A stretch of 64,000 bases of DNA from an uncultured Bacteroidota bacterium. GTDB taxonomy: Bacteria; Bacteroidota; Bacteroidia; Bacteroidales; UBA12481. Below the pieces are notes generated by a model, which saw nothing but the letters and a program-made list of their open reading frames with translations, searched no databases and was not told the DNA's origin. Location of the stretch: contig CAINOB010000082.1 of the NCBI GenBank assembly GCA_903851365.1, forward strand, positions 7,590 through 71,589. Reading direction: 5' to 3'. Each line of letters opens with the position of its first letter. Positions within the stretch are counted from its first letter, which is position 1. The translations under genes were made by a program, and so were the position numbers. Shown in pieces: positions 1 to 64,000 of the stretch.

Positions 1-548
1 AAGCAGTGCTGCAATCAAATTTGAAAGCCATTGAAGCGATTAAACCGGGTATTTTCTATAAGGATGTTCACCTCCTGTCGGCTGAAGTCATGGTGGATGC
101 CCTCAAGGAAATCGGTTTGATGAAAGGGAATACGAGGGAGGCAGTGGCTGCGGGTGCACATGCGCTGTTCTTTCCGCATGGTCTCGGACATATGATGGGC
201 CTCGATGTGCATGATATGGAAAATTACGGCCAGATCCATGTAGGTTATGATGATGAAATCAGACCATCGGATCAGTTCGGGCTTGCTTTCCTTAGGATGG
301 CCCGGAGGCTGAAACCCGGGTTCGTCATTACCGTTGAACCCGGATGTTATTTCATCCCGGCTCTCATCGACCAATGGAAAGCCGAAGGACTGCATACCGC
401 CTATATCAACTATGATGAAGTTGAAAAATATAAGGATTTTGGCGGTATCCGCATCGAAGATGATATCCTGGTCACCGAAACCGGATGCCGGGTATTAGGG
501 AAGGCAGTACCGAAGACGGTGGCTGAAATAGAGGGTCTTTTGAAGTAG
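1..548 (+). CDS. Xaa-Pro aminopeptidase / M24B metallopeptidase, C-terminal part (5' end lies outside the window)
   Basis: Reading frame is open to the window edge. The translation has HGLGHMMGLDVHD, VITVEPG and GIRIEDD metal-ligand motifs typical of M24B peptidases. Confidence 0.8.
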   Translation, partial: AVLQSNLKAIEAIKPGIFYKDVHLLSAEVMVDALKEIGLMKGNTREAVAAGAHALFFPHGLGHMMGLDVHDMENYGQIHVGYDDEIRPSDQFGLAFLRMARRLKPGFVITVEPGCYFIPALIDQWKAEGLHTAYINYDEVEKYKDFGGIRIEDDILVTETGCRVLGKAVPKTVAEIEGLLK

Positions 549-553
549 AAAGG

Positions 554-1297
554 TCACGGTTTTAGGTTGGCTACCAAAAATTCCCTGTTAAGCCGTGCAA
601 TATGAGCAATGGAAATGCCTTTCGGGCATTCCACTTCACAGGCACCGGTATTGGTACAGCTGCCGAATCCCAGTTCGTCCATTTTGGCTACCATTGCCTT
701 GGCACGGCGCACCGCTTCGGGCCGCCCTTGTGGCAGCAGGGCAAGATGTGAAACCTTGCTGGCCATGAAAAGCATGGCCGAGGAGTTTTTACAGGTAGCA
801 ACACAGGCGCCGCAGCCAATGCAAGCTGCAGCATCCATGGATTCATCCGATTTTTCCTTGGGTATTAAAATGCCGTTGCCGTCGCGGGCCGATCCGGTAT
901 TTACAGAAATAAACCCGCCTGCCTGGAGTATCTGGTCGAAGGCGCTGCGATCAACAATAAGGTCCTTGATGACTGGAAATCCGCCTGCGCGCCAGGGTTC
1001 AATAACGATGGTATCACCGTCGCTGAACTTGCGCATGTGCAATTGACAGGTGGTTATACTTTCATCGGGACCATGAGCCCGGCCATTGATAAATAAGCTG
1101 CACATGCCGCAGATTCCTTCGCGGCAGTCATGATCAAACGCTACCGGTTCGTTATTTTGCATGATGAGCTGCTCGTTCAGAACGTCCAGCATTTCCAAAA
1201 ATGAACTGTCGGGAGATATGTTTTTCAGCGAATAGGATTCAAACCGTCCCTTTGCCTTGCGGTTTTCCTGCCGCCAAACTTTTAATGTCAGGTCCAT
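554..1297 (-). CDS. sdhB: succinate dehydrogenase/fumarate reductase iron-sulfur subunit
   Basis: 247 aa with Cys clusters [20 protein letters not shown] and [12 protein letters not shown] (2Fe-2S, 4Fe-4S, 3Fe-4S). Lies directly downstream of the flavoprotein gene. Confidence 0.9.
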
Positions 1298-1302
1298 AGG
1301 TC

Positions 1303-3243
1303 TTATTCTTTATAATTCCGGGTTTTTACTTGGATAAACTCATAATCAAGGGCTTCCTTGTTCAATTCAGGTTCCTTTCCAGGACCTTTATATTCCCAGG
1401 CTCCCACATATTTGAAATTGTCGTCGTCGCGTTTGGCTTCGCCGTCCGACATGGCATGCTCTTCGCGGAAATGCCCGCCGCACGACTCCTCGCGGTGAAG
1501 TGCATCTTTGGCCAGCAACTCGCCAAGCTCTAGAAAGTCGGCCACTCTGTTGGCTTTTTCCAGCTCAATATTCATTGTGTCGGCATTGCCGGGAATTTTG
1601 ACATCGTTCCAGAAAAGTTCCTTAACCTTCTTAATCTTAGTGATGCCTTCTTCCAGACCAGGCTTATTTCGGCCCATGCCAACATGGTCCCACATGGCTA
1701 ATCCAAGCTCCTTATGGATCGAATCGACCGACCGTGATCCTTTGATGCCCATTAGTTTTTCGTTCCATTCCTTCGTTCCTTCCACGGCAGCAGCAAATTC
1801 AGGCTGTTTGGCAGGATCCATCCGCGGAACGGATAATTGCGATGCGAGGTAGTTTTGTATAGTGAACGGTAGAACGAAATATCCATCGGCCAGCCCCTGC
1901 ATCAAGGCTGAAGCGCCCAAACGGTTAGCCCCATGGTCAGAGAAGTTGGCCTCACCAATTGCAAACAGGCCCGGTATGGTTGTCATCAGTTCATAATCCA
2001 CCCATAAACCGCCCATCGTATAATGGATGGCCGGATAAATCATCATCGGGGTTTCATAGGGGTTTTCATCCACGATTTTCTCATACATCTGGAAAAGGTT
2101 CCCATATCTTTCTTCGATCTTGGCTTTTCCCAGGCGACTGATTGAATCTTTGAAATCAAGATAAACTGCCTGTCCCGAGCCCACTCCGTATCCGGCATCA
2201 CACCGTTCCTTGGCTGCTCTTGAAGCCACATCGCGGGGCACCAGGTTCCCGAATGCAGGATACCGGCGTTCAAGATAATAATCGCGCTTTTCGTCGGGAA
2301 GGTCCGTCGGCTTAAGCTTGCCGGCCCTAATTTTTTCGGCATCCTCTTTTTCTTTTGGTACCCAGATACGCCCATCGTTGCGAAGGCTTTCGCTCATCAG
2401 GGTCAGTTTCGACTGCGAGGCACCGTGAACGGGAATGCAGGTAGGATGGATCTGCACGAACGCCGGGTTGGCGAAGCAGGCACCCTTTTTATACGCTTTC
2501 CATATAGCGCTGGCATTTGATCCCATGGCATTTGTGGAAAGGAAAAATACGTTTCCGTATCCACCGGTAGCCAGTACCACTGCATGGCCGAAATGCGACT
2601 CGAGCTCCCCTGTCTCCAGATTGCGGGTCACAATTCCGCGTGCGATGCCATCGACCAAAACAATATCCATCATTTCCGTACGGGTATACATGGTGACATT
2701 GCCGGCAGCGATCTGGCGGTTAAGCGCTCCATAAGCTCCAAGCAGCAATTGTTGTCCGGTTTGTCCCCGGGCATAAAACGTGCGCGAAACCAGCGCTCCG
2801 CCGAATGAACGGTTATCCAGGTACCCGCCGTAATCACGGGCAAATGGAACCCCTTGACCGACGCACTGATCAATAATCTGGTTACTCACTTCGGCCAACC
2901 GGTAAACGTTGGCTTCGCGGGCACGGTAATCACCTCCCTTGATGGTATCATAAAACAGGCGATAAACGCTGTCCCCATCATTCTGATAATTTTTTGCAGC
3001 ATTGATACCCCCTTGTGCAGCAATCGAATGTGCACGGCGGGGACTATCCTGATAGCAGAAGTTTTTGACCTTAAAGCCCAGCTCTCCCAGTGAGGCTGCT
3101 GCTGATGCTCCAGCCAGACCTGTTCCGACAACGATAATATCGAATTTTCTTTTGTTGGCTGGATTTACAAGGTTCTGCGATGATTTATATTTTGACCATT
3201 TTTCGGACAGCGGTCCCGATGGTATTTTTGCGTTGAGTTTCAT
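1303..3243 (-). CDS. sdhA: succinate dehydrogenase/fumarate reductase flavoprotein subunit
   Basis: FAD motif [21 protein letters not shown] and the HYTMGG motif. The track ORF was trimmed to the ATG at 3243 (MKLNAK...), because the upstream extension overlaps sdhC. Confidence 0.92.
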
Positions 3244-3254
3244 AGTGGGAAATT

Positions 3255-3938
3255 TTATAACATGGATGAAATTTTTACCCAGAGCGGGATGATCGCAAAC
3301 CCTCCGGCAACGAGGATAGTGTAGGCCCATCCTAAAATTTCCAGACGCTTGCGCCAGCGGTTATCACTGAGACCCAGGGTTTGAAAAGCTGCCCAGAAGG
3401 CATGCGTAAGGTGCAATCCCAGAACTAAGGCTCCAATCACATAAACAATATCAATCCACCACCAGTTGATGAAAAATGTGGTGACCAGCAGATAGGTGTT
3501 TTCTACTCCGTTAACCGCTCCCTTATCGAGCAACTCGCTACCGGAAAATTTCACTTTCCAGAAGAAATTTGCAACGTGGATCACCAGAAAAATGAAAATC
3601 AGCGATCCCAAAATAAACATGTTCCGGGAGGCCCAGGAGCTGCTGTTGCCAGACTTTTGTTTGTTGTAGCCTACCGGTCGGGCCCACTGGTTGGTCAGGG
3701 TGAGGATACCTGCGTAAATGATGTGCAGGATAAACCCGATTGCCAGTATGGGTTCCACAATCCTGATAATCGGATTGGTCCCCATAAAATGAGCCGCATT
3801 GTTGAAAAGTACGCCCGATTTGTCGAACAGTATCATGCTGTTGACGAAGAGGTGAACCAGCAGAAAGGATATCAGGAATAACCCTGATAAACTCATCAGG
3901 AATTTTTTCCCGATGGATGAGTTCAGGAAACTTGCCAT
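3255..3938 (-). CDS. sdhC: succinate dehydrogenase/fumarate reductase cytochrome b subunit (Bacteroides type)
   Basis: 227 aa, about five hydrophobic helices with conserved His residues. It is the first gene of the CAB operon. Confidence 0.75.
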
Positions 3939-4050
3939 AGATTATAGGTTTTAGTCTGAATCAGAGAATCGCTGAAATTATGGATTCCGATTCAATTTAG
4001 CAAGGTTTCTGCGGCCCTGTCATTAAAAACTATACATAGCTTTTAAATTT

Positions 4051-4141
4051 CTCCACAGATGACACAGATTTCACAGATGACTTATTCTTATCTGTGACAT
4101 CTGCGACCCCCGCCTCCGCGAGGGCAGGCTATCTGTGGATA
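4051..4141. repeat. nested inverted-repeat element built on CACAGAT units
   Basis: TCCACAGAT-GACACAGAT-TTCACAGATGA ... TATCTGTGACATCTG ... ATCTGTGGA. The outer arms TCCACAGAT/ATCTGTGGA and the inner arms TCACAGAT/ATCTGTGA are complementary. Lies immediately 3' of the 5'-nucleotidase stop codon. Confidence 0.7.
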
Positions 4142-4143
4142 GT

Positions 4144-5904
4144 TTATTTCCCTGTAAACAACCGCGCTGCATCTCGCCTGGCAGCCGGAACAGTCCAGGC
4201 TTCAGGAATGGTTTTCCAGTTGTGTATCTGAACCGGGTTGATGGTTCCCTGCTTTCGTATCCAGCCGGTTAAGAGGAACCGGAAATCCATATCCGAAGCA
4301 ATAATTAGCCTTTTAACCATTTCATCTTTGGTCAAACCGGCACCGCGACTGAGGTGATTGCCACCACCGCTGGCCCGGTAAGAATTCAGCACTACCTTAT
4401 ATCTTTTGGCAGGGTCAAAGGACTTTCCGTCCGACATGCGCAGGACCGTCACCATGTGCTCTGCCGGTTTACTGACGTCAACGGTATAGTCGATTCCCGC
4501 TGCTGAGTCGAAATTATAATAGGCATTCTTAAGCCGCCAGGTGCCGTCTGCCTGCTGATCCATATTGATCATGGGATCATCAGGCCCGGTCATGGTTTTC
4601 ATCCAGATCGAATAGGAATAATTCAGGTATCCTGATATTTCCGAACCGGTCAGGGAAATGGTGTACAGCTGATTTTCAAATCGATATAACCTGAACAAAT
4701 CCTTTACGGTCAGCGGTCCTTGCGGAATTGTTGCCCGGAATGACAGCGGTGCGGTAAAGGAAACATCGGCCCCGGTGAGTTCAAGCTGAGCGCGGTGAAT
4801 CAGGCCGGTAAATTCCGAAGGGCCGAAAAAATCATCCTCTGAGTTGATGGTTTGCGAAATAGTTCCGACCGGTTGATCAACATATTGCTGAACGGTATCG
4901 ATATAACCCTTAAACTTTGTCATGAATTCCGGATCTGGCACAAAGTTTTTCATCTGTTGATGTGTGCCGGTAATCGATGATTTAATCCAGTTTTTCCCAT
5001 TTTTTTTCATGCTGATATCGGCAACGGCAATTTCAACTGCCCGGCTTTCTGAACCCAGGATCAGCACGGAATCCCCCTTGGGTCCTGCAACCCGGAGATT
5101 CCAGGAACGGTGATCGTGTCCGCAAAACACAATATCGAACCCGGCAACCTGTTCGGCAACGAGTCGTGAAGCATTTTCATTCAGGGGCTTATCCGCCCGC
5201 TCCTGGCCATAGGTTGGATCAAATCCGGCATGAAACAGCCCGATCATCAGGTCCGGTTTTTCATTGGTCAGGATTTTGGGGGTCCAAACTTTGGCAGTTT
5301 CAATCATGTCAAGGAACTCCAGTCCCGTCCAAAGTGCCGGTGGCAGCCAGTCGGGGATTTTTGGGGTGATCAGACCAAGAACTGCAATTTTGATTCCTGA
5401 GCGGTAAATAATAGTATAGGGTTTAAATGCGGGTTCATTCGTACCCGTTTTAACACTGTTTGCCGCCATCCATGGAAACTTGTATTCTTTGGCCAGCTTG
5501 TCATAAACGGGATGACCGGTTTCGATATCATGGTTTCCAACGCTTCCGGCAGCGTAGCCCATAAAATTGAGGATCAGGGCCGCAATATTCGGTTTCCCGG
5601 GATCCACAAAATTGGAGTAATACGAAGCAGGATCACCCTGTATGAGATCGCCGTTATCCAGCAGAATCAGGTTCTCTCCCAATGTTTTCCGTTGCTCCCG
5701 TGCCCAGGCGGATACCTGCGCAAGCGAGCCGGGTATCTGCTTGCCAGTATTCCAGTCGGCAGGGAAATAGGCTCCATGAACATCAGTGGTTACCCCTATC
5801 CGGATTAAAACATCACCTTTCTGGGCATAGGTCAGGCTGATACCTACAGGTAAGGCAAACGCCAATAGAATCAGTAATATCAGCTTGTGAGGGAACTTTG
5901 ACAT
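4144..5904 (-). CDS. bifunctional metallophosphatase/5'-nucleotidase (UshA-like), secreted
   Basis: Signal peptide, calcineurin-type motifs (DVHG, GDLIQG, GNHD, GHDH) and a C-terminal 5'-nucleotidase-like half. The ATG at 5904 is preferred over the TTG at 5922. Confidence 0.8.
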   Translation of the reverse strand: MSKFPHKLILLILLAFALPVGISLTYAQKGDVLIRIGVTTDVHGAYFPADWNTGKQIPGSLAQVSAWAREQRKTLGENLILLDNGDLIQGDPASYYSNFVDPGKPNIAALILNFMGYAAGSVGNHDIETGHPVYDKLAKEYKFPWMAANSVKTGTNEPAFKPYTIIYRSGIKIAVLGLITPKIPDWLPPALWTGLEFLDMIETAKVWTPKILTNEKPDLMIGLFHAGFDPTYGQERADKPLNENASRLVAEQVAGFDIVFCGHDHRSWNLRVAGPKGDSVLILGSESRAVEIAVADISMKKNGKNWIKSSITGTHQQMKNFVPDPEFMTKFKGYIDTVQQYVDQPVGTISQTINSEDDFFGPSEFTGLIHRAQLELTGADVSFTAPLSFRATIPQGPLTVKDLFRLYRFENQLYTISLTGSEISGYLNYSYSIWMKTMTGPDDPMINMDQQADGTWRLKNAYYNFDSAAGIDYTVDVSKPAEHMVTVLRMSDGKSFDPAKRYKVVLNSYRASGGGNHLSRGAGLTKDEMVKRLIIASDMDFRFLLTGWIRKQGTINPVQIHNWKTIPEAWTVPAARRDAARLFTGK

Positions 5905-5977
5905 AGTATTTCTTTTGGTCAAATATAACTGAAAAACCGGGTCCCGGCTCAGGAATTTAACCCCTTGCCAGCACCCG

Positions 5978-6045
5978 GTCTTCCGTCTATCGGTCTACTA
6001 TCTTCCGTCTATCGCTCTTCTTCTTCGTTTATCGTCTATCGGTCT
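5978..6045. repeat. low-complexity CGTCTATCG-type repeats at the gene 3' end
   Basis: TCTTCCGTCTATCG occurs at 5979-5992 and 6001-6014. CGTCTATCGGTCT occurs at 5984-5996 and 6033-6045. A 19-nt inverted copy of 5978-5996 lies at 61604-61622. Confidence 0.7.
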
Positions 6046-6803
6046 TCTTTCTCGTTCTTTTCGCTCTTCTTCTTCGTCTTCTCTTCCTTAATGTTGGTGT
6101 TTTTCACCTTCATCGGTTTTCCATCGATAATGATCACTTTCCGTTCAATGTTAGCGGGTTTGCCTTCAGCTTCGATCTCTTTTCCTTCAACTTCAACCTC
6201 TTTGCCATTTACCTCTACTTCTTTTTCATCAGCCTCTCTTAAAGTGCCCATCATTTGCATACCGCGACCTCCCATCTGCATGCCTCGACCTCCCATCTGC
6301 ATACCGCGACCTCTCATCTGCATGCCGGCTCCGCGCATCATTCCTGGCTGTCCGGGTTCCTCCATCATGCCCTTAATATGCTGTTTAGCTTTAAAATCCC
6401 ATATTTTCATCTGTTCGGGAGTCAAAATTTTCTTTACTGCGTCGCGATGAGCAATACCTTTTTTCATCAGCTCACCTTTTAAGTTCGAAAGCATATCAAT
6501 GGTTTTATCCAGGTCATTTACGTCCCGGTTTTCCATATCCAAAAGGGTTTTGATATGAGCCATTTTTTCCCCGATCAGGTTTTTGACATTCAGGGTTTCT
6601 TCCTGAAATTTTGCCCTCAGTTCGGCCATCTGCTTTTGCTGATCTTCAGTGAGCTTAAGCTTTTCCACCTGATTTGCCATCATGGGCCGCTCACCGGTCC
6701 TGAACCTTACATTCGTTTGTTGGGCTGATACAAACGAGGAAATTCCCGTAGCGAGTAACAGAACTGTTAAAATCCCCGCACTCTTTAAAATTATGTTTTT
6801 CAT
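6036..6803 (-). CDS. periplasmic Spy/CpxP-family (LTXXQ) protein with a Met/Gly/Arg-rich and Glu/Lys-rich C-terminal extension
   Basis: Signal peptide MKNIILKSAGILTVLLLATGISSFVSAQ and LTXXQ motifs (LTEDQ, LTPEQ). ATG at 6803. Confidence 0.6.
   Translation of the reverse strand: MKNIILKSAGILTVLLLATGISSFVSAQQTNVRFRTGERPMMANQVEKLKLTEDQQKQMAELRAKFQEETLNVKNLIGEKMAHIKTLLDMENRDVNDLDKTIDMLSNLKGELMKKGIAHRDAVKKILTPEQMKIWDFKAKQHIKGMMEEPGQPGMMRGAGMQMRGRGMQMGGRGMQMGGRGMQMMGTLREADEKEVEVNGKEVEVEGKEIEAEGKPANIERKVIIIDGKPMKVKNTNIKEEKTKKKSEKNEKEDR
6252..6335. repeat. 4 x 21-bp tandem repeat inside the CDS, encoding (G)RGMQM(G) units
   Basis: CATYTGCATRCCKCGACCTCY units start at 6252, 6273, 6294 and 6315. Confidence 0.8.
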
Positions 6804-6854
6804 GACATCCTCACTTAATTGTTTGTTCTTTAGACAGAACGGAGGAAGCAAGGT

Positions 6855-8468
6855 TTAAGGGGTTTTCCCTTTTAATAATTCAACAGCTTGATTCAGTGTA
6901 TTATCTATCGCCTGAATGACAGGATAAAAGCCCTCATTATCAAGAAAATTGCGTGCTATATAGGCTTTTAGCTGGGTTCGGATAATCAGTTTTGACTCTT
7001 TCCACTCGAATGTCGTAGGATTATACCCAAGCGAGCTGATATAGGTTTTAAAAGAGCCTGAAACATCTTTCGAATCGAGATAATCAACAAACTCATCAAC
7101 CCTGTTAAATGCTGAAAGCTCATCGCGATGGAGATCGGAATAGGTTAGGGCATATTTATAGATCAGGCCTGCGGTGTTGATTTTAAGGAAGAAAGGTGTT
7201 ATTCCTGATGTATCGTAGGGAACAAAATAGTCTGGCATAATTCCACCTCCACCATAAACGATGCGCCCCCCGGGAGTGGTAAATTTCAGGCTGTCGATAA
7301 AATGAATGCTGTCGGCAACCATAAATTCACCTTTTTTATATCGTTGTGCGATGTCGTGATAATAATCGTTCAGTCCGTGGGCATAGGATTTTTGTATGGA
7401 ACGGCCCGTGGGTGTGTAATATCGTGCGGTAGTCAGCCTGAGTGCTGATCCATCATTCATGACTGCCTGCTCCTGGACGAGTCCTTTTCCGAAGGAGCGA
7501 CGGCCTACAATCCAGCCGCGATCATTGTCCTGGATGGCCCCGGCTACAATTTCCGATGCGGAAGCTGATCCTTCGTCGATAAGGATGGCCAGGTCGATAT
7601 TTTCTCCACTATCTTCCTGAGTGGCAAGAAATTCTTCCCTTGCCCGCGAATGGCCCTGCGTATAAACAATTAATTTCCCTTTATCGAGAAAATCATCTGC
7701 TATCCTGATGGCTGGATCCATAATACCCCCTGCATTCCCGCGCAAATCAATGATAAGTTTATGACATCCCCGGCGCTTTAATTTCGATAGAACTTCCTGA
7801 AATTCAGGATAAGTGGTCTGCGAGAATGTGTTTATTTTAATATAGCCTATATCGGAAGTGATCATATACCCAACATCAATACTCGATACAGGAATGATTC
7901 CGCGTTTAAGGGTATAAACATGGTTTTCCCTGGTCCGTTTCCGGTAGATCCCAACCTTGACTTCTGAGTTTTTTTCGCCCCTCAAACGGTTGACGATACT
8001 GTCTTCGGGCATTTTAACCCCTGCAACCGTAACGCCATCCACACTGATAATCCGGTCACCAGCCAAGAGCCCGGCCTTTTCGGAAGGGCCGCCTTTTACA
8101 GTCTGAATAACCAGGATGGAATCATTCTGCATATTGAATTGCACTCCGATACCATCAAAATTTCCACGCAAGGTTTCATTTACACCGATCAATTCCCGAG
8201 GTGGAATATATATACTGTGAGGGTCAAGTTTTTCAAGAATTATTGGAATGATTGATTCTTCGATGGAATCAATCTTAACAGAATCCACGTAATTGCTTTC
8301 AATAAAGTCGAGAACAGAGGAGAGCTTATCCTGCCGGTTAAATATTTTCACCGGAAGCTGGCTACCATTATGGGTGTGAAAATGATTGCCGATAAACATA
8401 CCTGTGACCAAACAGCAGGCAAGCGCTACTGGAAGCCAAATGGCTGTTCTGGAATTTTTACCTGGCAT
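6855..8468 (-). CDS. S41 family C-terminal processing peptidase (PDZ domain)
   Basis: PDZ segment GGPSEKAGLLAGDRIISVDG, S41 core RGNAGG, SASASE and GRRSFGKG. Confidence 0.85.
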   Translation of the reverse strand: MPGKNSRTAIWLPVALACCLVTGMFIGNHFHTHNGSQLPVKIFNRQDKLSSVLDFIESNYVDSVKIDSIEESIIPIILEKLDPHSIYIPPRELIGVNETLRGNFDGIGVQFNMQNDSILVIQTVKGGPSEKAGLLAGDRIISVDGVTVAGVKMPEDSIVNRLRGEKNSEVKVGIYRKRTRENHVYTLKRGIIPVSSIDVGYMITSDIGYIKINTFSQTTYPEFQEVLSKLKRRGCHKLIIDLRGNAGGIMDPAIRIADDFLDKGKLIVYTQGHSRAREEFLATQEDSGENIDLAILIDEGSASASEIVAGAIQDNDRGWIVGRRSFGKGLVQEQAVMNDGSALRLTTARYYTPTGRSIQKSYAHGLNDYYHDIAQRYKKGEFMVADSIHFIDSLKFTTPGGRIVYGGGGIMPDYFVPYDTSGITPFFLKINTAGLIYKYALTYSDLHRDELSAFNRVDEFVDYLDSKDVSGSFKTYISSLGYNPTTFEWKESKLIIRTQLKAYIARNFLDNEGFYPVIQAIDNTLNQAVELLKGKTP

Positions 8469-8482
8469 GTTGTTGGAAGGAT

Positions 8483-8914
8483 TTATTCGACCGATAGAAA
8501 TACGGTGCTTATACCGGCTCTCTTCAATAATTCAAGACCATCGGTAATCCGGTATTCTTCTCCGTATACAACCCTGACGATCCCCGATTGGATGATCAGC
8601 TTTGCACATTCCAGGCAAGGGGAAGCGGTGGTATAGAGGGTTGCTCCTTTTGAGCTGTTGCTGCTCTGAGCAACTTTAGTAATGGCATTTGCCTCGGCAT
8701 GAAGGACATACGCTTTGGTATTTCCTGAATCATCCTCGCAGATATTTTCGAAACCGGTGGGGGTGCCATTATACCCGTCGGATATGACCATGCGTTCTTT
8801 TACAATCAGGGCTCCGACTTTCCGGCGATTACAATATGAATTTTCGGCCCAGATCCGAGCCATTCGCAGATACCGGCGATCGAACTGTGCCTGTTTATCT
8901 TCGCTGGAATTCAT
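8483..8914 (-). CDS. dCMP deaminase (ComEB-like zinc deaminase)
   Basis: HAEANAI and PCLECAKLI zinc motifs. The ATG at 8914 is preferred over the TTG at 8938. Confidence 0.8.
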   Translation of the reverse strand: MNSSEDKQAQFDRRYLRMARIWAENSYCNRRKVGALIVKERMVISDGYNGTPTGFENICEDDSGNTKAYVLHAEANAITKVAQSSNSSKGATLYTTASPCLECAKLIIQSGIVRVVYGEEYRITDGLELLKRAGISTVFLSVE

Positions 8915-8948
8915 TTGAGAGGCTGAAAAAAGACGCAATTATGCGCCT

Positions 8949-9062
8949 CTACTTTGTTTCGGCTTTTACTACCGGTTTAGCATCAGATTTCTTTGGCCTT
9001 GAAACCCCGTAAGATCCCATGAATAACTTGCCGCGTTTGGTTTTTTTATCTCCTTTTCCCAT
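8949..9062 (-). CDS. 30S ribosomal protein Thx (bTHX), 37 aa
   Basis: Manual minus-strand translation gives MGKGDKKTKRGKLFMGSYGVSRPKKSDAKPVVKAETK (ATG 9062-9060, TAG 8951-8949). It has the MGKGD..RGK...G.YG..RP signature. It is too short to appear in the supplied ORF track. Confidence 0.75.
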   Translation of the reverse strand: MGKGDKKTKRGKLFMGSYGVSRPKKSDAKPVVKAETK

Positions 9063-9223
9063 GATCAATGATGTGATTTATAATGAGGCGACAAAGGTAA
9101 GAAGATTTTATTAACAACAGCCATTCGAATGGCCTTCCATACAATTTGACGAACGAAACGGTTAAATTCTGATTTTCAGTTAATCTTGTAATTTATTAAC
9201 TTTAGCAATATAATGCGAATCGA

Positions 9224-12200
9224 ATGGATGAAAAGGATAAATCCAGAGAAGATCTGATCATTGAATTAGGCGAATTAAGGCTCGAACTCGATCAGGCTAA
9301 AAAATCCTTTAGCAATGATTTGTCCATTCGGAATGATCTCGATTTTAAACTAAAGGAACGGCTTAAGGAACTTCATTGCCACAACCGTATTTCACATTTT
9401 ATGGCCAATGATGATCTGTCTTTCAGTGATACCTTAAAACAGATTGTTGGCATAATTCCGGATGCATGGCAATTCCCGGAAGTTACATCTGCCTCCATTG
9501 ATATTAAAGGGTTGGTTTATAAAACCGAAAATTTCCGGATGACGAGCTGGTACCTGTTGAGAGATATTGTTACCTCAGGAAAAACTATAGGTCGGGTAAT
9601 AGTATGCTATAATGAGAATTGTGGCTTCGATCCTGCCAGTCCATTTTTGAAGGAGGAGGAAGATCTTATTTTCGCAATAGCGGAAAGATTGGGGAATTTT
9701 GTTCAGCGGAAGGAAAAGGAGCTGGCCCTGTACCAAAGTGAGGAAAAATACCGCGAACTGATCGAGAATATTCATGACGTTATTTATGAGATTGACCCTA
9801 AGGGTGTCATCAAATACATTAGCCCTTCAGTTGAGCGGATTGTTGGTTTTTCACCGAAGGAAGTAATCGGTAAAAATTTCACTGATTTTGTTGGAGAGGC
9901 AGGTAAGTTTCTGTCTGAAAGGCTTCTGCTTCTTAAAGATGTCCATGAAATTGAGAACGAATATAAGATCAGATCCAAAACCGGCGTAACATGCTGGGTA
10001 CGTTTGTCGACAAAGGCAAAATTTGACGGCAAAGATTTTATTGGTGGCACCGGAACCCTGATTGATATCACCGATAGAAAGCAGATTGACCTGGAACTTC
10101 AGAACAGTGAGTCGCTCTACCGTTCTATCCTCGATGCTTCGCCAGATTTAATTACGATTACCGATCTTGAGGGTAAAATTCTCCTTACTTCTCCCAGGGC
10201 TTTTGAACTGTTCGGGTATGACAATTCCTTCAATTTTGGAGGGCATAGCCTGCTGGAATATATTCATCCTGAGGATCATGTTAGAGCAATGCAGGGTATC
10301 ACAGATATGTTCCGGGGAAATTTTTTCGGCGCCACGGAATATAAGGGAATCCGTGCTGACGGATCAATTTTTGACATCGAGGTGAACGGTCAGTTTATTC
10401 GTGATGCCGAAGGTAACCCGGTGAGCATGATTTTTGTTACCCGCGATATTTCGGAGCGGAAGAAAACTGAAAGCATGCTTTTCCGAACTGAGGAGAGGTT
10501 CAGGAAACTGGTGGAAAATATCAATGATGCGATTTATGAAATCGACAATACCGGTACGGTTTTGTATGTAAGCCCCTCCATAGAAAGAATTGTGGGATAT
10601 ACCCCGGAAGACCTGATCGGGAAGAATTTCTTTGCATTCATGTATCCGGATGACCGGCCAATACTTACAGAGGCTTTGGCACATCTGGGCCAAAAAGATT
10701 TTTCATTCCTGGAATACCGTTATTATGCTAAAGATGGTTCCCTCCGTTGGGTACGCTCTTCAACTAAGCCTATTGTTCAGAATGGCAGTATGATTGGTGG
10801 CATCGGCTCATTGACAGATATTACCGACCGCAAGAAAGATGAGGAGGAACTTCTGAAACTCTCGCGAGCCGTTGAGCAAAGCCCAGTGAGTATTGTAATT
10901 ACCAATCTCGACGGAAACATCGAATATGCAAATCCCAAGGCTACCGAAACGACCGGTTATGAACTTCATGAGCTTCTGGGTAAGAATCCGAGGGTTCTGA
11001 AGTCGGGTGAAACGAATTCCATGGAATATGAAAAGCTGTGGAAAACCATAACCACCGGCGATAAATGGCACGGAATATTCCATAACAAAAGAAAAAACGG
11101 CGAGCTGTACTGGGAATCCTCAACCATTTCTCCTATCACTGACCTTAATGGCAAGATAACCCATTATCGTGCAGTTAAGGAGGATATCACCGAACGCATT
11201 AAGACACAGCAAATACTTATCAAAAGTGAGGCTACCCTGAACTATGCTCAGGAGATTGCAAAAATGGGAAGCTGGGAGCTTGACCTGAGTACCAATGAGG
11301 TAATCTGGTCAAAAAACCTTTTTCGATTGCTCGGACTGGAACCTGCTGAGAAAGTGCTCGACAACAATGCCTTCAATAAAATGGTACATCCGGATGATTA
11401 CCATTTAGTGGATGATCTGATGGAGGAAATGTCGAAGACACATCAGGCGGGTAGCATCGATCTGCGAATTGTCATGCCTGATGGCTCCTTTAAATGGATC
11501 CAGGATAACGTGGTTCCTGTTTATGACGGAGGCGAACTGATCTCTTTGAAAGGCGTGAATATTGATATAACAGAAAAGAAACTGGCTGAGGAGGAAATCA
11601 AGCAGCAAAACGCAAGATCAAATGCTATTTTTCAAGCACTGCCTGATTTGATCCTGATTTCAGACAAAGACGGTGTTTGCATCGAATATTATACCAATGA
11701 TCCTAAGCGAATTCCTGTACCAAGGGATCAGATTATCGGGATCCATGTTTCAAAAATCTATGAACCCAAAATTGCGGATCTTCACCTTCAGAAGATTAAA
11801 GAATGCATAGCCACTGAAAAAGTGGTCACTTATGAATATGATACCACCCGGAATTCCGAGGAATATCATTATGAAACAAGATTAGTGAGGATGGGGCCCG
11901 ACCGGGTTTTAGCTTTTATCCGGGATATCACGGATAAAAAGCAAAAAGAAGAGGAAATTCAAAAACTCTCCATGGCAGTTGATCAAAGTCCTGTATCTAT
12001 CGTAATAACTGACCTTGATGCCAATATTGAGTACGTCAACCCAGCGTTTACCACCACTACCGGTTACACGATGGAGGAGGTGATTGGCAAGAATACGAAT
12101 ATTCTGAAATCAGGGCTCACTCCCCGTCAAACCTATGATGAACTCTGGGATACCCTCCGGCAGGGAAAGGGGTGGTCGGGCGAATGGATCAACAATCGGA

Positions 12201-14689
12201 AAAACGGGGAGACGTATTGGGAGAGTATCTCGATCAGCCCTATTCACGACGAGAAAGGGAATGTCATAAATTATCTCGCGGTGAAGCAGGATATTACGCA
12301 TAGAAAACAAATCGAACAGGAAATTCGCGACCTTAATGCCACCCTTGAACAAAGGATTGAAGAGAGGACTACCCAACTTTCGGTTACCAACGAAAACCTT
12401 TTACAGGAAATCGAGGAGCGGAGGCAAATTGAAGAGGCATTGCAGGAAAAGACTCAGGAGCTGGAGAATTTCTTCAATGTTGCTCTCGACCTGCTTTGCA
12501 TTGCCGATACCAGCGGATATTTTATCAGGGTTAATAAAGCCTGGGAAAATCTGCTCGGATATTCAACCGCTGAACTGGAGCATAGGCAGTTCCTTGAGTT
12601 TGTTCATCCTGACGATATTCAGGCTACTCTGGATGCAATGAATGAATTGAGCGAACAAAATCCTATCCTTAACTTTATTAACCGTTACCGGACTAAAGAG
12701 GGGGATTATCGCTTTATCGAATGGCACAGTGTTCCCGTTGGTTCTTTTATTTACGCTGCTGCCCGGGATATTACCGAGCGTATGATTGCTGAAACTTTGC
12801 TCGAACAAACAAGGCAGAATTATGCCACCTTCTTTAATACCATAGATGATTTTCTGTTTGTTCTCGATTCCAGGGGGATTATCATTGACGTCAATGAAAC
12901 CGTAATAGTCCGTCTCGGTTATGGACCAACCGGACTTACAGGGAAAAAATACGATCATCTCTATCCTAACGACCGTCTGGCTGAGGTAGTTGGCGAGATG
13001 AAAGGTATGCTGGCAGGAACAATTGAATTGTCTTCTGTACCCATCCTCACTAAGAACGGTGATCAGATTCCTGTTGAAACTAGAGTGAAGCGGGGTCATT
13101 GGAATGGACAGGAAGTATATTTTATTGTTAGCAAGGATATCTCCAAAATTAAATTGTCGGAGCAGAAATTCTCGACAGCCTTCCAGTCTAACTCAGCCAT
13201 GATGGCGATCTCCAATTTTGAAAACGGAGAATATCTTGATATTAATAATGCTTTCCTCGAGGTGATGGGATATACCCGTCAGGAGATAATCGGCAATACA
13301 AACCTGGGTCTTCAGCTTTTTGTTGATCTGAATTTGAGAAAGAGAATTTTGGACACTCTTGATGCCGCTATTCCGGTTAGAAAGTGGGAGATAAAAATTC
13401 GGACAAAAGATGGAGTGGAGAAAACTGGATTATTGTCGGCAGATTCAATCTTTATCGGGGATATCCGTTGCCTGCTTACCGTAAATATCGATATCTCGGA
13501 CCGGATTAAGGCTGAGGAGGACCTGAGGCAGGCCCGGCTTGCGGCAGAACAGGCCAATCTGGCAAAAAGTGAATTTCTATCGCGAATGAGCCTTGAGCTG
13601 AGAACGCCGATGAATTCTATTCTGGGGTTCGCTCAGCTGCTTGAAATGGGAGAACTCAATGCGGGGCAAAAGAAGGGAGTTACCCATATTATGAGGAGTG
13701 GGAAACACCTTCTCGACCTGATAAATGAGGTCCTTGATATCTCACGCATCGAAGCCGGCCGGCTCTCTTTATCACTTGAACCGGTAGATGTTGACGGTCT
13801 GATTGGTGAAATGCTTGATTATATCAAGCCGCAGGCATTCGACCGTAACATTAAAATGAAAATCATCTCTTCGCCGGAGAGTAAGCTGTTTGTCAAATCG
13901 GATCGCCAGCGATTGAAACAGGTACTGCTGAATTTACTGAGCAATGCCGTAAAATACAACAGGGAAGGTGGTTGGATCCATGTTGAAACAGAACTCACGG
14001 ATGCGGGTTATGCTGGAAAAGAAAATCTCCGAATTTCTGTAAGCGACAGCGGACTCGGAATATCCCCTGCCGACCTGCCCAAACTTTTTACTCCCTTTGA
14101 ACGTATTGGAGCCGAGAAAACTGAAACCGAAGGTACTGGTCTTGGCCTTTCGGTAGTGAAGAAGCTGATGGAAGCTATGGGTGGTTTTATGGGTGTGAGC
14201 AGCGTAGTGGGCGAGGGCTCCACTTTCTGGATCGAACTGCCAGTCATTGAAAGCCAGATCGAAACAGCAATCAATGGTGGCGACTTAATCAATATTAAAC
14301 CCGATATTCCTGCAAATGCGGGAACAATTTTATACATCGAGGATAATAATTCCAATATTGAGTTGGTTGAGCAGTTGCTTTCAGTCCATCGGCCCGGTAT
14401 AAAACTGATTGCAGATATTCATGGCAGACAGGCTGTCGCGCTCGCCCGGCAGCACAAGCCCGATATTATTTTGCTCGATCTCAACCTTCCGGATATTCAT
14501 GGGAGTGAAGTGCTCCGGCGCCTTCTGGCGGATGAAAAGGTTAAAAGCATACCCGTGGTAATTATCAGTGCTGATGCTACACCGAAGCAGTACCTGAAAT
14601 TAATAAGGGAGGGCGCCAGGAAATATCTGACCAAACCTCTTGAAATAGCGGAATTATTGAAAGTTATTGACGAGACTTTCGGGTGTTAA
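9224..14689 (+). CDS. hybrid sensor histidine kinase: N-terminal sensor module, ~10 PAS/PAC domains, HisKA-like, HATPase_c and a C-terminal receiver
   Basis: Ten repeats end in DIT(D/E)RK-like PAC motifs. N, G1, F and G2 boxes are present (LLSNAVKYN, DSGLGI, FTPFERIG, GTGLGLS). The REC domain has ED...D...S...K. The H-box reads FLSRMSLELRTPM, with Leu where the phospho-acceptor His is expected. Confidence 0.9.
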   Translation: MDEKDKSREDLIIELGELRLELDQAKKSFSNDLSIRNDLDFKLKERLKELHCHNRISHFMANDDLSFSDTLKQIVGIIPDAWQFPEVTSASIDIKGLVYKTENFRMTSWYLLRDIVTSGKTIGRVIVCYNENCGFDPASPFLKEEEDLIFAIAERLGNFVQRKEKELALYQSEEKYRELIENIHDVIYEIDPKGVIKYISPSVERIVGFSPKEVIGKNFTDFVGEAGKFLSERLLLLKDVHEIENEYKIRSKTGVTCWVRLSTKAKFDGKDFIGGTGTLIDITDRKQIDLELQNSESLYRSILDASPDLITITDLEGKILLTSPRAFELFGYDNSFNFGGHSLLEYIHPEDHVRAMQGITDMFRGNFFGATEYKGIRADGSIFDIEVNGQFIRDAEGNPVSMIFVTRDISERKKTESMLFRTEERFRKLVENINDAIYEIDNTGTVLYVSPSIERIVGYTPEDLIGKNFFAFMYPDDRPILTEALAHLGQKDFSFLEYRYYAKDGSLRWVRSSTKPIVQNGSMIGGIGSLTDITDRKKDEEELLKLSRAVEQSPVSIVITNLDGNIEYANPKATETTGYELHELLGKNPRVLKSGETNSMEYEKLWKTITTGDKWHGIFHNKRKNGELYWESSTISPITDLNGKITHYRAVKEDITERIKTQQILIKSEATLNYAQEIAKMGSWELDLSTNEVIWSKNLFRLLGLEPAEKVLDNNAFNKMVHPDDYHLVDDLMEEMSKTHQAGSIDLRIVMPDGSFKWIQDNVVPVYDGGELISLKGVNIDITEKKLAEEEIKQQNARSNAIFQALPDLILISDKDGVCIEYYTNDPKRIPVPRDQIIGIHVSKIYEPKIADLHLQKIKECIATEKVVTYEYDTTRNSEEYHYETRLVRMGPDRVLAFIRDITDKKQKEEEIQKLSMAVDQSPVSIVITDLDANIEYVNPAFTTTTGYTMEEVIGKNTNILKSGLTPRQTYDELWDTLRQGKGWSGEWINNRKNGETYWESISISPIHDEKGNVINYLAVKQDITHRKQIEQEIRDLNATLEQRIEERTTQLSVTNENLLQEIEERRQIEEALQEKTQELENFFNVALDLLCIADTSGYFIRVNKAWENLLGYSTAELEHRQFLEFVHPDDIQATLDAMNELSEQNPILNFINRYRTKEGDYRFIEWHSVPVGSFIYAAARDITERMIAETLLEQTRQNYATFFNTIDDFLFVLDSRGIIIDVNETVIVRLGYGPTGLTGKKYDHLYPNDRLAEVVGEMKGMLAGTIELSSVPILTKNGDQIPVETRVKRGHWNGQEVYFIVSKDISKIKLSEQKFSTAFQSNSAMMAISNFENGEYLDINNAFLEVMGYTRQEIIGNTNLGLQLFVDLNLRKRILDTLDAAIPVRKWEIKIRTKDGVEKTGLLSADSIFIGDIRCLLTVNIDISDRIKAEEDLRQARLAAEQANLAKSEFLSRMSLELRTPMNSILGFAQLLEMGELNAGQKKGVTHIMRSGKHLLDLINEVLDISRIEAGRLSLSLEPVDVDGLIGEMLDYIKPQAFDRNIKMKIISSPESKLFVKSDRQRLKQVLLNLLSNAVKYNREGGWIHVETELTDAGYAGKENLRISVSDSGLGISPADLPKLFTPFERIGAEKTETEGTGLGLSVVKKLMEAMGGFMGVSSVVGEGSTFWIELPVIESQIETAINGGDLINIKPDIPANAGTILYIEDNNSNIELVEQLLSVHRPGIKLIADIHGRQAVALARQHKPDIILLDLNLPDIHGSEVLRRLLADEKVKSIPVVIISADATPKQYLKLIREGARKYLTKPLEIAELLKVIDETFGC

Positions 14690-14731
14690 AATAAGTATCA
14701 TTGTATTGAAGTTAATCCAAAGGTTAAGGTT

Positions 14732-15952
14732 ATGATCGATATCGATTTAAAACAATCCAATATCCTCATTGTGGATGATCAGGTTGCTAATATTGATGTC
14801 CTGGAAACTTTCCTCTTGATGGAAGGGTATTCAAACGTCCGTTCAACAAAGGATCCCAGGGAAGTTGTTAGGCTTTTTGCTGAATTTAATCCCGACCTGA
14901 TTCTGCTTGACCTGATGATGCCTTACCTTAATGGTTTTGAGGTGATGGAGCAGCTGCAGTCTTGCATACCTACAAATACCTATCTGCCTATTCTGGTGCT
15001 TACTGCCGATGCCACCAAAGAGGCTAAACAACGTGCCTTATCCAGTGGAGGATCAGATTTTTTAACCAAGCCCTTCGACCTGATCGAGGTTGGCCTGCGG
15101 ATTAAAAACCTTTTGTATGCAAGGTTTCTTCACCGGCAGCTACGCGACCAGAATCAAATTCTGGAGGATAAAGTCAGGGAGCGTACTTTCGAACTGGAGA
15201 TGAATAATATTGATTTGAAGAAAGCAAAGGAAAAGGCCGAGGCAAGCGACAGGCTGAAATCTTCATTTCTTAACAATATCTCGCACGAAATTCGTACTCC
15301 TCTTAATGGTATTCTGGGTTTTGGCAATCTCCTGGCAGACCCGGAAACGCTGCCTGAAGAAAAGGGCACCTATTTAAAAATCATGGATCAAAGCAGTGCC
15401 AGACTATTGCAGACAGTCAGTAATTTTGTTGATATTTCCCTGATTTCTTCTGGCAACCTGGAGGTGAATAAGAGCGATTTCTGGCTGAAAATTGTTGTTA
15501 ATGAAATAATTGGGAAATATAGGCCTCTCTGTGAAGCCAAGAAGCTGGGCTTTTCCATTGAGATGGACAATGTCGAATCCGATACTGTGGTCAATGCCGA
15601 CAAGGACCTGCTTTATAAAATCATTAGCCACCTGATTGATAATGCCATAAAATTTACCAAGCAGGGATCGGTAACGGTTGGATTCAGGATCAGTGACCAT
15701 GAACTTCATTGCCGTGTTAAGGATACCGGAATCGGAATTTCGGAGGAGAGTCAAACGATCGTCTTTAAGGATTTTATGCAGGAAGATGGTTCCAATACAA
15801 GAGCTTTTGAAGGTACAGGACTCGGCCTGTCGATTGCGAAAGGTATTCTGTTACAACTTGGCGGAAGGATCTATCTTGAATCGGAAAAAGGAAAGGGTTC
15901 AACATTTTTCTTCTCTTTCCCGGCTACTTTCAATACATCACCCACCAATTAA
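14732..15952 (+). CDS. response-regulator receiver fused to a histidine kinase (REC-HisKA-HATPase_c)
   Basis: REC motifs (VDD, LLDLMMP, LTADA, TKPFD), intact H-box FLNNISHEIRTPLNGILGF and a HATPase_c domain (DNAIKFT, DTGIGI, GTGLGLS). Confidence 0.9.
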   Translation: MIDIDLKQSNILIVDDQVANIDVLETFLLMEGYSNVRSTKDPREVVRLFAEFNPDLILLDLMMPYLNGFEVMEQLQSCIPTNTYLPILVLTADATKEAKQRALSSGGSDFLTKPFDLIEVGLRIKNLLYARFLHRQLRDQNQILEDKVRERTFELEMNNIDLKKAKEKAEASDRLKSSFLNNISHEIRTPLNGILGFGNLLADPETLPEEKGTYLKIMDQSSARLLQTVSNFVDISLISSGNLEVNKSDFWLKIVVNEIIGKYRPLCEAKKLGFSIEMDNVESDTVVNADKDLLYKIISHLIDNAIKFTKQGSVTVGFRISDHELHCRVKDTGIGISEESQTIVFKDFMQEDGSNTRAFEGTGLGLSIAKGILLQLGGRIYLESEKGKGSTFFFSFPATFNTSPTN

Positions 15953-15954
15953 AA

Positions 15955-15976
15955 AAGGCTCAATTTCTTGAGCCTT
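15955..15976 (+). terminator. hairpin after the REC-HK gene
   Basis: AAGGCTCAA-TTTC-TTGAGCCTT begins 3 nt after the stop codon. The downstream T-tract is weak. Confidence 0.5.
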
Positions 15977-15990
15977 CTGCCTTTCGGCGT

Positions 15991-16007
15991 GTACCCAGAG
16001 CCGGGGT
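15991..16007. repeat. att repeat, tRNA-distal copy (GTACCCAGAGCCGGGGT)
   Basis: Identical to 33185-33201. Confidence 0.85.
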
Positions 16008-16124
16008 ACCGTAACTATTATACAATATTTAACGTAAACATCACCATTGTTACATCTTTAGCCTTTATTCATTATTGTTTTTGAGAGGTTCGAGGTTATA
16101 AAAAACATGCAAAAGTTAACTGTT

Positions 16125-16148
16125 GACCGCACCTATGACCGCACCTAT
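16125..16148. repeat. subterminal tandem 12-mer GACCGCACCTAT x2
   Basis: Perfect tandem repeat. A related tandem, GACCGCACCTGT-CACCGCACCCAT, lies at 33107-33130 in the same orientation. Confidence 0.8.
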
Positions 16149-16156
16149 TCATATTA

Positions 16157-17464
16157 ATGTTAAATAGTAATACCATGCCAGGCTTAAAACCACAGTTCAA
16201 ACTTAAAGTTGCTAACAAGGAAGGCTTATCAATGATCTACCTTCGGGTTTATTACGAAGGGAAGCGATTGACCTATTACCTTCCTCTTTCCATTGACCCG
16301 AATCACTGGATTAAAGAGGAGCAACGCCCATTACTGTACAAAAAGGAATTTAAAACACCACCGCAGGATGGTACGATAAGGCAATATCAGGATATCAAAG
16401 ATCAATTAGACAGATATGGGACAGAAACGACAAGAATTTATGGCAATTTCCGCTACAACGGTCAAATTCCATCACCAAAACAGATGAAGGAGGAATTGGA
16501 CAAGGTATTTCGTAAACAACCTGACGAGGCTAAAATCCTTCTTTTCGGAGCCTTCATTGACGATTTCATCGCAAGGTCTAACAAGAAATCTAATACAATG
16601 AGGAATTATCACACTACCAAGAGGCATTTTGAAGCCTTTGAGAAAAAAACCGGCAAAAAGTATCGTCTGACCGAGATGGATCTGAATTTTTATGATGCGT
16701 TTGTCCGGTATTTCATGGAAAAACCTTCAAGCACAAATACTATCGGCACAAATATCAAGAATATCAAGGTCTTCCTGGCTGATGCTGATGATCGTGGTTA
16801 TGTGGTCAATCAGGATTTCCGCAAGAAACATTTTAAAACGGTTGAGGAAGATGCTGACACCATCTATCTCAACGAGGCGGAGATTGATGCCATCGCAAAC
16901 CTGAAACTAAAGCAAGATGGCAAATTGGATCGTGTCAGGGATTGGTTTGTCGTAGGATGCCTTACCGGATTGCGTTATTCAGACTACCATCAATTAAGAA
17001 AGGAAAACATTGAATCAGTTGATAACCGTTATATGTTAACCCTTCGTATGATCAAAACTGGCTTACCAATTTCTGTTCCTGTGAATCCGCAGGTATTGAA
17101 CATTCTTAATAAATATGTTTGGGATATGCCGAAGGTCCTGTCGAATCAGAAGACCAATGAATATTTAAAAGAGATAGCAGCAGCAGCAAAATTAAATAGT
17201 AAAGAACTGATTCATAGGACGAATGGCAATTTAAGACATGAAGAAACCTTGTTCAAGTGGCAACTGGTGTCAACTCATACCGCTCGCAGAAGTTTTGCCA
17301 CTAATGCTTATTATGCCGGAATCCCTACAATTAAAATAATGCTGATTACCGGTCATAAGACAGAGCGGTCATTTCTGAAATATATTCGCATAAAAACGAA
17401 GGAGAATGCGTTAGACCTGATTGACCATCCGTTTTTTACGCGAGAACTAAAACAGTCAGTGTAA
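16157..17464 (+). CDS. site-specific tyrosine recombinase/integrase (Bacteroidota type with an N-terminal arm-binding domain)
   Basis: Catalytic signature GLRYSD, HTARRSFAT and GHKTERSFLKY (R...HxxR...H...Y). Lies adjacent to the att repeat. Confidence 0.9.
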   Translation: MLNSNTMPGLKPQFKLKVANKEGLSMIYLRVYYEGKRLTYYLPLSIDPNHWIKEEQRPLLYKKEFKTPPQDGTIRQYQDIKDQLDRYGTETTRIYGNFRYNGQIPSPKQMKEELDKVFRKQPDEAKILLFGAFIDDFIARSNKKSNTMRNYHTTKRHFEAFEKKTGKKYRLTEMDLNFYDAFVRYFMEKPSSTNTIGTNIKNIKVFLADADDRGYVVNQDFRKKHFKTVEEDADTIYLNEAEIDAIANLKLKQDGKLDRVRDWFVVGCLTGLRYSDYHQLRKENIESVDNRYMLTLRMIKTGLPISVPVNPQVLNILNKYVWDMPKVLSNQKTNEYLKEIAAAAKLNSKELIHRTNGNLRHEETLFKWQLVSTHTARRSFATNAYYAGIPTIKIMLITGHKTERSFLKYIRIKTKENALDLIDHPFFTRELKQSV

Positions 17465-17557
17465 TCAATGATGATCTGTGGTTTTGTTCCTTTGTGGTAC
17501 GTGGATTACGAAAAAAACGGTTGGTAATTTGCGAAGAATGTTATTCGTAGATAATGA

Positions 17558-18259
17558 TTAACTCTTTGCAGGCGTCTGAGTTGTTTGAGGAGTTTGAAGG
17601 TTATGAGGGTTTTCCCCCTTTATGGAATCTTTAACTATCTCAAACAATAAGGTTATCATAACACCCAAAACAACCAGGGCAAAACCTTTCCAAAATTCCT
17701 TTTTCCAAAACCTCTTTACTGAATTTTTATAGTTATTCAGTTCCTCCTCACAACCGTATATTTCATCGGAAATGTCTTTGAATGTACGTAGTTTTTCAAT
17801 ATACTCATTGAAAATTGGACTGAGATCAATTCCTGCATCCTTCTGACCCCGTAAATCCGCCATCTTAGTTACGAGTTTTCTAAGGGCACTCTTCTTCTGC
17901 GTATACTCAGGTATTACTGTATGGCAAACATCTGGTGGGAAGTTTTGTAGAAAATTCTCCAATTCATCTTTGGCAATTAAAACCTCACAATCATAGGTGT
18001 CAAAACCAGCGCGGTAAAAATGCCCCAAGGCCTTTTCAATATTGATTTTGAAGTAATTATCCTTATCTGCAGGGTTCGGATCAATTTTATTCCGGAAAAG
18101 GCTCATCACATGGTCTAAGGCATCCCTTTGTTCCTTTAGTAACTGAATGTTTACTTTGGTTTTGGGATCCAGACTTTCAACAAATAGTATGGCTCGTTTT
18201 AATTGATAGTACTCATGTATTAGAGCCTTAAGTGACGTAAGTTCTTCAGCATTAAACAT
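17558..18259 (-). CDS. hypothetical alpha-helical protein with a single C-terminal transmembrane helix
   Basis: 233-aa ORF. The hydrophobic segment GFALVVLGVMITLLFEIV lies near the C-terminus. No recognisable family. Confidence 0.5.
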   Translation of the reverse strand: MFNAEELTSLKALIHEYYQLKRAILFVESLDPKTKVNIQLLKEQRDALDHVMSLFRNKIDPNPADKDNYFKINIEKALGHFYRAGFDTYDCEVLIAKDELENFLQNFPPDVCHTVIPEYTQKKSALRKLVTKMADLRGQKDAGIDLSPIFNEYIEKLRTFKDISDEIYGCEEELNNYKNSVKRFWKKEFWKGFALVVLGVMITLLFEIVKDSIKGENPHNLQTPQTTQTPAKS

Positions 18260-18284
18260 GGGATATTGGGCTTAGGGACAAGAA

Positions 18285-18557
18285 TTAAGGCATACGTAAT
18301 TTTGCCATTTTCTTCTTGTAGTCGGCGTCCAATTCAAAGGTATCGAAGATATGCCCTCTTTTCAACGCTACATTACCCCGGATAACCATTTGGATAATAC
18401 CCCAAATCTTCATAACAGATGAAGTCGTGAGCGGTACATCTGAAAAACTGCCAAAAGGCATGCGATCAAGTTCTTCGATGGACGAAACGCCGGTCTGCTT
18501 GCAAATAATTTCATTGGCCTTGGGGGACAAGGTCAACAGCTTACCATTTTCCTTCAT
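18285..18557 (-). CDS. hypothetical small protein (90 aa from the ATG at 18557)
   Basis: ORF lies 25 nt upstream of the 233-aa ORF on the same strand. The TTG-extended track start was trimmed to the first ATG. Confidence 0.4.
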   Translation of the reverse strand: MKENGKLLTLSPKANEIICKQTGVSSIEELDRMPFGSFSDVPLTTSSVMKIWGIIQMVIRGNVALKRGHIFDTFELDADYKKKMAKLRMP

Positions 18558-18912
18558 GTTTACTGGTTTTGGGGTCTTATTTTTGAAATAACGCGCCAAA
18601 GTATACTTTATTAAATTTCCAAACAAATTTTTACTAAAGTATTTGAGCAATGTTTCCCTTTGAGGTTTAGCAGCTTAAATGAAATCGTCATGCTAAATTA
18701 AAACAACTCTGGGAAAGAATGAAATTAAAGTTATCAACAAGTGTATCAAAGAATTAACCCGTTGGTTGTAAAATGGATACCGTAACATGAACATTTTAAA
18801 ATAGATACCATAAATTCATTGATACATAAGGGTTTAGAATCCAAAAGTACGAGTTGGGCCTTGTCCAATTTATGACGCTATTAAAATAAACTCTTCCTCA
18901 ATAACCATAATA

Positions 18913-21900
18913 CTACCCCACCATCGGCCACTCCCTATACTGCCCCTCTGCCTGTTCAATAATCTCAACCAGAATTGCATTTAACTCTGTAATATCCACT
19001 TTTCCCCGGAGTTCTCTTTTAACAGCCAGTCGGATCGCTGCCCTGGCGTTCTCTTTCTTGTACCAGTCGATCTGGAGGTTTTTTCGAACTGCCTCCGTCA
19101 CGTTACGGACAATGTCTGCAATCAATCCGATATCCTGGATTGCACCTTTGTGATGGGCCAGTATATCGTAAAAGGCCAGTTCCTCTTCGCTTAAACCGAG
19201 TTCTTTCTTGCGGTGATCTTCTTCTTTGAGTTCTTTCGTCCTTTCTAATAATTCCAGTACAGTTGTATATGAGTCGAATGCATTCTTGTGGTATAATTCG
19301 ATAATTTTCTCCACCTGTTCCTTCAGCGAGGTATACTTAATGATGTTCTTCGACATCCGGTACTTGATTTCATTGTTCAGGATCTGCCTGAGCAATTCAA
19401 CTTTGATGGCAAGACCAGATTTCTTATCCTTTGCCCCAATCAGGAAATCATCATTGAGGATGGAAATATCCGGTTTTTCAACACCGGCCATGGCGTAGAT
19501 ATCGACAATCTCATCGGACTCAATGCTCCTCCTGACAAGATCCTTAATTCCCTCACCGGCCATGCGGGATGGACCCGGTGGATGTTTTAATTTCCGCACA
19601 CATACCCCAACGTGCTGAACGAAGATGATGTCGAGACTAATGTTATTTATTAAGGGATGTGAACTAACCATAGTGGTCAGCGCCGAAACCTTTTTCTCTA
19701 TCAGGAGAAAGTCCTCCGAAACCTGATCTTCCTTTACAATATGGTTTACTGCCCTGCTGACAAGCAATTGTTTATCTCCAGTAGACAAGGCTCTCCACCT
19801 CGAATAATCAAAACCATCTGGCCAAAAGGTATTGGCTAATCCCAATTGCTCCACTAATTCTGAGAATGCAGCATCCACATCAATTGTCACATCTCCCCGA
19901 CCTCCACCTTTTGTATATTTCTTGGTGGCATCCTTCAGCCGGTCCCCAATCCCAATGTAGTCAACTATGACTCCACCCGGTTTATCTCTGAATACCCGGT
20001 TAACCCTTGCTATGGACTGCATCAAGTTATGACCGTGCATAATTTTATCAATATACATGGCATGCACTGCCGGTGCATCAAATCCCGTCAACCACATATC
20101 CCGGACAATAACCAGTTTCAGTGGATCATCAGGATCTTTAAACCTGGATTTGACCGCCTCCTGACTTTCTGTGGTTCGTAAATGTTTGTTCCATGCTGGT
20201 GGATCGGTCGAGATGTTTCCGGTCATTACAACTGCAACCTCAGGGCAACCGGGGAGGGCGGTTATGGCATCATACATCCTTACGCAATTCCTCCTGCTCA
20301 TACACACGATCATTCCTTTCCCCGGAAGAATCGCATTTCTTTTCGTGAAATGTTCCAGAATGTCTGTTGCTACCTTGTTTACCCGCTCATAAGCTCCAGC
20401 GGCATCATCAATAGCGGCCCATTTCAGGTGGTTGGATTCATCGATCGGCAATCCTCTGACAATCTCTTCTGCCTCTTCATCGATCCCCTCATTGGATAAA
20501 TGCAGTTGAGCCAACCGTGGTTCATAATAAATGGGGACGGTAGCCTTGTCCTCGACAGCCTGTTTGATGTCATATACATGGATCGTTTCCCCGAACACTT
20601 CCCAGGTATCGGCATCTTTTAGATCCACTGGAGTGCCCGTAAATCCAATGAAGGATGCATTTGGGAGTGCGGTCCTGAGAAAAGATGCGAACCCATCCAA
20701 CAGGCCGTATTGGGTTCTGTGGGCCTCGTCAGCTATGACAATAATATTCTCCCGTGAAGATAATACAGGGTGCGTTATCTCCCGGTCACCATTTTCATCA
20801 GCTCTCAGCCGGAATTTCTCAATAGTTGAAAAGATAACCCCTCCACCTTCAGATGAAAGAAGCTCTCTTAGTTCAATAGTAGTCTTAGCATGCGAAATTG
20901 ATCCAGTGAGATCCTTGGCATAGATGAAGTTGTCGTATAACTGGCGATCAAGGTCGTTCCGGTCAACCTGCACAAGGATGGTAGGATTTCTGAGTTCAGG
21001 TAGTTGCCGAAGTATCCCAGTGAAGATGGCCATCGAAATACTTTTACCTGCTCCTTGGGTGTGCCAGATGACCCCGATACGCCCATCTCCTTTGGGTTTG
21101 ATTGCATCAAGAGTATGTTCTACTGCCGCCAGCACACCGAAAAATTGATGGTATTTTGCTCCTTTCTTGATCAGCGTTCCACTATGGTCTTCATGGAAAA
21201 TAAAATACCGGATATACGTTAGCAACCTTGGTTTCGGCAATAGTCCGAGTATCAGGGAATGCAAGGCATGACCATCTTCAACCGTCGTTTCGCCATCGAT
21301 CGACTTCCATGGTGCATACCACTCCCGACCGGATGAAAACATCCCCGACAAGGTTTCTGTTCCGTCAGAAATGACGGTCAGAGCATTATATTCAAAAAGT
21401 ATAGGGATATCCTCCCTGTAATGCTGTATTTGGTTGAAGGCATTATCGACCGTGGCTGTGGCATCAAATGGGTTCTTAAACTCAAATACAATGAGTGGGA
21501 TACCATTGATGAAGATGATCAGATCGGGCCTCCTTGCATTCTTTCCCTGTATGGAGAACTGATTGACACAAAGAAAATCGTTCTGCTCAGGGTTGGAATA
21601 ATTGATTGGGTAGATATGCTCTAAATGCAGATTGCCTGCCTTATCGGTCCATGAGTAGTCAATACCCGTGGACAATTTTAAGTGAAAATCCCGGTTCCGA
21701 TAATCCATATCACTTCCTTGATTGGACAGGAGTAGGAGCATGACCTCCATCACTTCCTTTTCGGGTAACTGAGGATAAGCCTCTGACAAATATGCATGAA
21801 ACCGATCCTCAAGAACAACACTTTTTAATGGTCTGGTGATGTCAGATCCATGGATATATGAGTAACCTGCTTGATTCAACCACTCAATGGCAGCCAATTC

Positions 21901-21927
21901 TACATCGGATTCGGTTAGTTTGTTCAC
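18913..21927 (-). CDS. hsdR: type I restriction enzyme R subunit
   Basis: The N-terminus ESDVELAAIEWL is typical of HsdR. Walker A HTQGAGKS, DEAH box VIADEAHRTQ and helicase C motifs are present. GTG start at 21927 in a GTGA overlap with the upstream ORF. Confidence 0.92.
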   Translation of the reverse strand: MNKLTESDVELAAIEWLNQAGYSYIHGSDITRPLKSVVLEDRFHAYLSEAYPQLPEKEVMEVMLLLLSNQGSDMDYRNRDFHLKLSTGIDYSWTDKAGNLHLEHIYPINYSNPEQNDFLCVNQFSIQGKNARRPDLIIFINGIPLIVFEFKNPFDATATVDNAFNQIQHYREDIPILFEYNALTVISDGTETLSGMFSSGREWYAPWKSIDGETTVEDGHALHSLILGLLPKPRLLTYIRYFIFHEDHSGTLIKKGAKYHQFFGVLAAVEHTLDAIKPKGDGRIGVIWHTQGAGKSISMAIFTGILRQLPELRNPTILVQVDRNDLDRQLYDNFIYAKDLTGSISHAKTTIELRELLSSEGGGVIFSTIEKFRLRADENGDREITHPVLSSRENIIVIADEAHRTQYGLLDGFASFLRTALPNASFIGFTGTPVDLKDADTWEVFGETIHVYDIKQAVEDKATVPIYYEPRLAQLHLSNEGIDEEAEEIVRGLPIDESNHLKWAAIDDAAGAYERVNKVATDILEHFTKRNAILPGKGMIVCMSRRNCVRMYDAITALPGCPEVAVVMTGNISTDPPAWNKHLRTTESQEAVKSRFKDPDDPLKLVIVRDMWLTGFDAPAVHAMYIDKIMHGHNLMQSIARVNRVFRDKPGGVIVDYIGIGDRLKDATKKYTKGGGRGDVTIDVDAAFSELVEQLGLANTFWPDGFDYSRWRALSTGDKQLLVSRAVNHIVKEDQVSEDFLLIEKKVSALTTMVSSHPLINNISLDIIFVQHVGVCVRKLKHPPGPSRMAGEGIKDLVRRSIESDEIVDIYAMAGVEKPDISILNDDFLIGAKDKKSGLAIKVELLRQILNNEIKYRMSKNIIKYTSLKEQVEKIIELYHKNAFDSYTTVLELLERTKELKEEDHRKKELGLSEEELAFYDILAHHKGAIQDIGLIADIVRNVTEAVRKNLQIDWYKKENARAAIRLAVKRELRGKVDITELNAILVEIIEQAEGQYREWPMVG

Positions 21928-22397
21928 GCCTTTTCTCTCCCAATTAAAATGAGGTGGAATCCATCAGATACCTTTTGTTTTGACACCAGCTTTTGATGCA
22001 TCGGCTTCTTTTTATATTGAACCAAGAGATTTACCAGGCGATTATCTGAACAAACGGCAGCGAGAAAGTCAAAATCATTCGGATTAATAGTACTTGCGAT
22101 ATCCCTTATTTTTGGCCTGAGGCTGGTCCTTTTAAAAATATCGCAACTGCCGGCAATTTTTTTTAATTTTTTAAAGGGGATATTGAACCTATGGATTATA
22201 GCATCCACTGATACTTCTTGTATTGATTCTCTATCGTTTTGCTTACGTTTTGAATACCGGGGTAATCTCTGCAATATCTCTTGCCTGTGTTGGGAAGTGC
22301 TGCCAATGGCAACCTTTTTTTTTGATTTTCGATTGCTCGCCAGGGCTACCTTTTGCATAGCCCCTTGTGAGACCTTATTTTGTCCTTGGTATACCAT
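21924..22397 (-). CDS. hypothetical basic protein embedded between hsdS and hsdR
   Basis: 157-aa ORF with a Lys/Arg-rich N-terminal half. Its stop overlaps the hsdR start codon (GTGA). Confidence 0.5.
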   Translation of the reverse strand: MVYQGQNKVSQGAMQKVALASNRKSKKKVAIGSTSQHRQEILQRLPRYSKRKQNDRESIQEVSVDAIIHRFNIPFKKLKKIAGSCDIFKRTSLRPKIRDIASTINPNDFDFLAAVCSDNRLVNLLVQYKKKPMHQKLVSKQKVSDGFHLILIGREKA

Positions 22398-22407
22398 GGA
22401 GATCTCT

Positions 22408-23652
22408 TTATAGCGGATGCTGCTCTACATCCTTGACCCGAATTTCGCCACTAATAAGTTTGGGGAGAAGGTAGTCACGTGTTTCCATTAATATTTTGTT
22501 TTCTCTATTATTATTCCAGATCTGATCCATTAGTGCCCCAATTTTGTCAGCGATTATCTTTTGATCCTGCTGTTGCGGCAAAACAATCTTAAATTCCCTA
22601 AAATCCTTTAATACAATACGTTGAATTACAGCACCCGTTACAATTGACTTTAGCCTTTCGTGAACAGAATCTGACTTTAATTGAAAATTCAATAAGTGGG
22701 GATTAAGTCTTCCATTCGGTCTTATTATCGCAATTGAAGATAATAGAACCAGATTCAGATCTTGTTCAACCACGAAAGAATATTTTAAGAAACTACCATC
22801 CTTTGCAATCAACAAATCATTTTTCAATGGTCTACATCCTTGATCTACTAAAGTTCGATAATCAGTATTGCTGATTCTTCTGCATGATTCTTCATTTATA
22901 TTCCAATCAGTCATGTCTTTAACGGATGCCATAGGCATTCCAATGTCCTGCGACTTCGGACTTAGATGTGCCCCATCAGTAATCTTGGATGAGACCTCTG
23001 ATAGTCTGGAAATCCCCCAATCCTTCGGTATCGGCCCCAATTCGCTATCAACAAATTCACCATCCCGGAACGGCCCAAAATCCACAAACCACTCCTTATA
23101 AATAGCCATCGCCATATCTTCAAGGGTCTTGTTCATCTCCAGGTTGAGTTCGATCTTGTCATCAAGGGTAGAGAGGATGGAAGTGATAATATGTTGTTCT
23201 TGGATAGGCGGTAAATCAATCTGAATTTCATCAAATGTGGATCTTGTAATTGTATCAAAGACACTACCATGAGAATGATTTTTGAGTTGATGGACTTTGT
23301 ATTTTAACAAATAATATAAATAATCATTACTTGCAAGCGTGTGTTTCGCCACTAACCCGTAACATGACTGATTGAAAGCCATTTCACCACTTAGCACCCC
23401 GATCTCCCCAACTGTTCCTCTGGCTGATACAATAACACTACCACAAGGCAAAATCCTTGTTGAAGAATGCTTCAAACCTTCCGCTGTGATACACTTTTCA
23501 GTTTTTATGATGTGTTTGGCATCCCCATGAAAATCAACAACACTAATCCATGGAATTGCACCATCCCAATATCTTTTGACGGTTGTCTTCGGTGTTCCAC
23601 CTCCGAATAAGTCAACGACTGCACTAATTGTGGTCTTATCCCAGTTTGTCAT
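22408..23652 (-). CDS. hsdS: type I restriction-modification specificity subunit
   Basis: 414 aa with two target-recognition halves separated and followed by conserved helical repeats (LPPIQEQHIITSILSTLDDKIELN, LPQQQDQKIIADKIGALMDQIWNN). Confidence 0.9.
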   Translation of the reverse strand: MTNWDKTTISAVVDLFGGGTPKTTVKRYWDGAIPWISVVDFHGDAKHIIKTEKCITAEGLKHSSTRILPCGSVIVSARGTVGEIGVLSGEMAFNQSCYGLVAKHTLASNDYLYYLLKYKVHQLKNHSHGSVFDTITRSTFDEIQIDLPPIQEQHIITSILSTLDDKIELNLEMNKTLEDMAMAIYKEWFVDFGPFRDGEFVDSELGPIPKDWGISRLSEVSSKITDGAHLSPKSQDIGMPMASVKDMTDWNINEESCRRISNTDYRTLVDQGCRPLKNDLLIAKDGSFLKYSFVVEQDLNLVLLSSIAIIRPNGRLNPHLLNFQLKSDSVHERLKSIVTGAVIQRIVLKDFREFKIVLPQQQDQKIIADKIGALMDQIWNNNRENKILMETRDYLLPKLISGEIRVKDVEQHPL

Positions 23653-23655
23653 TAT

Positions 23656-24456
23656 TTATAAGACAATTGTTGTTGAAGAATACTTTTTATCAGTTAGGCC
23701 AGATTTCACAATCCGAATTGTTGACGTACCAAAATATTTTTTGAGAAATGTGATAAAATGGTCCGCAGTAAACGATCCCAATCGATGATCCAGTACAATA
23801 GTTGTATTTTGGAATAACTCTAAAGGATCTATCTTCAAATCAATAAATGATTTGCGAGTCATAACATCACTTTTTTTAACAATAATAATTCTCCTCTCGT
23901 TTTCATACGCAAATGCATTGCGTTTGAATAAAAGTAGTTTTACTTGTTCTTCAATAATTTCGTTGTTCAGAATGGAATCTTTAAATCCGGGTAGGAGGCC
24001 TAACTCCTTCTTATGGGCATCGATGTTCTTCTGAAATTCATATTTAACTTTACCGATATAGATGGTTTCAATCGCTCTATTATTCAACAATTGGTCTTGT
24101 AGGTATTTAATTAATGCCTCGGATTGAACGCTTATTCTTACTCCATCATTATTCCTAATGTATGTGTACCAATACGCCTCACTGGAATATGTCCCCGTGA
24201 AACATAAACAATAAGCCCTGTCCCTCAAAGGCAACGTGTAATTTTTCTTACCAATTTTAAACTCAGCATTAAGAAAGTGTTTTTCAAAAGGATCATCCCA
24301 CTCAGTCGGGTTTGAAAATCGAATAGTCTTGCCCGACAGGATTTTGAGTAGTGATTCAAGGCTAATAAACCTATAAAGGTTAGTGGTTTCACTAACAAAT
24401 GTGGAATGATCAAATATTGATTTACCGATTGAGGTATAGATCAGATTCTTGACCAT
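23656..24456 (-). CDS. DUF2971-like protein embedded between hsdM and hsdS
   Basis: N-terminal LYRFISLESLLKILSGKTIRFSNPTEWDDPFE resembles the DUF2971 signature (lYrY...l...l.fs.p..fNDPfE). Gaps of 2-3 nt to both neighbours. Confidence 0.55.
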   Translation of the reverse strand: MVKNLIYTSIGKSIFDHSTFVSETTNLYRFISLESLLKILSGKTIRFSNPTEWDDPFEKHFLNAEFKIGKKNYTLPLRDRAYCLCFTGTYSSEAYWYTYIRNNDGVRISVQSEALIKYLQDQLLNNRAIETIYIGKVKYEFQKNIDAHKKELGLLPGFKDSILNNEIIEEQVKLLLFKRNAFAYENERRIIIVKKSDVMTRKSFIDLKIDPLELFQNTTIVLDHRLGSFTADHFITFLKKYFGTSTIRIVKSGLTDKKYSSTTIVL

Positions 24457-24458
24457 AC

Positions 24459-26048
24459 TTAATTAATAAAATTCTTAAAATTCTTTAATACAACCTCTTC
24501 GATTCTATGTGATTCGACAAATTGAGCAGAAAGTTTTTTACTTAGACTAATTATCTTTTCTTCAAAAGGAACTCCATCATCCACTGACTCTTCAGTTCCC
24601 ACATAAATACCAGGTGTTAATTTGTAATCTTGAGCCTTGACCATATCTAATGTCGCCACTCTACATAACCCTGCGATGTCCTCATAGTTTCCAGTCTTGG
24701 TCCGCCATTCGTGATAAACAGTTGAAATCTTTTGCACATCCTCATCACTAAAGACCTTCAGTTTCCTCGTAGCCATGGAACCCATTTTGGATGCATCAAT
24801 GAAAAGGATTTCTCCCTTCCTTTCCCGGAATCCATCTCTACCCTCACGGTTTTTGCTGAGGAAGAAAAGACAGGCCGGGATACCAGTAGTCATGAAAAGT
24901 TTTTCTGGGAGCCTGACAATGCAGTCGATAACCCCATTATCAACGAGGTATTGCCGCACAATCTTTTCACCGACTGTGTTAGTAGTCATCGCACCATTAG
25001 CCATTACGAATCCGGCCGTTCCCAAATCATTCAAGTGGGAAAAGAAGGTCTGCATCCACATAAAATTTGCATTCCCATCAGTGGTGTATTCAGTTCTTTT
25101 GCCAAATAGCCTTGGGTCATCATCAGCCAGATCCTCTGGATGCCATTGGGATACATTAAAAGGCGGATTGGCGATCACAAAGTCTGCCTTCAGGTCATGG
25201 AACTTATCGTCCAATAGCGAATCACCCACTTTGAGGTCAAAAGGTAGGTCCCTGAGTAATAAATTCATCTTGCACAACCTCAGAGTCCCTTCATAGCGAT
25301 CCTGACCATAAATCGAGATATCGCCTTTATTACCGCCGTGCTCCTGGATGAACTTCATCGATTGGACAAACATTCCGCCACTTCCACAGGCGGGGTCGAA
25401 GATCCGGCCATGAAATGGTTGTAACATCTCCACCAGGAGGCGAACGATAGATCCCGGTGTAAAGAATTGTCCGGCACCAGAACCTTCAGCCATTGCAAAC
25501 CGGCCGATATAGTATTCGTATATTCTGCCCAGGATATCTGATTCCGGGTTCTCCTTTTCAGAAAACTTCTTTTGTGAGAACAGGTTGATGATCCCGCCCG
25601 TTTGCCGTGCTGACAATTGGCTACGAACAAAGATCGGAGGTAGTATCCCTCTCAGGTTGGGATCAGTGTCAGCCAGGATATCATCGATGATGGTAAATGC
25701 CTTGTCAATCTTAACCTTGATATCATCCTGCTCGGCATTCTCTTGTAAAAACGCCCAGGTGGCCTCTGTGGGTAATTTAAAAACGTTCTTTGCCTTGTAT
25801 TCATCTGGATCATCCAGAACGTAGTCGATCTCTTTAGGATCTGTTGTATAATAGTGCGATTCCGGTTGCTGGACCAGTGCTGCTAATTCCTCCCGTCTCA
25901 TATCATATCGCTCCGACAGATGTTTGAGGAATAGCAAAGAGAGGACAAAATCTTTGTACTGGTTCTCGGCAACTGCTCCACGTAGTTCATTGGCGGCGGT
26001 CCAGAGTTCACGCTCGAAGTCGATGTCAGCCTTAACTTGTTTTGCCAT
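24459..26048 (-). CDS. hsdM: type I restriction-modification N6-adenine DNA methyltransferase subunit
   Basis: HsdM N-terminal helix (LWTAANELRG), AdoMet motif DPACGSGGM and catalytic NPPF (VIANPPFN). Confidence 0.92.
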   Translation of the reverse strand: MAKQVKADIDFERELWTAANELRGAVAENQYKDFVLSLLFLKHLSERYDMRREELAALVQQPESHYYTTDPKEIDYVLDDPDEYKAKNVFKLPTEATWAFLQENAEQDDIKVKIDKAFTIIDDILADTDPNLRGILPPIFVRSQLSARQTGGIINLFSQKKFSEKENPESDILGRIYEYYIGRFAMAEGSGAGQFFTPGSIVRLLVEMLQPFHGRIFDPACGSGGMFVQSMKFIQEHGGNKGDISIYGQDRYEGTLRLCKMNLLLRDLPFDLKVGDSLLDDKFHDLKADFVIANPPFNVSQWHPEDLADDDPRLFGKRTEYTTDGNANFMWMQTFFSHLNDLGTAGFVMANGAMTTNTVGEKIVRQYLVDNGVIDCIVRLPEKLFMTTGIPACLFFLSKNREGRDGFRERKGEILFIDASKMGSMATRKLKVFSDEDVQKISTVYHEWRTKTGNYEDIAGLCRVATLDMVKAQDYKLTPGIYVGTEESVDDGVPFEEKIISLSKKLSAQFVESHRIEEVVLKNFKNFIN

Positions 26049-26331
26049 GTGGGGTTGGATGGTGAGAAGATTTATCTGCCCGAAGGTACGAGTTTTCGGG
26101 GAAAGGGGTAGGACAAACCACGAATTTAGCCTCCTTGAGGGGACGGTGAGGTTTTGTTCCGGTTCCGTTGCAACAGAAATATCAGGCTATCACTGATGCC
26201 AAGGAAGAATTTGGGGAGTCAGTTAGAGCCGGAATCTGTTTATCGAGTTCCAGAAATTCTTGTATCAGTTCAAGGTAGCATAAGTTTTTAATAATGAAGT
26301 ATTTGGGTAGTAGTTAAATTCTAATGTGAAA

Positions 26332-27237
26332 TCATTCCTTTTCTTCAAAATCTAAAATCTGCTGACCACCAAAGGCTCTTGCAAAGTTTCTTTGAAAATG
26401 CAGCCATGTTGGAGATATTTTCATTAAAACAATGACCTGTTGGAGTTGTCCTTTTAGAATTGGGCTACCAATATCTTTTGTCATCCATTGATGAAATCTT
26501 GCAACGTAATTACCCGCTTCACTTTTGGGTGTTCTGATTTGTAATTCTTTTCGCAATTCTGGGGATAAAACATCATATATTATCGTGTTTGTAATTTTAC
26601 CTAAAACCTGTGGTCGTTTAACAGATAATGGATCATAGGTCCATCCTTTCAATCGGAATAGTTGTTTATAATATTCATCTGGAAATGTTTTTTCCCATGG
26701 AATCAATTCTTGACTAATGAAATGTGTAAGAAGTTCTCTGATTTCATTCCTTGATCTAACTTGTTGATATCCTGTTGCCTCATCAATTAATGCAATAATA
26801 CCAACCTTGGCGAACACCCTTGTAAGCATTTCACATTGTTCTGCAATAAGCAATAATTTAGGATACTTATTTAAGACTCCAGATTTTCTTGCCTCCAATA
26901 TAACATCGCACAACTTAGGTAAAATAATAGCATCATATCCTTGTGCAACCTTTCCACCTCTACCTGGACGAATAAAAGAAATGGGTGATTCAAGTTCAAT
27001 GGCTAACTCACTCGTTATGAAAGGCTTAATTATGGCATTATCTAATAATTTTTTCAGTATTGTACCATGGGCTTGTCCTAATCCTAATGCCGCTTGCATA
27101 CCTCTCCCAGATAGTACACGCTGCTTATTTTCAAGCACATAACAAGAAATATTGGTGTCATTAAGGTTTATGGGCTTTTTAATCGATCCATGGGTTGCCC
27201 GTAAAATCGAATCGGTTTTATTAACGTCTTTTTTCAT
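26332..27237 (-). CDS. hypothetical protein, possibly P63C-domain (phage-associated) family
   Basis: 301 aa. The N-terminal pattern THGS...I.CYVLENKQRVLSGRGMQAALGL recalls P63C-domain proteins. This is from memory only. Confidence 0.35.
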   Translation of the reverse strand: MKKDVNKTDSILRATHGSIKKPINLNDTNISCYVLENKQRVLSGRGMQAALGLGQAHGTILKKLLDNAIIKPFITSELAIELESPISFIRPGRGGKVAQGYDAIILPKLCDVILEARKSGVLNKYPKLLLIAEQCEMLTRVFAKVGIIALIDEATGYQQVRSRNEIRELLTHFISQELIPWEKTFPDEYYKQLFRLKGWTYDPLSVKRPQVLGKITNTIIYDVLSPELRKELQIRTPKSEAGNYVARFHQWMTKDIGSPILKGQLQQVIVLMKISPTWLHFQRNFARAFGGQQILDFEEKE

Positions 27238-27314
27238 GATTGAAGATTTATTGCCCTTGGCACGGTTAGATTAAATTTGACACATTTATCATTTACAATA
27301 TAAAACACAACTCA

Positions 27315-27794
27315 TTAATGTATTTGTTCACCCCCCCGCTCTTGCCCTTCTTCTAATGTTTTATCCAAGTGATGATCTTTGTTGGTCCCTCCAACATAGG
27401 CTTCAGCGGTTTCATTGATTTCTTCTAAAAATGCACCGTACACTATTTTTGCTTTTCTGATCCTCATCATCATTAACCAAGCAGTATCTTTCGTCACTTC
27501 GATATCACGGGCAAATTGTCTTACGGAAATTCCTTTTTTTGCATCTAAAATTATGGAAATGGCTAAGAACCATTTTTGAATATCTAACTTGGAATTATGG
27601 AAAACGGTTCCAACTGTAACACTAAAAGAAGTATTACAATTATTACAATGGTATCTTAATTCCTTTGAGACTGGTGTTGTTTTGGTCGAATTACAATATG
27701 GGCATTGAGCAACATTATTCCATCTCACTTTTTCCAGATGTCTTATGCAACTTGAATGATCTGGGAACTGCTTGTATATTTGGACTAAACTCAT
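27315..27794 (-). CDS. IS1595-family transposase N-terminal region only (zinc ribbon + HTH); DDE domain absent
   Basis: FPDHSSCIRHLEKVRWNN.AQCPYCNS...YHCNNCNTSFSVTVGTVFHNSKLDIQKWF...ISVRQFARDIEVTKDTAW matches the IS1595/ISXO2-like N-terminus. The ORF stops shortly after EAYVGG, where the DDE domain should begin. Confidence 0.6.
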   Translation of the reverse strand: MSLVQIYKQFPDHSSCIRHLEKVRWNNVAQCPYCNSTKTTPVSKELRYHCNNCNTSFSVTVGTVFHNSKLDIQKWFLAISIILDAKKGISVRQFARDIEVTKDTAWLMMMRIRKAKIVYGAFLEEINETAEAYVGGTNKDHHLDKTLEEGQERGGEQIH

Positions 27795-27930
27795 TTTTGA
27801 ATTATTTCTCTACCATATAATAGGACAAATATATAACATTATAAAGGCTTTGTCAATGGAATTGCAAAAAAGTTATCAACAATTAACCTACCATATTCTA
27901 TGACAGTACTAAATTATAAAATTAATAGAA

Positions 27931-28490
27931 ATGAAAACACCAAAACCTTATTGCATTGAACCAAAGAATATCAGAGCATTTGTTTTAGGTTGCGATCCCA
28001 CCGGTTTTGGTAAACATTATGACCAGATAGAATTTGAAACCGTTTTCGGAATAGGGAAAGATGCTCGATACTTTGCTGGCATTGAACCCAATCTTAAATT
28101 ATTGGGCCTCAACAAGGGCCAAATCTACGTCCAGAACATGGTAACCGAATACCAGGATGAAGGATCTTCAAAAACCAAAAATTGGATTTCCAATGCCGAG
28201 AAGTTTATTGGCCCCAGGCTTGCTGAATTTGATCTGGTTTATCCGCTCCGGATAACGCCTGTATTTTTAACATCGAAATTGTTGTACAAGGCTCTCTTGA
28301 ATAGGTTGGAGAAACCTTATTCTGCAAAAGAACTGTATAATCTGCCGATGATTATTCCAATTCCGGCAACCACCAATTCGCTCTTTCTGCCACTATCCCT
28401 TTGTATAGACACCCTGCATATTCGTTGAAAATCAATGTTGAATATGCTCAAAGGATTAAGACCTGGATGAATAAGGTGGCCAACCCTTAA
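27931..28490 (+). pseudogene. UDG-superfamily (family 4-like) protein, apparently frameshifted near 28375-28385
   Basis: The track ORF (27931-28428) has AFVLGCDPTG...YFAG...LGLNKGQIYVQNMV, laid out like UDG motif A and its downstream region. The adjacent frame (28341-28490) encodes ...IPLYRHPAYSLKINVEYAQRIKTWMNKVANP, resembling family-4 motif B (tYHPAyLLR). Confidence 0.45.
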
Positions 28491-28518
28491 AATCGGTATG
28501 TGAATATTAAAGGGAAGA

Positions 28519-28878
28519 CTAATTCAACCCAATTACCCAATCTTCGCTATACTTATTTTCCAGTATGATCCTGGCAAGAAAAAAGGCTTCGTAACGACCG
28601 GTATCTGGACGTGGGCATAGGTTGTTAAAACGCAACAGAACTACCCTGGGGTTCACAATGACCGTCACTGCTCCAGCCTGTTTACTTTGCCGGCTGAAAA
28701 CGTTTTGGTGATAATCCAAATGGTGCAATTTGTTATAATGAATCCGATGGTTGGGGTAAGGATCCTGGTCATTACCAAAAAAAAGGTCTGGATCAATGCC
28801 GTGTTTGGATAACTGGTCAATTAATTTTTTTGAAGGCAAGTTGTCTTCGGGGTGATCTTTGGGATTGAACGGAATCAT
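28519..28878 (-). CDS. hypothetical protein (119 aa from the ATG at 28878)
   Basis: ORF only, His/Pro/Asp-rich N-terminal half, no recognisable family. Confidence 0.35.
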   Translation of the reverse strand: MIPFNPKDHPEDNLPSKKLIDQLSKHGIDPDLFFGNDQDPYPNHRIHYNKLHHLDYHQNVFSRQSKQAGAVTVIVNPRVVLLRFNNLCPRPDTGRYEAFFLARIILENKYSEDWVIGLN

Positions 28879-29217
28879 TGTGCGAAGGTTAGGTAGCCTT
28901 GTACGGTGAAACAGGTTTCTTTGTTGCAAAATCTAACCGCGTCATTTTTCGGCAGACTCTGGGATACTAAATGATGATACAACCTTGGTTAAGGAAAATT
29001 CACGTATCTTGGATTAACTAAAATTTTAAGAATAGAACAGACATAAAAGTGTTGAAATAGAATATATTGGACTTTTGGTAACTCTCACATCCGAAACCGC
29101 CAGATCAGATTTCCGAGGAGTTAACCATTTGACCACGCATGGCGTGGGCTTTGGTTTACTTCGGAAATGGTGCCTGGCGGCGCCTGGATGCGGGTAAATC
29201 GGGTCCACGTTCTGCTT

Positions 29218-30087
29218 ATGGAAAGATCGAATAACAAAAACGGTGATACTTTCAGAAAAGAACTTTCTGGCGCTGATGGCATATTTCTGGTGACTTTCAA
29301 GAGATATGGGGAAACATGGGTGCCGTTAGGATGTTTACATGACTTGGGTGAACGAATTGATGCTCTGCGATTAAGAATGTCTGATAGTATTATGCCTCTT
29401 TTATACAGAATAAAGGATCATATCCTGAATGAGTATCCGCTCGAAGTCAACAACCTGCGATTTGGTGCTTCTATCTTTGGCAAATGGTTTGCCCCGATTA
29501 GTCTTGACACTTTACAAGAAATCACCGATAGTAAATTAGGCAGGCAGGGTGATGAGGACTTTGAAATTCGGTTTTGGATTGATTGTTATGAAAATAATAA
29601 TGGCGCATTGATCCATTGGGGTGCAACGATTAGTATCCTTTATGGAGAAGAACCTTGGTATGATGAAGAATTAGAAACTAATTACCCAATTTGGTTTTTG
29701 TACATAGAAAATAAGTTCACACCGATTGAAATTCCATTATCGGATGAAAAAATGCGAGTAATTATTCATAAGGCCATGAGGGAGTTAAAAATGGATTTAG
29801 ACCATGCTTCCATTATAAATCCTGTAATCGCCTGGAATATTGCGCTTAACATTGCACATCATATCTTGAATATTCCAGAAGATAATCTGATGGTCTATGA
29901 TGAGAAACCAGCGGGTTTCTCTGTTTCAGGGTTAAATATCCGGCAACCATCTTGGTTTATTTATGGGCCAATGGTAGGTGCATGGGATTTTCGGTATAAC
30001 TACTCCCAAGAGTGTCAAGTCGTTGTGATTTCAATGTCAACCGGTAAGATCCTTTATACGGGACTCAACAATGGTGATTTGGAATGA
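29218..30087 (+). CDS. hypothetical protein, paralog A of a tandem pair
   Basis: Shares DSIMPLL, ALNIAHHIL.IPED.LMVY.EKP and PSW(F/Y)I.GP blocks with the next ORF. The internal ATG at 29218 (MERSNNK) is preferred. Confidence 0.5.
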   Translation: MERSNNKNGDTFRKELSGADGIFLVTFKRYGETWVPLGCLHDLGERIDALRLRMSDSIMPLLYRIKDHILNEYPLEVNNLRFGASIFGKWFAPISLDTLQEITDSKLGRQGDEDFEIRFWIDCYENNNGALIHWGATISILYGEEPWYDEELETNYPIWFLYIENKFTPIEIPLSDEKMRVIIHKAMRELKMDLDHASIINPVIAWNIALNIAHHILNIPEDNLMVYDEKPAGFSVSGLNIRQPSWFIYGPMVGAWDFRYNYSQECQVVVISMSTGKILYTGLNNGDLE

Positions 30088-30145
30088 AGAATTGGAGAAA
30101 GGATAAAACAACATGGAAAGTGCCGGACTACTTAATGCTTGATGA

Positions 30146-30943
30146 ATGGAAGAACCAGATTTACCTCAGTTGGGATCCATCGAAGATCCGGCAGAACGAT
30201 TTGATGTTCTGTTAAGGAGGTTTGATGATAGCATCATGCCACTACTGAATAGGTTAAGGACCAAAATTCTGGCTAAATACTGTCTTCCAGAAAAAGACTT
30301 GCGAATATCAGTTCGTATTCATGGCGAATGGTATTCGCAAATTGAACTGGATTCGTTTTTTCAGATGGTCAAAACCGAGTTGGGTTATCAAGAGTATGAT
30401 GACTTCGACATAAAAGTAAAATTTGAATGTTTCTATTATTGCGAAGTTGGTTTGATCCGTTGGGGTACCACTGTTAGAATCTTTTATGATTGCGAAACAA
30501 GAGAAGGTCAAGAGTCAGATAAGGAGTATAGAGTTTGGCACTTCTACTTTAATAAGGAATACTGTAACCTTGAACAACAAGTATCTGCACCTGCTTATAG
30601 GAATTTTCTTGATGGAGCCATGGAGGAACTGCAAAATAATTTAGAACAGACTGCCCCTTTTACAGGAACAATCTCCTGGGATGCTGCACTTAATATCGCT
30701 CATCACATTCTTAAAATACCGGAGGATGATTTGATGGTTTATGGGGAGAAACCAGAAAATCTATCAGTTGAAAAGTTGTCTATCCAGGAGCCATCTTGGT
30801 ACATTCTGGGGCCGACGGTAAGTAATTGGGAAGAGGAACATTACTTCCAAGAGTTTGAGTCCGTGGTGATATCCAGATCAACCGGGAGAATATTTCAAAA
30901 AGGTCCTAATTATGTCGATTACCCATTTCCTGCCTTGAAGTAA
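30146..30943 (+). CDS. hypothetical protein, paralog B of a tandem pair
   Basis: 265 aa, collinear similarity to paralog A along the whole length. Confidence 0.5.
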   Translation: MEEPDLPQLGSIEDPAERFDVLLRRFDDSIMPLLNRLRTKILAKYCLPEKDLRISVRIHGEWYSQIELDSFFQMVKTELGYQEYDDFDIKVKFECFYYCEVGLIRWGTTVRIFYDCETREGQESDKEYRVWHFYFNKEYCNLEQQVSAPAYRNFLDGAMEELQNNLEQTAPFTGTISWDAALNIAHHILKIPEDDLMVYGEKPENLSVEKLSIQEPSWYILGPTVSNWEEEHYFQEFESVVISRSTGRIFQKGPNYVDYPFPALK

Positions 30944-30957
30944 TGTGACTCTCGTCT

Positions 30958-31245
30958 TTATGCTGGTCCAAGACTGCCAGGCCCTTCAATCAGGAATTTA
31001 GTAAAGAGTTCCTCCTCTTTGTTTGTCGTTCCAACAGGCATTTCCAGGTCTTTCAGTTTTGGAATCACAAAGGGCAACATGCGAATAATTGCGTCCAGCC
31101 GCTCTTTTGGGGTCATGAGATTTAAAGTTTGGTCTAATTGATCCAATTCAGTGGATACGGCAGATTTCAGGACTTCCCTGACATCCTTTGTTAGTTTATT
31201 CGGAGTTCCGGCTTGCCGGCCACCTGTTTTATTCTTTTTGTTCAT
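30958..31245 (-). CDS. hypothetical small basic protein of the island replication/maintenance module
   Basis: 95 aa. The N-terminal KNKTGGRQAGTPNKLTK motif is common in small phage or plasmid proteins. Lies downstream of the Rep-like gene. Confidence 0.4.
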   Translation of the reverse strand: MNKKNKTGGRQAGTPNKLTKDVREVLKSAVSTELDQLDQTLNLMTPKERLDAIIRMLPFVIPKLKDLEMPVGTTNKEEELFTKFLIEGPGSLGPA

Positions 31246-31263
31246 GGTCTATTCCTTTCTACT

Positions 31264-32652
31264 TTAGACTGATGCCGACAAACCTGCTAAAACCAGTTTG
31301 CGGGGGTTGATAAATGGTCTTTGGTCGAACAGGGCGGGGTGGTTTAATACATTATCGACTGCCTTTCGTGCGTTATTCTTGGGATTAAAGTACTCGTTTC
31401 TGATGGAATGAGCAATTTCACGAATCTGAACATCAACAGGGAAATTAGTCCATTTTGAACTCATCCGTTCATGTCGGATTGAAGAAAACATTTTGGGATC
31501 TGCAATCTGTAATTTTTTGAGGCCGGCTATTGATAAAAATCTTGATTCAGTTTTTTGATTGGTGATATCTAAACCGGTAACAGGACAATACTTTCTTAAC
31601 TCCGGAATCATGATGTTTAGGCCAACTGATGTGTGTGATTTTGAAGTTGGAGATTTCTGACCGTATAACAGAGTGTCAGAACTAACCACCTTTTTGTAAG
31701 TGCCTGAAATTGAGGTGGTCTTTTTGTTTACCAAAAACTGGTCAGAACTAACCATTCCTTGACCTTCGACTGGAATCGCAATTCGGTCAGAACTAACCAT
31801 TTCATCCAAATGGTCGATGTCTATCAGTTGTACTAATTCATCCCGGATTAAATCCGGCAATAAGGTGAAGGTGTTACCGTATTTCCGAACAGTTTTTTGA
31901 AAGTGAGTCCGTATCCGGCTGATGTGGGGCCCTTGTTGTTTTTCCCAAAAAATGGGGTTGTTCCCCTCAATTAATAGCGATTTATCCCGGTCTGATGTTA
32001 CGACCGACAAGTCGATGGATGGATCATAATAGATCAGTTCTTTGAATGCAGAAATTAAGCGTTCACCTAAATTCTCCCATATTTTCTGTTCGCATAAATC
32101 GCCCCATGCAAGACCTCCTGGGAATAGGTTTTCCATTTTATCGTACCTCAATTCAATCCGAAGGATATTTCCCTGGCTAAACTGCAATCCCTTATGGTAG
32201 ATTTTGATTTTGTACTGTGATCGTCTGACCTCGGAGTAATGCTCGCCTGGCAATTTTGTTTTGTTAACGGCAACACCCTTATGTGCTATGAGGTGTCCAA
32301 TAAAATCAGAAGGATTAAAAGGGGTAAGAAGGTTAATCCCGAACTCTAATACATTTACACGGTCTTGGGGTGAAATAAATGCAGATAACTCCGCTACTGT
32401 TTCACGGAACCTTGATAAAGTGAAACGGTTGTAGTTGTGCAGACCTTGATTGTAATATTTATGCACTGAACCCTGAGCCTTCACCTTGGGATATTCACCG
32501 GGAGTAATAGTGAAAACTAAATTTCGGAGTTTTGCTGACTGCTTCCCGTTTAATACCTGCCCGGTTCCTTCCTCAATGCTCATCGGAAAGTCTAACAATC
32601 GCTTGATACCAAGTCCGATTGCCAAATGGTTCGATTTAAAGAAGTCGATCAT
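31264..32652 (-). CDS. hypothetical protein, possible replication initiator (gene II/X-like rolling-circle Rep?)
   Basis: 462 aa. The segment AQGSVHKYYNQGLHNYNRF recalls the GS.hK...G.N motif of the phage/plasmid gene II/X Rep family. The CDS contains three iteron-like repeats, and its ATG overlaps the stop of the upstream HTH gene (TAATG). Confidence 0.35.
   Translation of the reverse strand: MIDFFKSNHLAIGLGIKRLLDFPMSIEEGTGQVLNGKQSAKLRNLVFTITPGEYPKVKAQGSVHKYYNQGLHNYNRFTLSRFRETVAELSAFISPQDRVNVLEFGINLLTPFNPSDFIGHLIAHKGVAVNKTKLPGEHYSEVRRSQYKIKIYHKGLQFSQGNILRIELRYDKMENLFPGGLAWGDLCEQKIWENLGERLISAFKELIYYDPSIDLSVVTSDRDKSLLIEGNNPIFWEKQQGPHISRIRTHFQKTVRKYGNTFTLLPDLIRDELVQLIDIDHLDEMVSSDRIAIPVEGQGMVSSDQFLVNKKTTSISGTYKKVVSSDTLLYGQKSPTSKSHTSVGLNIMIPELRKYCPVTGLDITNQKTESRFLSIAGLKKLQIADPKMFSSIRHERMSSKWTNFPVDVQIREIAHSIRNEYFNPKNNARKAVDNVLNHPALFDQRPFINPRKLVLAGLSASV
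31675..31799. repeat. three exact copies of GTCAGAACTAACCA (iteron-like) inside the Rep-like CDS
   Basis: Copies at 31675-31688, 31741-31754 and 31786-31799. Copies 2 and 3 share 17 nt (GGTCAGAACTAACCATT). Spacings are 66 and 45 bp. Confidence 0.8.
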
Positions 32653-32942
32653 TACCTTTTTCCGGAACGGATAATCTCTTTATAATCGAAAAGCCAACTG
32701 CCACCAATTAGGCTACCTTTTATAACTCCTGTTTTTCGCCATTTTGAAATCGTTTGACGAGATTTGTTTAATTTTTTTGCAAGGTCAGTGGTTGAGCATA
32801 ACTCTCGTGAATCTTGGGCGGAACCAGTTTGGCCTTCTCTTAGGAGTTTTTCAATGACTGCAAACCTGGCATTTAACTTTGAATCCAGGAATTGATCCAA
32901 ATCTTTGAGTGGGATGGTGACAATTTTAACCGTTGTTTCCAT
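32652..32942 (-). CDS. helix-turn-helix DNA-binding protein, excisionase-like
   Basis: DLAKKLNKSRQTISKWRKTGVIKGSLIGGSWLFDYKEI is an HTH_17/excisionase-type motif. The ATG at 32942 is preferred over the GTG at 32960. Confidence 0.65.
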   Translation of the reverse strand: METTVKIVTIPLKDLDQFLDSKLNARFAVIEKLLREGQTGSAQDSRELCSTTDLAKKLNKSRQTISKWRKTGVIKGSLIGGSWLFDYKEIIRSGKR

Positions 32943-33106
32943 TATAGTAATGATTATCACCTACAATAGTATAGCAATAATTTTTCATAATGAATCAGGT
33001 TTTACGAATTAAGGGGATTTAATACCCTTTCTTACTTCAAAACGGAATGGATTTTGCATGGCAAAATGATCGGCAGGCACCGATTTTTACCAAAACATCC
33101 GCTTCC

Positions 33107-33130
33107 GACCGCACCTGTCACCGCACCCAT
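33107..33130. repeat. subterminal tandem 12-mers GACCGCACCTGT-CACCGCACCCAT
   Basis: Related to 16125-16148, same orientation, ~54 bp inside the tRNA-proximal att repeat. Confidence 0.75.
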
Positions 33131-33184
33131 AAAATAATGAAGGCGCTAACTAATTTATAGTCAGCGCCTTTATGAAAATTCTCC

Positions 33185-33201
33185 GTACCCAGAGCCGGGG
33201 T
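33185..33201. repeat. att repeat, tRNA-proximal copy (GTACCCAGAGCCGGGGT)
   Basis: Identical to 15991-16007 and overlaps the 3' 16 nt of tRNA-Leu. Confidence 0.85.
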
Positions 33202-33269
33202 CGAACCGGCACAACATTGCTGTTACTGGTGTTTGAGACCAGCGCGTCTACCAATTCCGCCATCTGGGC
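33186..33269 (-). tRNA. tRNA-Leu (anticodon CAA), class II with a long variable arm
   Basis: The reverse complement folds as GCCCAGA acceptor / TCTGGGT-A, D-arm GGCGGAATTGGTAGACGC, anticodon stem-loop CTGGT-CTCAAAC-ACCAG, long variable arm and T-arm GGTTCGACCCC. No encoded CCA. Confidence 0.9.
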
Positions 33270-33291
33270 AAGTAGATAGAGCGGCAAAGAT

Positions 33292-33326
33292 AAAAAAAAC
33301 CCCGACAATCAAAGCCGGGGTTTTTT
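33292..33326. terminator. bidirectional rho-independent terminator
   Basis: A8-CCCCG-(11 nt loop)-CGGGG-T6, located downstream of the T9SS cargo gene stop at 33355. Confidence 0.7.
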
Positions 33327-33354
33327 GTGAAAGATGATTTTTTAAAGCCTTGCC

Positions 33355-35274
33355 TTAATTAACCACAACCATTTGCTTGGTTTGAACAAAGCTTCCAGCT
33401 CTCAGGGTGTAGAAATATATTCCGGGGTCGAGATTACTGGTTTCCAGGTTATAGGTATGCTTACCGGAGGGCATCATGCCATTATTGACTTCCATTACCT
33501 TGCGGCCGGTCAGGTCCATGACTTCAAAAATTACCTCTGAACCATTGATCAGCTCGTAATCTATGGTCGTGGAACCTTTGAATGGATTCGGATAATTCTG
33601 GCCCAGCGAAGCAGTACCTTTATTCAGGTCCATTCCATCGATCCGGTTGCCGTGGTCATTCAGGTTCAGGTGGATCATCAGGTTACGTTTACCAAAATAA
33701 TCGGTAACACCGGTTCTCGAACCGCCCCGGTAAATAGCCACAGTCGAAGATTCAGTCAGGGCCACAGTGTTATCTGTCCCTATTTCAAGACCATTATTCC
33801 TTCGGTCAAGGTAATTCGGATGGGTATTGTCAAAAGTTAGACCAGCATACACCTTATCGCCTTTTTTCAGGAATTCCGATTCTCCATCCTTGCTCAGAGG
33901 CATAGTAACCCAGGTATTAAAGTCGGCTGAATCAAGCTGCTTATTATCTGAAACGAGGATTTCCGGTGAAGCTTCAATGGCTTCGCCAGGATTTTGGAAA
34001 AAGAGTGAAAAATGGTAATTCAACATGGCATCAGCCAACCCGCCCGTAATGAATACAGAGATAGAGTTCACTTCGCAATCGTTGAATATCGGGAAAATGG
34101 AACCGCAGAAATGATTGGTTTCTTCAGCATCCGGAGTATTATAGGATTCTTTATTCATCGACCAACCCAATGTATTGACTGCACCCGACCGGGAATAAAT
34201 GCTGTCAGTTACATTGAACAATACGGTACGCTTGTTATTTGCCGTATTATCATCAACTACTTTCTGCTTGAATTCCCAATTAATTTTGTAATGTCCATAC
34301 TCGGCTGGAGCATATTTATCAGCTATTCTGGCGGTGTCAATGGTCAGAACATTGACATCGGTTGGGGCCGAAGTCTTATGGAAAACGCTGGTTCCATTTT
34401 TTGTGATGTCAAGATCGAGGTAGGCAGCTTCCTGATCATATTCGCCAAAGTTCAGGGCGCTCGACTCATAGTTCATGAATCCGCTGGCTGCTGTCAACTG
34501 TGATTTTGGAATGTTGGCGATCCAGGCCATGTGGGTAGCATCATCGCCATCGTCCCATTCCATTTTTACATAATTCATCGACAGGTCGTTATTATAGGCT
34601 TCAGATACCGTAAAATCATCAAATGCCCAATAATACATGTAGGTATCGAGCCAGTGCAAACGCATCTTGACTTCCGGCATACCTGCGGCGACATCAGAAA
34701 TGTTCATTTCCAGAAGGGCGGGTTCGCCTTTGGGTTTGTCTGCGGGGCGGTCCTTATGGCCACATCCGAAGTTGACATTATAGTTGGCTGAGTGAACCCA
34801 GTTATCGACCGATACTTCCAGCCACATATGGCATACACTATAGGCCATAAAGTGGGTTTGATAACGGACAACCACTGAGGAGTGATTACTGCAATTCAGG
34901 GTGGGGAAGCCCAATGCATTATCAACAGGCGTTGTTGTAACCACACCTGTACCCGACTGCCAGTTGAACTGTTCGATGAAGTTCGCCATGAAGCCGTTAG
35001 CCTTGGTGGTGGAATTCAGCGGAGGATCATTGGTATAAAGGGTGTGAAAACCTTCCGTTGCAGGCCACCAGACAAAATTGGTTCCATTATCAAGGTTGTC
35101 GACGAAATAATAACCAGCAGGGGCAGTCCAACCCTTGTCGTCGGCTGGATTAGCCCAGCCAAAAGTCTCTGAGAAAAAAACCTGGCCATTCCCCTTGGTC
35201 CCCGGGGTTTGAGCCTTTGTCGAAACTGCTGCAAACAGTGCGACGATTGCAAAAACGAGTGTAAACTTTTTCAT
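33355..35274 (-). CDS. secreted T9SS cargo protein (choice-of-anchor-J-like N-terminal domain, Por C-terminal sorting domain)
   Basis: Signal peptide MKKFTLVFAIVALFAAVSTKAQ. The C-terminal YPNPFKGSTTIDY...GIYFYTLRAGSFVQTKQMVVVN is a typical T9SS CTD. The ATG at 35274 is preferred over the TTG at 35280. Confidence 0.8.
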   Translation of the reverse strand: MKKFTLVFAIVALFAAVSTKAQTPGTKGNGQVFFSETFGWANPADDKGWTAPAGYYFVDNLDNGTNFVWWPATEGFHTLYTNDPPLNSTTKANGFMANFIEQFNWQSGTGVVTTTPVDNALGFPTLNCSNHSSVVVRYQTHFMAYSVCHMWLEVSVDNWVHSANYNVNFGCGHKDRPADKPKGEPALLEMNISDVAAGMPEVKMRLHWLDTYMYYWAFDDFTVSEAYNNDLSMNYVKMEWDDGDDATHMAWIANIPKSQLTAASGFMNYESSALNFGEYDQEAAYLDLDITKNGTSVFHKTSAPTDVNVLTIDTARIADKYAPAEYGHYKINWEFKQKVVDDNTANNKRTVLFNVTDSIYSRSGAVNTLGWSMNKESYNTPDAEETNHFCGSIFPIFNDCEVNSISVFITGGLADAMLNYHFSLFFQNPGEAIEASPEILVSDNKQLDSADFNTWVTMPLSKDGESEFLKKGDKVYAGLTFDNTHPNYLDRRNNGLEIGTDNTVALTESSTVAIYRGGSRTGVTDYFGKRNLMIHLNLNDHGNRIDGMDLNKGTASLGQNYPNPFKGSTTIDYELINGSEVIFEVMDLTGRKVMEVNNGMMPSGKHTYNLETSNLDPGIYFYTLRAGSFVQTKQMVVVN

Positions 35275-35317
35275 AAGCAAGGAGTATAAGTGAGTGTTAG
35301 TGAGTGCAATAATAAAA

Positions 35318-35377
35318 TTATAGTTGCCAACTTTTTAAAATTATAGTTGCCAACTTTTTAAAAGTTGGCAACTATAA
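35318..35377. terminator. duplicated left arm plus a 14-bp-stem hairpin (terminator of the upstream paralog)
   Basis: TTATAGTTGCCAACTTTTTAAAA occurs twice (35318-35340, 35341-35363), followed by GTTGGCAACTATAA (35364-35377). Confidence 0.7.
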
Positions 35378-35390
35378 ATATTTGGCCTTA

Positions 35391-37625
35391 TTACTTAACC
35401 AGAAGCTTTATAACCTGATTGTTAACTTTCAGGAAATACATTCCTTTAGCGAATGCGCTGAGGTCAATATTTTCCTGGTAGGTTGAAACAGATTTAACCA
35501 GGTTCTCATAAACTTTCTGGCCTTCAATATTAGTCACCGCAATGTTAAGATCCTGAACCTGCGGATTGGTAACATTCAAAGTAAATTGACCGTTACTCGG
35601 GTTCGGGTAAGCGCTGATTGAAGCGGTGAGGGTGGTGGCATCAATACCCAGGCTCTTGCCATTGTTGAATACATCATGCAGCACGTTATAGTAGGAAGTC
35701 CGGTAAACCCTGTTCGGTCCGCCAGCCGGGAATTCCGAGGTATTCCAGTCGGCATTGATTCTGTATTTGTATTCGATCTTCTGGAAAGTGCCCACTGCCG
35801 GGACCGTAAGAGTGTATATACCATCGCCGTCAGCATCAGTCATATGAGCTGATGAGCCCCAGTTGTTGATTGTACCGGAAACATCAACAAAATCAGTTGC
35901 CGGTTTAAAGGAGCCATTGGCAATCGGAATCTTCATATCAACATTGAACACTATATCAGCATTTTTTGGAGCGCCGGTACTGTTGAGGTTTAACCGGATC
36001 ATGGAAAGGTCCTCGAGGTTCGACCAGGTATCCCCAGTAATCAGCCTGTATAAAGTTTTCCCGTCGGAATAGCGGTGCGATTTATCGGAACCGATAGTAA
36101 ACCGGTAAGTGTTATTATCAGGAGCCAAACCGCCACCATGGAACTGTTGGATAGCAGCAACATATTTGCCTGGCTCGATGAATTCCGATTCACCGTCTTT
36201 TTCCATCGGCACGGTAACCCAGGTATTTAACATTTCCTGTGTGATTTCAACGTTCGATGAATAAAGTATTTCATTATAAACCTGATCGGTTTCATTCCAT
36301 TTGAACAACCAGTACTGGAAAGAGTATCCCGGCTTGGTACTGGCGTTAGGGTTGTCGTGGCGCTGCATGATCATGCAGGAGATGGAGTTCACTTCGGTGG
36401 GTTTATTAATGTCATATACAATACCCATGTAGTCACCATCGTTGTTTCCGTGACCTGCAGTACTGGCATACGTTTCCCATTCCCAGTCGGACATTGAATA
36501 TACGCTGTCAGTAACATAATAGGTATCCCTGTATACGTTATTGGCTGGTAATCCGTCGACGGCCTTTTGCTTGGCTGTTAAAACCATTTCATAGTTGCCA
36601 TAACCCGAGGTAACCGAAGGGGTCAGGATTTCAAAAGTGTCTTTCTGCAGCGTCCAGATATCAGCTGTTCTGGTCGAGTTCTGGTTGTAAACCGAAACGC
36701 CGTTTTTAAATATCTCAGCATTCAGATAACAGGATTCCTGGTCGTCGCGTCCGGCATTCCAGAAGCCAGCCCTGAAGGTGTATCCACCAAGCCCGGTTGC
36801 ATCGGTTTGCGAATTCGGGATCATATACATGAAGCCCTGATTATCAATTAATTCCTGATCTTTCATCTTGAGCCAGGGAGTCTCGAGCTGCAATTCATTA
36901 TTGTAAGCTTCGGCCAGTGTGATGTCATCTATGCACCAGAAATATCTGGCCATTCCATTCCATACAAACTTGATCCAGACATGCGGCATACCACCGGCAA
37001 CATCACTGATATTGACTTCGGGGTATGGATTGTTGGCGAAGTTGTTGACCTTGGTTTCGTACACCATATTATAGGAGGACCAGTGAACGCCCAGGTCATT
37101 ACTTACATAAACTTTAATATCAGGAGTTGGGTTACACCTGAAATATTGAGAGAATTTCAAAACAACAGTCGGACGGGTGGTGCAGTTCTGCTCAGGCAAC
37201 TGAAACCAGCAGACGCTTCCTAGAGTAGTGTAAATACCATCGACAAAGTTGTATTCATCCATCGGCAGAACAAAATATCCATCTTCAGGAGATTTTGAAT
37301 AAATATGCCCTGGCAAAAAGGTATACCTGCCCCTGATGCTATCGGTTCCGGCACGCCAGATGAATTTAAATCCATTAGCGTCACCGTCCTCCACATTTTG
37401 CCATCCGGTTGGTAATGCCCAGCCGCGGGGGTTCGATGCATCCTTCCAGTTGAAGGTCTCTTTAAAGAACACTTCACCTTCAGATTTCAGACCTGGCTCA
37501 TTAGGAAAAACCATCTTTTTTTGTTAATTCGCAAATGGAACAGGCATGGTGGTTTGCCTTACTACTTGTCCGTACGACAAGACAATAATAGAGCACAGCA
37601 GCAAGAAGAGTGTAAATCTTTTCAT
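35391..37625 (-). pseudogene. T9SS cargo paralog interrupted by an in-frame TAA between the signal peptide and the mature domain
   Basis: Manual translation from the ATG at 37625 gives MKRFTLFLLLCSIIVLSYGQVVRQTTMPVPFAN-TAA(37526-37524)-QKK-MVFPNEPGLKSEGEVFF.... It is collinear with the intact paralog 37792-40029. CBM-like domain and T9SS CTD are present at the C-terminus. Confidence 0.7.
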
Positions 37626-37718
37626 AAGCGAGTTATTAAAGTTGGTGTTTGTTAGCGAAAATCTAAGATATATATTTTTGGATATCAAAGCATGTTGTAA
37701 AGAATTTTTTTAAAAAAA

Positions 37719-37755
37719 ATAGAGCTGACAGCTTTTTAAATGCTGTCAGCTCTAT
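37719..37755 (-). terminator. rho-independent terminator of the 37792-40029 gene
   Basis: ATAGAGCTGACAGC-TTTTTAAAT-GCTGTCAGCTCTAT, a 14-bp stem followed on the minus strand by T8. Confidence 0.8.
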
Positions 37756-37791
37756 TGGTAATGCACGGGTTGAAACCCGGGGCTATTAATA

Positions 37792-40029
37792 TTATTTTAC
37801 CAGAAGCTTAATTACTTCGTTATTCACTTTCAGGAAATACATTCCTTTTGCGAACGCGGTAAGGTCGATATTTTGCTGATAGTTTGATACCGATTTAACC
37901 TGGTTCTGATAAACAGTCTGCCCCTGAATATTCATCACGGTTATTTTCAGGTCCGAAACATGAGTGTTGGCGATATCCAGTGTGAATTGTCCGTCGGATG
38001 GATTTGGATAGGCAGTAACTGAAGATATCAATGAATTATCAGCGATACCAAGGCTCTTGCCATTATTGTATACATCGTTCAGAACGTTGTAATAGGAGGT
38101 CCGATAAACTCTGTTTGCCCCACCTGATGGGAATTCCGAAGTATTCCAGTTGGCGTTAATCCTGTATTTATATTCAATCCTCTGGAAAGTTCCCATTGAT
38201 GGCACCGTGAGGGTATAAATACCGTCCCCGTCAGCATCAGTCATATGTTCAGAGGAACCCCAGTTGTTGATCGTACCCGAAATATCAACAAAATCAGATG
38301 CAGGTTTAAAAGAGCCATTGGCAATCGGAATTTTCATATCAACATTGAATACAACATCAGCATTCTTAGGTGCTCCTGTATTATTGATGTTCAGACGGAT
38401 CATTGAAATATCGCGGTTCTGATACCAGGTTGCCATGTCATCAATCACGTTGTGATAAACACTTTTTGCCAGTGTTTGTCTGTGGCTGTTATCGGAACCG
38501 ATGGTAAAGCGGTAGAGTGCATTATTGGCATTTGCTCCTCCGCCATGATACATCTGAATGGCAGCAATATATTTTCCGGGATCGAGAAATTCTGATTCAC
38601 CGTCTTTCTGCAATGGCAAAGTAATCCACTTATCGAGCATTTCGGCGGTTACCTCCATGAAGTCCGAGGAAAGAAGTTCGATCCAGGTGGCGTCATCCGG
38701 GCTATACCAGAAAAGCCAATATTGGAAAGAATATCCTGGCTTAGTGCTGGCAATCTTGTTTTCAGGACGTTGCATGATCAGGGTAGAAATGGAATTGGAT
38801 TCGCATTTTTTCTTGATATCATACTCAACTCCGAGATAGTCGCCATCGCTGTTATTAAATCCGGCTACACTGGAATAGGTTTCAAAATCCCAATCTGATA
38901 ATGAATACACGCTGTCGGTGATATAATAGGTATCCTTGTAAACATTGTTTTCAGGAAGCCCGTCGACCTGCTTTTGCTTAGCAGTCAGCACAATGTCATA
39001 ATTTCCGAAGCCAGTGGGATCAAATTGGTCGGTAATTGGGAAGGTATCCCTTTGAAGAGCCCAAATATCGCGCGAAGCGGAATTCTTGTTATACACCGAG
39101 ACCCCGTTTTTGAATATTTCGGCATTCAGGTAGCAGGATTCCTGGTCATCCCGGCCGGCATTCAGCAATCCGGCCTTAAAAGTGTAACCGCCGAAGCCAT
39201 CAGTGCCGGTTTGTGAATTAGGTACCATGTAATAAAATCCTTCGTCGTTATTTGCCGGATCAAGATCAGTCATCAATAACCATGGTTTTTCTAATTGCAG
39301 TTCATTGTTATAGGCTTCGGAAAGTGTTATATCGTCGATAGCCCAGAAATACATGCGCATATTGGTCCATACGAACCTGATCCAAACATCGGGCATTCCG
39401 GCAGCGACATCAGAAATATTAACTTCGACGAACGGGTTTTTGCAGAAGATATTCAGCAGGGTTTCATAAGCCATACTATAGGTAGCCCAGTGGCTGCCCT
39501 GGTCGTTACTGACCTGCATGGTGAGGCCAACCGTAGGATTGGTACGGAAATATTGCCTCATTTTAAAAACTACAGTGGGGTGAGTTGAGCAATTAATCGA
39601 TGGAAGCTGGAACCAGGTGGTCGCATATTTGTCGGTGACCACGCCATCGATGAAATTATATTCGTCCATGGGGAAAAGGAAAAATCCATCTTCGGGGGTC
39701 TTGGAATATTTATGTCCAAGTTCGAAAGTCAAATGGCCCTTGATACTGTCGGTTCCTGCACGCCAAACCCATGGGGTACCCAGGTCGGTTTCATCTTTCA
39801 TCTGCCAGCCGGCAGGGAGGGTCCAGCCTCGATCGCTGGAAGGATCTTTCCAGTTAAAGGTTTCAGAAAAGAATACAGCCCCTTCTCCTTTTAACCTGGA
39901 TTCAGGCGGTATTTCCATCTTTTTTTCGAAACTGCTGTAGGGTTTTATGCTGGTACTCGGCTTAAACTTCTGACCGAATCCAACAGAAAAGATGAACAGC
40001 ACGGTGAGCAATAGAGTAAATCTTTTCAT
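37792..40029 (-). CDS. secreted T9SS cargo protein (choice-of-anchor-J-like domain, CBM-like beta-sandwich, Por CTD)
   Basis: Signal peptide MKRFTLLLTVLFIFSVGFGQ. VVFNVDMKIP...TINNWG...DADGDGIYT...EYKYRI resembles CBM20-like modules. C-terminal YPNPSDGQFTL...KGMYFLKVNNEVIKLLVK is a T9SS CTD. Confidence 0.8.
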   Translation of the reverse strand: MKRFTLLLTVLFIFSVGFGQKFKPSTSIKPYSSFEKKMEIPPESRLKGEGAVFFSETFNWKDPSSDRGWTLPAGWQMKDETDLGTPWVWRAGTDSIKGHLTFELGHKYSKTPEDGFFLFPMDEYNFIDGVVTDKYATTWFQLPSINCSTHPTVVFKMRQYFRTNPTVGLTMQVSNDQGSHWATYSMAYETLLNIFCKNPFVEVNISDVAAGMPDVWIRFVWTNMRMYFWAIDDITLSEAYNNELQLEKPWLLMTDLDPANNDEGFYYMVPNSQTGTDGFGGYTFKAGLLNAGRDDQESCYLNAEIFKNGVSVYNKNSASRDIWALQRDTFPITDQFDPTGFGNYDIVLTAKQKQVDGLPENNVYKDTYYITDSVYSLSDWDFETYSSVAGFNNSDGDYLGVEYDIKKKCESNSISTLIMQRPENKIASTKPGYSFQYWLFWYSPDDATWIELLSSDFMEVTAEMLDKWITLPLQKDGESEFLDPGKYIAAIQMYHGGGANANNALYRFTIGSDNSHRQTLAKSVYHNVIDDMATWYQNRDISMIRLNINNTGAPKNADVVFNVDMKIPIANGSFKPASDFVDISGTINNWGSSEHMTDADGDGIYTLTVPSMGTFQRIEYKYRINANWNTSEFPSGGANRVYRTSYYNVLNDVYNNGKSLGIADNSLISSVTAYPNPSDGQFTLDIANTHVSDLKITVMNIQGQTVYQNQVKSVSNYQQNIDLTAFAKGMYFLKVNNEVIKLLVK

Positions 40030-40080
40030 AAGAATAATTTAGGTGAATAGATTTACCCAAGGTACGATAAAGTTGCCAGA

Positions 40081-40174
40081 TTTTAGAGTTGCCAACTTTT
40101 GGTTGGCAAACTTAGTACGGCTGACAATTTTAGAGTTGCCAACTTTTGGTTGGCAAACTTAGTACGGCTGACAA
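40081..40174. repeat. perfect 47-bp tandem repeat x2, with partial copies on both sides (40066-40195)
   Basis: TTTTAGAGTTGCCAACTTTTGGTTGGCAAACTTAGTACGGCTGACAA occurs at 40081-40127 and 40128-40174. Each unit has an internal TTGCCAAC/GTTGGCAA hairpin. Confidence 0.85.
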
Positions 40175-40196
40175 TTTTAAAGTTGGCAACTCTATG

Positions 40197-40958
40197 TTAG
40201 GTTGTCCGCGCGTGGCCCTTCATCCGCATGATGAACTCCTTCTTCTTTCGTTCGCTCACATCAATCTGGCTGCCATCTTCAAAAACAATATATCCTCCGC
40301 GGCCGGAGACATATTTCTTAACAAATTCGAGGTTTATCAAGTGTTTGCTGTGTACCCTGACAAAGGACAGATCGGTAAGCAGCCTTTCAAAATTATTCAG
40401 TGTTTTCGAGGTTACAATACGCTGCCCGTTTTTGATAAAAAAGGTTGTATAGCTTCCATTGGCTTCACACCGGATAATATCGGCGATCTTATAAACATCG
40501 AAACCGTCCATGGAAGAGAGAATAATGCGTTCATTTCTGTTCGACAAACCTTCTCTGAGAACGGATACGCGATCTCCGAAATTTGCTTCCTTGCGGATTT
40601 TTGAATAGCGATCAACAGCCTGCTGCAGTTTTTCCGTACTGATTGGTTTAAGCAGGTAATCAAGAGCCGAAAAATCGAAAGCTTTCAGTGCGTACTGATC
40701 GTATGCAGTGGTAAAGATCACTTCGAACCCGGTATATTCAACATCTTCAAGAACCTGGAAGCCCTGGCCGTCGGGGAGGGCGATATCCAGAAAAACCAGC
40801 TCGGGTTTTATGGTGTCGATCAATTGAATGGCAGATTCAACCGTTTGGGCAGTGCCTGCCACCTGAACATCCGGGCAATATCTTTGCAGAAGAATAGACA
40901 GCGCTTCGAGGCTGTTTTCTTCATCATCTATCAGAACTGCTTGAATCAGAGAGGTCAT
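40197..40958 (-). CDS. LytTR-family two-component response regulator (REC + LytTR DNA-binding domain), no adjacent kinase
   Basis: REC motifs (IDDE, FLDIALPDG, TTAYD, LLKP). The C-terminal LytTR-like region is RCEANGSYTTFF...FVRVHSKHLINL. The ATG at 40958 is preferred over the TTG at 40979. Confidence 0.85.
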   Translation of the reverse strand: MTSLIQAVLIDDEENSLEALSILLQRYCPDVQVAGTAQTVESAIQLIDTIKPELVFLDIALPDGQGFQVLEDVEYTGFEVIFTTAYDQYALKAFDFSALDYLLKPISTEKLQQAVDRYSKIRKEANFGDRVSVLREGLSNRNERIILSSMDGFDVYKIADIIRCEANGSYTTFFIKNGQRIVTSKTLNNFERLLTDLSFVRVHSKHLINLEFVKKYVSGRGGYIVFEDGSQIDVSERKKKEFIMRMKGHARTT

Positions 40959-41031
40959 AATTTCACAGGTTAAGTTCAATTATAAATGTACAAGGATTTT
41001 CCCGGATTAATTTAGCCCTGCGATCATATTT

Positions 41032-42942
41032 TCATATCATGCGGATTTCCCGGATCGCGTTGGCGATACCTTCCGCGTCGAATCCGCATTCACGATAAAG
41101 CTGTCTTTGGGTACCATGCTCGATAAACTCATCAGGGATTCCCAGCATTTTCATTTTAGCGGGATAATTATTCCGAATCATGAATTCGGCAACCGCGCTC
41201 CCGAAACCACCGGAAATGGTACCATCCTCCACGGTTATTATTTTGTTGAACCTTTTAAATACATCATGGAGCAATGCTTCATCCAATGGCTTGACAAAGC
41301 GCATATCGAAATGTGCGGGATTAATGCCTTCCTTTTCCAGAACCTGCAGCGCTTTTGTCACTAAATTTCCCGGATGGCCGACAGAAAGGACTGCCACTTC
41401 CGTACCATCATTTATCATTCTCCCCTTGCCGATTGGCAGGCTGGCAAACGGCCGCTTCCATTCGGTCATAACGCCCTGACCCCTGGGATAACGAATCACA
41501 AACGGGCCATGGTTTTTTTCCTGTGCGGTGAACATCATGTTCCTCAGTTCTTCCTCATTCATCGGGGCAGCTACGATCATGTTCGGAATAATGCGCATGA
41601 AAGCCAGATCGAATGCCCCATGGTGGGTAGGACCATCGGTTCCCACCAACCCCCCCCGGTCGAGGCATAAGATGACCGATAATTTTTGAAGGGCAATATC
41701 GTGAATAACCTGGTCGAAAGCCCTTTGCATAAACGATGAGTAGATATTGCAGAATGGAATGAATCCTTGTGCAGCGAGACCGGCGGAAAAAGTTACCGCA
41801 TGTTGCTCGGCAATTCCGACATCAAAAGTTCGATCAGGCATTTCGGCCATCATCACGTTCATGGAGGATCCCGAAGGCATCGCCGGTGTGATACCCATTA
41901 TTTTTGGATTCAACCTGGCCAGTTCCAATAAAGTATATCCGAATACATCCTGATATTTTGGCGGAAAACCAGCAGGTTCTTCCTCAATGATTTTACCGGT
42001 TACCTTATCGAATTTTCCCGGAGCGTGGTAGACGGTCTGGTTGATTTCTGCCAGAGGCATGCCTTTGCCTTTTTTTGTGAGGATATGCAGAAGTTTTGGT
42101 CCTTCGATTTTCTTCATATCCTCGAGGATCTTCACGAGGTGCATCACATCGTGGCCGTCGACCGGGCCAAAATACCGGAAATGCATAGATTCAAACAGGT
42201 TGCTCTGTTTCAGGAGCATGTGCTTAATTGCAGTCTCCAAAGTCTGAGCCATGCGTCGGGCGTCGGGACCAATTTTCCCCAGCACTCCCAGAATTTTCCA
42301 GGTATCACCCTTAAATCGGTTCCATGCACCGGAGGTAGTAATGTCGAGCAAATAATCGTTGAGGGCGCCATGATTGGGATCGATGGCCATATTGTTATCA
42401 TTCAGGATCACCAGGATATTCGATCGTTCGATCCCGGCATTGTTGAGCCCTTCGAAAGCCATGCCTCCGGTAAGGGCTCCATCGCCGATGACAGCGATGG
42501 TTTTGCGATCGGTTTCGCCTTTCCGGTTGGCTGCGACAGCCATGCCCAGAGCGGCTGAAATAGAGGTTGATGAATGCCCGGTTCCGAATGAATCATACTC
42601 GCTTTCCGTCATTTTCGGAAACCCGCTTATTCCTTTGAATTTTCTGTTGGTATGAAAAACGTCGCGCCGGCCGGTGAGGATTTTATGGCCATAGGCCTGA
42701 TGTCCGACATCCCAAATCAGTTGATCGTAGGGTGTATTGTAAACATAGTGCAGGGCAACAGTAAGTTCCACCACTCCCAGATTGGCACCCAGATGCCCCG
42801 GGTTGCAGGATACTTCCTCAATGATGAAAGCGCGGAGCTCCTTACAAACCTCCAGCAGATCGGCTTCGCTGAGTTTCTTGAGGTCGGCCGGACTGTTGAT
42901 GGTGTTCAGCAGGGAGAAAGTACTTTTTTTGGCTGGAATCAT
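41032..42942 (-). CDS. dxs: 1-deoxy-D-xylulose-5-phosphate synthase
   Basis: 636 aa with GHLGANLGVVELTVALHY, WDVGHQAYGHKILTGR, GDGALTGGMAFEGLN and the transketolase-like C-terminal half. Confidence 0.95.
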   Translation of the reverse strand: MIPAKKSTFSLLNTINSPADLKKLSEADLLEVCKELRAFIIEEVSCNPGHLGANLGVVELTVALHYVYNTPYDQLIWDVGHQAYGHKILTGRRDVFHTNRKFKGISGFPKMTESEYDSFGTGHSSTSISAALGMAVAANRKGETDRKTIAVIGDGALTGGMAFEGLNNAGIERSNILVILNDNNMAIDPNHGALNDYLLDITTSGAWNRFKGDTWKILGVLGKIGPDARRMAQTLETAIKHMLLKQSNLFESMHFRYFGPVDGHDVMHLVKILEDMKKIEGPKLLHILTKKGKGMPLAEINQTVYHAPGKFDKVTGKIIEEEPAGFPPKYQDVFGYTLLELARLNPKIMGITPAMPSGSSMNVMMAEMPDRTFDVGIAEQHAVTFSAGLAAQGFIPFCNIYSSFMQRAFDQVIHDIALQKLSVILCLDRGGLVGTDGPTHHGAFDLAFMRIIPNMIVAAPMNEEELRNMMFTAQEKNHGPFVIRYPRGQGVMTEWKRPFASLPIGKGRMINDGTEVAVLSVGHPGNLVTKALQVLEKEGINPAHFDMRFVKPLDEALLHDVFKRFNKIITVEDGTISGGFGSAVAEFMIRNNYPAKMKMLGIPDEFIEHGTQRQLYRECGFDAEGIANAIREIRMI

Positions 42943-42959
42943 GTTGATCCTGGGGGTGG

Positions 42960-43523
42960 TCAGATAGTCATTATATCTTTTTCTTTGACAATGAGCCTGT
43001 CATCCACCACTTTGATATATTTATCAGTCATTTCCTGAACCACTTTTTCGGCATCCTTTTCCTCGTCTTCGGCAAGGCCTTCTTTGATCAGTTTCTTAAG
43101 CTGCTCATTTCCATCGCGGCGGTTATTCCGGATTCCCACCCGGGCACTTTCCCCTTCGATTTTGACTTTTTTCACCAGCTCGCGGCGCCGATCCTCGGTA
43201 AGCATAGGAATATTTATTCTTATGATTTCGCCGTTATTCATAGGTGTCATACCCAGATTTGCCACTAAAATCGACTTCTCAATAGGGTCGATCATGTTTT
43301 TTTCCCAGGGCTGAATCGCCAGGGTACGCGGATCGGGTGAGTTAACGTTGGCTATCTGGGTTAATGGGGTAGGATTGCCATAGTAATTAACCATAATGCC
43401 ATCCAGCATATGAATATTTGCACGGCCGGCCCGGATTTTCGACAGCTCGTTATCGAGATGCTTGATTGTCCGGTCCATTTTTTCCTCTGTGTCTTCGAGG
43501 ATCAATTCAACTTCTTCGTTCAT
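42960..43523 (-). CDS. frr: ribosome recycling factor
   Basis: 187 aa with IRAGRANIHMLDGI, LTEDRRRELVK, and synteny with pyrH and tsf. Confidence 0.95.
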   Translation of the reverse strand: MNEEVELILEDTEEKMDRTIKHLDNELSKIRAGRANIHMLDGIMVNYYGNPTPLTQIANVNSPDPRTLAIQPWEKNMIDPIEKSILVANLGMTPMNNGEIIRINIPMLTEDRRRELVKKVKIEGESARVGIRNNRRDGNEQLKKLIKEGLAEDEEKDAEKVVQEMTDKYIKVVDDRLIVKEKDIMTI

Positions 43524-43560
43524 GGCCTGTTGTCATTAGAATTCGAGGAGGTAAAAATAT

Positions 43561-44271
43561 TTATTTCTGAATGATGGTGCCAATTTTTTCCCCGGAAATC
43601 AGCCGTTTCAAATTACCGTGGGTATTCATATCAAACACCATTATTGGCAGATTGTTTTCCTTGCAAAGAGTGAAGGCAGTCTGATCCATGATTTTCAGGT
43701 TTCTGGTAATGACCTCATCAAATGAGATAGTATCGAACCTTACCGCATCAGGATGTTTCTCAGGATCGGCAGAGTAAACGCCATCCACCCGGGTACCTTT
43801 GAGGAGAACTTCAGCGCCGATCTCCACTCCCCGGAGGGCTGCTGTGGTATCGGTTGTAAAGAACGGATTGCCCGTACCGGCTGAGAAAATGCAGACTTCT
43901 CCGGCTTCCAGGGCTTCAACAACTTTATCGCGGTGCCAGAACTCCGCAACGGGTTCCATACGGATGGCAGTAAACAATCGGGATGGCGTGCCTGATTGCC
44001 TGAATGATGACTGCAGAGCCAGTCCGTTGATCACGGTGGCCAGCATACCCATATAATCCCCTTTAACCCTGTCGTAGCCAGCTTTGGCCCCAGATAGGCC
44101 GCGGAAGATATTACCCCCGCCGATCACCAGGCCAACCTGTACGCCAAGGTCACGGATTTCTTTTACCTGGCTGGTAAAACTTTCGAGCTGCACGGTATCG
44201 ATGCCTTGAGAGGATTGTCCAAGGAGCGATTCACCGGATAATTTCAGAAGAATTCTTTTGTAGGTTGCCAT
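43561..44271 (-). CDS. pyrH: UMP kinase
   Basis: 236 aa with YKRILLKLSGE, VIGGGNIFRG and FSAGTGNPFFTTDT. Confidence 0.95.
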   Translation of the reverse strand: MATYKRILLKLSGESLLGQSSQGIDTVQLESFTSQVKEIRDLGVQVGLVIGGGNIFRGLSGAKAGYDRVKGDYMGMLATVINGLALQSSFRQSGTPSRLFTAIRMEPVAEFWHRDKVVEALEAGEVCIFSAGTGNPFFTTDTTAALRGVEIGAEVLLKGTRVDGVYSADPEKHPDAVRFDTISFDEVITRNLKIMDQTAFTLCKENNLPIMVFDMNTHGNLKRLISGEKIGTIIQK

Positions 44272-44298
44272 ATTTTTCGGGTATGATCTCCGAAAGAT

Positions 44299-44326
44299 AA
44301 AAAAAAATCCCGGTGGTGACCGGGAT
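44299..44326 (-). terminator. rho-independent terminator after tsf
   Basis: On the minus strand, ATCCCGGT-CACC-ACCGGGAT is followed by T9. Confidence 0.8.
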
Positions 44327-44361
44327 TTTAATGTATGATATCCGCAAGCGGAAGAGTTTCC

Positions 44362-45195
44362 TTAGTCGACGTTCAGGGTATACCGGACGAAATTAAGAAC
44401 GGTAAGGTCCTTATCAACATGAGTAAGATAATCTCCTACTGATGTTTTGTGATCTTTAATGAAATCCTGGCTTAACAGGGTGTTTTCCTTAAAGAATTTA
44501 CCCAGTTTGCCTTCAGCGATTTTATCAATGATATTGGCTGGTTTGCCTTCTTCGAGGGCAATTGCACGGCCGATTTCCAGTTCCTTGTCGATAATTTCCT
44601 GTGGGATAGTGTCTTTATTTACAGCAACAGGGGCCATAGCGGCAACCTGCATGGCGACATCTTTAGCCGGCTGTTCGTCAGCTACTTTCTTCGACATGCT
44701 CACGAGTGTAGCCAAACGGTTACCCGGGTGAATGTAAGGCATCACAAATGGTGACTCGAGTGATTTAAAGAAGGAGATATCAACTTTTTCACCAATAATA
44801 CCGGTCATGTTGGTCACTTCGCTTTCAATGGAATGTCCGTCAACGATGAGTTGTTTCATTCCTTCCAGCGTTGTGGCTTTAGCTGCAATTGCGGCATCAG
44901 CAAAGGCATGGGCTTTTTTTACGAAATCTTCATTTTTAGCAACAAAGTCGGTTTCGCAGTTGAGTACCAATACCACGCCGAAAGTATGTTCGCTGTTGCA
45001 TTTTGCAATAACTGCACCTTCAGAAGCCTGGCGGTCGGCTCTTTTATTAGCTACTTTCTGTCCTTTTTTGCGAAGAATATCGATAGCCTGGTCAAAATCA
45101 CCATTGGTTTCGGTAAGGGCCTGCTTACAGTCCATCATACCTGCGCCTGTCATTTGACGTAGTTTTGCTACCTCAGAAGCTTTTATTTCTGTCAT
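44362..45195 (-). CDS. tsf: translation elongation factor Ts
   Basis: 277 aa with VAKLRQMTGAGMMDCKQAL (UBA-like N-terminus) and NCETDFVAKN. Confidence 0.95.
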   Translation of the reverse strand: MTEIKASEVAKLRQMTGAGMMDCKQALTETNGDFDQAIDILRKKGQKVANKRADRQASEGAVIAKCNSEHTFGVVLVLNCETDFVAKNEDFVKKAHAFADAAIAAKATTLEGMKQLIVDGHSIESEVTNMTGIIGEKVDISFFKSLESPFVMPYIHPGNRLATLVSMSKKVADEQPAKDVAMQVAAMAPVAVNKDTIPQEIIDKELEIGRAIALEEGKPANIIDKIAEGKLGKFFKENTLLSQDFIKDHKTSVGDYLTHVDKDLTVLNFVRYTLNVD

Positions 45196-45213
45196 GATTT
45201 TTAGAATTAGAAG

Positions 45214-46041
45214 TTATTCAGCATCATCATCTGCATCACCGGCTACTTCAGCGGAGATACGTTTGCGCATAGGCTTCTTCCCGGCAACGCGGGGAGCATC
45301 ATCGGAAGTTTCCGATTTTTTCGGCTTCACATCTTCTTCTTTATCTTTTTCAGCCTTTCTTTCTTCCAGGCCTTCTTCGATGGCTTTGCACATAATACCG
45401 CAGATGAGTGCGATTGATTTGGAAGCATCATCGTTGGCCGGGATAGCGAAGTCAACTTTTTCAGGATCCGAATTGGTATCCACCATTCCGAATACCGGGA
45501 TATTCAGTTTGTGCGCTTCGTTAACGGCAATATGTTCTTTGGATACGTCAACAACAAAAAGGGCTGCCGGCAAGCGGGTCAGGTCCTTGATACTGCCGAG
45601 CAGTTTTTCCAGTTTGTTACGCTGACGGGTAACCTGCAGTCGCTCACGTTTCGACATATGATCGAAAGTTCCGTCGGTAGCCATCTTGTCGATGGAGATC
45701 ATTTTCTTAACAGCTTTCCTTACGGTAGGGAAGTTGGTGAGCATACCGCCCGACCAGCGTTCCGTAACGAAAGGCATTCCTGTTGGAGTAACCTTTTCGG
45801 CTACGATTTCTTTTGCCTGTTTTTTTGTGGCAACGAATAAAATTTTCCGCCCTGATTTAGCGATCCGCTTCATAGCTTCGGCGGCTTCATCTATTTTAAA
45901 AGCGGTTTTGTGGAGGTCAATGATATGAATCCCGTTCTTCTCCATGAAGATGTAAGGAGCCATGTTTGGGTTCCACTTACGTTTGAGGTGACCAAAATGG
46001 ACACCTGCATCAAGCAATTCCTGAAAATTTGTTCTGGGCAT
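45214..46041 (-). CDS. rpsB: 30S ribosomal protein S2 (with a charged C-terminal extension)
   Basis: LLDAGVHFGH, ERWSGGMLTNF and VVDVSKEHIAVNEA. Confidence 0.95.
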   Translation of the reverse strand: MPRTNFQELLDAGVHFGHLKRKWNPNMAPYIFMEKNGIHIIDLHKTAFKIDEAAEAMKRIAKSGRKILFVATKKQAKEIVAEKVTPTGMPFVTERWSGGMLTNFPTVRKAVKKMISIDKMATDGTFDHMSKRERLQVTRQRNKLEKLLGSIKDLTRLPAALFVVDVSKEHIAVNEAHKLNIPVFGMVDTNSDPEKVDFAIPANDDASKSIALICGIMCKAIEEGLEERKAEKDKEEDVKPKKSETSDDAPRVAGKKPMRKRISAEVAGDADDDAE

Positions 46042-46146
46042 AATTATAATTCTAGTTTACCTTCTGTTTAAGCAACCTGCCGGTAGTTACGGAAGTCCGT
46101 AAGTCCTTCAGGTTTAGATACTAAACTATACTCTATGATAGAGATA

Positions 46147-46533
46147 TTAGCGTTTTGAAAATTGGAAGCGTTTCCTTGCACCTGGCTGACCTGGCTTTTT
46201 CCTTTCAACCACTCTCGGGTCACGGGTAAGGAAACCATTGGCGCGGAGAACTTTTTTACACTCAGGATCAATTTCCACAAGTGCGCGGGCGATAGCCAGA
46301 CGAAGAGCTTCGGCTTGTCCTTTGATTCCGCCGCCATCAAGATTCACGCGGATATCATATTTACCGGCTACTTCAAGAACGTTGAGTGGCTGGGTTACGA
46401 TATGCTGAAGCTGGAAGATCGGAAAATATTCAGTCAGATCTTTTTTATTGATTGTGATCTGTCCTTTTCCTTCGTTCAAGATAATACGGGCAACTGCCGC
46501 TTTCCTTCTACCTATAGTGTTAATCAGTTCCAT
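46147..46533 (-). CDS. rpsI: 30S ribosomal protein S9
   Basis: 128 aa with GRRKAAVARI, GGGIKGQAEA and RDPRVVERKKPGQPGARKRFQFSKR. Confidence 0.95.
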   Translation of the reverse strand: MELINTIGRRKAAVARIILNEGKGQITINKKDLTEYFPIFQLQHIVTQPLNVLEVAGKYDIRVNLDGGGIKGQAEALRLAIARALVEIDPECKKVLRANGFLTRDPRVVERKKPGQPGARKRFQFSKR

Positions 46534-46545
46534 GAATCTTATATT

Positions 46546-46995
46546 CTACTTTTGTAATTCAATACTTTTCGGGTTCTGGGCAACATGGGGATGCTCGCTA
46601 CCGGCATAGATATGCAGGTTTCTGAATACTTCGCGACCCAGACGGTTTTTCGGAAGCATGCCTTTAATAGCATGTTCAACAACGCGGGTAGGATCTTTTG
46701 CCATCATCTGGGCGGGGGTGCGTTCTTTCTGACCACCTGGAAAACCTGAATAGGTCCAGATTACACGGTCGTTCATTTTGTTCCCCGTCATCCGGATTTT
46801 TTCGGCGTTGATAACGATAACATTGTCTCCGCAGTCAACGTGAGGAGTGTAACTTGCCTTATTCTTTCCACGAAGGATACTGGCAACTTCCGATGAAAAA
46901 CGACCCAACACAGCGTTGGTTGCATCGAGTACAACCCATTCTTTTTTTACAGTTGCCTTGTTGGCTGAGATCGTCTTGTAGCTTAACGTGTTCAC
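46546..46995 (-). CDS. rplM: 50S ribosomal protein L13
   Basis: 149 aa with LGRFSSEVASILRGKNK, HVDCGDNVIVINA and GMLPKNRLGR. GTG start. Confidence 0.93.
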   Translation of the reverse strand: MNTLSYKTISANKATVKKEWVVLDATNAVLGRFSSEVASILRGKNKASYTPHVDCGDNVIVINAEKIRMTGNKMNDRVIWTYSGFPGGQKERTPAQMMAKDPTRVVEHAIKGMLPKNRLGREVFRNLHIYAGSEHPHVAQNPKSIELQK

Positions 46996-47064
46996 TTTAA
47001 TCCGTCCTTTAAAATTAATAGCTGAAAATCAATAAGTCGGGTTAGGCCCGAACGAATTGGAGTG

Positions 47065-47072
47065 CAAAAATA
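47065..47072 (-). promoter_or_regulatory. candidate Bacteroidota -7 promoter element (TAnnTTTG) upstream of rplM-rpsI
   Basis: The minus strand reads TATTTTTG about 70 nt upstream of the rplM start. The -33-like element is weak (TTGG/TTTA). Confidence 0.3.
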
Positions 47073-47161
47073 CAACTTTTTTTAAACGTACCAAGTTTAT
47101 CAACTTTTAATTTGTTGAAAACTCTGTTCATTAAATAGCCAGGGGTCTGAATCAAGGTAGG

Positions 47162-48088
47162 TTAGAAGTCTCCGAGTGTGGTTTCTATCTGGCGGGTGAT
47201 TTCGAGCGCCTTGAAAGCACCTTCCAGGCTGGAAAGCGAGTGCCTTCCCCTTTCGAGGGCATGAATAAAACTCAGGCACTGCCTGGCAGCCTGCTCATCT
47301 CCCTCCGCTGCCTGCGATGAAAATTTGTTATTTTCTCCTTCGGGTGGCCACAAAACTTTTTCGGGACCCATAAATCCCTTGCTGCCACCCGAATATTCGA
47401 GTATCGAACTGGTGCCGTTCAGCAAGTCGATCATGAGGATGCCGGAAGGTTGGATAATTTCAATGCTACGACCGGCAGCTGCGGCAAATTTTCTGATCAC
47501 CAGACTGATGACCGTGCCATTATGCATTTCAACCCGGATATCTATCTGGATGGCTGTTCCGTCGAGCATGCGCGAAACATGCGGCCTTACCCTTCTGACT
47601 GTGCTTCCTGAGAGGCCGAGGGCCAAGTCGAGATCCGCCACAATCGCATTGAAGGCAGGCCGGTGGACAGAATCGGGCGTCAGGCCGGTCAGGTGGTCGA
47701 TGAACCGAATACTTTGGGGGTGGCAAATATGCATCATCGAGCTCCGTATAACGGGCTGATACCAATCCTGATGGCCAATCTGTACCTGTACACGCGCTTC
47801 ATGTGCCAGTTTAACCATTCCCGGCGCTTCTTCCATAAACTCAACTACTGGAAAACCAAGGGAAAGGTGCCTAGAATGGCGTATCACCTGTATCGCCGCA
47901 TCCATCGTTCCGCTGATTTTTTCCGGTATCCAGATAAGATCAGAAAAATCAATGAGCTGCTGCGTATCAAAAACAGAAGATTCCTGCGGGTTGATCCAGC
48001 CGGAAACACTGGACCCGGAGCTCTTCAGCATTTCTGAAAGAACTTCCGGCCATTTTCTCTGTCCAGATAATATCCCGACCGAATACAT
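47162..48088 (-). CDS. hypothetical protein
   Basis: 308-aa ORF with no overlapping competitor of better quality. No motif I can name with confidence. Confidence 0.45.
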   Translation of the reverse strand: MYSVGILSGQRKWPEVLSEMLKSSGSSVSGWINPQESSVFDTQQLIDFSDLIWIPEKISGTMDAAIQVIRHSRHLSLGFPVVEFMEEAPGMVKLAHEARVQVQIGHQDWYQPVIRSSMMHICHPQSIRFIDHLTGLTPDSVHRPAFNAIVADLDLALGLSGSTVRRVRPHVSRMLDGTAIQIDIRVEMHNGTVISLVIRKFAAAAGRSIEIIQPSGILMIDLLNGTSSILEYSGGSKGFMGPEKVLWPPEGENNKFSSQAAEGDEQAARQCLSFIHALERGRHSLSSLEGAFKALEITRQIETTLGDF

Positions 48089-48197
48089 TGTTTTTTATAC
48101 AAATAAACCTGTTTTTAATTCTTATTCTGACTCAAAACCGGACAACTTATTAAATTGCACCTGTGTAAAACCTAATTTTACAGTAAATTCATAGAAA

Positions 48198-49766
48198 ATG
48201 ACCAAGGATCTGATCAAACGATATCTGACTTTCAGGAATATTACCCTGTTTTTTCTTTTTTCGATCGTTGTCAGCATGCCATTATCAAAATACCTGACCA
48301 GCGCATCGCAGATTTTGCTGGCTGCAACCTGGCTTGCTGAAGGGAAATTTGATGAAAAGTGGCGACGGTTAAAAATGAGACCCCAGGTTCTGATTTTCAC
48401 ACTCCTCTTTGTCATTCCCCTGCTGGGATTGCTGTACACCCAGGATCTTTCCTATGGGATTCATGATATCAAGGTAAAGCTGCCACTGCTGCTTATGCCT
48501 CTGGTACTGGGGAGTATCAGGCCGCTCGACCGTTCGGAAATGCGCATCATACTGGGCGGATTTGTTGTGGCTGTTATCGTTGGGGCTTTGGTGAGTGTGA
48601 GCATTATGATGGGTATCGGCCCATCGACTTATACCAGCGACCGGGAATCTGTCCTGTTTATTTCGCACATCCGGTTTGCCCTGATGGTTGTTCTCTCCGT
48701 TTTCATCCTCTTCCATTATATCTTTGATCCTTCCACTTCCTTCCGCCTTAACTTGTGCCTTGTGCCTTGTGCCCTGTGCCTTATCCTGTTCCTGTTCCTT
48801 TTAAAATCTCTGACCGGTGTCGTTATTCTTATTATCGGTGGATGGATTTTAACCCTGAGGTGGGTGCTTAAAAGGAATGATATAATGATCAGGTGGTTTG
48901 CCATCGTGGGGTTAGCTACTATGCCAATCCTGGTTGGATTTTACCTCAGTGGGCAGATTTCCAACTTTTATACCATCCGCGACGAGGCCGATCAGCTGGA
49001 TAAAACTACGGTCAAGGGAAATCCATACTGGCACGATAATGCCAACCCGATGATTGAAAACGGTTACCATGTTGGCTGGTACCAATGTGAACCTGAAATG
49101 CGCGAGGCATGGAACCAGGTGAGCAAGCTTGATTACGGAGGACCTGACAGGAAAGGCCAGGAAATTAAATACACTCTGATCCGTTACCTTACTTCGCTCG
49201 GATTGAGAAAGGATGCTTATGGGATATCACAGCTGAAACCGGAGGATATCAAAATGATTGAAAACGGATTTGCGAATTGTATCTATAAAAATCCAAAAAG
49301 ATTCAGCGTCCGGATTTATGAAACTATCTGGGAAATCGATCTTTATCGTAAGGGTGCTAACCCAAGCGGACATTCTGTGACTCAACGGCTCGAATACCTG
49401 AAAGCCGGTTGGGCAATTTTTCTTGATCATCCGATTTTCGGCGTGGGCACCGGGGATCCTCCGAAAGCTTTCGACGCAAAATATAAACAGGTGAATTCAA
49501 GGCTTGATCCGGCGTGGAGGCTGAGGGCACATAACCAGCTTCTCACTTTTCTACTTTCAAATGGCCTGGTGGGATTTATTATGATCATCACCGCTATTCT
49601 CCTTCCGATGTTTATTGAAAGAAGGAAAAGTAAATACTATATCCTCATGTTGCTTTTAGTGACGTTCCTCTCCATGCTGAATGAGGATACTCTTGAAACA
49701 CAGGCTGGGGTAGCATTTTTTGCCGTATTCTACTGCCTCTTTGTTTTTGCCGATGGAACCGAATGA
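48198..49766 (+). CDS. O-antigen ligase/polymerase-like polytopic membrane protein
   Basis: 522 aa with many hydrophobic helices, a large loop, and Wzy_C-like RAHNQLLTFLLSNGLVGF. Contains a heptamer repeat at 48754-48781. Confidence 0.5.
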   Translation: MTKDLIKRYLTFRNITLFFLFSIVVSMPLSKYLTSASQILLAATWLAEGKFDEKWRRLKMRPQVLIFTLLFVIPLLGLLYTQDLSYGIHDIKVKLPLLLMPLVLGSIRPLDRSEMRIILGGFVVAVIVGALVSVSIMMGIGPSTYTSDRESVLFISHIRFALMVVLSVFILFHYIFDPSTSFRLNLCLVPCALCLILFLFLLKSLTGVVILIIGGWILTLRWVLKRNDIMIRWFAIVGLATMPILVGFYLSGQISNFYTIRDEADQLDKTTVKGNPYWHDNANPMIENGYHVGWYQCEPEMREAWNQVSKLDYGGPDRKGQEIKYTLIRYLTSLGLRKDAYGISQLKPEDIKMIENGFANCIYKNPKRFSVRIYETIWEIDLYRKGANPSGHSVTQRLEYLKAGWAIFLDHPIFGVGTGDPPKAFDAKYKQVNSRLDPAWRLRAHNQLLTFLLSNGLVGFIMIITAILLPMFIERRKSKYYILMLLLVTFLSMLNEDTLETQAGVAFFAVFYCLFVFADGTE

Positions 49767-50242
49767 AAATGAATAAAACTGATATATTATTTCTTACCCG
49801 TGCGGTACAGCTTGCCAGGGAAAATGTTGCCATTGGCGGAGGTCCTTTTGGCGCTGTCATTGTCAAGGATGGCGAAATTGTAGCCGAGTCGGCCAATCAG
49901 GTGATTGCCATTCCTGACCCGACGGCACATGCCGAAATTCAGGCCATCCGGCTCGCTGCGATTAACCTGAAATCATTTAATCTGACTGGTACCACTTTAT
50001 ATACTTCCTGCGAACCCTGCCCGATGTGCCTCGGGGCCGTTTACTGGTCACGCATCAGCCGGATAGTTTTTGCCTCTGACCGCCATGATGCTGACCTGGC
50101 AGGCTTCCGCGATGATGAGCTTTATGAAGCAATGACCCAGTCACCAGATGAGCGCAGAGTCCAATTCGAGCAGCTAAATGTTCCTGAAAAGGGGTTGGAG
50201 TTTACCGAATGGCAGAATTCCCATATAAAAATCGACTATTGA
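49763..50242 (+). CDS. guaD: guanine deaminase-like CDA-fold nucleoside/nucleobase deaminase
   Basis: GGPFGAVIVKDGEIVAES...DPTAHAEIQAIR and PCPMCLGA closely follow the B. subtilis GuaD pattern. ATGA overlap with the upstream gene. Confidence 0.65.
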   Translation: MKMNKTDILFLTRAVQLARENVAIGGGPFGAVIVKDGEIVAESANQVIAIPDPTAHAEIQAIRLAAINLKSFNLTGTTLYTSCEPCPMCLGAVYWSRISRIVFASDRHDADLAGFRDDELYEAMTQSPDERRVQFEQLNVPEKGLEFTEWQNSHIKIDY

Positions 50243-50748
50243 GCGACCGTCTTGACCGGACTTTTTTCGGCCGTGATGCTTTGATCATCGCGCCTGAAAT
50301 TCTGGGAAAGGTCCTGGTGAGGGTTCTGCCCGATGGTACCCGGCTTTTGCTTCCTGTGACCGAAGTGGAAGTTTATCGAGGACTGGACGACCGGGCCAGT
50401 CATGCCAGCAGGGGGATGACGGAAAGAAACCGGGTGATGTTCGGGCAGGGGGGCATAATATATATGTATCTTATTTATGGTATGCACTGGATGCTGAACA
50501 TTGTGACAGGTGATGAAGGTGGCCCCGAAGCTCTGCTGATACGCGGAGTGGGTGAAACGAGCGGTCCGGGCAGGGTTACCAGGCTGCTGGCTCTGGGAAA
50601 GGATTTTTATGGAGAGGATCTGACCTCTTCAACAAGAATCTGGCTCGAGAATAGGCCAGCTGTCGAGAATTTTACCACTGGCCCGCGGGTTGGTATCAAT
50701 TATTCCGGCGAACCCTGGATAAGCATGCCCTGGCGGTTCAGGTGCTAA
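50209..50748 (+). CDS. mpg: DNA-3-methyladenine glycosylase (AAG/MPG family)
   Basis: FFGRDALIIAPEILGKVLV, EVEVYRG.DDRASHA, RNRVMFGQGGIIYMYLIYGMHWMLNIV. Its first 34 nt overlap the deaminase gene. Confidence 0.85.
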   Translation: MAEFPYKNRLLSDRLDRTFFGRDALIIAPEILGKVLVRVLPDGTRLLLPVTEVEVYRGLDDRASHASRGMTERNRVMFGQGGIIYMYLIYGMHWMLNIVTGDEGGPEALLIRGVGETSGPGRVTRLLALGKDFYGEDLTSSTRIWLENRPAVENFTTGPRVGINYSGEPWISMPWRFRC

Positions 50749-51950
50749 AAGGTATAGCCAAAATCTATCGACAGGGGAATCTTCACCGCATCATTATGTG
50801 TGAAGAGATTGCCATTCGAAAAATGAGCAATTTTTATTTCCGCAACCAACCTTCGCTTCAAGCCAATAAACATTCCGGTTCCCATGGTATCGTGAAACGT
50901 GAAATGCTTACCCATCAGGAGGTTGTCTAAAGTCGTTTTGGAAATATAGGCTGGCCCTGCGACAGAATAGTAGAAATAGAAATCTGCTTTCTTCAGGTGT
51001 AAATAATTGAACCTGAAAACGGGAAACAGTGACAGGCTGAAGAATTTTTCTTTTAGTACGTTGGTTTGCCATACCGACATGTTAAAACCCCAGTCCAGGG
51101 CAAATATTTTTCGGCCATGGAACAGGTTCCTCTGATAGATTAAAGAAGAGCCAAATCTGACTTCCGCATTGCCACCCCAAAATACCGGTATTCTACCCTG
51201 CGATAGAAAATTGTTTACTCCGTATCCAAGAACATTACTTGAGAACCCGACTTTAACCATTTGTTTTGGCCAGATTCGGCCTGACTCAGCGCCTATTTTT
51301 CGCTTGCTTTCGGAAATTGGATGAAGCTGATAGGAAAATCCGGGTGCGATAAATGTGGTGTAGGGCTGGTTTGCTTTTTTGTTTGCCGGCGACCAGGCGG
51401 TCATAATCTGCAGCGCCCACCGGTCGTTAATCAGATACTTCATTCCAGCACCAAAAAGGAAGGTGGCATAATTGGCGTTTTTTACCACTGGCATGTTTTC
51501 AGCATGGTTGAACCCATGTCGCGTAATAATACCCAGACCGCCTTCTCCATAAATCGAAAAATGGGGACCGATAGGGATTTGTGGCTTAATGGTTAACCCA
51601 GCTACGTTCATCCATACGGTGCGGGTACTGCTGACATTATTAACCTTGTAATTATATTTTACCCAGAGTACCGGGCGCATATAAGTAATCTGCGCAGCTA
51701 AATATTTATTGAATTGGTACCCAAAAAGAACCAGTCGGGGTGCTATATGCGGAACAGTGACAGACACAAAATCAAAACCCGGCTCCATTTCCTTTGCCGA
51801 AAACGGGTAGTTTATGCTGCCGATATTTACTTCAAAATAGGACTTTTGCATGACCTTTGGCAGCTGGCTCCTTTCATCCTGTGAATAGGCTGACCAAGAC
51901 AGTAAAATCAGGGAAAAAACAAGAAAAATTTTATACCGGTATTGCTTCAT
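50745..51950 (-). CDS. outer-membrane beta-barrel protein with an acyloxyacyl hydrolase (PagL-like) C-terminal half
   Basis: Signal peptide. The C-terminal AHFSNGNLFTHNDAVKIPLSIDFGYTF resembles the lipid A deacylase/acyloxyacyl hydrolase family. Confidence 0.5.
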   Translation of the reverse strand: MKQYRYKIFLVFSLILLSWSAYSQDERSQLPKVMQKSYFEVNIGSINYPFSAKEMEPGFDFVSVTVPHIAPRLVLFGYQFNKYLAAQITYMRPVLWVKYNYKVNNVSSTRTVWMNVAGLTIKPQIPIGPHFSIYGEGGLGIITRHGFNHAENMPVVKNANYATFLFGAGMKYLINDRWALQIMTAWSPANKKANQPYTTFIAPGFSYQLHPISESKRKIGAESGRIWPKQMVKVGFSSNVLGYGVNNFLSQGRIPVFWGGNAEVRFGSSLIYQRNLFHGRKIFALDWGFNMSVWQTNVLKEKFFSLSLFPVFRFNYLHLKKADFYFYYSVAGPAYISKTTLDNLLMGKHFTFHDTMGTGMFIGLKRRLVAEIKIAHFSNGNLFTHNDAVKIPLSIDFGYTF

Positions 51951-52019
51951 TTGGCACTTAAAGTCTCCAATGATAATTAAAAATTCGGGAAGGGGTTCTA
52001 TAATCTCTACTTTTGCAGC

Positions 52020-53033
52020 ATGAACATAGGACCGATAATATTACCTGACAGGCCATTGATACTTGCTCCGATGGAGGATGTGACAGATGCTCCCTACCGT
52101 CTGCTCTGCAAACGGTTTGGCGTCGACCTCATGTTTTCTGAATTTGTGGCTTCGGAAGCGGTTATCCGTAAAATTGATAAAACACTTCAGAAGATGGAAA
52201 TCCATCCGCTGGAGCATCCCTACGGAATCCAATTATATGGTAAGGAGATTTCCTCAATGGTAGAGTCGGCGAAGGTGGCTGAACAATATGAGCCCGACCT
52301 GATCGATATAAATTTTGGTTGTCCGGTAAAAAAGATTGCCATGAAGGGTGCTGGGGCCGGTATGCTCCGCGATATTCCCAATCTGCTGAAGATGACAGCT
52401 GCGGTAGTTAAGGCAACAAAGCTGCCAGTGACTGTGAAAACCCGTTTGGGATGGGACGAAGACAGCAAGATTATTGTTGAACTGGCCGAGCAGCTGCAGG
52501 ATTGCGGCATTGCTGCCTTAACGATTCATGGAAGGACACGTGCCCAGATGTACCTGGGACATGCCGACTGGACCCTCATCGGAGAAGTGAAAAATAATCC
52601 AAGGATACATATACCCATTATCGGAAACGGGGACATCGATTCACCCCAAAAGGCAAAGCTCGCCTTCGAAAAATATGGGGTTGATGCGGTGATGATCGGC
52701 AGGGCAGCAATCGGCAGGCCCTGGTTATTCCATGAAATCAGGCATTATCTCAATACGGGGGAGCTTCTGCCACCAGTGCTGGTAAAGGATCAGGCTCAAT
52801 TGGTGAGGGAACATCTGGAAATGTCGACAGCCGGACGGACCGAGGTTCGTGCGGTACGTAGTATGCGCCGGTTCTTTTCGGTCTATTTTAAAGGATTGCC
52901 GGATTTTCGGGATACCCGGGTGAAATTATTGCAGGCTGAATCCTTTGAGGAGGTAGACCGGCTGCTCGATCACATCGTTGAAAGATGGGGGCACTTACCC
53001 GCCTATTCATCCACTGACGCTGAAACAAAGTAG
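52020..53033 (+). CDS. dusB: tRNA-dihydrouridine synthase
   Basis: LAPMEDVTDAPYR, DINFGCPVKK, TVKTRLGWD and LTIHGRTR. Confidence 0.9.
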   Translation: MNIGPIILPDRPLILAPMEDVTDAPYRLLCKRFGVDLMFSEFVASEAVIRKIDKTLQKMEIHPLEHPYGIQLYGKEISSMVESAKVAEQYEPDLIDINFGCPVKKIAMKGAGAGMLRDIPNLLKMTAAVVKATKLPVTVKTRLGWDEDSKIIVELAEQLQDCGIAALTIHGRTRAQMYLGHADWTLIGEVKNNPRIHIPIIGNGDIDSPQKAKLAFEKYGVDAVMIGRAAIGRPWLFHEIRHYLNTGELLPPVLVKDQAQLVREHLEMSTAGRTEVRAVRSMRRFFSVYFKGLPDFRDTRVKLLQAESFEEVDRLLDHIVERWGHLPAYSSTDAETK

Positions 53034-54238
53034 CGGCGCTTCATTACTCGGAGCGGAATCCAGGCGGCAAAATACCCTATGACACCGATGATCGGGATGA
53101 TCATCATAAAATCCGAAATTTGCATTTTTACGGGGTATACGTTTACCACAAACGATCCTCCCACCGGGAATCGTACAATGCCGAAACGCTGCTGAATATA
53201 ACAGATTCCGGCACCAAGTATCAGGCCAATCAGCATGCCCAAACCGGTTACCAGCAATCCTTCCCAAAGGAATACCTGCCTTATCTTAACCTGACTGGCA
53301 CCCATGCTGTTTAACGTGTGCATGTCTCCCTTTTTTTCAAGCATAAGCAGCGTAAGTGAGGAAATCGTATTAAATGACGCAACCATCAATATAAAACTGA
53401 GGATCAGAAGAGTAGCCCATTTTTCCGAGGCCATTACTTTATAGAACCCCTGATGCTGACCCAGGCGGTCCGCGATTTTAAAGTCCTTACCGAAAAGGCT
53501 GGTCAGTTTTTTTATGACCTCCGGTGTCAGCCTGGGATCTGTGACTTTAATCTCCAGGGCGCTGACTTCCGTTTTCGAATAATCGAAAAAATCGCGGGCG
53601 AAATTCAATGGTACAATCAGGTATTTCGAATCATAATCCTGCTGGACGGCGAAAATCCCGGATGGGAAAATATAACTGTGATTAATCGACGAAATGGAGT
53701 TAGTCAAAATTTTGCCGGATCGTTTGGGAGCATAAACATGTATCGGGTTGATGAAGTTCAGTCCGACACCCAGTTCATCCCCAAGTGCCCGACCGATTAC
53801 GCTTAGCGGCTTATCTTCTTCATTCAGAAGGATCTCGCCATCGAACATCATGGTATCGAGTCCTGAAATTTTGGTGAATTCTGAGTCAACACCCTTGATA
53901 GTGGCTATCGCCTGCCGGTCGCGGTATTTCAGCAATGCATTTTCTTCCACCACCTGACAATAATCGGCGACTCCTGGAATGGCCTTTAAATGTTCAAGCA
54001 TAAGGGAATCCACCCCGAATGTTTTTCCCTCAACAGCAGTGATTTTTATATCAGGATCGAAGGAGTTAAACAGTGACCTGATCAGGTGATCCAATCCGTT
54101 AAATACCGAAAGCACGATGATGAGCGTCATGGTGCCGAGGGATATCCCGGCAACGGAAATCCGGGAAATCCAATTAATAATGTGCCTCGACCGGCGTGCC
54201 TTAAAATATCTGAAAGCTATAAAAAGAGGCAGGTTCAT
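53003..54238 (-). CDS. FtsX/LolE-like ABC transporter permease
   Basis: N-terminus FIAFRYFKARRS, MacB-like periplasmic domain and a C-terminal FtsX-type four-helix region. Confidence 0.8.
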   Translation of the reverse strand: MNLPLFIAFRYFKARRSRHIINWISRISVAGISLGTMTLIIVLSVFNGLDHLIRSLFNSFDPDIKITAVEGKTFGVDSLMLEHLKAIPGVADYCQVVEENALLKYRDRQAIATIKGVDSEFTKISGLDTMMFDGEILLNEEDKPLSVIGRALGDELGVGLNFINPIHVYAPKRSGKILTNSISSINHSYIFPSGIFAVQQDYDSKYLIVPLNFARDFFDYSKTEVSALEIKVTDPRLTPEVIKKLTSLFGKDFKIADRLGQHQGFYKVMASEKWATLLILSFILMVASFNTISSLTLLMLEKKGDMHTLNSMGASQVKIRQVFLWEGLLVTGLGMLIGLILGAGICYIQQRFGIVRFPVGGSFVVNVYPVKMQISDFMMIIPIIGVIGYFAAWIPLRVMKRRYFVSASVDE

Positions 54239-54573
54239 TACTTCAGTAATTCACTTATCCGGTCGACATAATCCATAGAATCATCCACGTAAAAGCGCAA
54301 TTCGGGAATGTGACGCACCTGTTTGCCGATCTTTTTGCCCAGCTCGTACCGGATCATTTTGTTTTGATCTTCAAGCAGTTTAACTACTTCTTCGGCCTTT
54401 GATGAAGGAAAAACGCTGATATACGACCGCGCCTGGCTCAGATCAGGGCTGATACGAACCTGGGTAACAGAAATCATGGTGCCATGAACGGCTAAATGGT
54501 CGTTCCCACGAAAGAATTCGGCAAGTTCTTTCTGAATCAGCCGGGCTATTTTTAATTGTCTTGTTGTTTCCAT
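54238..54573 (-). CDS. rbfA: ribosome-binding factor A
   Basis: RQLKIARLIQKELAEFF...ISVTQVRISPDLSQARSYISVF. The ATG at 54573 is preferred. Its stop overlaps the start of the permease gene (TAATG). Confidence 0.85.
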   Translation of the reverse strand: METTRQLKIARLIQKELAEFFRGNDHLAVHGTMISVTQVRISPDLSQARSYISVFPSSKAEEVVKLLEDQNKMIRYELGKKIGKQVRHIPELRFYVDDSMDYVDRISELLK

Positions 54574-54675
54574 CTCTTGGTCCTCCTCGCTGGTTAAATC
54601 GATATCAAAGGTAATCAAACCACACTAAAGGAGGAATTTCTATCTTTGCGACCGTTTATTAAGAACTGATTTAGC

Positions 54676-55668
54676 ATGAAAGAGACGGTATTAAGCGGAA
54701 TCCGGTCGACCGGAAATCTGCATCTGGGTAATTATTTTGGAGCGATTAAGAATTTTGTCAGGATGCAGCATGAATACAACTGCTATTTTTTTGTTGCCGA
54801 CTGGCATGCACTTACGACGCATCCACATCCAAACGATCTTCACGGTAATGTAAAGACTGTTTTATCGGAATATCTGGGTTGCGGGATCGATCCTGAAATT
54901 GCTACTCTTTACGTTCAGAGCGATATCCCGGAAATTGCCGAGCTGTATTTGCTGATGAACATGAATGCTTACATCGGGGAGCTGGAGCGGACCACCACTT
55001 TTAAGGAAAAAATCAGGAAACAGCCTGATAATGTTAATGCCGGATTGCTCACTTATCCGGTTCTGATGGCTACGGATATCATTATACATAAGGCGAATAA
55101 GGTTCCGGTTGGAAAAGATCAGGAGCAGAATATCGAGATGGCCCGCCGGTTTGCCCGTCGTTTTAATACGATATATGAAAGAGAATATTTTCCCGAGCCT
55201 GAAGGATTCAGCTTCAGCAAGAACCTGATTAAGATCCCCGGACTGGACGGATCAGGAAAAATGGGAAAATCGGAAGGAAATGCCATCAACCTGGCAGATG
55301 ATCCCAAAACCATCCATAAAAAAGTGATGGGAGCGGTTACCGATGCCGGTCCAACGGAGATGAACCAGACTCCGCCCGAAGCCATTGAAAACCTTTTCCA
55401 GCTGATGGAAGTGGCCAGTGAGCCGGAAACCGTGATTTTCTTCCGCGAGCAATATGCTAAATGCGCCATTCGATACGGCGACCTGAAAAAGCAGTTATCT
55501 GCAGATATTATCAAACTGACCGAACCAATCCGTGAAAGGATTTTAGAAATTCAGTCTGACGATGCGTATCTGGCAAAAGTGGTGAAGATGGGAGCCGAGA
55601 AAGCAAGGATCAGCGCGGCTGCTACGTTGCGGGATGTCAGGGAGATTATCGGGTTCCGGACCTTTTAA
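54676..55668 (+). CDS. trpS: tryptophan--tRNA ligase
   Basis: Class I HIGH-type motif (TGNLHLGNY) and KMSKS-type motif (KMGKS), 330 aa. Confidence 0.93.
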   Translation: MKETVLSGIRSTGNLHLGNYFGAIKNFVRMQHEYNCYFFVADWHALTTHPHPNDLHGNVKTVLSEYLGCGIDPEIATLYVQSDIPEIAELYLLMNMNAYIGELERTTTFKEKIRKQPDNVNAGLLTYPVLMATDIIIHKANKVPVGKDQEQNIEMARRFARRFNTIYEREYFPEPEGFSFSKNLIKIPGLDGSGKMGKSEGNAINLADDPKTIHKKVMGAVTDAGPTEMNQTPPEAIENLFQLMEVASEPETVIFFREQYAKCAIRYGDLKKQLSADIIKLTEPIRERILEIQSDDAYLAKVVKMGAEKARISAAATLRDVREIIGFRTF

Positions 55669-55799
55669 GGCAGATGGCAGAGGGCAGAAGGCAGAAAGTA
55701 AAGATTTTAAGCAATAAGGCTGAAGGTGCATACTTCAGCCTTATTGCTTTTATATCTTATCAACTTTACTTCTTGCCTTTTTGCCCTCCTGCCCTCTTG
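55669..55799. terminator. composite ~130-bp imperfect palindrome: GGCAGAN heptamers x4, 17-bp-stem hairpin, inverted heptamer-like arm
   Basis: GGCAGAT-GGCAGAG-GGCAGAA-GGCAGAA at 55669-55696. Hairpin AAGCAATAAGGCTGAAG-GTGCATA-CTTCAGCCTTATTGCTT at 55709-55749. Right arm CTTCTTGCCTTTTTGCCCTCCTGCCCTCTTG. Lies between the convergent trpS and nadB genes. Confidence 0.75.
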
Positions 55800-55801
55800 T
55801 A

Positions 55802-57364
55802 TTATTTCTTCGGATAGTCCAGATTATAGTGCAGCCCCCGGCTTTCCTTGCGCTGGCGTGCGTGCTTGACGATCAGATAAGCCACCTTGATGGCATTTCT
55901 TAGCTCGCAAAGTTTGACCGATAATGTTGACTGTGTATAAAGATCCTCTGTTTCGCGATACAAAATATAAATGCGGTCGAGGGCTCTTTTCATGCGGGCA
56001 TTGGTGCGGACAATTCCCACGTAGTTCGACATAATTTGCTGCAATTCCTTGGTGCTCTGGGTAATCAATACCATTTCGTCGGGATTGCGGGTTCCTTCAT
56101 CATTCCATGGCGGAATGCCCTGCTGGTGCTTCAGTGATGGTAACCGGCGGCCCGAATCAACTGCCGCACGATGGGCAAAAACAACCGCTTCCAGCAAAGA
56201 ATTTGATGCCAATCGGTTGGCTCCGTGAAGACCGGTGCAGGCAACTTCTCCAGCGGCATATAGGTTGCGGATAGTTGTCTGACCGTTTTCATCGGTCCGG
56301 ATTCCTCCGCAGAAATAGTGTGCGGCCGGAACAACCGGAACGGGATCTTTGGTCATATCGATTCCAAGAGAGAGGCACTTATTATAAATATTCGGAAAAT
56401 GCTCCAAAAGTTTTTTGGGATCGATATGGGTGCAATCAAGGTTGACAAAATCTTCGCCACGGTTTTTCAGTTCCGTATCAATGGCGCGGGCTACGATATC
56501 CCTTGAAGCGAGTGATCCGCGGGGATCATATTTATTCATGAATTCCTCGCCATCCTGTGTTTTAAGTATTCCGCCGGCACCCCTTACCGCTTCTGAGATC
56601 AGGAACGAAGGGCGCTCCCCGGGATTATACAAGCTGGTAGGATGGAACTGGAAGAATTCGACATGATCCACGTAAGCCTTGGCCCGATAGGCCATTGCAA
56701 TACCATCACCCGTTGCTATTGGTGGATTGGTTGTGGTCTGGTAAATGTATCCGCTGCCGCCGGTGGCTAGCAGGGTGACTTTCGATAAAATCGTATCGAT
56801 CCGCCTGTTTTTAATATCAAAAGTATAGGCCCCGTAACATTCTATTTCCGGATTTCCACGGAATACCGGGGTTCCGAGGTGATGTTGCGTGATCAGGTCA
56901 AGCGCGAATGAGTTTTCTATTATGGTGATGCTCTGATGTGCCCTTACCCGAGCTGACAAGGCACGCATGATTTCTGCCCCGGTATTATCCTTATGGTGAA
57001 GAATCCGGTATTCGGAGTGGCCCCCCTCACGGTTCAGATTAAACAGGCCATCAGGATCTTTATCGAAATTGGCTCCCCAGCCGATCAGGTTCTTGATTTG
57101 TTCCGGAGCTTCATTAACCACCATGCGTACGATCTTTTCATTGCATAGACCATCGCCGGCAATCAGTGTATCCTGAACATGTTTCTCCAGATTATCCGGA
57201 GCGTACATCACGGAGGCGATGCCACCCTGGGCATACCATGTATTTGTTTCTTCCAGTTTGGTTTTGCTAAGTAAAATAACACTCCCAAACTCGGCAACCT
57301 GAAGGGCGAAGGACATTCCGGCCAGTCCGCTGCCGACAACCAAAAAATCAGTTTTGTGTTCCAT
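55802..57364 (-). CDS. nadB: L-aspartate oxidase
   Basis: FAD motif VVGSGLAGMS, AQGGIA and the fumarate reductase-like fold, 520 aa with no Fe-S partner gene. Confidence 0.9.
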   Translation of the reverse strand: MEHKTDFLVVGSGLAGMSFALQVAEFGSVILLSKTKLEETNTWYAQGGIASVMYAPDNLEKHVQDTLIAGDGLCNEKIVRMVVNEAPEQIKNLIGWGANFDKDPDGLFNLNREGGHSEYRILHHKDNTGAEIMRALSARVRAHQSITIIENSFALDLITQHHLGTPVFRGNPEIECYGAYTFDIKNRRIDTILSKVTLLATGGSGYIYQTTTNPPIATGDGIAMAYRAKAYVDHVEFFQFHPTSLYNPGERPSFLISEAVRGAGGILKTQDGEEFMNKYDPRGSLASRDIVARAIDTELKNRGEDFVNLDCTHIDPKKLLEHFPNIYNKCLSLGIDMTKDPVPVVPAAHYFCGGIRTDENGQTTIRNLYAAGEVACTGLHGANRLASNSLLEAVVFAHRAAVDSGRRLPSLKHQQGIPPWNDEGTRNPDEMVLITQSTKELQQIMSNYVGIVRTNARMKRALDRIYILYRETEDLYTQSTLSVKLCELRNAIKVAYLIVKHARQRKESRGLHYNLDYPKK

Positions 57365-57433
57365 CGGTGCAAAAATCGGATAAATTAAGGAATTACCCTA
57401 TTTTTGAAGCCTGATATACCGATAGTTTCCTAT

Positions 57434-58978
57434 ATGAATCAAGAAGAAGTATTTAAAAAGCTCGTATCCCATTGTAAGGAATACGGTTTTGTTTTCCAGT
57501 CGTCTGAAATTTACGATGGCTTGAGTGCTGTGTATGATTATGGCCAGTACGGTGTTGAGCTGAAAAATAATATCAAGAAGTATTGGTGGGATTCCATGGT
57601 CCTCCTGCATGAAAATGTGGTTGGATTGGATTCGGCAATATTTATGCATCCGACCATCTGGAAAGCTTCAGGTCATGTGGATGCATTCAATGATCCGCTC
57701 ATTGACAATAAGGATTCCAAAAAGCGTTATCGTGCCGATGTGCTGATTGAGGAAGAATTGGCGAAAATGGAAGGGAAGATTGATAAAGAGGTTGAAAAGG
57801 CTAAAAAGCGGTTCGGCGAGACTTTCGATGAAACCATGTTCCGTCAAACCAATCCCCGGGTCATGGAGATACAGGTGAAAATTGAAGCCCTGCATACCCG
57901 TTTTGCTAAGGCCCTCAACGATGGCGATCTTGATGAACTCAGGCAAATCATTGTCGACAGTGAAATCGTTTGCCCGGTATCCGGTACACGAAACTGGACT
58001 GAAGTCAGGCAGTTTAACCTGATGTTTTCCACCGAGATGGGCTCAACAGCTGATGGTGCCCTGAAAATCTATTTAAGGCCGGAAACTGCTCAGGGAATTT
58101 TTGTGAATTACCTGAATGTTCAGAAAACCGGACGAATGAAATTGCCGTTTGGGATTGCCCAGATCGGGAAAGCCTTCCGTAACGAGATTGTAGCCAGGCA
58201 GTTCATTTTCCGCATGCGCGAATTTGAACAGATGGAAATGCAGTTTTTCGTAAAACCGGGTGAAGAGCTTACCTGGTTTGAATATTGGAAAGCCATCCGG
58301 ATAAAATGGCACCGCGGATTGGGATTCAATCCGGAGCATTATCGGTTTCATGATCATGATAAACTGGCGCATTATGCAAATGCAGCCACCGATATCGAAT
58401 ATAAATTTCCCTTTGGTTTCAAGGAAGTGGAGGGAATTCATTCCCGTACGGATTTTGACTTGAAGCGTCACCAGGAATTTTCCGGCCGCAAAATCCAGTA
58501 TTTCGATTCCGAAACCAACGAATCTTATACCCCATATGTTGTTGAAACCTCGATTGGGGTCGACCGTATGTTTTTACAGGTGGTGGCAGCTGCTTTTTGC
58601 GAAGAGGAGGCTCCAACTGCTGAAGGAGGTACAGATATCCGTACTGTTCTGAAGCTCCCGCCGGCATTGGCTCCTGTTAAGCTGGCCGTATTCCCGCTGG
58701 TCAAAAAAGATGGACTGCCGGAGATTGCCCGTCAGATTATCGATGACCTGAAGTTTGATTTTTATTGCCAGTATGATGAAAAAGACTCAATCGGAAAGCG
58801 GTACCGCCGGCACGATGCTATCGGAACACCATTCTGCGTAACAGTCGATCATCAGACGGTTGAAGATAATACCGTTACCATCCGCAACCGGGATACGATG
58901 GAGCAGGAGAGAGTAACAATAAACTCGCTTCGAGAGATGGTTGGTGCTAAAGTTAACATGAAGCTCTTGTTGAAATAA
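57434..58978 (+). CDS. glyQS: glycine--tRNA ligase (dimeric class II type)
   Basis: FQSSEIYDG, YLRPETAQGIF, RNEI.ARQFIFRMREFEQME and the anticodon-binding C-terminus. The ATG at 57434 is preferred over the TTG at 57404. Confidence 0.92.
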   Translation: MNQEEVFKKLVSHCKEYGFVFQSSEIYDGLSAVYDYGQYGVELKNNIKKYWWDSMVLLHENVVGLDSAIFMHPTIWKASGHVDAFNDPLIDNKDSKKRYRADVLIEEELAKMEGKIDKEVEKAKKRFGETFDETMFRQTNPRVMEIQVKIEALHTRFAKALNDGDLDELRQIIVDSEIVCPVSGTRNWTEVRQFNLMFSTEMGSTADGALKIYLRPETAQGIFVNYLNVQKTGRMKLPFGIAQIGKAFRNEIVARQFIFRMREFEQMEMQFFVKPGEELTWFEYWKAIRIKWHRGLGFNPEHYRFHDHDKLAHYANAATDIEYKFPFGFKEVEGIHSRTDFDLKRHQEFSGRKIQYFDSETNESYTPYVVETSIGVDRMFLQVVAAAFCEEEAPTAEGGTDIRTVLKLPPALAPVKLAVFPLVKKDGLPEIARQIIDDLKFDFYCQYDEKDSIGKRYRRHDAIGTPFCVTVDHQTVEDNTVTIRNRDTMEQERVTINSLREMVGAKVNMKLLLK

Positions 58979-59062
58979 TAACTTTGTTCGGCTGGCGCCT
59001 CACTAATTATGCGCTTCGCGCTAATTGTGCTCCGCTTCGCTACGCTAATTAATATTATAAAA

Positions 59063-61558
59063 ATGAAAAATATTCTGCGTTCCGTATGGCCGGAGTTAAT
59101 AATGGTAGCCATCATGGCTGTTCTGGCACTTGGTTTTATGAGCCCGGTATTCCAGGGCAAAATTCTTTATCAGAACGATATCGTTCAGGCAAAGAATATG
59201 GCCAATGAGGTGGAAAAGTACCAAAAGCAGACCGGGGAATATCCCGGATGGACCAATTCTGCTTTCTCAGGAATGCCATCATATCAGATAAAATCTGCTC
59301 CATCGGGGAATATTTTCCTCCTGTTTTTCCGCGCGCTTAAGCTTTATCTACCCGGATATACGGTGGCTATTCTTTTTGTTTGCATGCTTGGCTTCTATTT
59401 TCTTTTAAGGACACTGAAGCTCAGTCAATGGCTCGCACTTGCCGGTGCAATAGCTTTCGGATTCGGATCGCATAACCTTCAGCTGATTGCTGCCGGTCAC
59501 GTGAGCAAGATCTATGCGATTGCTTATATGGCGCCTGTGATTGCCGGTGTGTTTCTGGTTTTCAGGAAAAAATACCTGGCTGGGGGGTTGCTCACCGCAA
59601 TAGGATTTGGCATACAGCTGGTTACCAATCATCCACAAGTTTCCTATTATCTTGGATTGATCATTTTGGTTTATCTGCTTGTGGAATTGATATTTGCCAT
59701 TCGCGAAAAATATTTTGATCATCTTATAAAATCCGGAATAACACTTTTTATAGCCTTGGTATTGGCGATTCTGCCGAACATGACCGCATTGATGACCACG
59801 CAGGAGTATAGCAAGGAATCAACCCGGGGTAATTCAGAACTGGTTAAGAAGGGCGAAACCAAGACAAAGGGCTTAGATGTAAAATATATAACCGATTGGA
59901 GTTATGGGGTCGGGGAAACCCTGAACCTTTTTATCCCGAACTTCAGCGGCGGCGGATCAAGCCAGGATCTCGGAACTAATTCTGAGTCATATAAGGCAAT
60001 GATAAGTAATCAGGTACCTGCTGAACAGGCCAGGCAGTATGTCCGGGGAATGTCGTATTGGGGAAGTCAGTACCTGGGAACATCAGGTCCGCACTATATT
60101 GGCGCTATATCGATTTTTTTGGCCATACTCGGCTTGTTTATCGTGAAAGGCAAGGAGAAATGGTGGCTGGCCTCTATTATCGTGATATCGATTTTCTTAG
60201 CCTGGGGCAGGAATTTCATGGGTCTCACGGAGTTTTTCGTGAACCATTTCCCTTTGTATTCCAAGTTTCGCGATGTAACCAATACCTTGATTATTGCTCA
60301 ATTCGCAATCCCCTTTCTGGCCTTTCTATCAGTCAGGCAGTGGTTCTCGGATGAGAAAGCCGATCCGGCAAAAAAACTGAAAACATTGTATACAGCTGCC
60401 GGAATAGCCGGTGGTATTGCGCTTCTGGTTGCTGTTATCCCTTCGATGTTCGGCTCTTTTGCGAGTGCCACCGAAAGTAATTTGCCTGACTGGCTAAAAG
60501 GGGCGCTGCACAACGACCGGATGAACCTGGCCCGTCAGGATGCATTCAGAACTTTATTATTTGTTGTTGCCGCTGCCGGGATTCTATGGTATGCACTTAA
60601 ATCAAAAATGAAGAGGGAATACCTGTATATCGGTCTCGCATTGCTTATCCTGGTTGATATGTGGTCGGTAGGCAAGCGTTACCTGAACAGCGATAATTTC
60701 AGCAGCAGCCGACAGATTGAACAGGCTTTCAAAGCCACTCCTGCCGATGAGACCATTTTAAAGGATAAGGAACTGGGGTACAGGGTGCTGGATATGATGT
60801 CACAAAGCACCTTCCAAAGTGCACGCGCTTCCAGGTTCCATAGCTCGGTCGGCGGATATCACGGAGCAAAACTTGGCCGTTATCAGGATTTAATCGATAA
60901 ATACCTCGCTCCGAATGTCCAGGCAATTGGGGCTGTTTTCGGGGATAAGCCAACCTATGAAAAGTTTGATGCGGCTGTTGGTGCGATGAATGTTCTGAAT
61001 ATGCTGAATACGAAATATGTCGTATTGAGTCCGACCTCACCGATCCAAAATGCTCATGCCATGGGCGCGGTGTGGTTTGCCGACAGGGTAAAATGGGTAG
61101 GTAGTGCCAATGAGGAGCTGGAGGCCCTGGGAACTACCACATTAACTTCTGATGCTGTGGTAGATAATCGCTTCAAAGCACAGCTATCAACATTACCGGC
61201 TCAGTTGTCACCAAATCCGGAGCCCGATGTTATTGCTATGACCGAAATCAAGCCTAATTACCTTAAATATGAGGCAAAATCTACTGATAACCGTCTTGCC
61301 GTTTTTTCGCAGATATACTATCCGTATGGATGGCAAGCTTTTATCGATGGGAAAAAGGTTGATTACATCAGAGCCGACTATGCTTTGAGGGCAATGGTTA
61401 TCCCAGCTGGCAAGCACACGGTGGAATTCCGATTTGAACCCAAATCTCTGAAAACAGGTAAGATGATCAGCCTGGCAGGCAGCTTTTTAATTCTGCTGCT
61501 GATTATTGGCACGGTGGCTCAGGAATTACGCCGGAAAAAGGTGACGAGTGACGAGTGA
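59063..61558 (+). CDS. YfhO-like large polytopic membrane protein
   Basis: About 830 aa, N-terminal two-thirds multi-helix, C-terminal extracytoplasmic domain plus a final TM helix. The ATG at 59063 is preferred, because the 59009 extension is encoded by a low-complexity repeat. Confidence 0.5.
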   Translation: MKNILRSVWPELIMVAIMAVLALGFMSPVFQGKILYQNDIVQAKNMANEVEKYQKQTGEYPGWTNSAFSGMPSYQIKSAPSGNIFLLFFRALKLYLPGYTVAILFVCMLGFYFLLRTLKLSQWLALAGAIAFGFGSHNLQLIAAGHVSKIYAIAYMAPVIAGVFLVFRKKYLAGGLLTAIGFGIQLVTNHPQVSYYLGLIILVYLLVELIFAIREKYFDHLIKSGITLFIALVLAILPNMTALMTTQEYSKESTRGNSELVKKGETKTKGLDVKYITDWSYGVGETLNLFIPNFSGGGSSQDLGTNSESYKAMISNQVPAEQARQYVRGMSYWGSQYLGTSGPHYIGAISIFLAILGLFIVKGKEKWWLASIIVISIFLAWGRNFMGLTEFFVNHFPLYSKFRDVTNTLIIAQFAIPFLAFLSVRQWFSDEKADPAKKLKTLYTAAGIAGGIALLVAVIPSMFGSFASATESNLPDWLKGALHNDRMNLARQDAFRTLLFVVAAAGILWYALKSKMKREYLYIGLALLILVDMWSVGKRYLNSDNFSSSRQIEQAFKATPADETILKDKELGYRVLDMMSQSTFQSARASRFHSSVGGYHGAKLGRYQDLIDKYLAPNVQAIGAVFGDKPTYEKFDAAVGAMNVLNMLNTKYVVLSPTSPIQNAHAMGAVWFADRVKWVGSANEELEALGTTTLTSDAVVDNRFKAQLSTLPAQLSPNPEPDVIAMTEIKPNYLKYEAKSTDNRLAVFSQIYYPYGWQAFIDGKKVDYIRADYALRAMVIPAGKHTVEFRFEPKSLKTGKMISLAGSFLILLLIIGTVAQELRRKKVTSDE

Positions 61559-61568
61559 CGGGTGACGC
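61541..61568. repeat. 4 x heptamer GTGACGN tandem repeat containing the YfhO-like stop codon
   Basis: GTGACGA-GTGACGA-GTGACGG-GTGACGC. The TGA at 61556-61558 lies inside the repeat. Confidence 0.8.
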
Positions 61569-61735
61569 GAAAGACCGAAGAAGAAAATCGGGAGACGAAC
61601 GCAAGACCGATAGACGGAAGACGATTAAGAGTCTGCAGTCGGCAGTTGCGAAAGGCCAAGGCCAATTTTGAATGCTGAAATCACAGTGTCAAGTTTGCTT
61701 GGATTCACCTGACTGGCCTTCGAATCTCCTCTTTG

Positions 61736-62725
61736 TCATTGTTTAATACATCTGACATAGCACGCCTCAGGTGATTTGAACCCGATAATATATCCGGGGA
61801 AAAACGGGTGATAAATCCAGGCCGGATGGTTATAACTCTTTACAAAATAGCTTGAATCCCGTGTGAAATGGATACCGGTGAAATAGCGGGTAGTATCCTC
61901 GCCAGTATATTGAGAAGTCCAATAGCGTACGCCATATTTTTCGGCTTTAAAAGACCCATTCAGCGGTGTATGGGGATCGCCATATTTATAATATCCATTC
62001 ATTTCCACGCCAAGGTTTTCGATTGATGAAGGCCCGAAATAGTAAAGGACATCAAATGGTTGCGAATAATTTTTGATCAGGCCAGTCCATTGATCCGTGG
62101 TGGGAATTCTCCAGCCCGGAGGACAGATATCGCGGTACACAGAGGGAGAAGGATAATAATTTGCTTCAGCCCAGGTGTACAAACTCCCGTAATAATTAAG
62201 GTTTTTGTTGTTGTTAAAATAGAGGAATTCAATCTGTCCATTGTCGGTCAGCGGAACCTTGTAATCTAGAGGAATACCAGCTTTCAGGTTTTCGGCCATC
62301 CACCAGTTGTTGCCAATTTTTACGATCCGATAACGTGAGCCATCGCGCGGGTCAGTCAGGGTATCGATATTGGGATTCCTCAACAGGATAAAAACGGAAT
62401 CGGTGTAAGTTGCGGTTCCGCCATCATCATCAGCCACTTCCATAATATATTTCTGGTAACCGGGTTTACTGAAGCGTGCAGTGTAGCTGGTTTGAGTGGA
62501 ATATTCCGTATTCCAGCTTCCGTCGGCATCGGTATCCCAGCGGTAACGTAGGGCAAAATAGGAAGTTTCAGCGTCGGAGGAACTCTTTCCATCAATCAGG
62601 AATACCGTGGATGTATCTCCAATTAGCGGCAATGCGTATGCTTTGGCGAGCGGTGGAGTGTTTTCTGTTTTGCAGGAGATCACCATCGCCAGAATAATTA
62701 TTGATATTAAATTCCTGATATTCAT
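61736..62725 (-). CDS. FISUMP-domain lipoprotein (Fibrobacter succinogenes major paralogous domain) with an N-terminal PKD-like module
   Basis: Lipobox MVISC. DPRDGSRYRIVKIGNNWWMAENL...GSLYTWAEA...CPPGWRIPT is typical of TIGR02145-type domains. Confidence 0.7.
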   Translation of the reverse strand: MNIRNLISIIILAMVISCKTENTPPLAKAYALPLIGDTSTVFLIDGKSSSDAETSYFALRYRWDTDADGSWNTEYSTQTSYTARFSKPGYQKYIMEVADDDGGTATYTDSVFILLRNPNIDTLTDPRDGSRYRIVKIGNNWWMAENLKAGIPLDYKVPLTDNGQIEFLYFNNNKNLNYYGSLYTWAEANYYPSPSVYRDICPPGWRIPTTDQWTGLIKNYSQPFDVLYYFGPSSIENLGVEMNGYYKYGDPHTPLNGSFKAEKYGVRYWTSQYTGEDTTRYFTGIHFTRDSSYFVKSYNHPAWIYHPFFPGYIIGFKSPEACYVRCIKQ

Positions 62726-62726
62726 A

Positions 62727-63722
62727 TTAGTAATATCTGAAATTCAGATGTTTGGTAAACTGGCCACTCATGATTGAATCTTTACTTTTCAGGTCTGGAT
62801 CCAGATCGAACGCATTAATTGTTTGGGAAGTAAATAAACCAATGCCATTGAAAATATTGGTGAGAGTATAACCGGCCTGGTCGGGTGGCTGGACCTGTAT
62901 CATTAGCCGATAATCAAACAAGTCTGCCGGAATGCCAACAACAACAGCTTGTAAGCCTGTGACATGGCGATATAATACCAATCGATCAGCTTTAATCAGG
63001 CCGGCTATTCGTTTCATGAAATCCGCGCCATAAATAAAATCCTGAAAAGGATCAGTGGGTTTCGAAGTATGAAATTCACGCCAGGTGATGCATCGGTCAA
63101 TCATGTTATCTTCATAAATATCGGTATAGTAAAACCTGAAGTATAACTCAGTATAAGGGGCGTCACTTATCCAGGAGAATTCGAGTGGGTCCAGGTAAAG
63201 ATTTTGTGTGGCACTTAACCGTGGCAGGGTTAATCTGGAGGCTGGAAAAGCTTTGGTTTTTGCGAAAATCAATGGTTTCCCGGGAATCTCCACGGAAAGG
63301 TGGTACTCCTGGTTGTCGACGGTTCCGGTAAAAATTGTTTCTGATTCGGGTGACCTGACCAAAATGAAATTCCAATTGGGTTTCTCAGAAAACAAGCCTG
63401 GCAACCGTGAGTTTATATCGATTTTAGTCAGCTCCGCTTTATTCACCCTGAAATCACCGTTCCATTTTTCCAGCCATACCCTGGTACTGGGGAAGTACAA
63501 CGAATCCCCGATGGCAGCATAGGCCAGTGCCGATCCTGTGCCATTGAAAGTTTTTGTTACCCGCACACAGAGGGTATCGCGCTGCAGCTCTAAAACACTG
63601 TAAACGACTGGGATATTTTTATTACCGGGTAATTGAATTTCCAGATCATTGCTGCAGGAAAATCCCGCAAGTCCCACTACAACAATGCAGAGAAGTATCC
63701 ATATATAGGAAACCAACCTCAT
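62727..63722 (-). CDS. hypothetical lipoprotein (possibly DUF4249-like)
   Basis: Signal peptide with lipobox LAGFSC. Lies 1 nt upstream of the FISUMP gene. The family assignment is uncertain. Confidence 0.4.
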   Translation of the reverse strand: MRLVSYIWILLCIVVVGLAGFSCSNDLEIQLPGNKNIPVVYSVLELQRDTLCVRVTKTFNGTGSALAYAAIGDSLYFPSTRVWLEKWNGDFRVNKAELTKIDINSRLPGLFSEKPNWNFILVRSPESETIFTGTVDNQEYHLSVEIPGKPLIFAKTKAFPASRLTLPRLSATQNLYLDPLEFSWISDAPYTELYFRFYYTDIYEDNMIDRCITWREFHTSKPTDPFQDFIYGADFMKRIAGLIKADRLVLYRHVTGLQAVVVGIPADLFDYRLMIQVQPPDQAGYTLTNIFNGIGLFTSQTINAFDLDPDLKSKDSIMSGQFTKHLNFRYY

Positions 63723-63800
63723 GCTAAGGTTTTGATCAGGTTAATACACTTGGGGGGACTGAACCAAAGATAGGAATTCTTCATCGGAATCTATTAACTT

Positions 63801-64000
63801 CTATTCCAGCGTGATTTCCTTCTCCAGCACCCCGCCCCGGGTGGAAAGAATTTTTACTTTCCCCTTGATTTTATCCCGGGTGTAGGAGCGGATAGTAAAG
63901 GTGGCGGCGGCTGACTGGTTTTGCCAGAGGTGGCCGGCATATCTGGTTTTATCAGAGGTTTTTGGATCAACAATCTTGATTTTCGGCTCATCACCTTCCA
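63801..64000 (-). CDS. 3' end of an unidentified CDS (start outside the window)
   Basis: Manual minus-strand translation is open from the window edge: ...EGDEPKIKIVDPKTSDKTRYAGHLWQNQSAAATFTIRSYTRDKIKGKVKILSTRGGVLEKEITLE-TAG (stop at 63803-63801). Confidence 0.4.
   Translation of the reverse strand, partial: EGDEPKIKIVDPKTSDKTRYAGHLWQNQSAAATFTIRSYTRDKIKGKVKILSTRGGVLEKEITLE

Follow-up and report, generated by a model that had tools for sequence, protein, structure and literature searches.

A recent, probably kinase-dead phospho-acceptor allele of a multi-PAS hybrid histidine kinase segregates within a freshwater Bacteroidota species

The window, which is the whole 64,000-nucleotide stretch of DNA that was analysed, carries a gene for a hybrid histidine kinase whose phospho-acceptor codon specifies Leu rather than His. 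This codon is still polymorphic within one Bacteroidota species. We consider it most probable, at roughly 0.7, that the Leu variant (H1457L) is a recent kinase-dead allele of one clonal lineage, which is comparable to a knock-out and is not an evolved pseudokinase. The features on which this interpretation is based are collected in Table 1.

Table 1. Coordinates of the two kinase genes, their variable codons and the linked island in the window
Feature	Position	Strand	Details
Multi-PAS hybrid histidine kinase gene	9224..14689	+	1821 aa; ORF translation, Pfam, PAS-end motifs, homologues
Codon 649 of the hybrid kinase	11168..11170	+	CGT (Arg) in the window, CTT (Leu) in run X5
Codon 807 of the hybrid kinase	11642..11644	+	Pro in the window, Ser in P0121
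HisKA (DHp) domain	13562..13759	+	Residues 1447-1512; PF00512 profile 1-66/66; PDB kinase alignments
Codon 1457, phospho-acceptor position	13592..13594	+	CTT (Leu); polymorphic base 13593 is T in the window, A in run X5
HATPase_c (CA) domain	13901..14245	+	Residues 1560-1674; PF02518 profile 2-109/111, 102.3 bits
C-terminal receiver	14327..14668	+	Residues 1702-1815; PF00072 profile 1-110/111, 74 bits
REC-HisKA-HATPase_c kinase (REC-HK)	14732..15952	+	406 aa; intact H-box SHEIRTP; Pfam
Codon 340 of REC-HK	15749..15751	+	AGT (Ser) in the window, GGT (Gly) in run X5
Left att-like 17-nt direct repeat	15991..16007		GTACCCAGAGCCGGGGT; displaced copy of the tRNA-Leu 3' end; junction in run X5
Genomic island	16008..33201		17,194 bp, low GC; in Leu-allele runs, absent from the His-allele run X5
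tRNA-Leu(CAA)	33185..33269	-	Target of island integration; right att repeat formed by its 3' 17 nt

The kinase gene and its family

The hybrid kinase consists of an N-terminal region, an array of about ten PAS domains, the HisKA and HATPase_c domains and a C-terminal receiver. An earlier note, made from the sequence alone, had described an uninterrupted ORF of 1821 codons for a ten-PAS protein with intact N, G1, F and G2 boxes and an intact receiver, and this description holds. Translation of the ORF reveals neither stop codons nor frameshifts in the 5.4 kb of the gene, and ten motifs of the form 'DIT/S-x-R/K-K', which mark PAS ends, were counted. The Pfam matches and the phmmer alignments with kinases of solved structure confirm that the N (NavKYN), G1 (DsGlGi), F (FtpFe) and G2 (GtGLGL) boxes are conserved. 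The score of 57.0 bits against PF00512, compared with a gathering cut-off of 26.9, places the DHp domain in the HisKA family, and the residues of its phosphatase motif (E1458 and T1461) are retained. The receiver, which is fused C-terminal to the kinase core as in hybrid kinases, has the motifs EDN, ILLDLNLPD (with the acceptor Asp), SAD and TKP.

There are 1690 homologues with E<=1e-50, and they are mostly PAS S-box proteins of Bacteroidota and Ignavibacteria. The DHp, CA and receiver domains are 45-61% identical to those of relatives at the genome loci examined and of the best solved structures (the hybrid kinase 6qrj, and 7z8n). The protein belongs, as an unremarkable member, to a very large family of multi-PAS hybrid kinases in Bacteroidota. 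It shares its domain order (PF00512, PF02518 and PF00072) and its REC-HK partner with the canonical HisKA hybrid kinases of Bacteroidota and Ignavibacteria, but differs from them in that the phospho-acceptor His, present in every relative, is replaced by Leu in the window allele.

Leucine at the phospho-acceptor position

In the translation of the window, codon 1457 lies in the context SEFLSRMS-L-ELRTPMNSILGF, and the protein therefore lacks the S-H-E-x-R-T-P signature of the acceptor His. The earlier note had read this H-box as carrying Leu (CTT) in place of His, and the reading frame, the Pfam HisKA alignment and phmmer all agree. In the phmmer alignments, Leu1457 faces the phospho-acceptor His of 6qrj, 7z8n and 7p8e, wherein the 'msLelrtp' of the hybrid kinase is paired with 'lsHefrtp' or 'msHeirtp' of the solved kinases. 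The possibility that the H-box His lies at a different residue was not borne out, because these alignments put Leu at the acceptor site and no alternative alignment supplies another H-box His. There is no His in DHp helix 1 of the hybrid kinase. His residues are found only in helix 2 (VTHIMRSGKH), and these were rejected as substitute acceptors in view of the fold.

All 118 of the motif-carrying protein homologues among the matches listed have His at the acceptor position, as do all 92 HisKA segments from 80 genome loci. His is likewise found in P0027, which at 53% identity is the nearest orthologue of full length. Most relatives share an identical H-box context, FLSRMS-x-ELRTPM, and the DHp helix-1 sequence HELRTPMNSILGFAQLLE is almost invariant among family members. 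A search for H-box DNA with a free codon (GAATTTCTATCGCGAATGAGCNNNGAGCTG...) yielded no matches in genome contigs or metagenome contigs. Since all homologues examined carry His, Leu1457 is not ordinary family variation. Moreover, a non-His residue is fixed in none of the relatives, whether close or distant, which indicates that such alleles do not persist in the family. The hybrid kinase thus fails to exhibit the conserved non-His residue among orthologues that defines pseudo-histidine kinases of the DivL or PsmA type.

A conserved two-gene module

The start of the REC-HK gene is located 42 nucleotides after the stop codon of the hybrid kinase, and no terminator-like site is found in this spacer. 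Only this absence was used, because a sigma-70 promoter scan is uninformative for Bacteroidota promoters. Orthologues of REC-HK adjoin members of the hybrid kinase family at their 3' side and on the same strand at five genome loci (L003-L006 and L017), where they begin approximately 40-50 nucleotides past the end of the hybrid kinase gene. The orthologues of L004 (51.5% identity), L005 (55.7%), L006 (48.6%) and L017 (38%) are all full-length, and that of L003 is 67% identical over the 252 residues that precede the contig end.

The hybrid kinase and REC-HK therefore form a conserved two-gene module. The earlier note had placed a REC-HK with an intact H-box 42 nucleotides downstream, as the ORF and Pfam analyses also do, and its proposal that this protein is a functional partner gains support from the conserved gene order and spacing in relatives. 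Perhaps the hybrid kinase passes phosphate to the receiver of REC-HK, as the conserved adjacency of the two genes suggests.

Alleles and haplotypes

The CTT codon is present with zero mismatches in separately assembled contigs from runs X1, X2 and X4 (study P1) and X3 (study P2), although read depth in the runs is low (3-10x). The exact 1821-residue Leu protein is also found on at least eight ENA contigs, and the ENA scaffolds are identical. At the loci L001 and L002, the sequence agrees completely with that of the window across 9.6-11.5 kb. The Leu haplotype is identical in each sample where it is seen, which includes four of the five runs and most ENA contigs.

Two other alleles have His at codon 1457, and each departs from the window protein at just a single further residue. 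The cluster mate P0121, which shares the upstream neighbouring genes with the window, differs at 2 of 1821 residues (P807S and L1457H). In run X5 the codon is CAT, as obtained by bracketing a contig-end mismatch near position 13593: the X5 contig matches the window exactly over 13149-13592 and then reads ATGAGCTG in place of TTGAGCTG. Overall divergence is very low, with one listed SNP between X5 and the window in 20 kb of other genes. Short contigs from X3 that align over 13544-13590 with three or four mismatches and continue as 'AGT CAT GAA TTT' were rejected as a His allele, since they represent other family members or organisms.

The same haplotypes vary at three other codons (Table 1). 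The nearest orthologues carry Leu at codon 649, and Arg649 of the window is probably derived. Pro is found at position 807 in 60 of 76 aligned homologues, whereas position 340 of REC-HK is variable among orthologues. The haplotypes fall in an order that begins with X5 (L649-P807-H1457, no island), acquires L649R, and then leads either to P0121 by the addition of P807S or to the window by the addition of H1457L and the island.

Because His is found in the homologues, P0121 and X5, Leu is the derived state and is segregating within the species. The evidence strongly supports a very recent A-to-T transversion at 13593 that converted CAT to CTT. The earlier note had suggested that orthologues be aligned at this codon and had counted CAT or CAC in them against its own reading. 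CAT is what X5 carries, and His is what is found in P0121 and the homologues.

The linked genomic island

A genomic island starts 55 nucleotides 3' of the REC-HK gene. It includes genes for a tyrosine integrase of the Bacteroidota type (16157-17464), a type I restriction-modification (R-M) system (hsdR, hsdS and hsdM), DUF2971, P63C and an IS1595-type zinc ribbon. The assignment to Bacteroidota is based on this type of integrase, on T9SS sorting domains and on the names of homologues. The island is flanked by perfect 17-nucleotide repeats at 15991-16007 and 33185-33201. Contigs of X1-X4 read through an island junction, whereas X5 has an empty site in which position 16007 is joined directly to 33202, as seen from both sides. 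Its integrase, its R-M genes, its lower GC, the repeats drawn from the 3' end of tRNA-Leu and the empty site of the sister strain X5 match known tRNA-integrated islands that carry tyrosine integrases and defence genes, and nothing unusual was noted about it. The island serves here only to mark the Leu lineage, with which it is linked.

Across the five runs examined, the Leu allele (X1-X4) always occurs together with the 17.2-kb island. The 'high frequency' of the allele and its 'complete linkage' with the island are provisional descriptions, because the counts come from assembled contigs, in which minor variants are hidden, and from five runs and ENA assemblies that possibly derive from the same samples.

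Likely consequences of the substitution

In HisKA kinases, the conserved His acts as the phosphodonor and also takes part in catalysis of the phosphatase reaction (PMC5727384). Phosphatase activity is diminished in HK853 H260A, and EnvZ H243A generates no phospho-OmpR (PMC5727384). In the lineage sampled by the window, the change of CAT to CTT replaced this residue in a protein that is expected to keep its ability to fold, dimerise and bind ATP. Because the Leu protein should be unable to autophosphorylate, no phosphate would reach its own receiver or that of REC-HK. Phosphatase activity is probably also reduced, given that the same His helps to catalyse receiver dephosphorylation in HisKA kinases. 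The input from ten PAS domains would thus be uncoupled from the output of the module, as expected for an allele of the knock-out type.

The simplest reason for the high apparent frequency of the allele would be the spread of one island-bearing clone by hitch-hiking or drift, because the Leu allele shares its haplotype with the island across the five runs. This spread may have been aided by tolerance of, or benefit from, the loss of one sensor among many paralogues. However, the Leu haplotype is identical wherever it occurs, and a second lineage (P0121) has a change at a conserved Pro of the same gene, both of which could equally reflect positive selection on altered signalling rather than mere tolerance. 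That the gene has not decayed further says little either way for so young a mutation.

Alternative explanations

CTT is one base from a His codon and the run depth is low, which would be compatible with an error of sequencing, assembly or binning that conceals a true CAT codon. This is highly improbable, since CTT was recovered in separate contigs of X1-X4 from two studies and on the ENA contigs, and CAT occurs in a different run together with the linked R649L, S340G and empty island site. The different markers carried by the CAT run indicate two real haplotypes and not random error. The earlier note had proposed a sequencing or very recent mutational change, and only the latter half of this proposal survives: the error is contradicted by CTT in X1-X4 and ENA, and the recent mutation is supported by P0121 and X5. 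We also give very little credence to an established pseudokinase, in which an old and conserved loss of His was followed by repurposing of the core as a sensor or scaffold for REC-HK, in the manner of DivL or PsmA. The architecture of multiple PAS domains followed by DHp and CA is DivL-like, DivL (4q20) and RetS (6dk8) are among the structure matches, and a partner kinase is adjacent. However, the substitution is not conserved, and His is present in a 99.9%-identical allele of the same species, in P0027 and in all other homologues. Similarly, the ideas in the earlier note of a trans-phosphorylating kinase and of a pseudokinase scaffold or phosphatase are unsupported as evolved, selected functions, since Leu is not conserved in any relative. 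Such activities are physically possible as side-effects of the mutant protein.

Somewhat more room can be given to an adaptive pseudokinase caught at its birth, although we regard this as unlikely. Here H1457L would have been selected, and the allele itself would have helped the island-bearing clone to spread in lakes. Perhaps the protein rewires the two-gene module as a dominant negative, in heterodimers with paralogues, as a phosphate sink through its receiver, as a scaffold that locks REC-HK in one state, or by titration of the partner receiver. The near-invariant DHp helix 1 makes heterodimers with paralogues conceivable, and there is a precedent in a ChrS pseudokinase variant whose phenotype is stronger than that of a deletion (PMC9491836). 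The CA boxes, the receiver Asp and the E/T residues of the phosphatase motif are intact, and the Leu haplotype occurs in most of the samples without further variation. All differences in the module among the haplotypes are nonsynonymous (R649L, P807S, H1457L and S340G), but strains this closely related are expected to show such an excess, which weakens the argument. The module has 3 SNPs in 7.3 kb, compared with 1 in 20 kb of other genes, an enrichment that is not significant (binomial P ~0.06) and is biased, because the SNP at 13593 was found by targeted inspection of a contig end, whereas the search of the 20-kb control did not extend to contig-end SNPs. It was therefore not used as evidence of selection. 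Furthermore, the acceptor position has a fixed non-His residue in none of the relatives, and the linked R-M island provides an alternative driver of the clone's success. Another unlikely reading, to which we lend slightly less weight, is that H1457L is the first step of pseudogenisation, wherein many paralogues make the sensor dispensable in this niche, losing His carries no cost or benefit, and decay of the gene will follow. Tandem family members occur in genomes of the group (for example, two each in L003 and L005), and two independent lineages have changed at conserved residues (H1457L and P807S). On the other hand, the 5.4 kb of the gene have no stop codons or frameshifts, and this reading is largely a sub-case of the recent kinase-dead allele and indistinguishable from it at the present time depth.

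Comparison with known systems

The H1457L allele resembles EnvZ H243A and HK853 H260A, in which an aliphatic side chain that cannot be phosphorylated takes the place of the same residue and the rest of the kinase is intact. Those proteins are laboratory constructs, whereas H1457L is a natural lake allele of a hybrid kinase with a fused receiver.

DivL of Caulobacter still dimerises and binds response regulators but has neither kinase nor phosphatase activity, and its acceptor-site Tyr is conserved throughout alphaproteobacterial homologues (PMC4211667). PsmA of Streptomyces is a hybrid pseudo-histidine kinase that has been described as widely conserved (PMC12963549). Both are PAS-containing proteins that resemble histidine kinases and lack a phosphorylatable His, as does the hybrid kinase of the window. 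However, their substitutions are conserved across a genus or class and accompany a dedicated non-catalytic role, whereas H1457L is limited to one haplotype of one species.

The ChrS_CA-fs variant arose during laboratory evolution of Corynebacterium glutamicum; the phenotype of this pseudokinase is stronger than that of a deletion mutant, and ChrS heterodimerises with its paralogue HrrS (PMC9491836). As is probable for H1457L, a new mutation inactivated a working histidine kinase within a population. The ChrS variant differs in being a frameshift in the CA domain with a defined laboratory selection, a demonstrated phenotype and a known heterodimer partner, whereas H1457L is a missense change at His. 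The ChrS variant shows that selection can favour alleles of this sort and that their effects can differ from those of a deletion (PMC9491836).

Significance

Mutation of the phospho-acceptor His is the textbook way to inactivate a histidine kinase, and examples of conserved pseudo-histidine kinases exist already. By itself, the H1457L substitution is of little importance. It does teach that, when one assembly lacks a catalytic residue, orthologues and sister alleles need to be examined before the protein is called an evolved pseudokinase.

Together with the newly acquired R-M island, H1457L provides a clean natural case of micro-diversity within a species, wherein the probable catalytic-site knock-out of a large sensor is common in the sampled population. 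This pair of markers could be used to distinguish whether the loss of a sensor is tolerated, hitch-hiking or selected in freshwater Bacteroidota. In addition, the multi-PAS hybrid kinase and its REC-HK partner represent a signalling unit that is open to testing, in a group that has received little study.

Phospho-acceptor site of the hybrid kinase

There is a leucine codon in the ten-PAS hybrid kinase gene where the phospho-acceptor histidine is expected, as the earlier note had claimed. The surrounding peptide reads SEFLSRMS-L-ELRTPMNSILGF, and in phmmer alignments to the solved kinases 6qrj, 7z8n and 7p8e this leucine faces the acceptor histidine. No alternative alignment offers a substitute histidine for the H-box. 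The remaining description also stands: the reading frame is unbroken (ORF and translation), the N, G1, F and G2 boxes are conserved in the same alignments, and the C-terminal receiver is recovered by Pfam. At least eight PAS-family Pfam matches lie upstream of HisKA, and ten 'DIT/S-x-R/K-K' PAS-end motifs agree with the ten PAS units proposed. By all sequence criteria but the acceptor histidine, the protein belongs to the canonical HisKA hybrid-kinase family.

Features of the kinase module and the adjoining island
Feature	Position	Strand	Details
Hybrid kinase gene	9224-14689	+	1821 aa, no interruption
Codon 1457	13592-13594		CTT (Leu), in frame with hybrid kinase ORF
HisKA	residues 1447-1512		Pfam, profile 1-66/66, 57 bits
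HATPase_c	residues 1560-1674		Pfam
Response_reg	residues 1702-1815		Pfam
R649L (hybrid kinase)	11169		X5 vs window
L1457H (hybrid kinase)	13593		X5 vs window
S340G (REC-HK)	15749		X5 vs window
REC-HK gene	14732-15952	+	REC-HisKA-HATPase_c; H-box SHEIRTP intact
Genomic island	16008-33201		17,194 bp; absent (empty site) in X5, present in X1-X4
Direct repeat, att-like	15991-16007 and 33185-33201		perfect, 17 nt; equals 3' end of tRNA-Leu(CAA)
tRNA-Leu(CAA)	33185-33269		island insertion target
Island cargo			tyrosine integrase, Bacteroidota-type
Island cargo			complete type I R-M system (hsdR, hsdS, hsdM)
Island cargo			DUF2971, P63C and IS1595-type zinc-ribbon genes

Distribution of the two alleles

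Position 13593 is covered with zero mismatches by separately assembled contigs from four public metagenome runs, three on lake water (X1, X2 and X4; study P1) and one on fresh water (X3; study P2). The exact 1821-aa leucine protein is also present on at least eight contigs from ENA lake assemblies, some of which may share source samples with the runs, and two of these ENA scaffolds match the window at 100% identity, L001 along 11.5 kb and L002 along 9.6 kb. This excludes an isolated error of sequencing, one of the origins that had been proposed, or of assembly. A search of genome and metagenome contigs with the H-box DNA pattern and a free codon gave no match.

The alignment of orthologues that the earlier note proposed goes against conservation of the leucine. 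Among the best 120 of 1690 homologues (E<=1e-50), all 118 with a recognisable H-box have histidine, mostly in the identical context FLSRMSHELRTPM; the closest full-length orthologue among these 120 (P0027; 1814 aa, 53% identity) has it as well. Histidine likewise occupies this position in 92/92 HisKA segments aligned to the query from 80 loci in species-representative genomes. The decisive evidence that Leu1457 is not conserved comes from P0121, the one other sequence in the protein's 90%-identity cluster, which has 1821 aa, the same upstream gene order as the window and only two residue differences, P807S and L1457H. In run X5 (study P1), a 452-nt contig of depth 7 agrees with window 13149-13592 at every base and continues with ATGAGCTG in place of TTGAGCTG. 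Its codon is CAT (His), a single A/T transversion at 13593 that matches the one-base difference noted earlier. These comparisons show that His1457 is ancestral and Leu1457 derived, and that both alleles coexist within one species, in keeping with the earlier suggestion of a recent mutation.

Haplotypes of the module

Within-species diversity is extremely low. X5 and the window differ by one listed SNP in 20 kb of other genes; this T>C change at 34232, the sole listed difference in the non-signalling genes of 34000-53999, lies within the first ORF with a T9SS tail and shows how closely the two strains are related. There are three SNPs in the 7.3-kb two-gene module, all nonsynonymous. The corresponding enrichment (binomial P ~0.06 by our own arithmetic) comes from a biased comparison, since the 13593 SNP came to light only when a contig end was inspected specifically; for this reason the enrichment was dropped as a sign of selection.

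X5 looks ancestral at position 649 because the closest orthologues have Leu there, and Ser807 of P0121 is judged derived because Pro807 is kept in 60/76 aligned homologues. A simple order that needs no recombination accounts for these differences: the X5 haplotype (L649-P807-H1457) would have come first, followed by L649R and then by two branches, one leading to P0121 (P807S) and the other to the window lineage (H1457L). All four amino-acid polymorphisms among the three haplotypes in 9224-15952 are nonsynonymous (codons 649, 807 and 1457; REC-HK codon 340), and two of them alter conserved positions, His1457 in one lineage and Pro807 in another. Such a pattern is a hint that the sensor is under relaxed or unusual selection, in numbers too small for a test.

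The tRNA-Leu island

The X5 contig departs from the window at 16007, 55 nt past the REC-HK stop, and continues with a 30-mer matching window 33202-33231 exactly; on the opposite side the same contig enters 33185 from sequence downstream of REC-HK. The island has a GC content of 36-42% vs 44-49% in its flanks. Its left junction is read through by X1, X2 and X3 and its right junction by X1, X3 and X4. Thus, across the five runs examined, Leu is always accompanied by the island, and the His allele goes with an unoccupied site.

Just within the island ends (16125-16148 and 33107-33130) there is an imperfect direct repeat with a doubled GACCGCACCT motif (GACCGCACCTATGACCGCACCTAT / GACCGCACCTGTCACCGCACCCAT), and these copies may be arm-type integrase binding sites. 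Island ORFs of 462, 306, 265, 233 and 121 aa, at 31264-32652 (-), 29167-30943 (+) and 17558-18650 (-) beside the R-M system, gave no Pfam hit at E<=0.001. Beside the tRNA gene, three consecutive ORFs (641, 707 and 745 aa; 33355-40029, -) end in a Por_Secre_tail sorting domain for type IX secretion, two of them also carrying DUF3244, and resemble a cluster of genes for secreted or surface-located proteins.

The REC-HK partner and gene neighbourhood

The neighbouring REC-HK gene has its H-box histidine and starts 42 nt after the hybrid kinase stop, both as reported earlier, and this spacer contains no terminator-like site. Promoter predictions from a sigma-70 scan carry no meaning in this phylum, and a search of RNA runs found none that contains the region. 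A REC-HK orthologue lies directly downstream of a family member, at similar spacing, in five other loci (L003, L004, L005, L006 and L017), with 38-56% identity over the full length or, in L003, 67% over 252 residues up to the contig end. By this arrangement the two genes make up a conserved module, and phosphotransfer from the hybrid kinase to the REC-HK receiver is a reasonable inference. In L003 (4025-15469; 1814 aa, 1654 aa, then REC-HK-REC) and L005 (1305-6883), REC-HK is preceded by a tandem pair of same-family multi-PAS hybrid kinases, and inputs from two or more such sensors may therefore converge on it.

Homologues of the hybrid kinase are 'PAS domain S-box' hybrid kinases from Bacteroidota (including Prolixibacteraceae, Lentimicrobium and Paludibacter) and Ignavibacteria. 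Sorting domains for type IX secretion in other parts of the window are consistent with Bacteroidota. Between a cytidine/dCMP-deaminase-like gene (8483-8938) and the promoter region of the kinase there is a 37-aa ORF that matches ribosomal protein Thx (PF17070; 8949-9062, -; from L001 2726-2839) and that length cut-offs can easily overlook.

Interpretation of the leucine allele

HisKA kinases autophosphorylate on the H-box histidine and then transfer the phosphoryl group to an aspartate of the receiver, and the same histidine participates in the phosphatase reaction (PMC5727384). HK853 H260A has diminished phosphatase activity, and EnvZ H243A makes no phospho-OmpR (PMC5727384). The L1457 kinase is a naturally occurring phospho-acceptor mutant and, by analogy with engineered H-to-A and H-to-V kinase-dead mutants, would keep folding, dimerisation and ATP binding, lose kinase activity and probably be impaired as a phosphatase. 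Without kinase activity, the PAS array would no longer act on its own receiver or on REC-HK, and the REC-HK receiver would remain unphosphorylated if no other kinase supplied it.

The simplest explanation for the prevalence of the leucine allele is that a single clone, which bears the island too, has spread. Loss of one sensor among many paralogues is plausibly tolerated, since L003 and L005 each hold two adjacent family members. A neutral first step of pseudogenisation is a sub-case of this explanation, inseparable from it at this time depth. A conserved version of the pseudokinase proposed in the earlier note would resemble DivL, whose tyrosine is conserved across homologues (PMC4211667), or PsmA, which is widely conserved (PMC12963549). 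However, the homologues, P0121 and X5 all carry histidine, which refutes this reading and places the protein outside the conserved pseudo-histidine-kinase class.

Perhaps the H1457L protein was itself selected as a nascent pseudokinase. A ChrS pseudokinase that arose in laboratory evolution, where ChrS also forms heterodimers with its paralogue HrrS, had an effect unlike deletion (PMC9491836), and the DHp helix is nearly invariant across the hybrid kinase family. However, no relative retains a non-His residue and the island provides an alternative driver, so we regard such selection as improbable.

A natural phospho-acceptor mutant of this kind is a small biological surprise. Its usefulness lies in correcting the pseudokinase reading, in recording a catalytic-site knock-out that segregates in linkage with a recently gained defence island, and in identifying a conserved gene pair of hybrid kinase and REC-HK.

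What the first reader, a model, noticed from the sequence alone, without database searches (positions are those of the whole stretch)
18913..26048. Type I R-M operon expanded to five tightly coupled genes by two non-R-M inserts
The order on the minus strand is hsdM, DUF2971-like (266 aa), hsdS, basic orf157, hsdR. The intergenic gaps are 2, 3 and 10 nt, and the last junction is a GTGA stop/start overlap. That spacing implies one transcript and translational coupling. Canonical type I systems need only M, S and R. Genes wedged inside hsd operons are an established way in which back-up defence effectors travel (the PrrC and RloC anticodon nucleases, Abi-type genes). Neither inserted protein has a function I can name, so this five-gene block may be a composite R-M-plus-effector system.
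Basis: partly seen in the sequence, partly recalled or inferred. Interest (0 to 1): 0.75.

Follow-up and report, generated by a model that had tools for sequence, protein, structure and literature searches.

The report
Restriction operon with two embedded passengers
A DNA-restriction operon on a mobile island carries two extra genes between its subunit genes: one belongs to an already catalogued family of DarT-like candidate anti-phage enzymes and the other is a tiny orphan gene of unknown role, so this is a new example of a known pattern, not a new kind of system.

Summary
On the minus strand, hsdM, a 266-aa gene, hsdS, a 157-aa gene and hsdR lie 2, 3 and 10 nt apart, and the last pair overlaps by 4 nt (GTGA).

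The 266-aa insert can be named. It is a DUF2971 protein and matches PADLOC candidate PDC-S31 (E 1.7e-41). PDC families were defined from genes embedded in BREX, DISARM and type I R-M systems. Its model (pLDDT 82.5) matches DarT DNA ADP-ribosyltransferases best, and it keeps the residues invariant across the family alignments. One DUF2971 protein, Aristaios, is experimentally anti-phage.

In relatives of this HsdR, the same two junctions are either empty or hold GmrSD-like, Mokosh-like, KAP NTPase, AbiH or Schlafen genes. They act as cargo slots.

orf157 is a statistically real ORF, but it is an orphan. Only one 92%-identical relative turned up in 1.84 billion cluster representatives. It has no domain and no usable fold, and there is no clear sign of purifying selection. 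It is not a partner of DUF2971.

The operon sits on a 17.2-kb island integrated at tRNA-Leu.

Verdict: a new member of a known kind ("defence embedded in type I R-M"). Interest is modest, and only orf157 remains open.

The parts
24459..26048 (-). hsdM, type I methyltransferase subunit (529 aa), first gene of the block
   Evidence: Pfam N6_Mtase 2e-93 and HsdM_N 9.4e-18. PADLOC MTase_I 2.4e-144. The NPPF motif is visible in the translation. DNA is 88% identical to L095 hsdM up to window 24559, 100 nt before the stop.
23656..24456 (-). Insert 1 in the M-S junction: DUF2971 / PADLOC PDC-S31 protein (266 aa), predicted DarT-like ADP-ribosyltransferase fold
   Evidence: PF11185 at 28.3 bits (cut-off 22). 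PDLC04993 PDC-S31 E 1.7e-41. AF2 model pLDDT 82.5, pTM 0.81. The top five Foldseek PDB hits are all DarT, prob 0.96-0.99. Conserved residues D55, P56, E58, W96, Y99, Y139, K178, E185, E187 and R189 are retained. GC is 34%, against 45% in hsdM and hsdR.
22408..23652 (-). hsdS, specificity subunit (414 aa, two target-recognition domains)
   Evidence: Pfam Methylase_S 8.6e-42 with two stretches. PADLOC Specificity_I 9.6e-83. In L009 the second TRD is unrelated, while the last ~55 nt and everything downstream are conserved.
21924..22397 (-). Insert 2 in the S-R junction: orf157, a basic orphan ORF (pI 10.45) of unknown function
   Evidence: The ORF fills the whole S-R interval: 0 of 20000 shuffles give an open frame that long, and the codon log-ratio is positive only in the annotated frame. 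The only relative is P0002/L009 at 92% aa identity. No Pfam, PADLOC, NCBIfam, PHROG or PDB match. AF2 pLDDT 47. dN/dS 0.48 with differences 6/4/7 by codon position.
18913..21927 (-). hsdR, restriction/translocase subunit (1004 aa), GTG start overlapping the orf157 stop (GTGA)
   Evidence: Pfam HSDR_N, SWI2_SNF2, T1R_D3-like and T1RH-like_C. TIGR00348 2.8e-163. The HSDR_N match starts at residue 3, so the GTG start is right. dN/dS 0.04 against L009.
26049..26331 (-). 283-nt upstream non-coding region, the only sizeable gap before hsdM; presumed promoter region of the block (inferred)
   Evidence: Sequence read. No other intergenic gap longer than 10 nt lies inside the block. The consensus scan is uninformative.
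15991..16007 (+). Left copy of the 17-bp direct repeat GTACCCAGAGCCGGGGT, the left end of the island that carries the operon
   Evidence: Exact two-copy repeat, 0 expected by chance. It lies next to the tyrosine integrase at 16157-17464.
16157..17464 (+). Tyrosine integrase of the island (Arm-DNA-bind_5, Phage_int_SAM_5 and Phage_integrase domains)
   Evidence: Pfam hits.
33185..33269 (-). tRNA-Leu(CAA). Its 3' end (33185-33201) is the right copy of the 17-bp repeat, the right end of the island
   Evidence: ARAGORN, Rfam tRNA 53.8 bits, repeat.

Best explanation
A ~17.2-kb island integrated at tRNA-Leu, probably in a Bacteroidota genome, carries an intact type I restriction-modification operon whose two inter-subunit junctions serve as cargo slots.

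The M-S slot holds a PDC-S31/DUF2971 gene. Its product is predicted to be a DarT-like, NAD+-dependent ADP-ribosyltransferase. I propose that it acts on its own as a latent second-line abortive-infection effector. When a phage escapes restriction, it would ADP-ribosylate a nucleic-acid target (ssDNA is the best guess) or a protein target and stop replication, as proposed for Aristaios and shown for DarT. Embedding gives it co-inheritance and co-expression with the R-M genes from the promoter upstream of hsdM. It does not imply physical integration into the enzyme.

The S-R slot is the position PrrC occupies in EcoprrI and DarTG2 occupies in EPEC. Here it holds orf157, a recently acquired, lineage-restricted gene for a small basic protein. 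It is most likely a real but young passenger gene. My best guess is a nucleic-acid-binding accessory or regulator, but its function is not established.

What is shown: the gene order, spacing and intactness; family membership; the fold; slot variability among relatives; the island borders. What is inferred: a single transcript, translational coupling, enzymatic activity and target, the defence phenotype, and any role of orf157.
For: Gene order, gaps and domains.

Insert 1:
- It matches PDC-S31 at E 1.7e-41. PDC models were built from gene families with at least one member embedded in BREX, DISARM or type I R-M (Payne et al.).
- DUF2971 was independently predicted to be a DarT/AbiGi-like ART (PMC12522546).
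- Aristaios, a 316-aa DUF2971 protein, gives phage resistance with an abortive-infection phenotype (PMC11381338).
- The AF2 model (pLDDT 82.5) has DarT as its five best PDB matches, followed by Tpt1/KptA and an ART toxin.
- The Y and ExE motif residues are kept.

Slots:
- L095 (HsdR 96% aa identity) has PDC-S31 just upstream of hsdM and a GmrSD-like gene between S and R.
- L096 is plain M-S-R with 0-4 nt between the genes.
- L097 has a KAP NTPase between M and S.
- L098 has MkoA and MkoB before hsdR.
- L082 reads hsdM, PDC-S31, hsdS, MBL, unknown, AbiH, hsdR.
- L059 reads SIR2, PDC-S31, hsdS.
- L027 has Schlafen/AlbA_2 between S and R.
- DNA homology to L095 stops at 24559 and resumes at 21921, the start of hsdR, so the slot contents were exchanged as cassettes.

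Context of PDC-S31 relatives: immediate neighbours in 80 genomes include SIR2/pAgo partners, Mokosh, Hhe, bSEFIR, Lamassu, DRT, Abi_alpha, AbiJ and several other PDCs.

Autonomy of insert 1: 76 of 80 relatives have no homolog of the window's hsd genes within 8 kb, and plasmid homologs sit beside EcsC or other genes.

orf157: the ORF is not a chance event, its codon usage fits the frame, its frame survives 17 substitutions and a 3-nt indel in L009, and its GC differs from hsdR.

Island.
Against: - There is no experimental evidence for this locus. ADP-ribosyltransferase activity has not been shown biochemically for any DUF2971 protein in the papers read.
- The DarT match is at fold level only. 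TM-scores are 0.35-0.46 and E is about 1e-3. Profiles of the family find nothing in the PDB by sequence. The motif-I histidine is replaced by R/K.
- No antitoxin or macrodomain is present, so how a toxic ART would be kept silent while translated alongside HsdM and HsdS is unexplained.
- Only 3-4 of 80 relatives lie near homologs of the window's hsd genes. By my rough estimate this is about 8-fold above a ~0.5% background, which is a small number.
- The hsd-linked PDC-S31 proteins are only 21-26% identical to the window's protein.
- For orf157, dN/dS is 0.48 with no third-position bias (6/4/7) on 17 differences. This is statistically indistinguishable from neutral drift. It has no homolog, domain or confident fold.
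- Co-transcription was not tested.
Confidence: 0.68

Rival explanations
1. orf157 is not a functional gene. It is a decaying or accidental reading frame left in the S-R slot by cassette exchange, and only the DUF2971 gene is a true passenger.
For: It is an orphan: only one 92%-identical relative among 5.8 billion proteins and 1.84 billion representatives. No domain appears even at E<=10. AF2 pLDDT is 47. dN/dS is 0.48 with differences spread 6/4/7 over codon positions. The N-terminal 60 residues are low-complexity and basic.
Against: A 157-codon open frame that fills the interval exactly, starts 10 nt after hsdS and overlaps the hsdR start never arose in 20000 shuffles. Codon usage favours that frame. 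The frame survives 17 substitutions, and the one indel is a multiple of three. Plain relatives have only 4 nt between S and R, so the DNA was imported and has been kept.
Confidence: 0.3
2. A PrrC-like guard model. One or both inserts bind the HsdMSR complex physically, are kept latent by it, and are released when a phage anti-restriction protein (Ocr- or Stp-like) disables the enzyme. The five genes would then form one integrated machine.
For: orf157 sits in the slot that PrrC occupies in EcoprrI (own knowledge; Payne et al. note that PrrC is found almost only inside type I R-M). The tight spacing suggests stoichiometric co-production. PDC-S31 recurs next to this hsd family in L095, L027, L059 and L082.
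Against: 76 of 80 PDC-S31 relatives have no homolog of the window's hsd genes within 8 kb, and their positions relative to hsd genes vary: upstream of M, or between M and S. orf157 is absent from every other hsd locus examined. Neither insert has the ABC-ATPase or anticodon-nuclease features of PrrC/RloC. Aristaios works when cloned alone.
Confidence: 0.1
3. The DUF2971 protein is not anti-phage here. It would be a toxin serving island maintenance (addiction) or inter-bacterial or host-directed antagonism, as suggested for Legionella DUF2971 'effectors', and its place in the operon would be incidental.
For: PMC12522546 predicts that about 18% of DUF2971 proteins are secreted effectors and finds varied operon contexts. 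The Klebsiella plasmid homologs sit next to EcsC and Ter genes, not next to recognisable defence genes.
Against: The window protein hits the embedded-gene-derived PDC-S31 model strongly. Its relatives' neighbours are rich in known defence genes. The one tested family member is anti-phage. No secretion-system or immunity gene is nearby.
Confidence: 0.1

Closest known systems
PADLOC phage defence candidate PDC-S31 (Payne et al. 2024, 'guilt-by-embedding')
   Same: The 266-aa protein matches model PDLC04993 at E 1.7e-41 over nearly its full length. It is a single gene, on the same strand as the system it sits in, and embedded in a type I R-M operon. That is the criterion used to define PDC families.
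   Different: PDC-S31 is only a candidate and no phenotype has been reported for it. A full-text search found no paper that mentions it. The window protein is divergent, at most 36% identical to any relative found.
Aristaios (Lactococcus plasmid pUCCL641, 316 aa, DUF2971)
   Same: It shares the Pfam family PF11185 and is a single-gene system. An ADP-ribosyltransferase fold is predicted, and it gives experimental phage resistance with an abortive-infection phenotype.
   Different: Aristaios is plasmid-borne and is not reported to lie inside an R-M operon. No Lactococcus hit appeared in the tblastn of plasmids at E<=1e-3, so the relationship holds only at family level. The two sequences were not compared directly.
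DarTG2 embedded between hsdS and hsdR in EPEC E2348/69 (RRDM island)
   Same: An ART-fold effector inside a type I R-M operon on a horizontally acquired island. DarT is the best structural match of the window protein.
   Different: DarT has a cognate macrodomain antitoxin, DarG, and an upstream repressor, RptR. No macrodomain or RptR-like gene is present here. There is no sequence-level similarity to DarT. The slot also differs: M-S here, S-R in EPEC.
PrrC / EcoprrI (and RloC)
   Same: An extra gene sits between hsdS and hsdR, on the same strand and tightly packed. This is the classic precedent for an R-M-embedded back-up effector, and orf157 occupies that slot.
   Different: PrrC is a ~400-aa ABC-ATPase-like anticodon nuclease. 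orf157 is 157 aa with no P-loop and no nuclease domain, and the DUF2971 protein has an ART fold.
TgvAB (GmrSD-like type IV system embedded in the Vibrio cholerae VPI-2 type I R-M)
   Same: A five-gene cluster made of three hsd genes plus two embedded genes. It is shown experimentally that the embedded genes defend independently of HsdR activity. The near-identical relative L095 carries a GmrSD-like gene in the S-R slot.
   Different: TgvA and TgvB are adjacent and act together. The two inserts here sit in different slots, are unrelated to GmrSD, and do not co-occur elsewhere.

Membership tests
Type I restriction-modification system | HsdM with the N6-adenine methyltransferase domain and NPPF motif | tested here: met
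   PF02384 2e-93 and PF12161. 'ANPPFN' is visible in the translation.
Type I restriction-modification system | HsdS with two target-recognition domains | tested here: met
   PF01420 with two stretches, 414 aa. PADLOC Specificity_I 9.6e-83.
Type I restriction-modification system | HsdR with an N-terminal PD-(D/E)xK nuclease, an SF2 ATPase motor (Walker A, DEAH) and a C-terminal assembly domain | tested here: met
   PF04313, PF18766, PF22679 and PF11867. TIGR00348 2.8e-163. GAGKS, DEAH and PD...EFK are visible.
Type I restriction-modification system | Restriction and methylation activity | not testable with these tools
   Needs methylome sequencing and restriction assays.
DUF2971 (PF11185) / PADLOC PDC-S31 | Sequence match above the curated threshold of the family models | tested here: met
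   PF11185 at 28.3 bits against a cut-off of 22. PDLC04993 E 1.7e-41, residues 23-257.
DUF2971 (PF11185) / PADLOC PDC-S31 | Conserved core motifs (W-D-P-F-E; W..Y; K-R..F..E-x-E-x-R), proposed as the ART motifs II and III | tested here: met
   D55, P56, E58, W96, Y99, Y139, K178, E185, E187 and R189 are conserved in the 111-sequence and 8-sequence alignments. Motif I is R29 here (K in most members, not H).
DUF2971 (PF11185) / PADLOC PDC-S31 | ADP-ribosyltransferase-like fold | tested here: met
   AF2 pLDDT 82.5, pTM 0.81. Foldseek PDB top five are DarT, prob 0.96-0.99, with modest TM 0.35-0.46.
DUF2971 (PF11185) / PADLOC PDC-S31 | Embedded in, or next to, defence systems | tested here: met
   It is embedded here. 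It is linked to hsd genes in L027, L059, L082 and L095. Neighbours in the other loci include many known defence proteins.
DUF2971 (PF11185) / PADLOC PDC-S31 | Anti-phage phenotype and NAD+-dependent transferase activity | not testable with these tools
   Only Aristaios has a reported phenotype. No biochemistry was found.
DarTG toxin-antitoxin | DarT-family sequence signature | tested here: not met
   No DarT family in the Pfam or NCBIfam hits. Family profiles find no PDB sequence at E<=10. The similarity is at fold level only.
DarTG toxin-antitoxin | Adjacent macrodomain antitoxin DarG | tested here: not met
   No macrodomain in any of the five genes or in the flanking genes. The neighbours of 80 relatives show no recurrent partner.
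PrrC / RloC anticodon nucleases | ABC-ATPase-like N-domain (Walker A/B) fused to a C-terminal anticodon nuclease domain, ~400 aa or larger | tested here: not met
   Neither insert hits any ATPase or PrrC/RloC model in Pfam, NCBIfam or PADLOC. Their sizes are 266 and 157 aa.
PrrC / RloC anticodon nucleases | Location between hsdS and hsdR of a type I operon | tested here: met
   orf157 occupies that slot. Position alone does not confer membership.
Toxin-antitoxin pair formed by the two inserts | Conserved co-occurrence of the two genes | tested here: not met
   orf157 is absent from all 85 other loci that hold PDC-S31 or related hsd genes (tblastn).

The most novel reading that the evidence does not exclude
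orf157 is a genuinely new, very young small basic protein that works with the restriction enzyme from the PrrC/DarTG slot. It could be a nucleic-acid-binding sensor or regulator of HsdR that reports or compensates for phage anti-restriction. That would make it a case of a defence accessory gene caught near its birth.
Probability: 0.1. Interest if true: 0.65.

Novelty: new member of a known kind. Interest (0 to 1): 0.33.

Why it matters
The locus adds a clean, intact example to the growing picture that the junctions of type I R-M operons act as exchange slots for second-line defence genes. This one HsdR clade offers a natural series: empty junctions, GmrSD-like, Mokosh-like, KAP NTPase, PDC-S31 and orf157. 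The series could be used to study how cassettes are swapped at gene boundaries. It could also test whether embedded effectors gain anything from co-expression with R-M.

The DUF2971/PDC-S31 family is widespread. One paper puts it at about 6000 species. It has been shown to be anti-phage in only one case and has never been characterised biochemically, so a DarT-like enzyme without an antitoxin is a worthwhile target. This particular copy, however, is not special.

orf157 matters only if it proves functional. It would then be an example of the large unexplained fraction of embedded genes: more than half of the genes embedded in type I R-M have no assigned role according to Payne et al..

Tried and rejected
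1. Homology for orf157. All searches were negative apart from the 92% twin in L009:
- Pfam (also at E<=10), PADLOC, NCBIfam and PHROGs
- PDB sequences
- the 5.8-billion word-indexed search
- the full HMMER search of 1.84 billion representatives
- IMG/VR viral contigs
- tblastn against all 99 fetched loci
- AF2 on the single sequence (pLDDT 47) followed by Foldseek (best E 0.8)

2. orf157 as a remnant of the GmrSD-like gene that fills the same slot in L095. BLASTP gave E 7.6, so this was rejected.

3. orf157 as antitoxin or partner of the DUF2971 protein. It never co-occurs with PDC-S31 elsewhere, so this was rejected.

4. A structured RNA or regulatory element in the orf157 interval. There was no Rfam hit. 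The folding z-score was -2.1, with 4 of 100 shuffles folding as well. Not convincing.

5. Internal promoters or terminators. The counts equal the shuffle expectation, and the sigma-70 consensus is probably inappropriate for Bacteroidota anyway.

6. An hsdS shufflon or inverted repeats. Nothing beyond short chance-level repeats was found.

7. A single-sequence search for DUF2971 relatives found only the protein itself. Homologs had to be reached through tblastn of plasmids and a profile.

8. Population variation. All 8 fetched contigs that carry orf157 are at least 99.99% identical to the window, so they give no polymorphism data.

9. PrrC/RloC and DarTG membership. Defining features are not met (see the membership table).

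Full report
**1. The observation**

The ORF list and the junction sequences confirm five co-directional genes on the minus strand:

| Gene | Coordinates | Product |
|---|---|---|
| hsdM | 24459-26048 | 529 aa |
| 266-aa ORF | 23656-24456 | 266 aa |
| hsdS | 22408-23652 | 414 aa |
| orf157 | 21924-22397 | 157 aa |
| hsdR | 18913-21927 | 1004 aa, GTG start |

The gaps between them are 2, 3 and 10 nt, and the last junction is a 4-nt GTGA overlap.

The three hsd genes look complete.
- HsdM has N6_Mtase (2e-93) and HsdM_N.
- HsdS has two Methylase_S stretches.
- HsdR has HSDR_N, SWI2_SNF2, T1R_D3-like and T1RH-like_C, and matches TIGR00348 at 2.8e-163.
- The NPPF, GAGKS, DEAH and PD...EFK motifs are visible in the translations.

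A consensus scan finds no more terminator-like or promoter-like sites inside the block than shuffles give. The only sizeable non-coding stretch is the 283 nt upstream of hsdM. A single transcript and translational coupling therefore fit the data, but they remain inferences.

**2. Insert 1, the 266-aa gene in the M-S junction**

It passes the Pfam threshold for DUF2971 (28.3 bits against 22). It also hits PADLOC model PDLC04993, 'PDC-S31', at E 1.7e-41 over residues 23-257.

The paper behind PADLOC's PDC models explains what that means (bioRxiv 10.1101/2024.01.29.577857). PDC families were derived by 'guilt-by-embedding' from genes found inside BREX, DISARM and type I R-M systems.

Two other papers bear on it.
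- A bioinformatic survey assigns DUF2971 to the ADP-ribosyltransferase superfamily, closest to DarT, AbiGi and Tox-ART-HYD1. It describes a conserved Tyr, an ExE motif and a poorly conserved motif-I His (PMC12522546).
- A functional screen of lactococcal plasmids found that Aristaios, a single 316-aa DUF2971 gene, gives phage resistance with an abortive-infection phenotype (PMC11381338).

My own tests agree.
- An AF2 model built on a 111-sequence alignment is confident (pLDDT 82.5, pTM 0.81).
- Its five best PDB matches are all DarT: Thermus 7omw, 7omy, 7omv and 7omx, and M. tuberculosis 7yk3, with prob 0.96-0.99.
- Next come Tpt1/KptA nucleic-acid ADP-ribosylating enzymes and an Rhs ART toxin.
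- TM-scores are modest (0.35-0.46), and no PDB sequence is found by profile search. The link is at fold level only.
- The window protein keeps the conserved residues D55, P56, E58, W96, Y99, Y139, K178, E185, E187 and R189, and has R29 at the motif-I position.
- Phage-encoded proteins share the fold (PHROG 1762 at 5.7e-14; BFVD hits with prob 1.0).

**3. Where relatives of insert 1 live**

A single-sequence search found only the protein itself. I therefore seeded a profile with plasmid homologs found by tblastn and collected 80 genomic loci from many phyla. The closest relatives (31-36% identity) are in Flavobacteriales, Coprobacter, other Bacteroidota and Pedobacter.

Only three of the 80 loci have clear type I genes (homologs of the window's HsdM, HsdS or HsdR by phmmer) within 8 kb:
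- L082, Muribaculaceae: hsdM, PDC-S31, hsdS, MBL-fold, unknown, AbiH, hsdR
- L059: SIR2, PDC-S31, hsdS
- L027, Kiritimatiellae: PDC-S31 and a 279-aa gene upstream of hsdM, hsdS, Schlafen/AlbA_2, hsdR

A fourth locus, L036, is ambiguous.

With a rough background of 0.5% (my estimate, not a tool result), 3-4 of 80 is about an 8-fold excess, but the number is small. The hsd-linked copies are only 21-26% identical to the window's protein.

The immediate neighbours in the other loci are heterogeneous but rich in known defence proteins. They include SIR2/pAgo partners, MkoA, Hhe, bSEFIR, LmuB, DRT reverse transcriptases, Abi_alpha, AbiJ, KAP NTPase, nSTAND3 and several other PDCs. No partner gene recurs.

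Klebsiella plasmid homologs sit beside EcsC near the Ter cluster.

My reading is that this is an autonomous single-gene module that frequents defence islands and is sometimes dropped into hsd operons.

**4. The junctions are cargo slots in this HsdR clade**

Close relatives of the window's HsdR in metagenomes show the pattern directly.

| Locus | HsdR identity | M-S junction | S-R junction | Other |
|---|---|---|---|---|
| L095 | 96% aa | empty | 736-aa GmrSD-like gene (PADLOC Orf5 6.5e-170, HEC-06 7e-62) | 225-aa PDC-S31 gene immediately upstream of hsdM |
| L096 | 74% | empty | empty | plain M-S-R, 0-4 nt between genes |
| L097 | 61% | 1253-aa KAP NTPase | empty | |
| L098 | 66% | not resolved | MkoA-like and MkoB-like genes, immediately upstream of hsdR | only hsdS-like fragments, and no hsdM, were detected upstream of the pair |

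DNA homology between the window and L095 runs through hsdM to 24559, 100 nt before its stop. It reappears in the central conserved part of hsdS, then resumes at 21921, six bases into hsdR. Whatever sits in the slots has therefore been exchanged at gene boundaries.

This matches published cases:
- DarTG2 between hsdS and hsdR in EPEC (PMC12255303)
- TgvAB inside the Vibrio VPI-2 type I cluster (PMC11411939)
- PrrC, which is found almost exclusively inside type I systems

**5. Insert 2, orf157**

It is a real open frame in the statistical sense.
- No shuffle of the 484-nt interval gave 157 or more open codons on that strand (0 of 20000; the 99.9th percentile is 122).
- Codon usage favours the annotated frame.
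- Plain relatives have only 4 nt between hsdS and hsdR, so the DNA was imported. Its GC content is 39.5%, against 45.5% in hsdR.

The protein is basic (pI 10.45), with a low-complexity N-terminal third.

Every homology route failed. The only relative is P0002 on contig L009, at 92% identity. The single-sequence AF2 model is unusable (pLDDT 47), and Foldseek found nothing with it.

The comparison with L009 shows the following.
- There are 17 substitutions, spread 6/4/7 over the codon positions. dN/dS is 0.48, which is not distinguishable from neutral.
- There is one in-frame 3-nt indel in an A-run.
- dS is 0.06 in orf157 and 0.49 in the adjoining hsdR (dN/dS 0.04). The hsdS TRD just upstream is unrelated.
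- The orf157 segment is therefore either much younger than its flanks, which would fit cassette mobility, or constrained at the DNA level.

An RNA element is not supported. There is no Rfam hit and the folding z-score is -2.1.

orf157 is not a remnant of the L095 GmrSD-like gene. It never accompanies PDC-S31 elsewhere, so it is not that gene's antitoxin.

I put the chance that it is a real expressed gene at about 0.7, and the chance that it has a defence-related role at about 0.3. My best guess for a function is nucleic-acid binding or regulation.

**6. Context**

The block is cargo of a ~17.2-kb island.
- The island is bounded by an exact 17-bp direct repeat at 15991-16007 and 33185-33201. 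The second copy is the 3' end of tRNA-Leu(CAA).
- A tyrosine integrase of the Arm-DNA-bind_5/SAM_5 type lies at the left end.
- A second 21-nt repeat lies just inside each end.
- The same island, at 99.99-100% identity, occurs in the 8 contigs fetched from several metagenomes; 14 contigs in all carry the identical orf157 protein.
- Most other island genes have no Pfam family.

**7. Mechanism proposed**

*Shown:* an intact type I system with two foreign genes in its junctions, on a mobile island. One of them belongs to a DarT-like ART-fold family that has one validated anti-phage member.

*Inferred:*
- The block is transcribed from upstream of hsdM.
- The R-M enzyme restricts unmethylated DNA.
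- The DUF2971 protein stays latent until an infection proceeds. It then uses NAD+ to ADP-ribosylate DNA (by analogy with DarT) or another target, aborting the infection.
- Embedding provides linkage and co-regulation rather than a physical complex, because most relatives are not linked to hsd genes.
- How the enzyme is kept silent without an antitoxin is unknown.

**8. Verdict**

The locus is a new member of a known kind: defence genes embedded in type I R-M. Insert 1 is already catalogued as PDC-S31. Insert 2 is an unexplained orphan whose functional status is open. Interest is modest.

Noticed in passing
window 15991-16007 and 33185-33201; tRNA-Leu(CAA) 33185-33269 (-); integrase 16157-17464 (+): The hsd block lies on a ~17.2-kb integrative island. 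The island is bounded by an exact 17-bp direct repeat that is the 3' end of tRNA-Leu(CAA), and a Bacteroidota-type tyrosine integrase sits at the left end.
   Followed up: partly
window 16125-16145 and 33107-33127: A second repeat, GACCGCACCTRTSACCGCACC (itself an internal tandem of ACCGCACC), lies just inside each island end. These could be arm-type integrase binding sites.
   Followed up: no
window 17558-18259 (-) and 18285-18650 (-): Two Pfam-less ORFs (233 aa with a C-terminal hydrophobic helix, and 121 aa) lie downstream of hsdR on the same strand, after a 262-nt gap. They could be another small cargo module. Relatives carry different genes there, for example a RES-domain gene in L096.
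   Followed up: no
window 27931-32652: The right arm of the island consists of ORFs of 165, 136, 306, 265 and 462 aa. Four of them (165, 306, 265, 462 aa) appear among the called genes of the matching contigs with no precomputed Pfam family; the 136-aa ORF was called there as a shorter gene on the opposite strand. They are unexplored island cargo.
   Followed up: no
window 26332-27237 (-) and 27315-27794 (-): A P63C-domain protein (phrog_2384, E 1.3e-89) lies directly upstream of hsdM on the same strand. Next to it is a truncated IS1595 transposase (zinc ribbon plus the first 89 of 215 DDE-domain positions).
   Followed up: no
window 21864-22463 compared with L009: The orf157 segment is 96% identical to L009 (dS 0.06), while the adjoining hsdR is about 90% identical (dS 0.49) and the hsdS TRD2 is unrelated. 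This looks like a mosaic made by recombination around the S-R slot.
   Followed up: partly
window 22590-22616 and 24467-24493: A 27-nt direct repeat (85% identity) links the 3' end of hsdM (encoding ...VLKNFKNF) to a segment of hsdS (...VLKDFREF). hsdM homology to L095 ends 100 nt before the hsdM stop. This may be a footprint of the cassette insertion, or chance.
   Followed up: no
L082 (Muribaculaceae MAG) 2526-16493: A heavily loaded type I operon: UvrD/PD-(D/E)xK helicase, hsdM, PDC-S31, hsdS, MBL-fold protein, unknown 305-aa protein, AbiH, hsdR. Four passenger genes sit inside one hsd operon.
   Followed up: partly
L013 (Aliarcobacter faecis plasmid pAFAEC) 5947-7630: Two different DUF2971 genes lie in tandem next to DUF262 (GmrSD_N-type) genes. 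Paralogous DUF2971 subfamilies co-occur in one defence-like region.
   Followed up: no
window 9224-15952 (+): An 1821-aa PAS-rich sensor protein and a 406-aa hybrid response-regulator/histidine kinase lie immediately outside the left end of the island.
   Followed up: no
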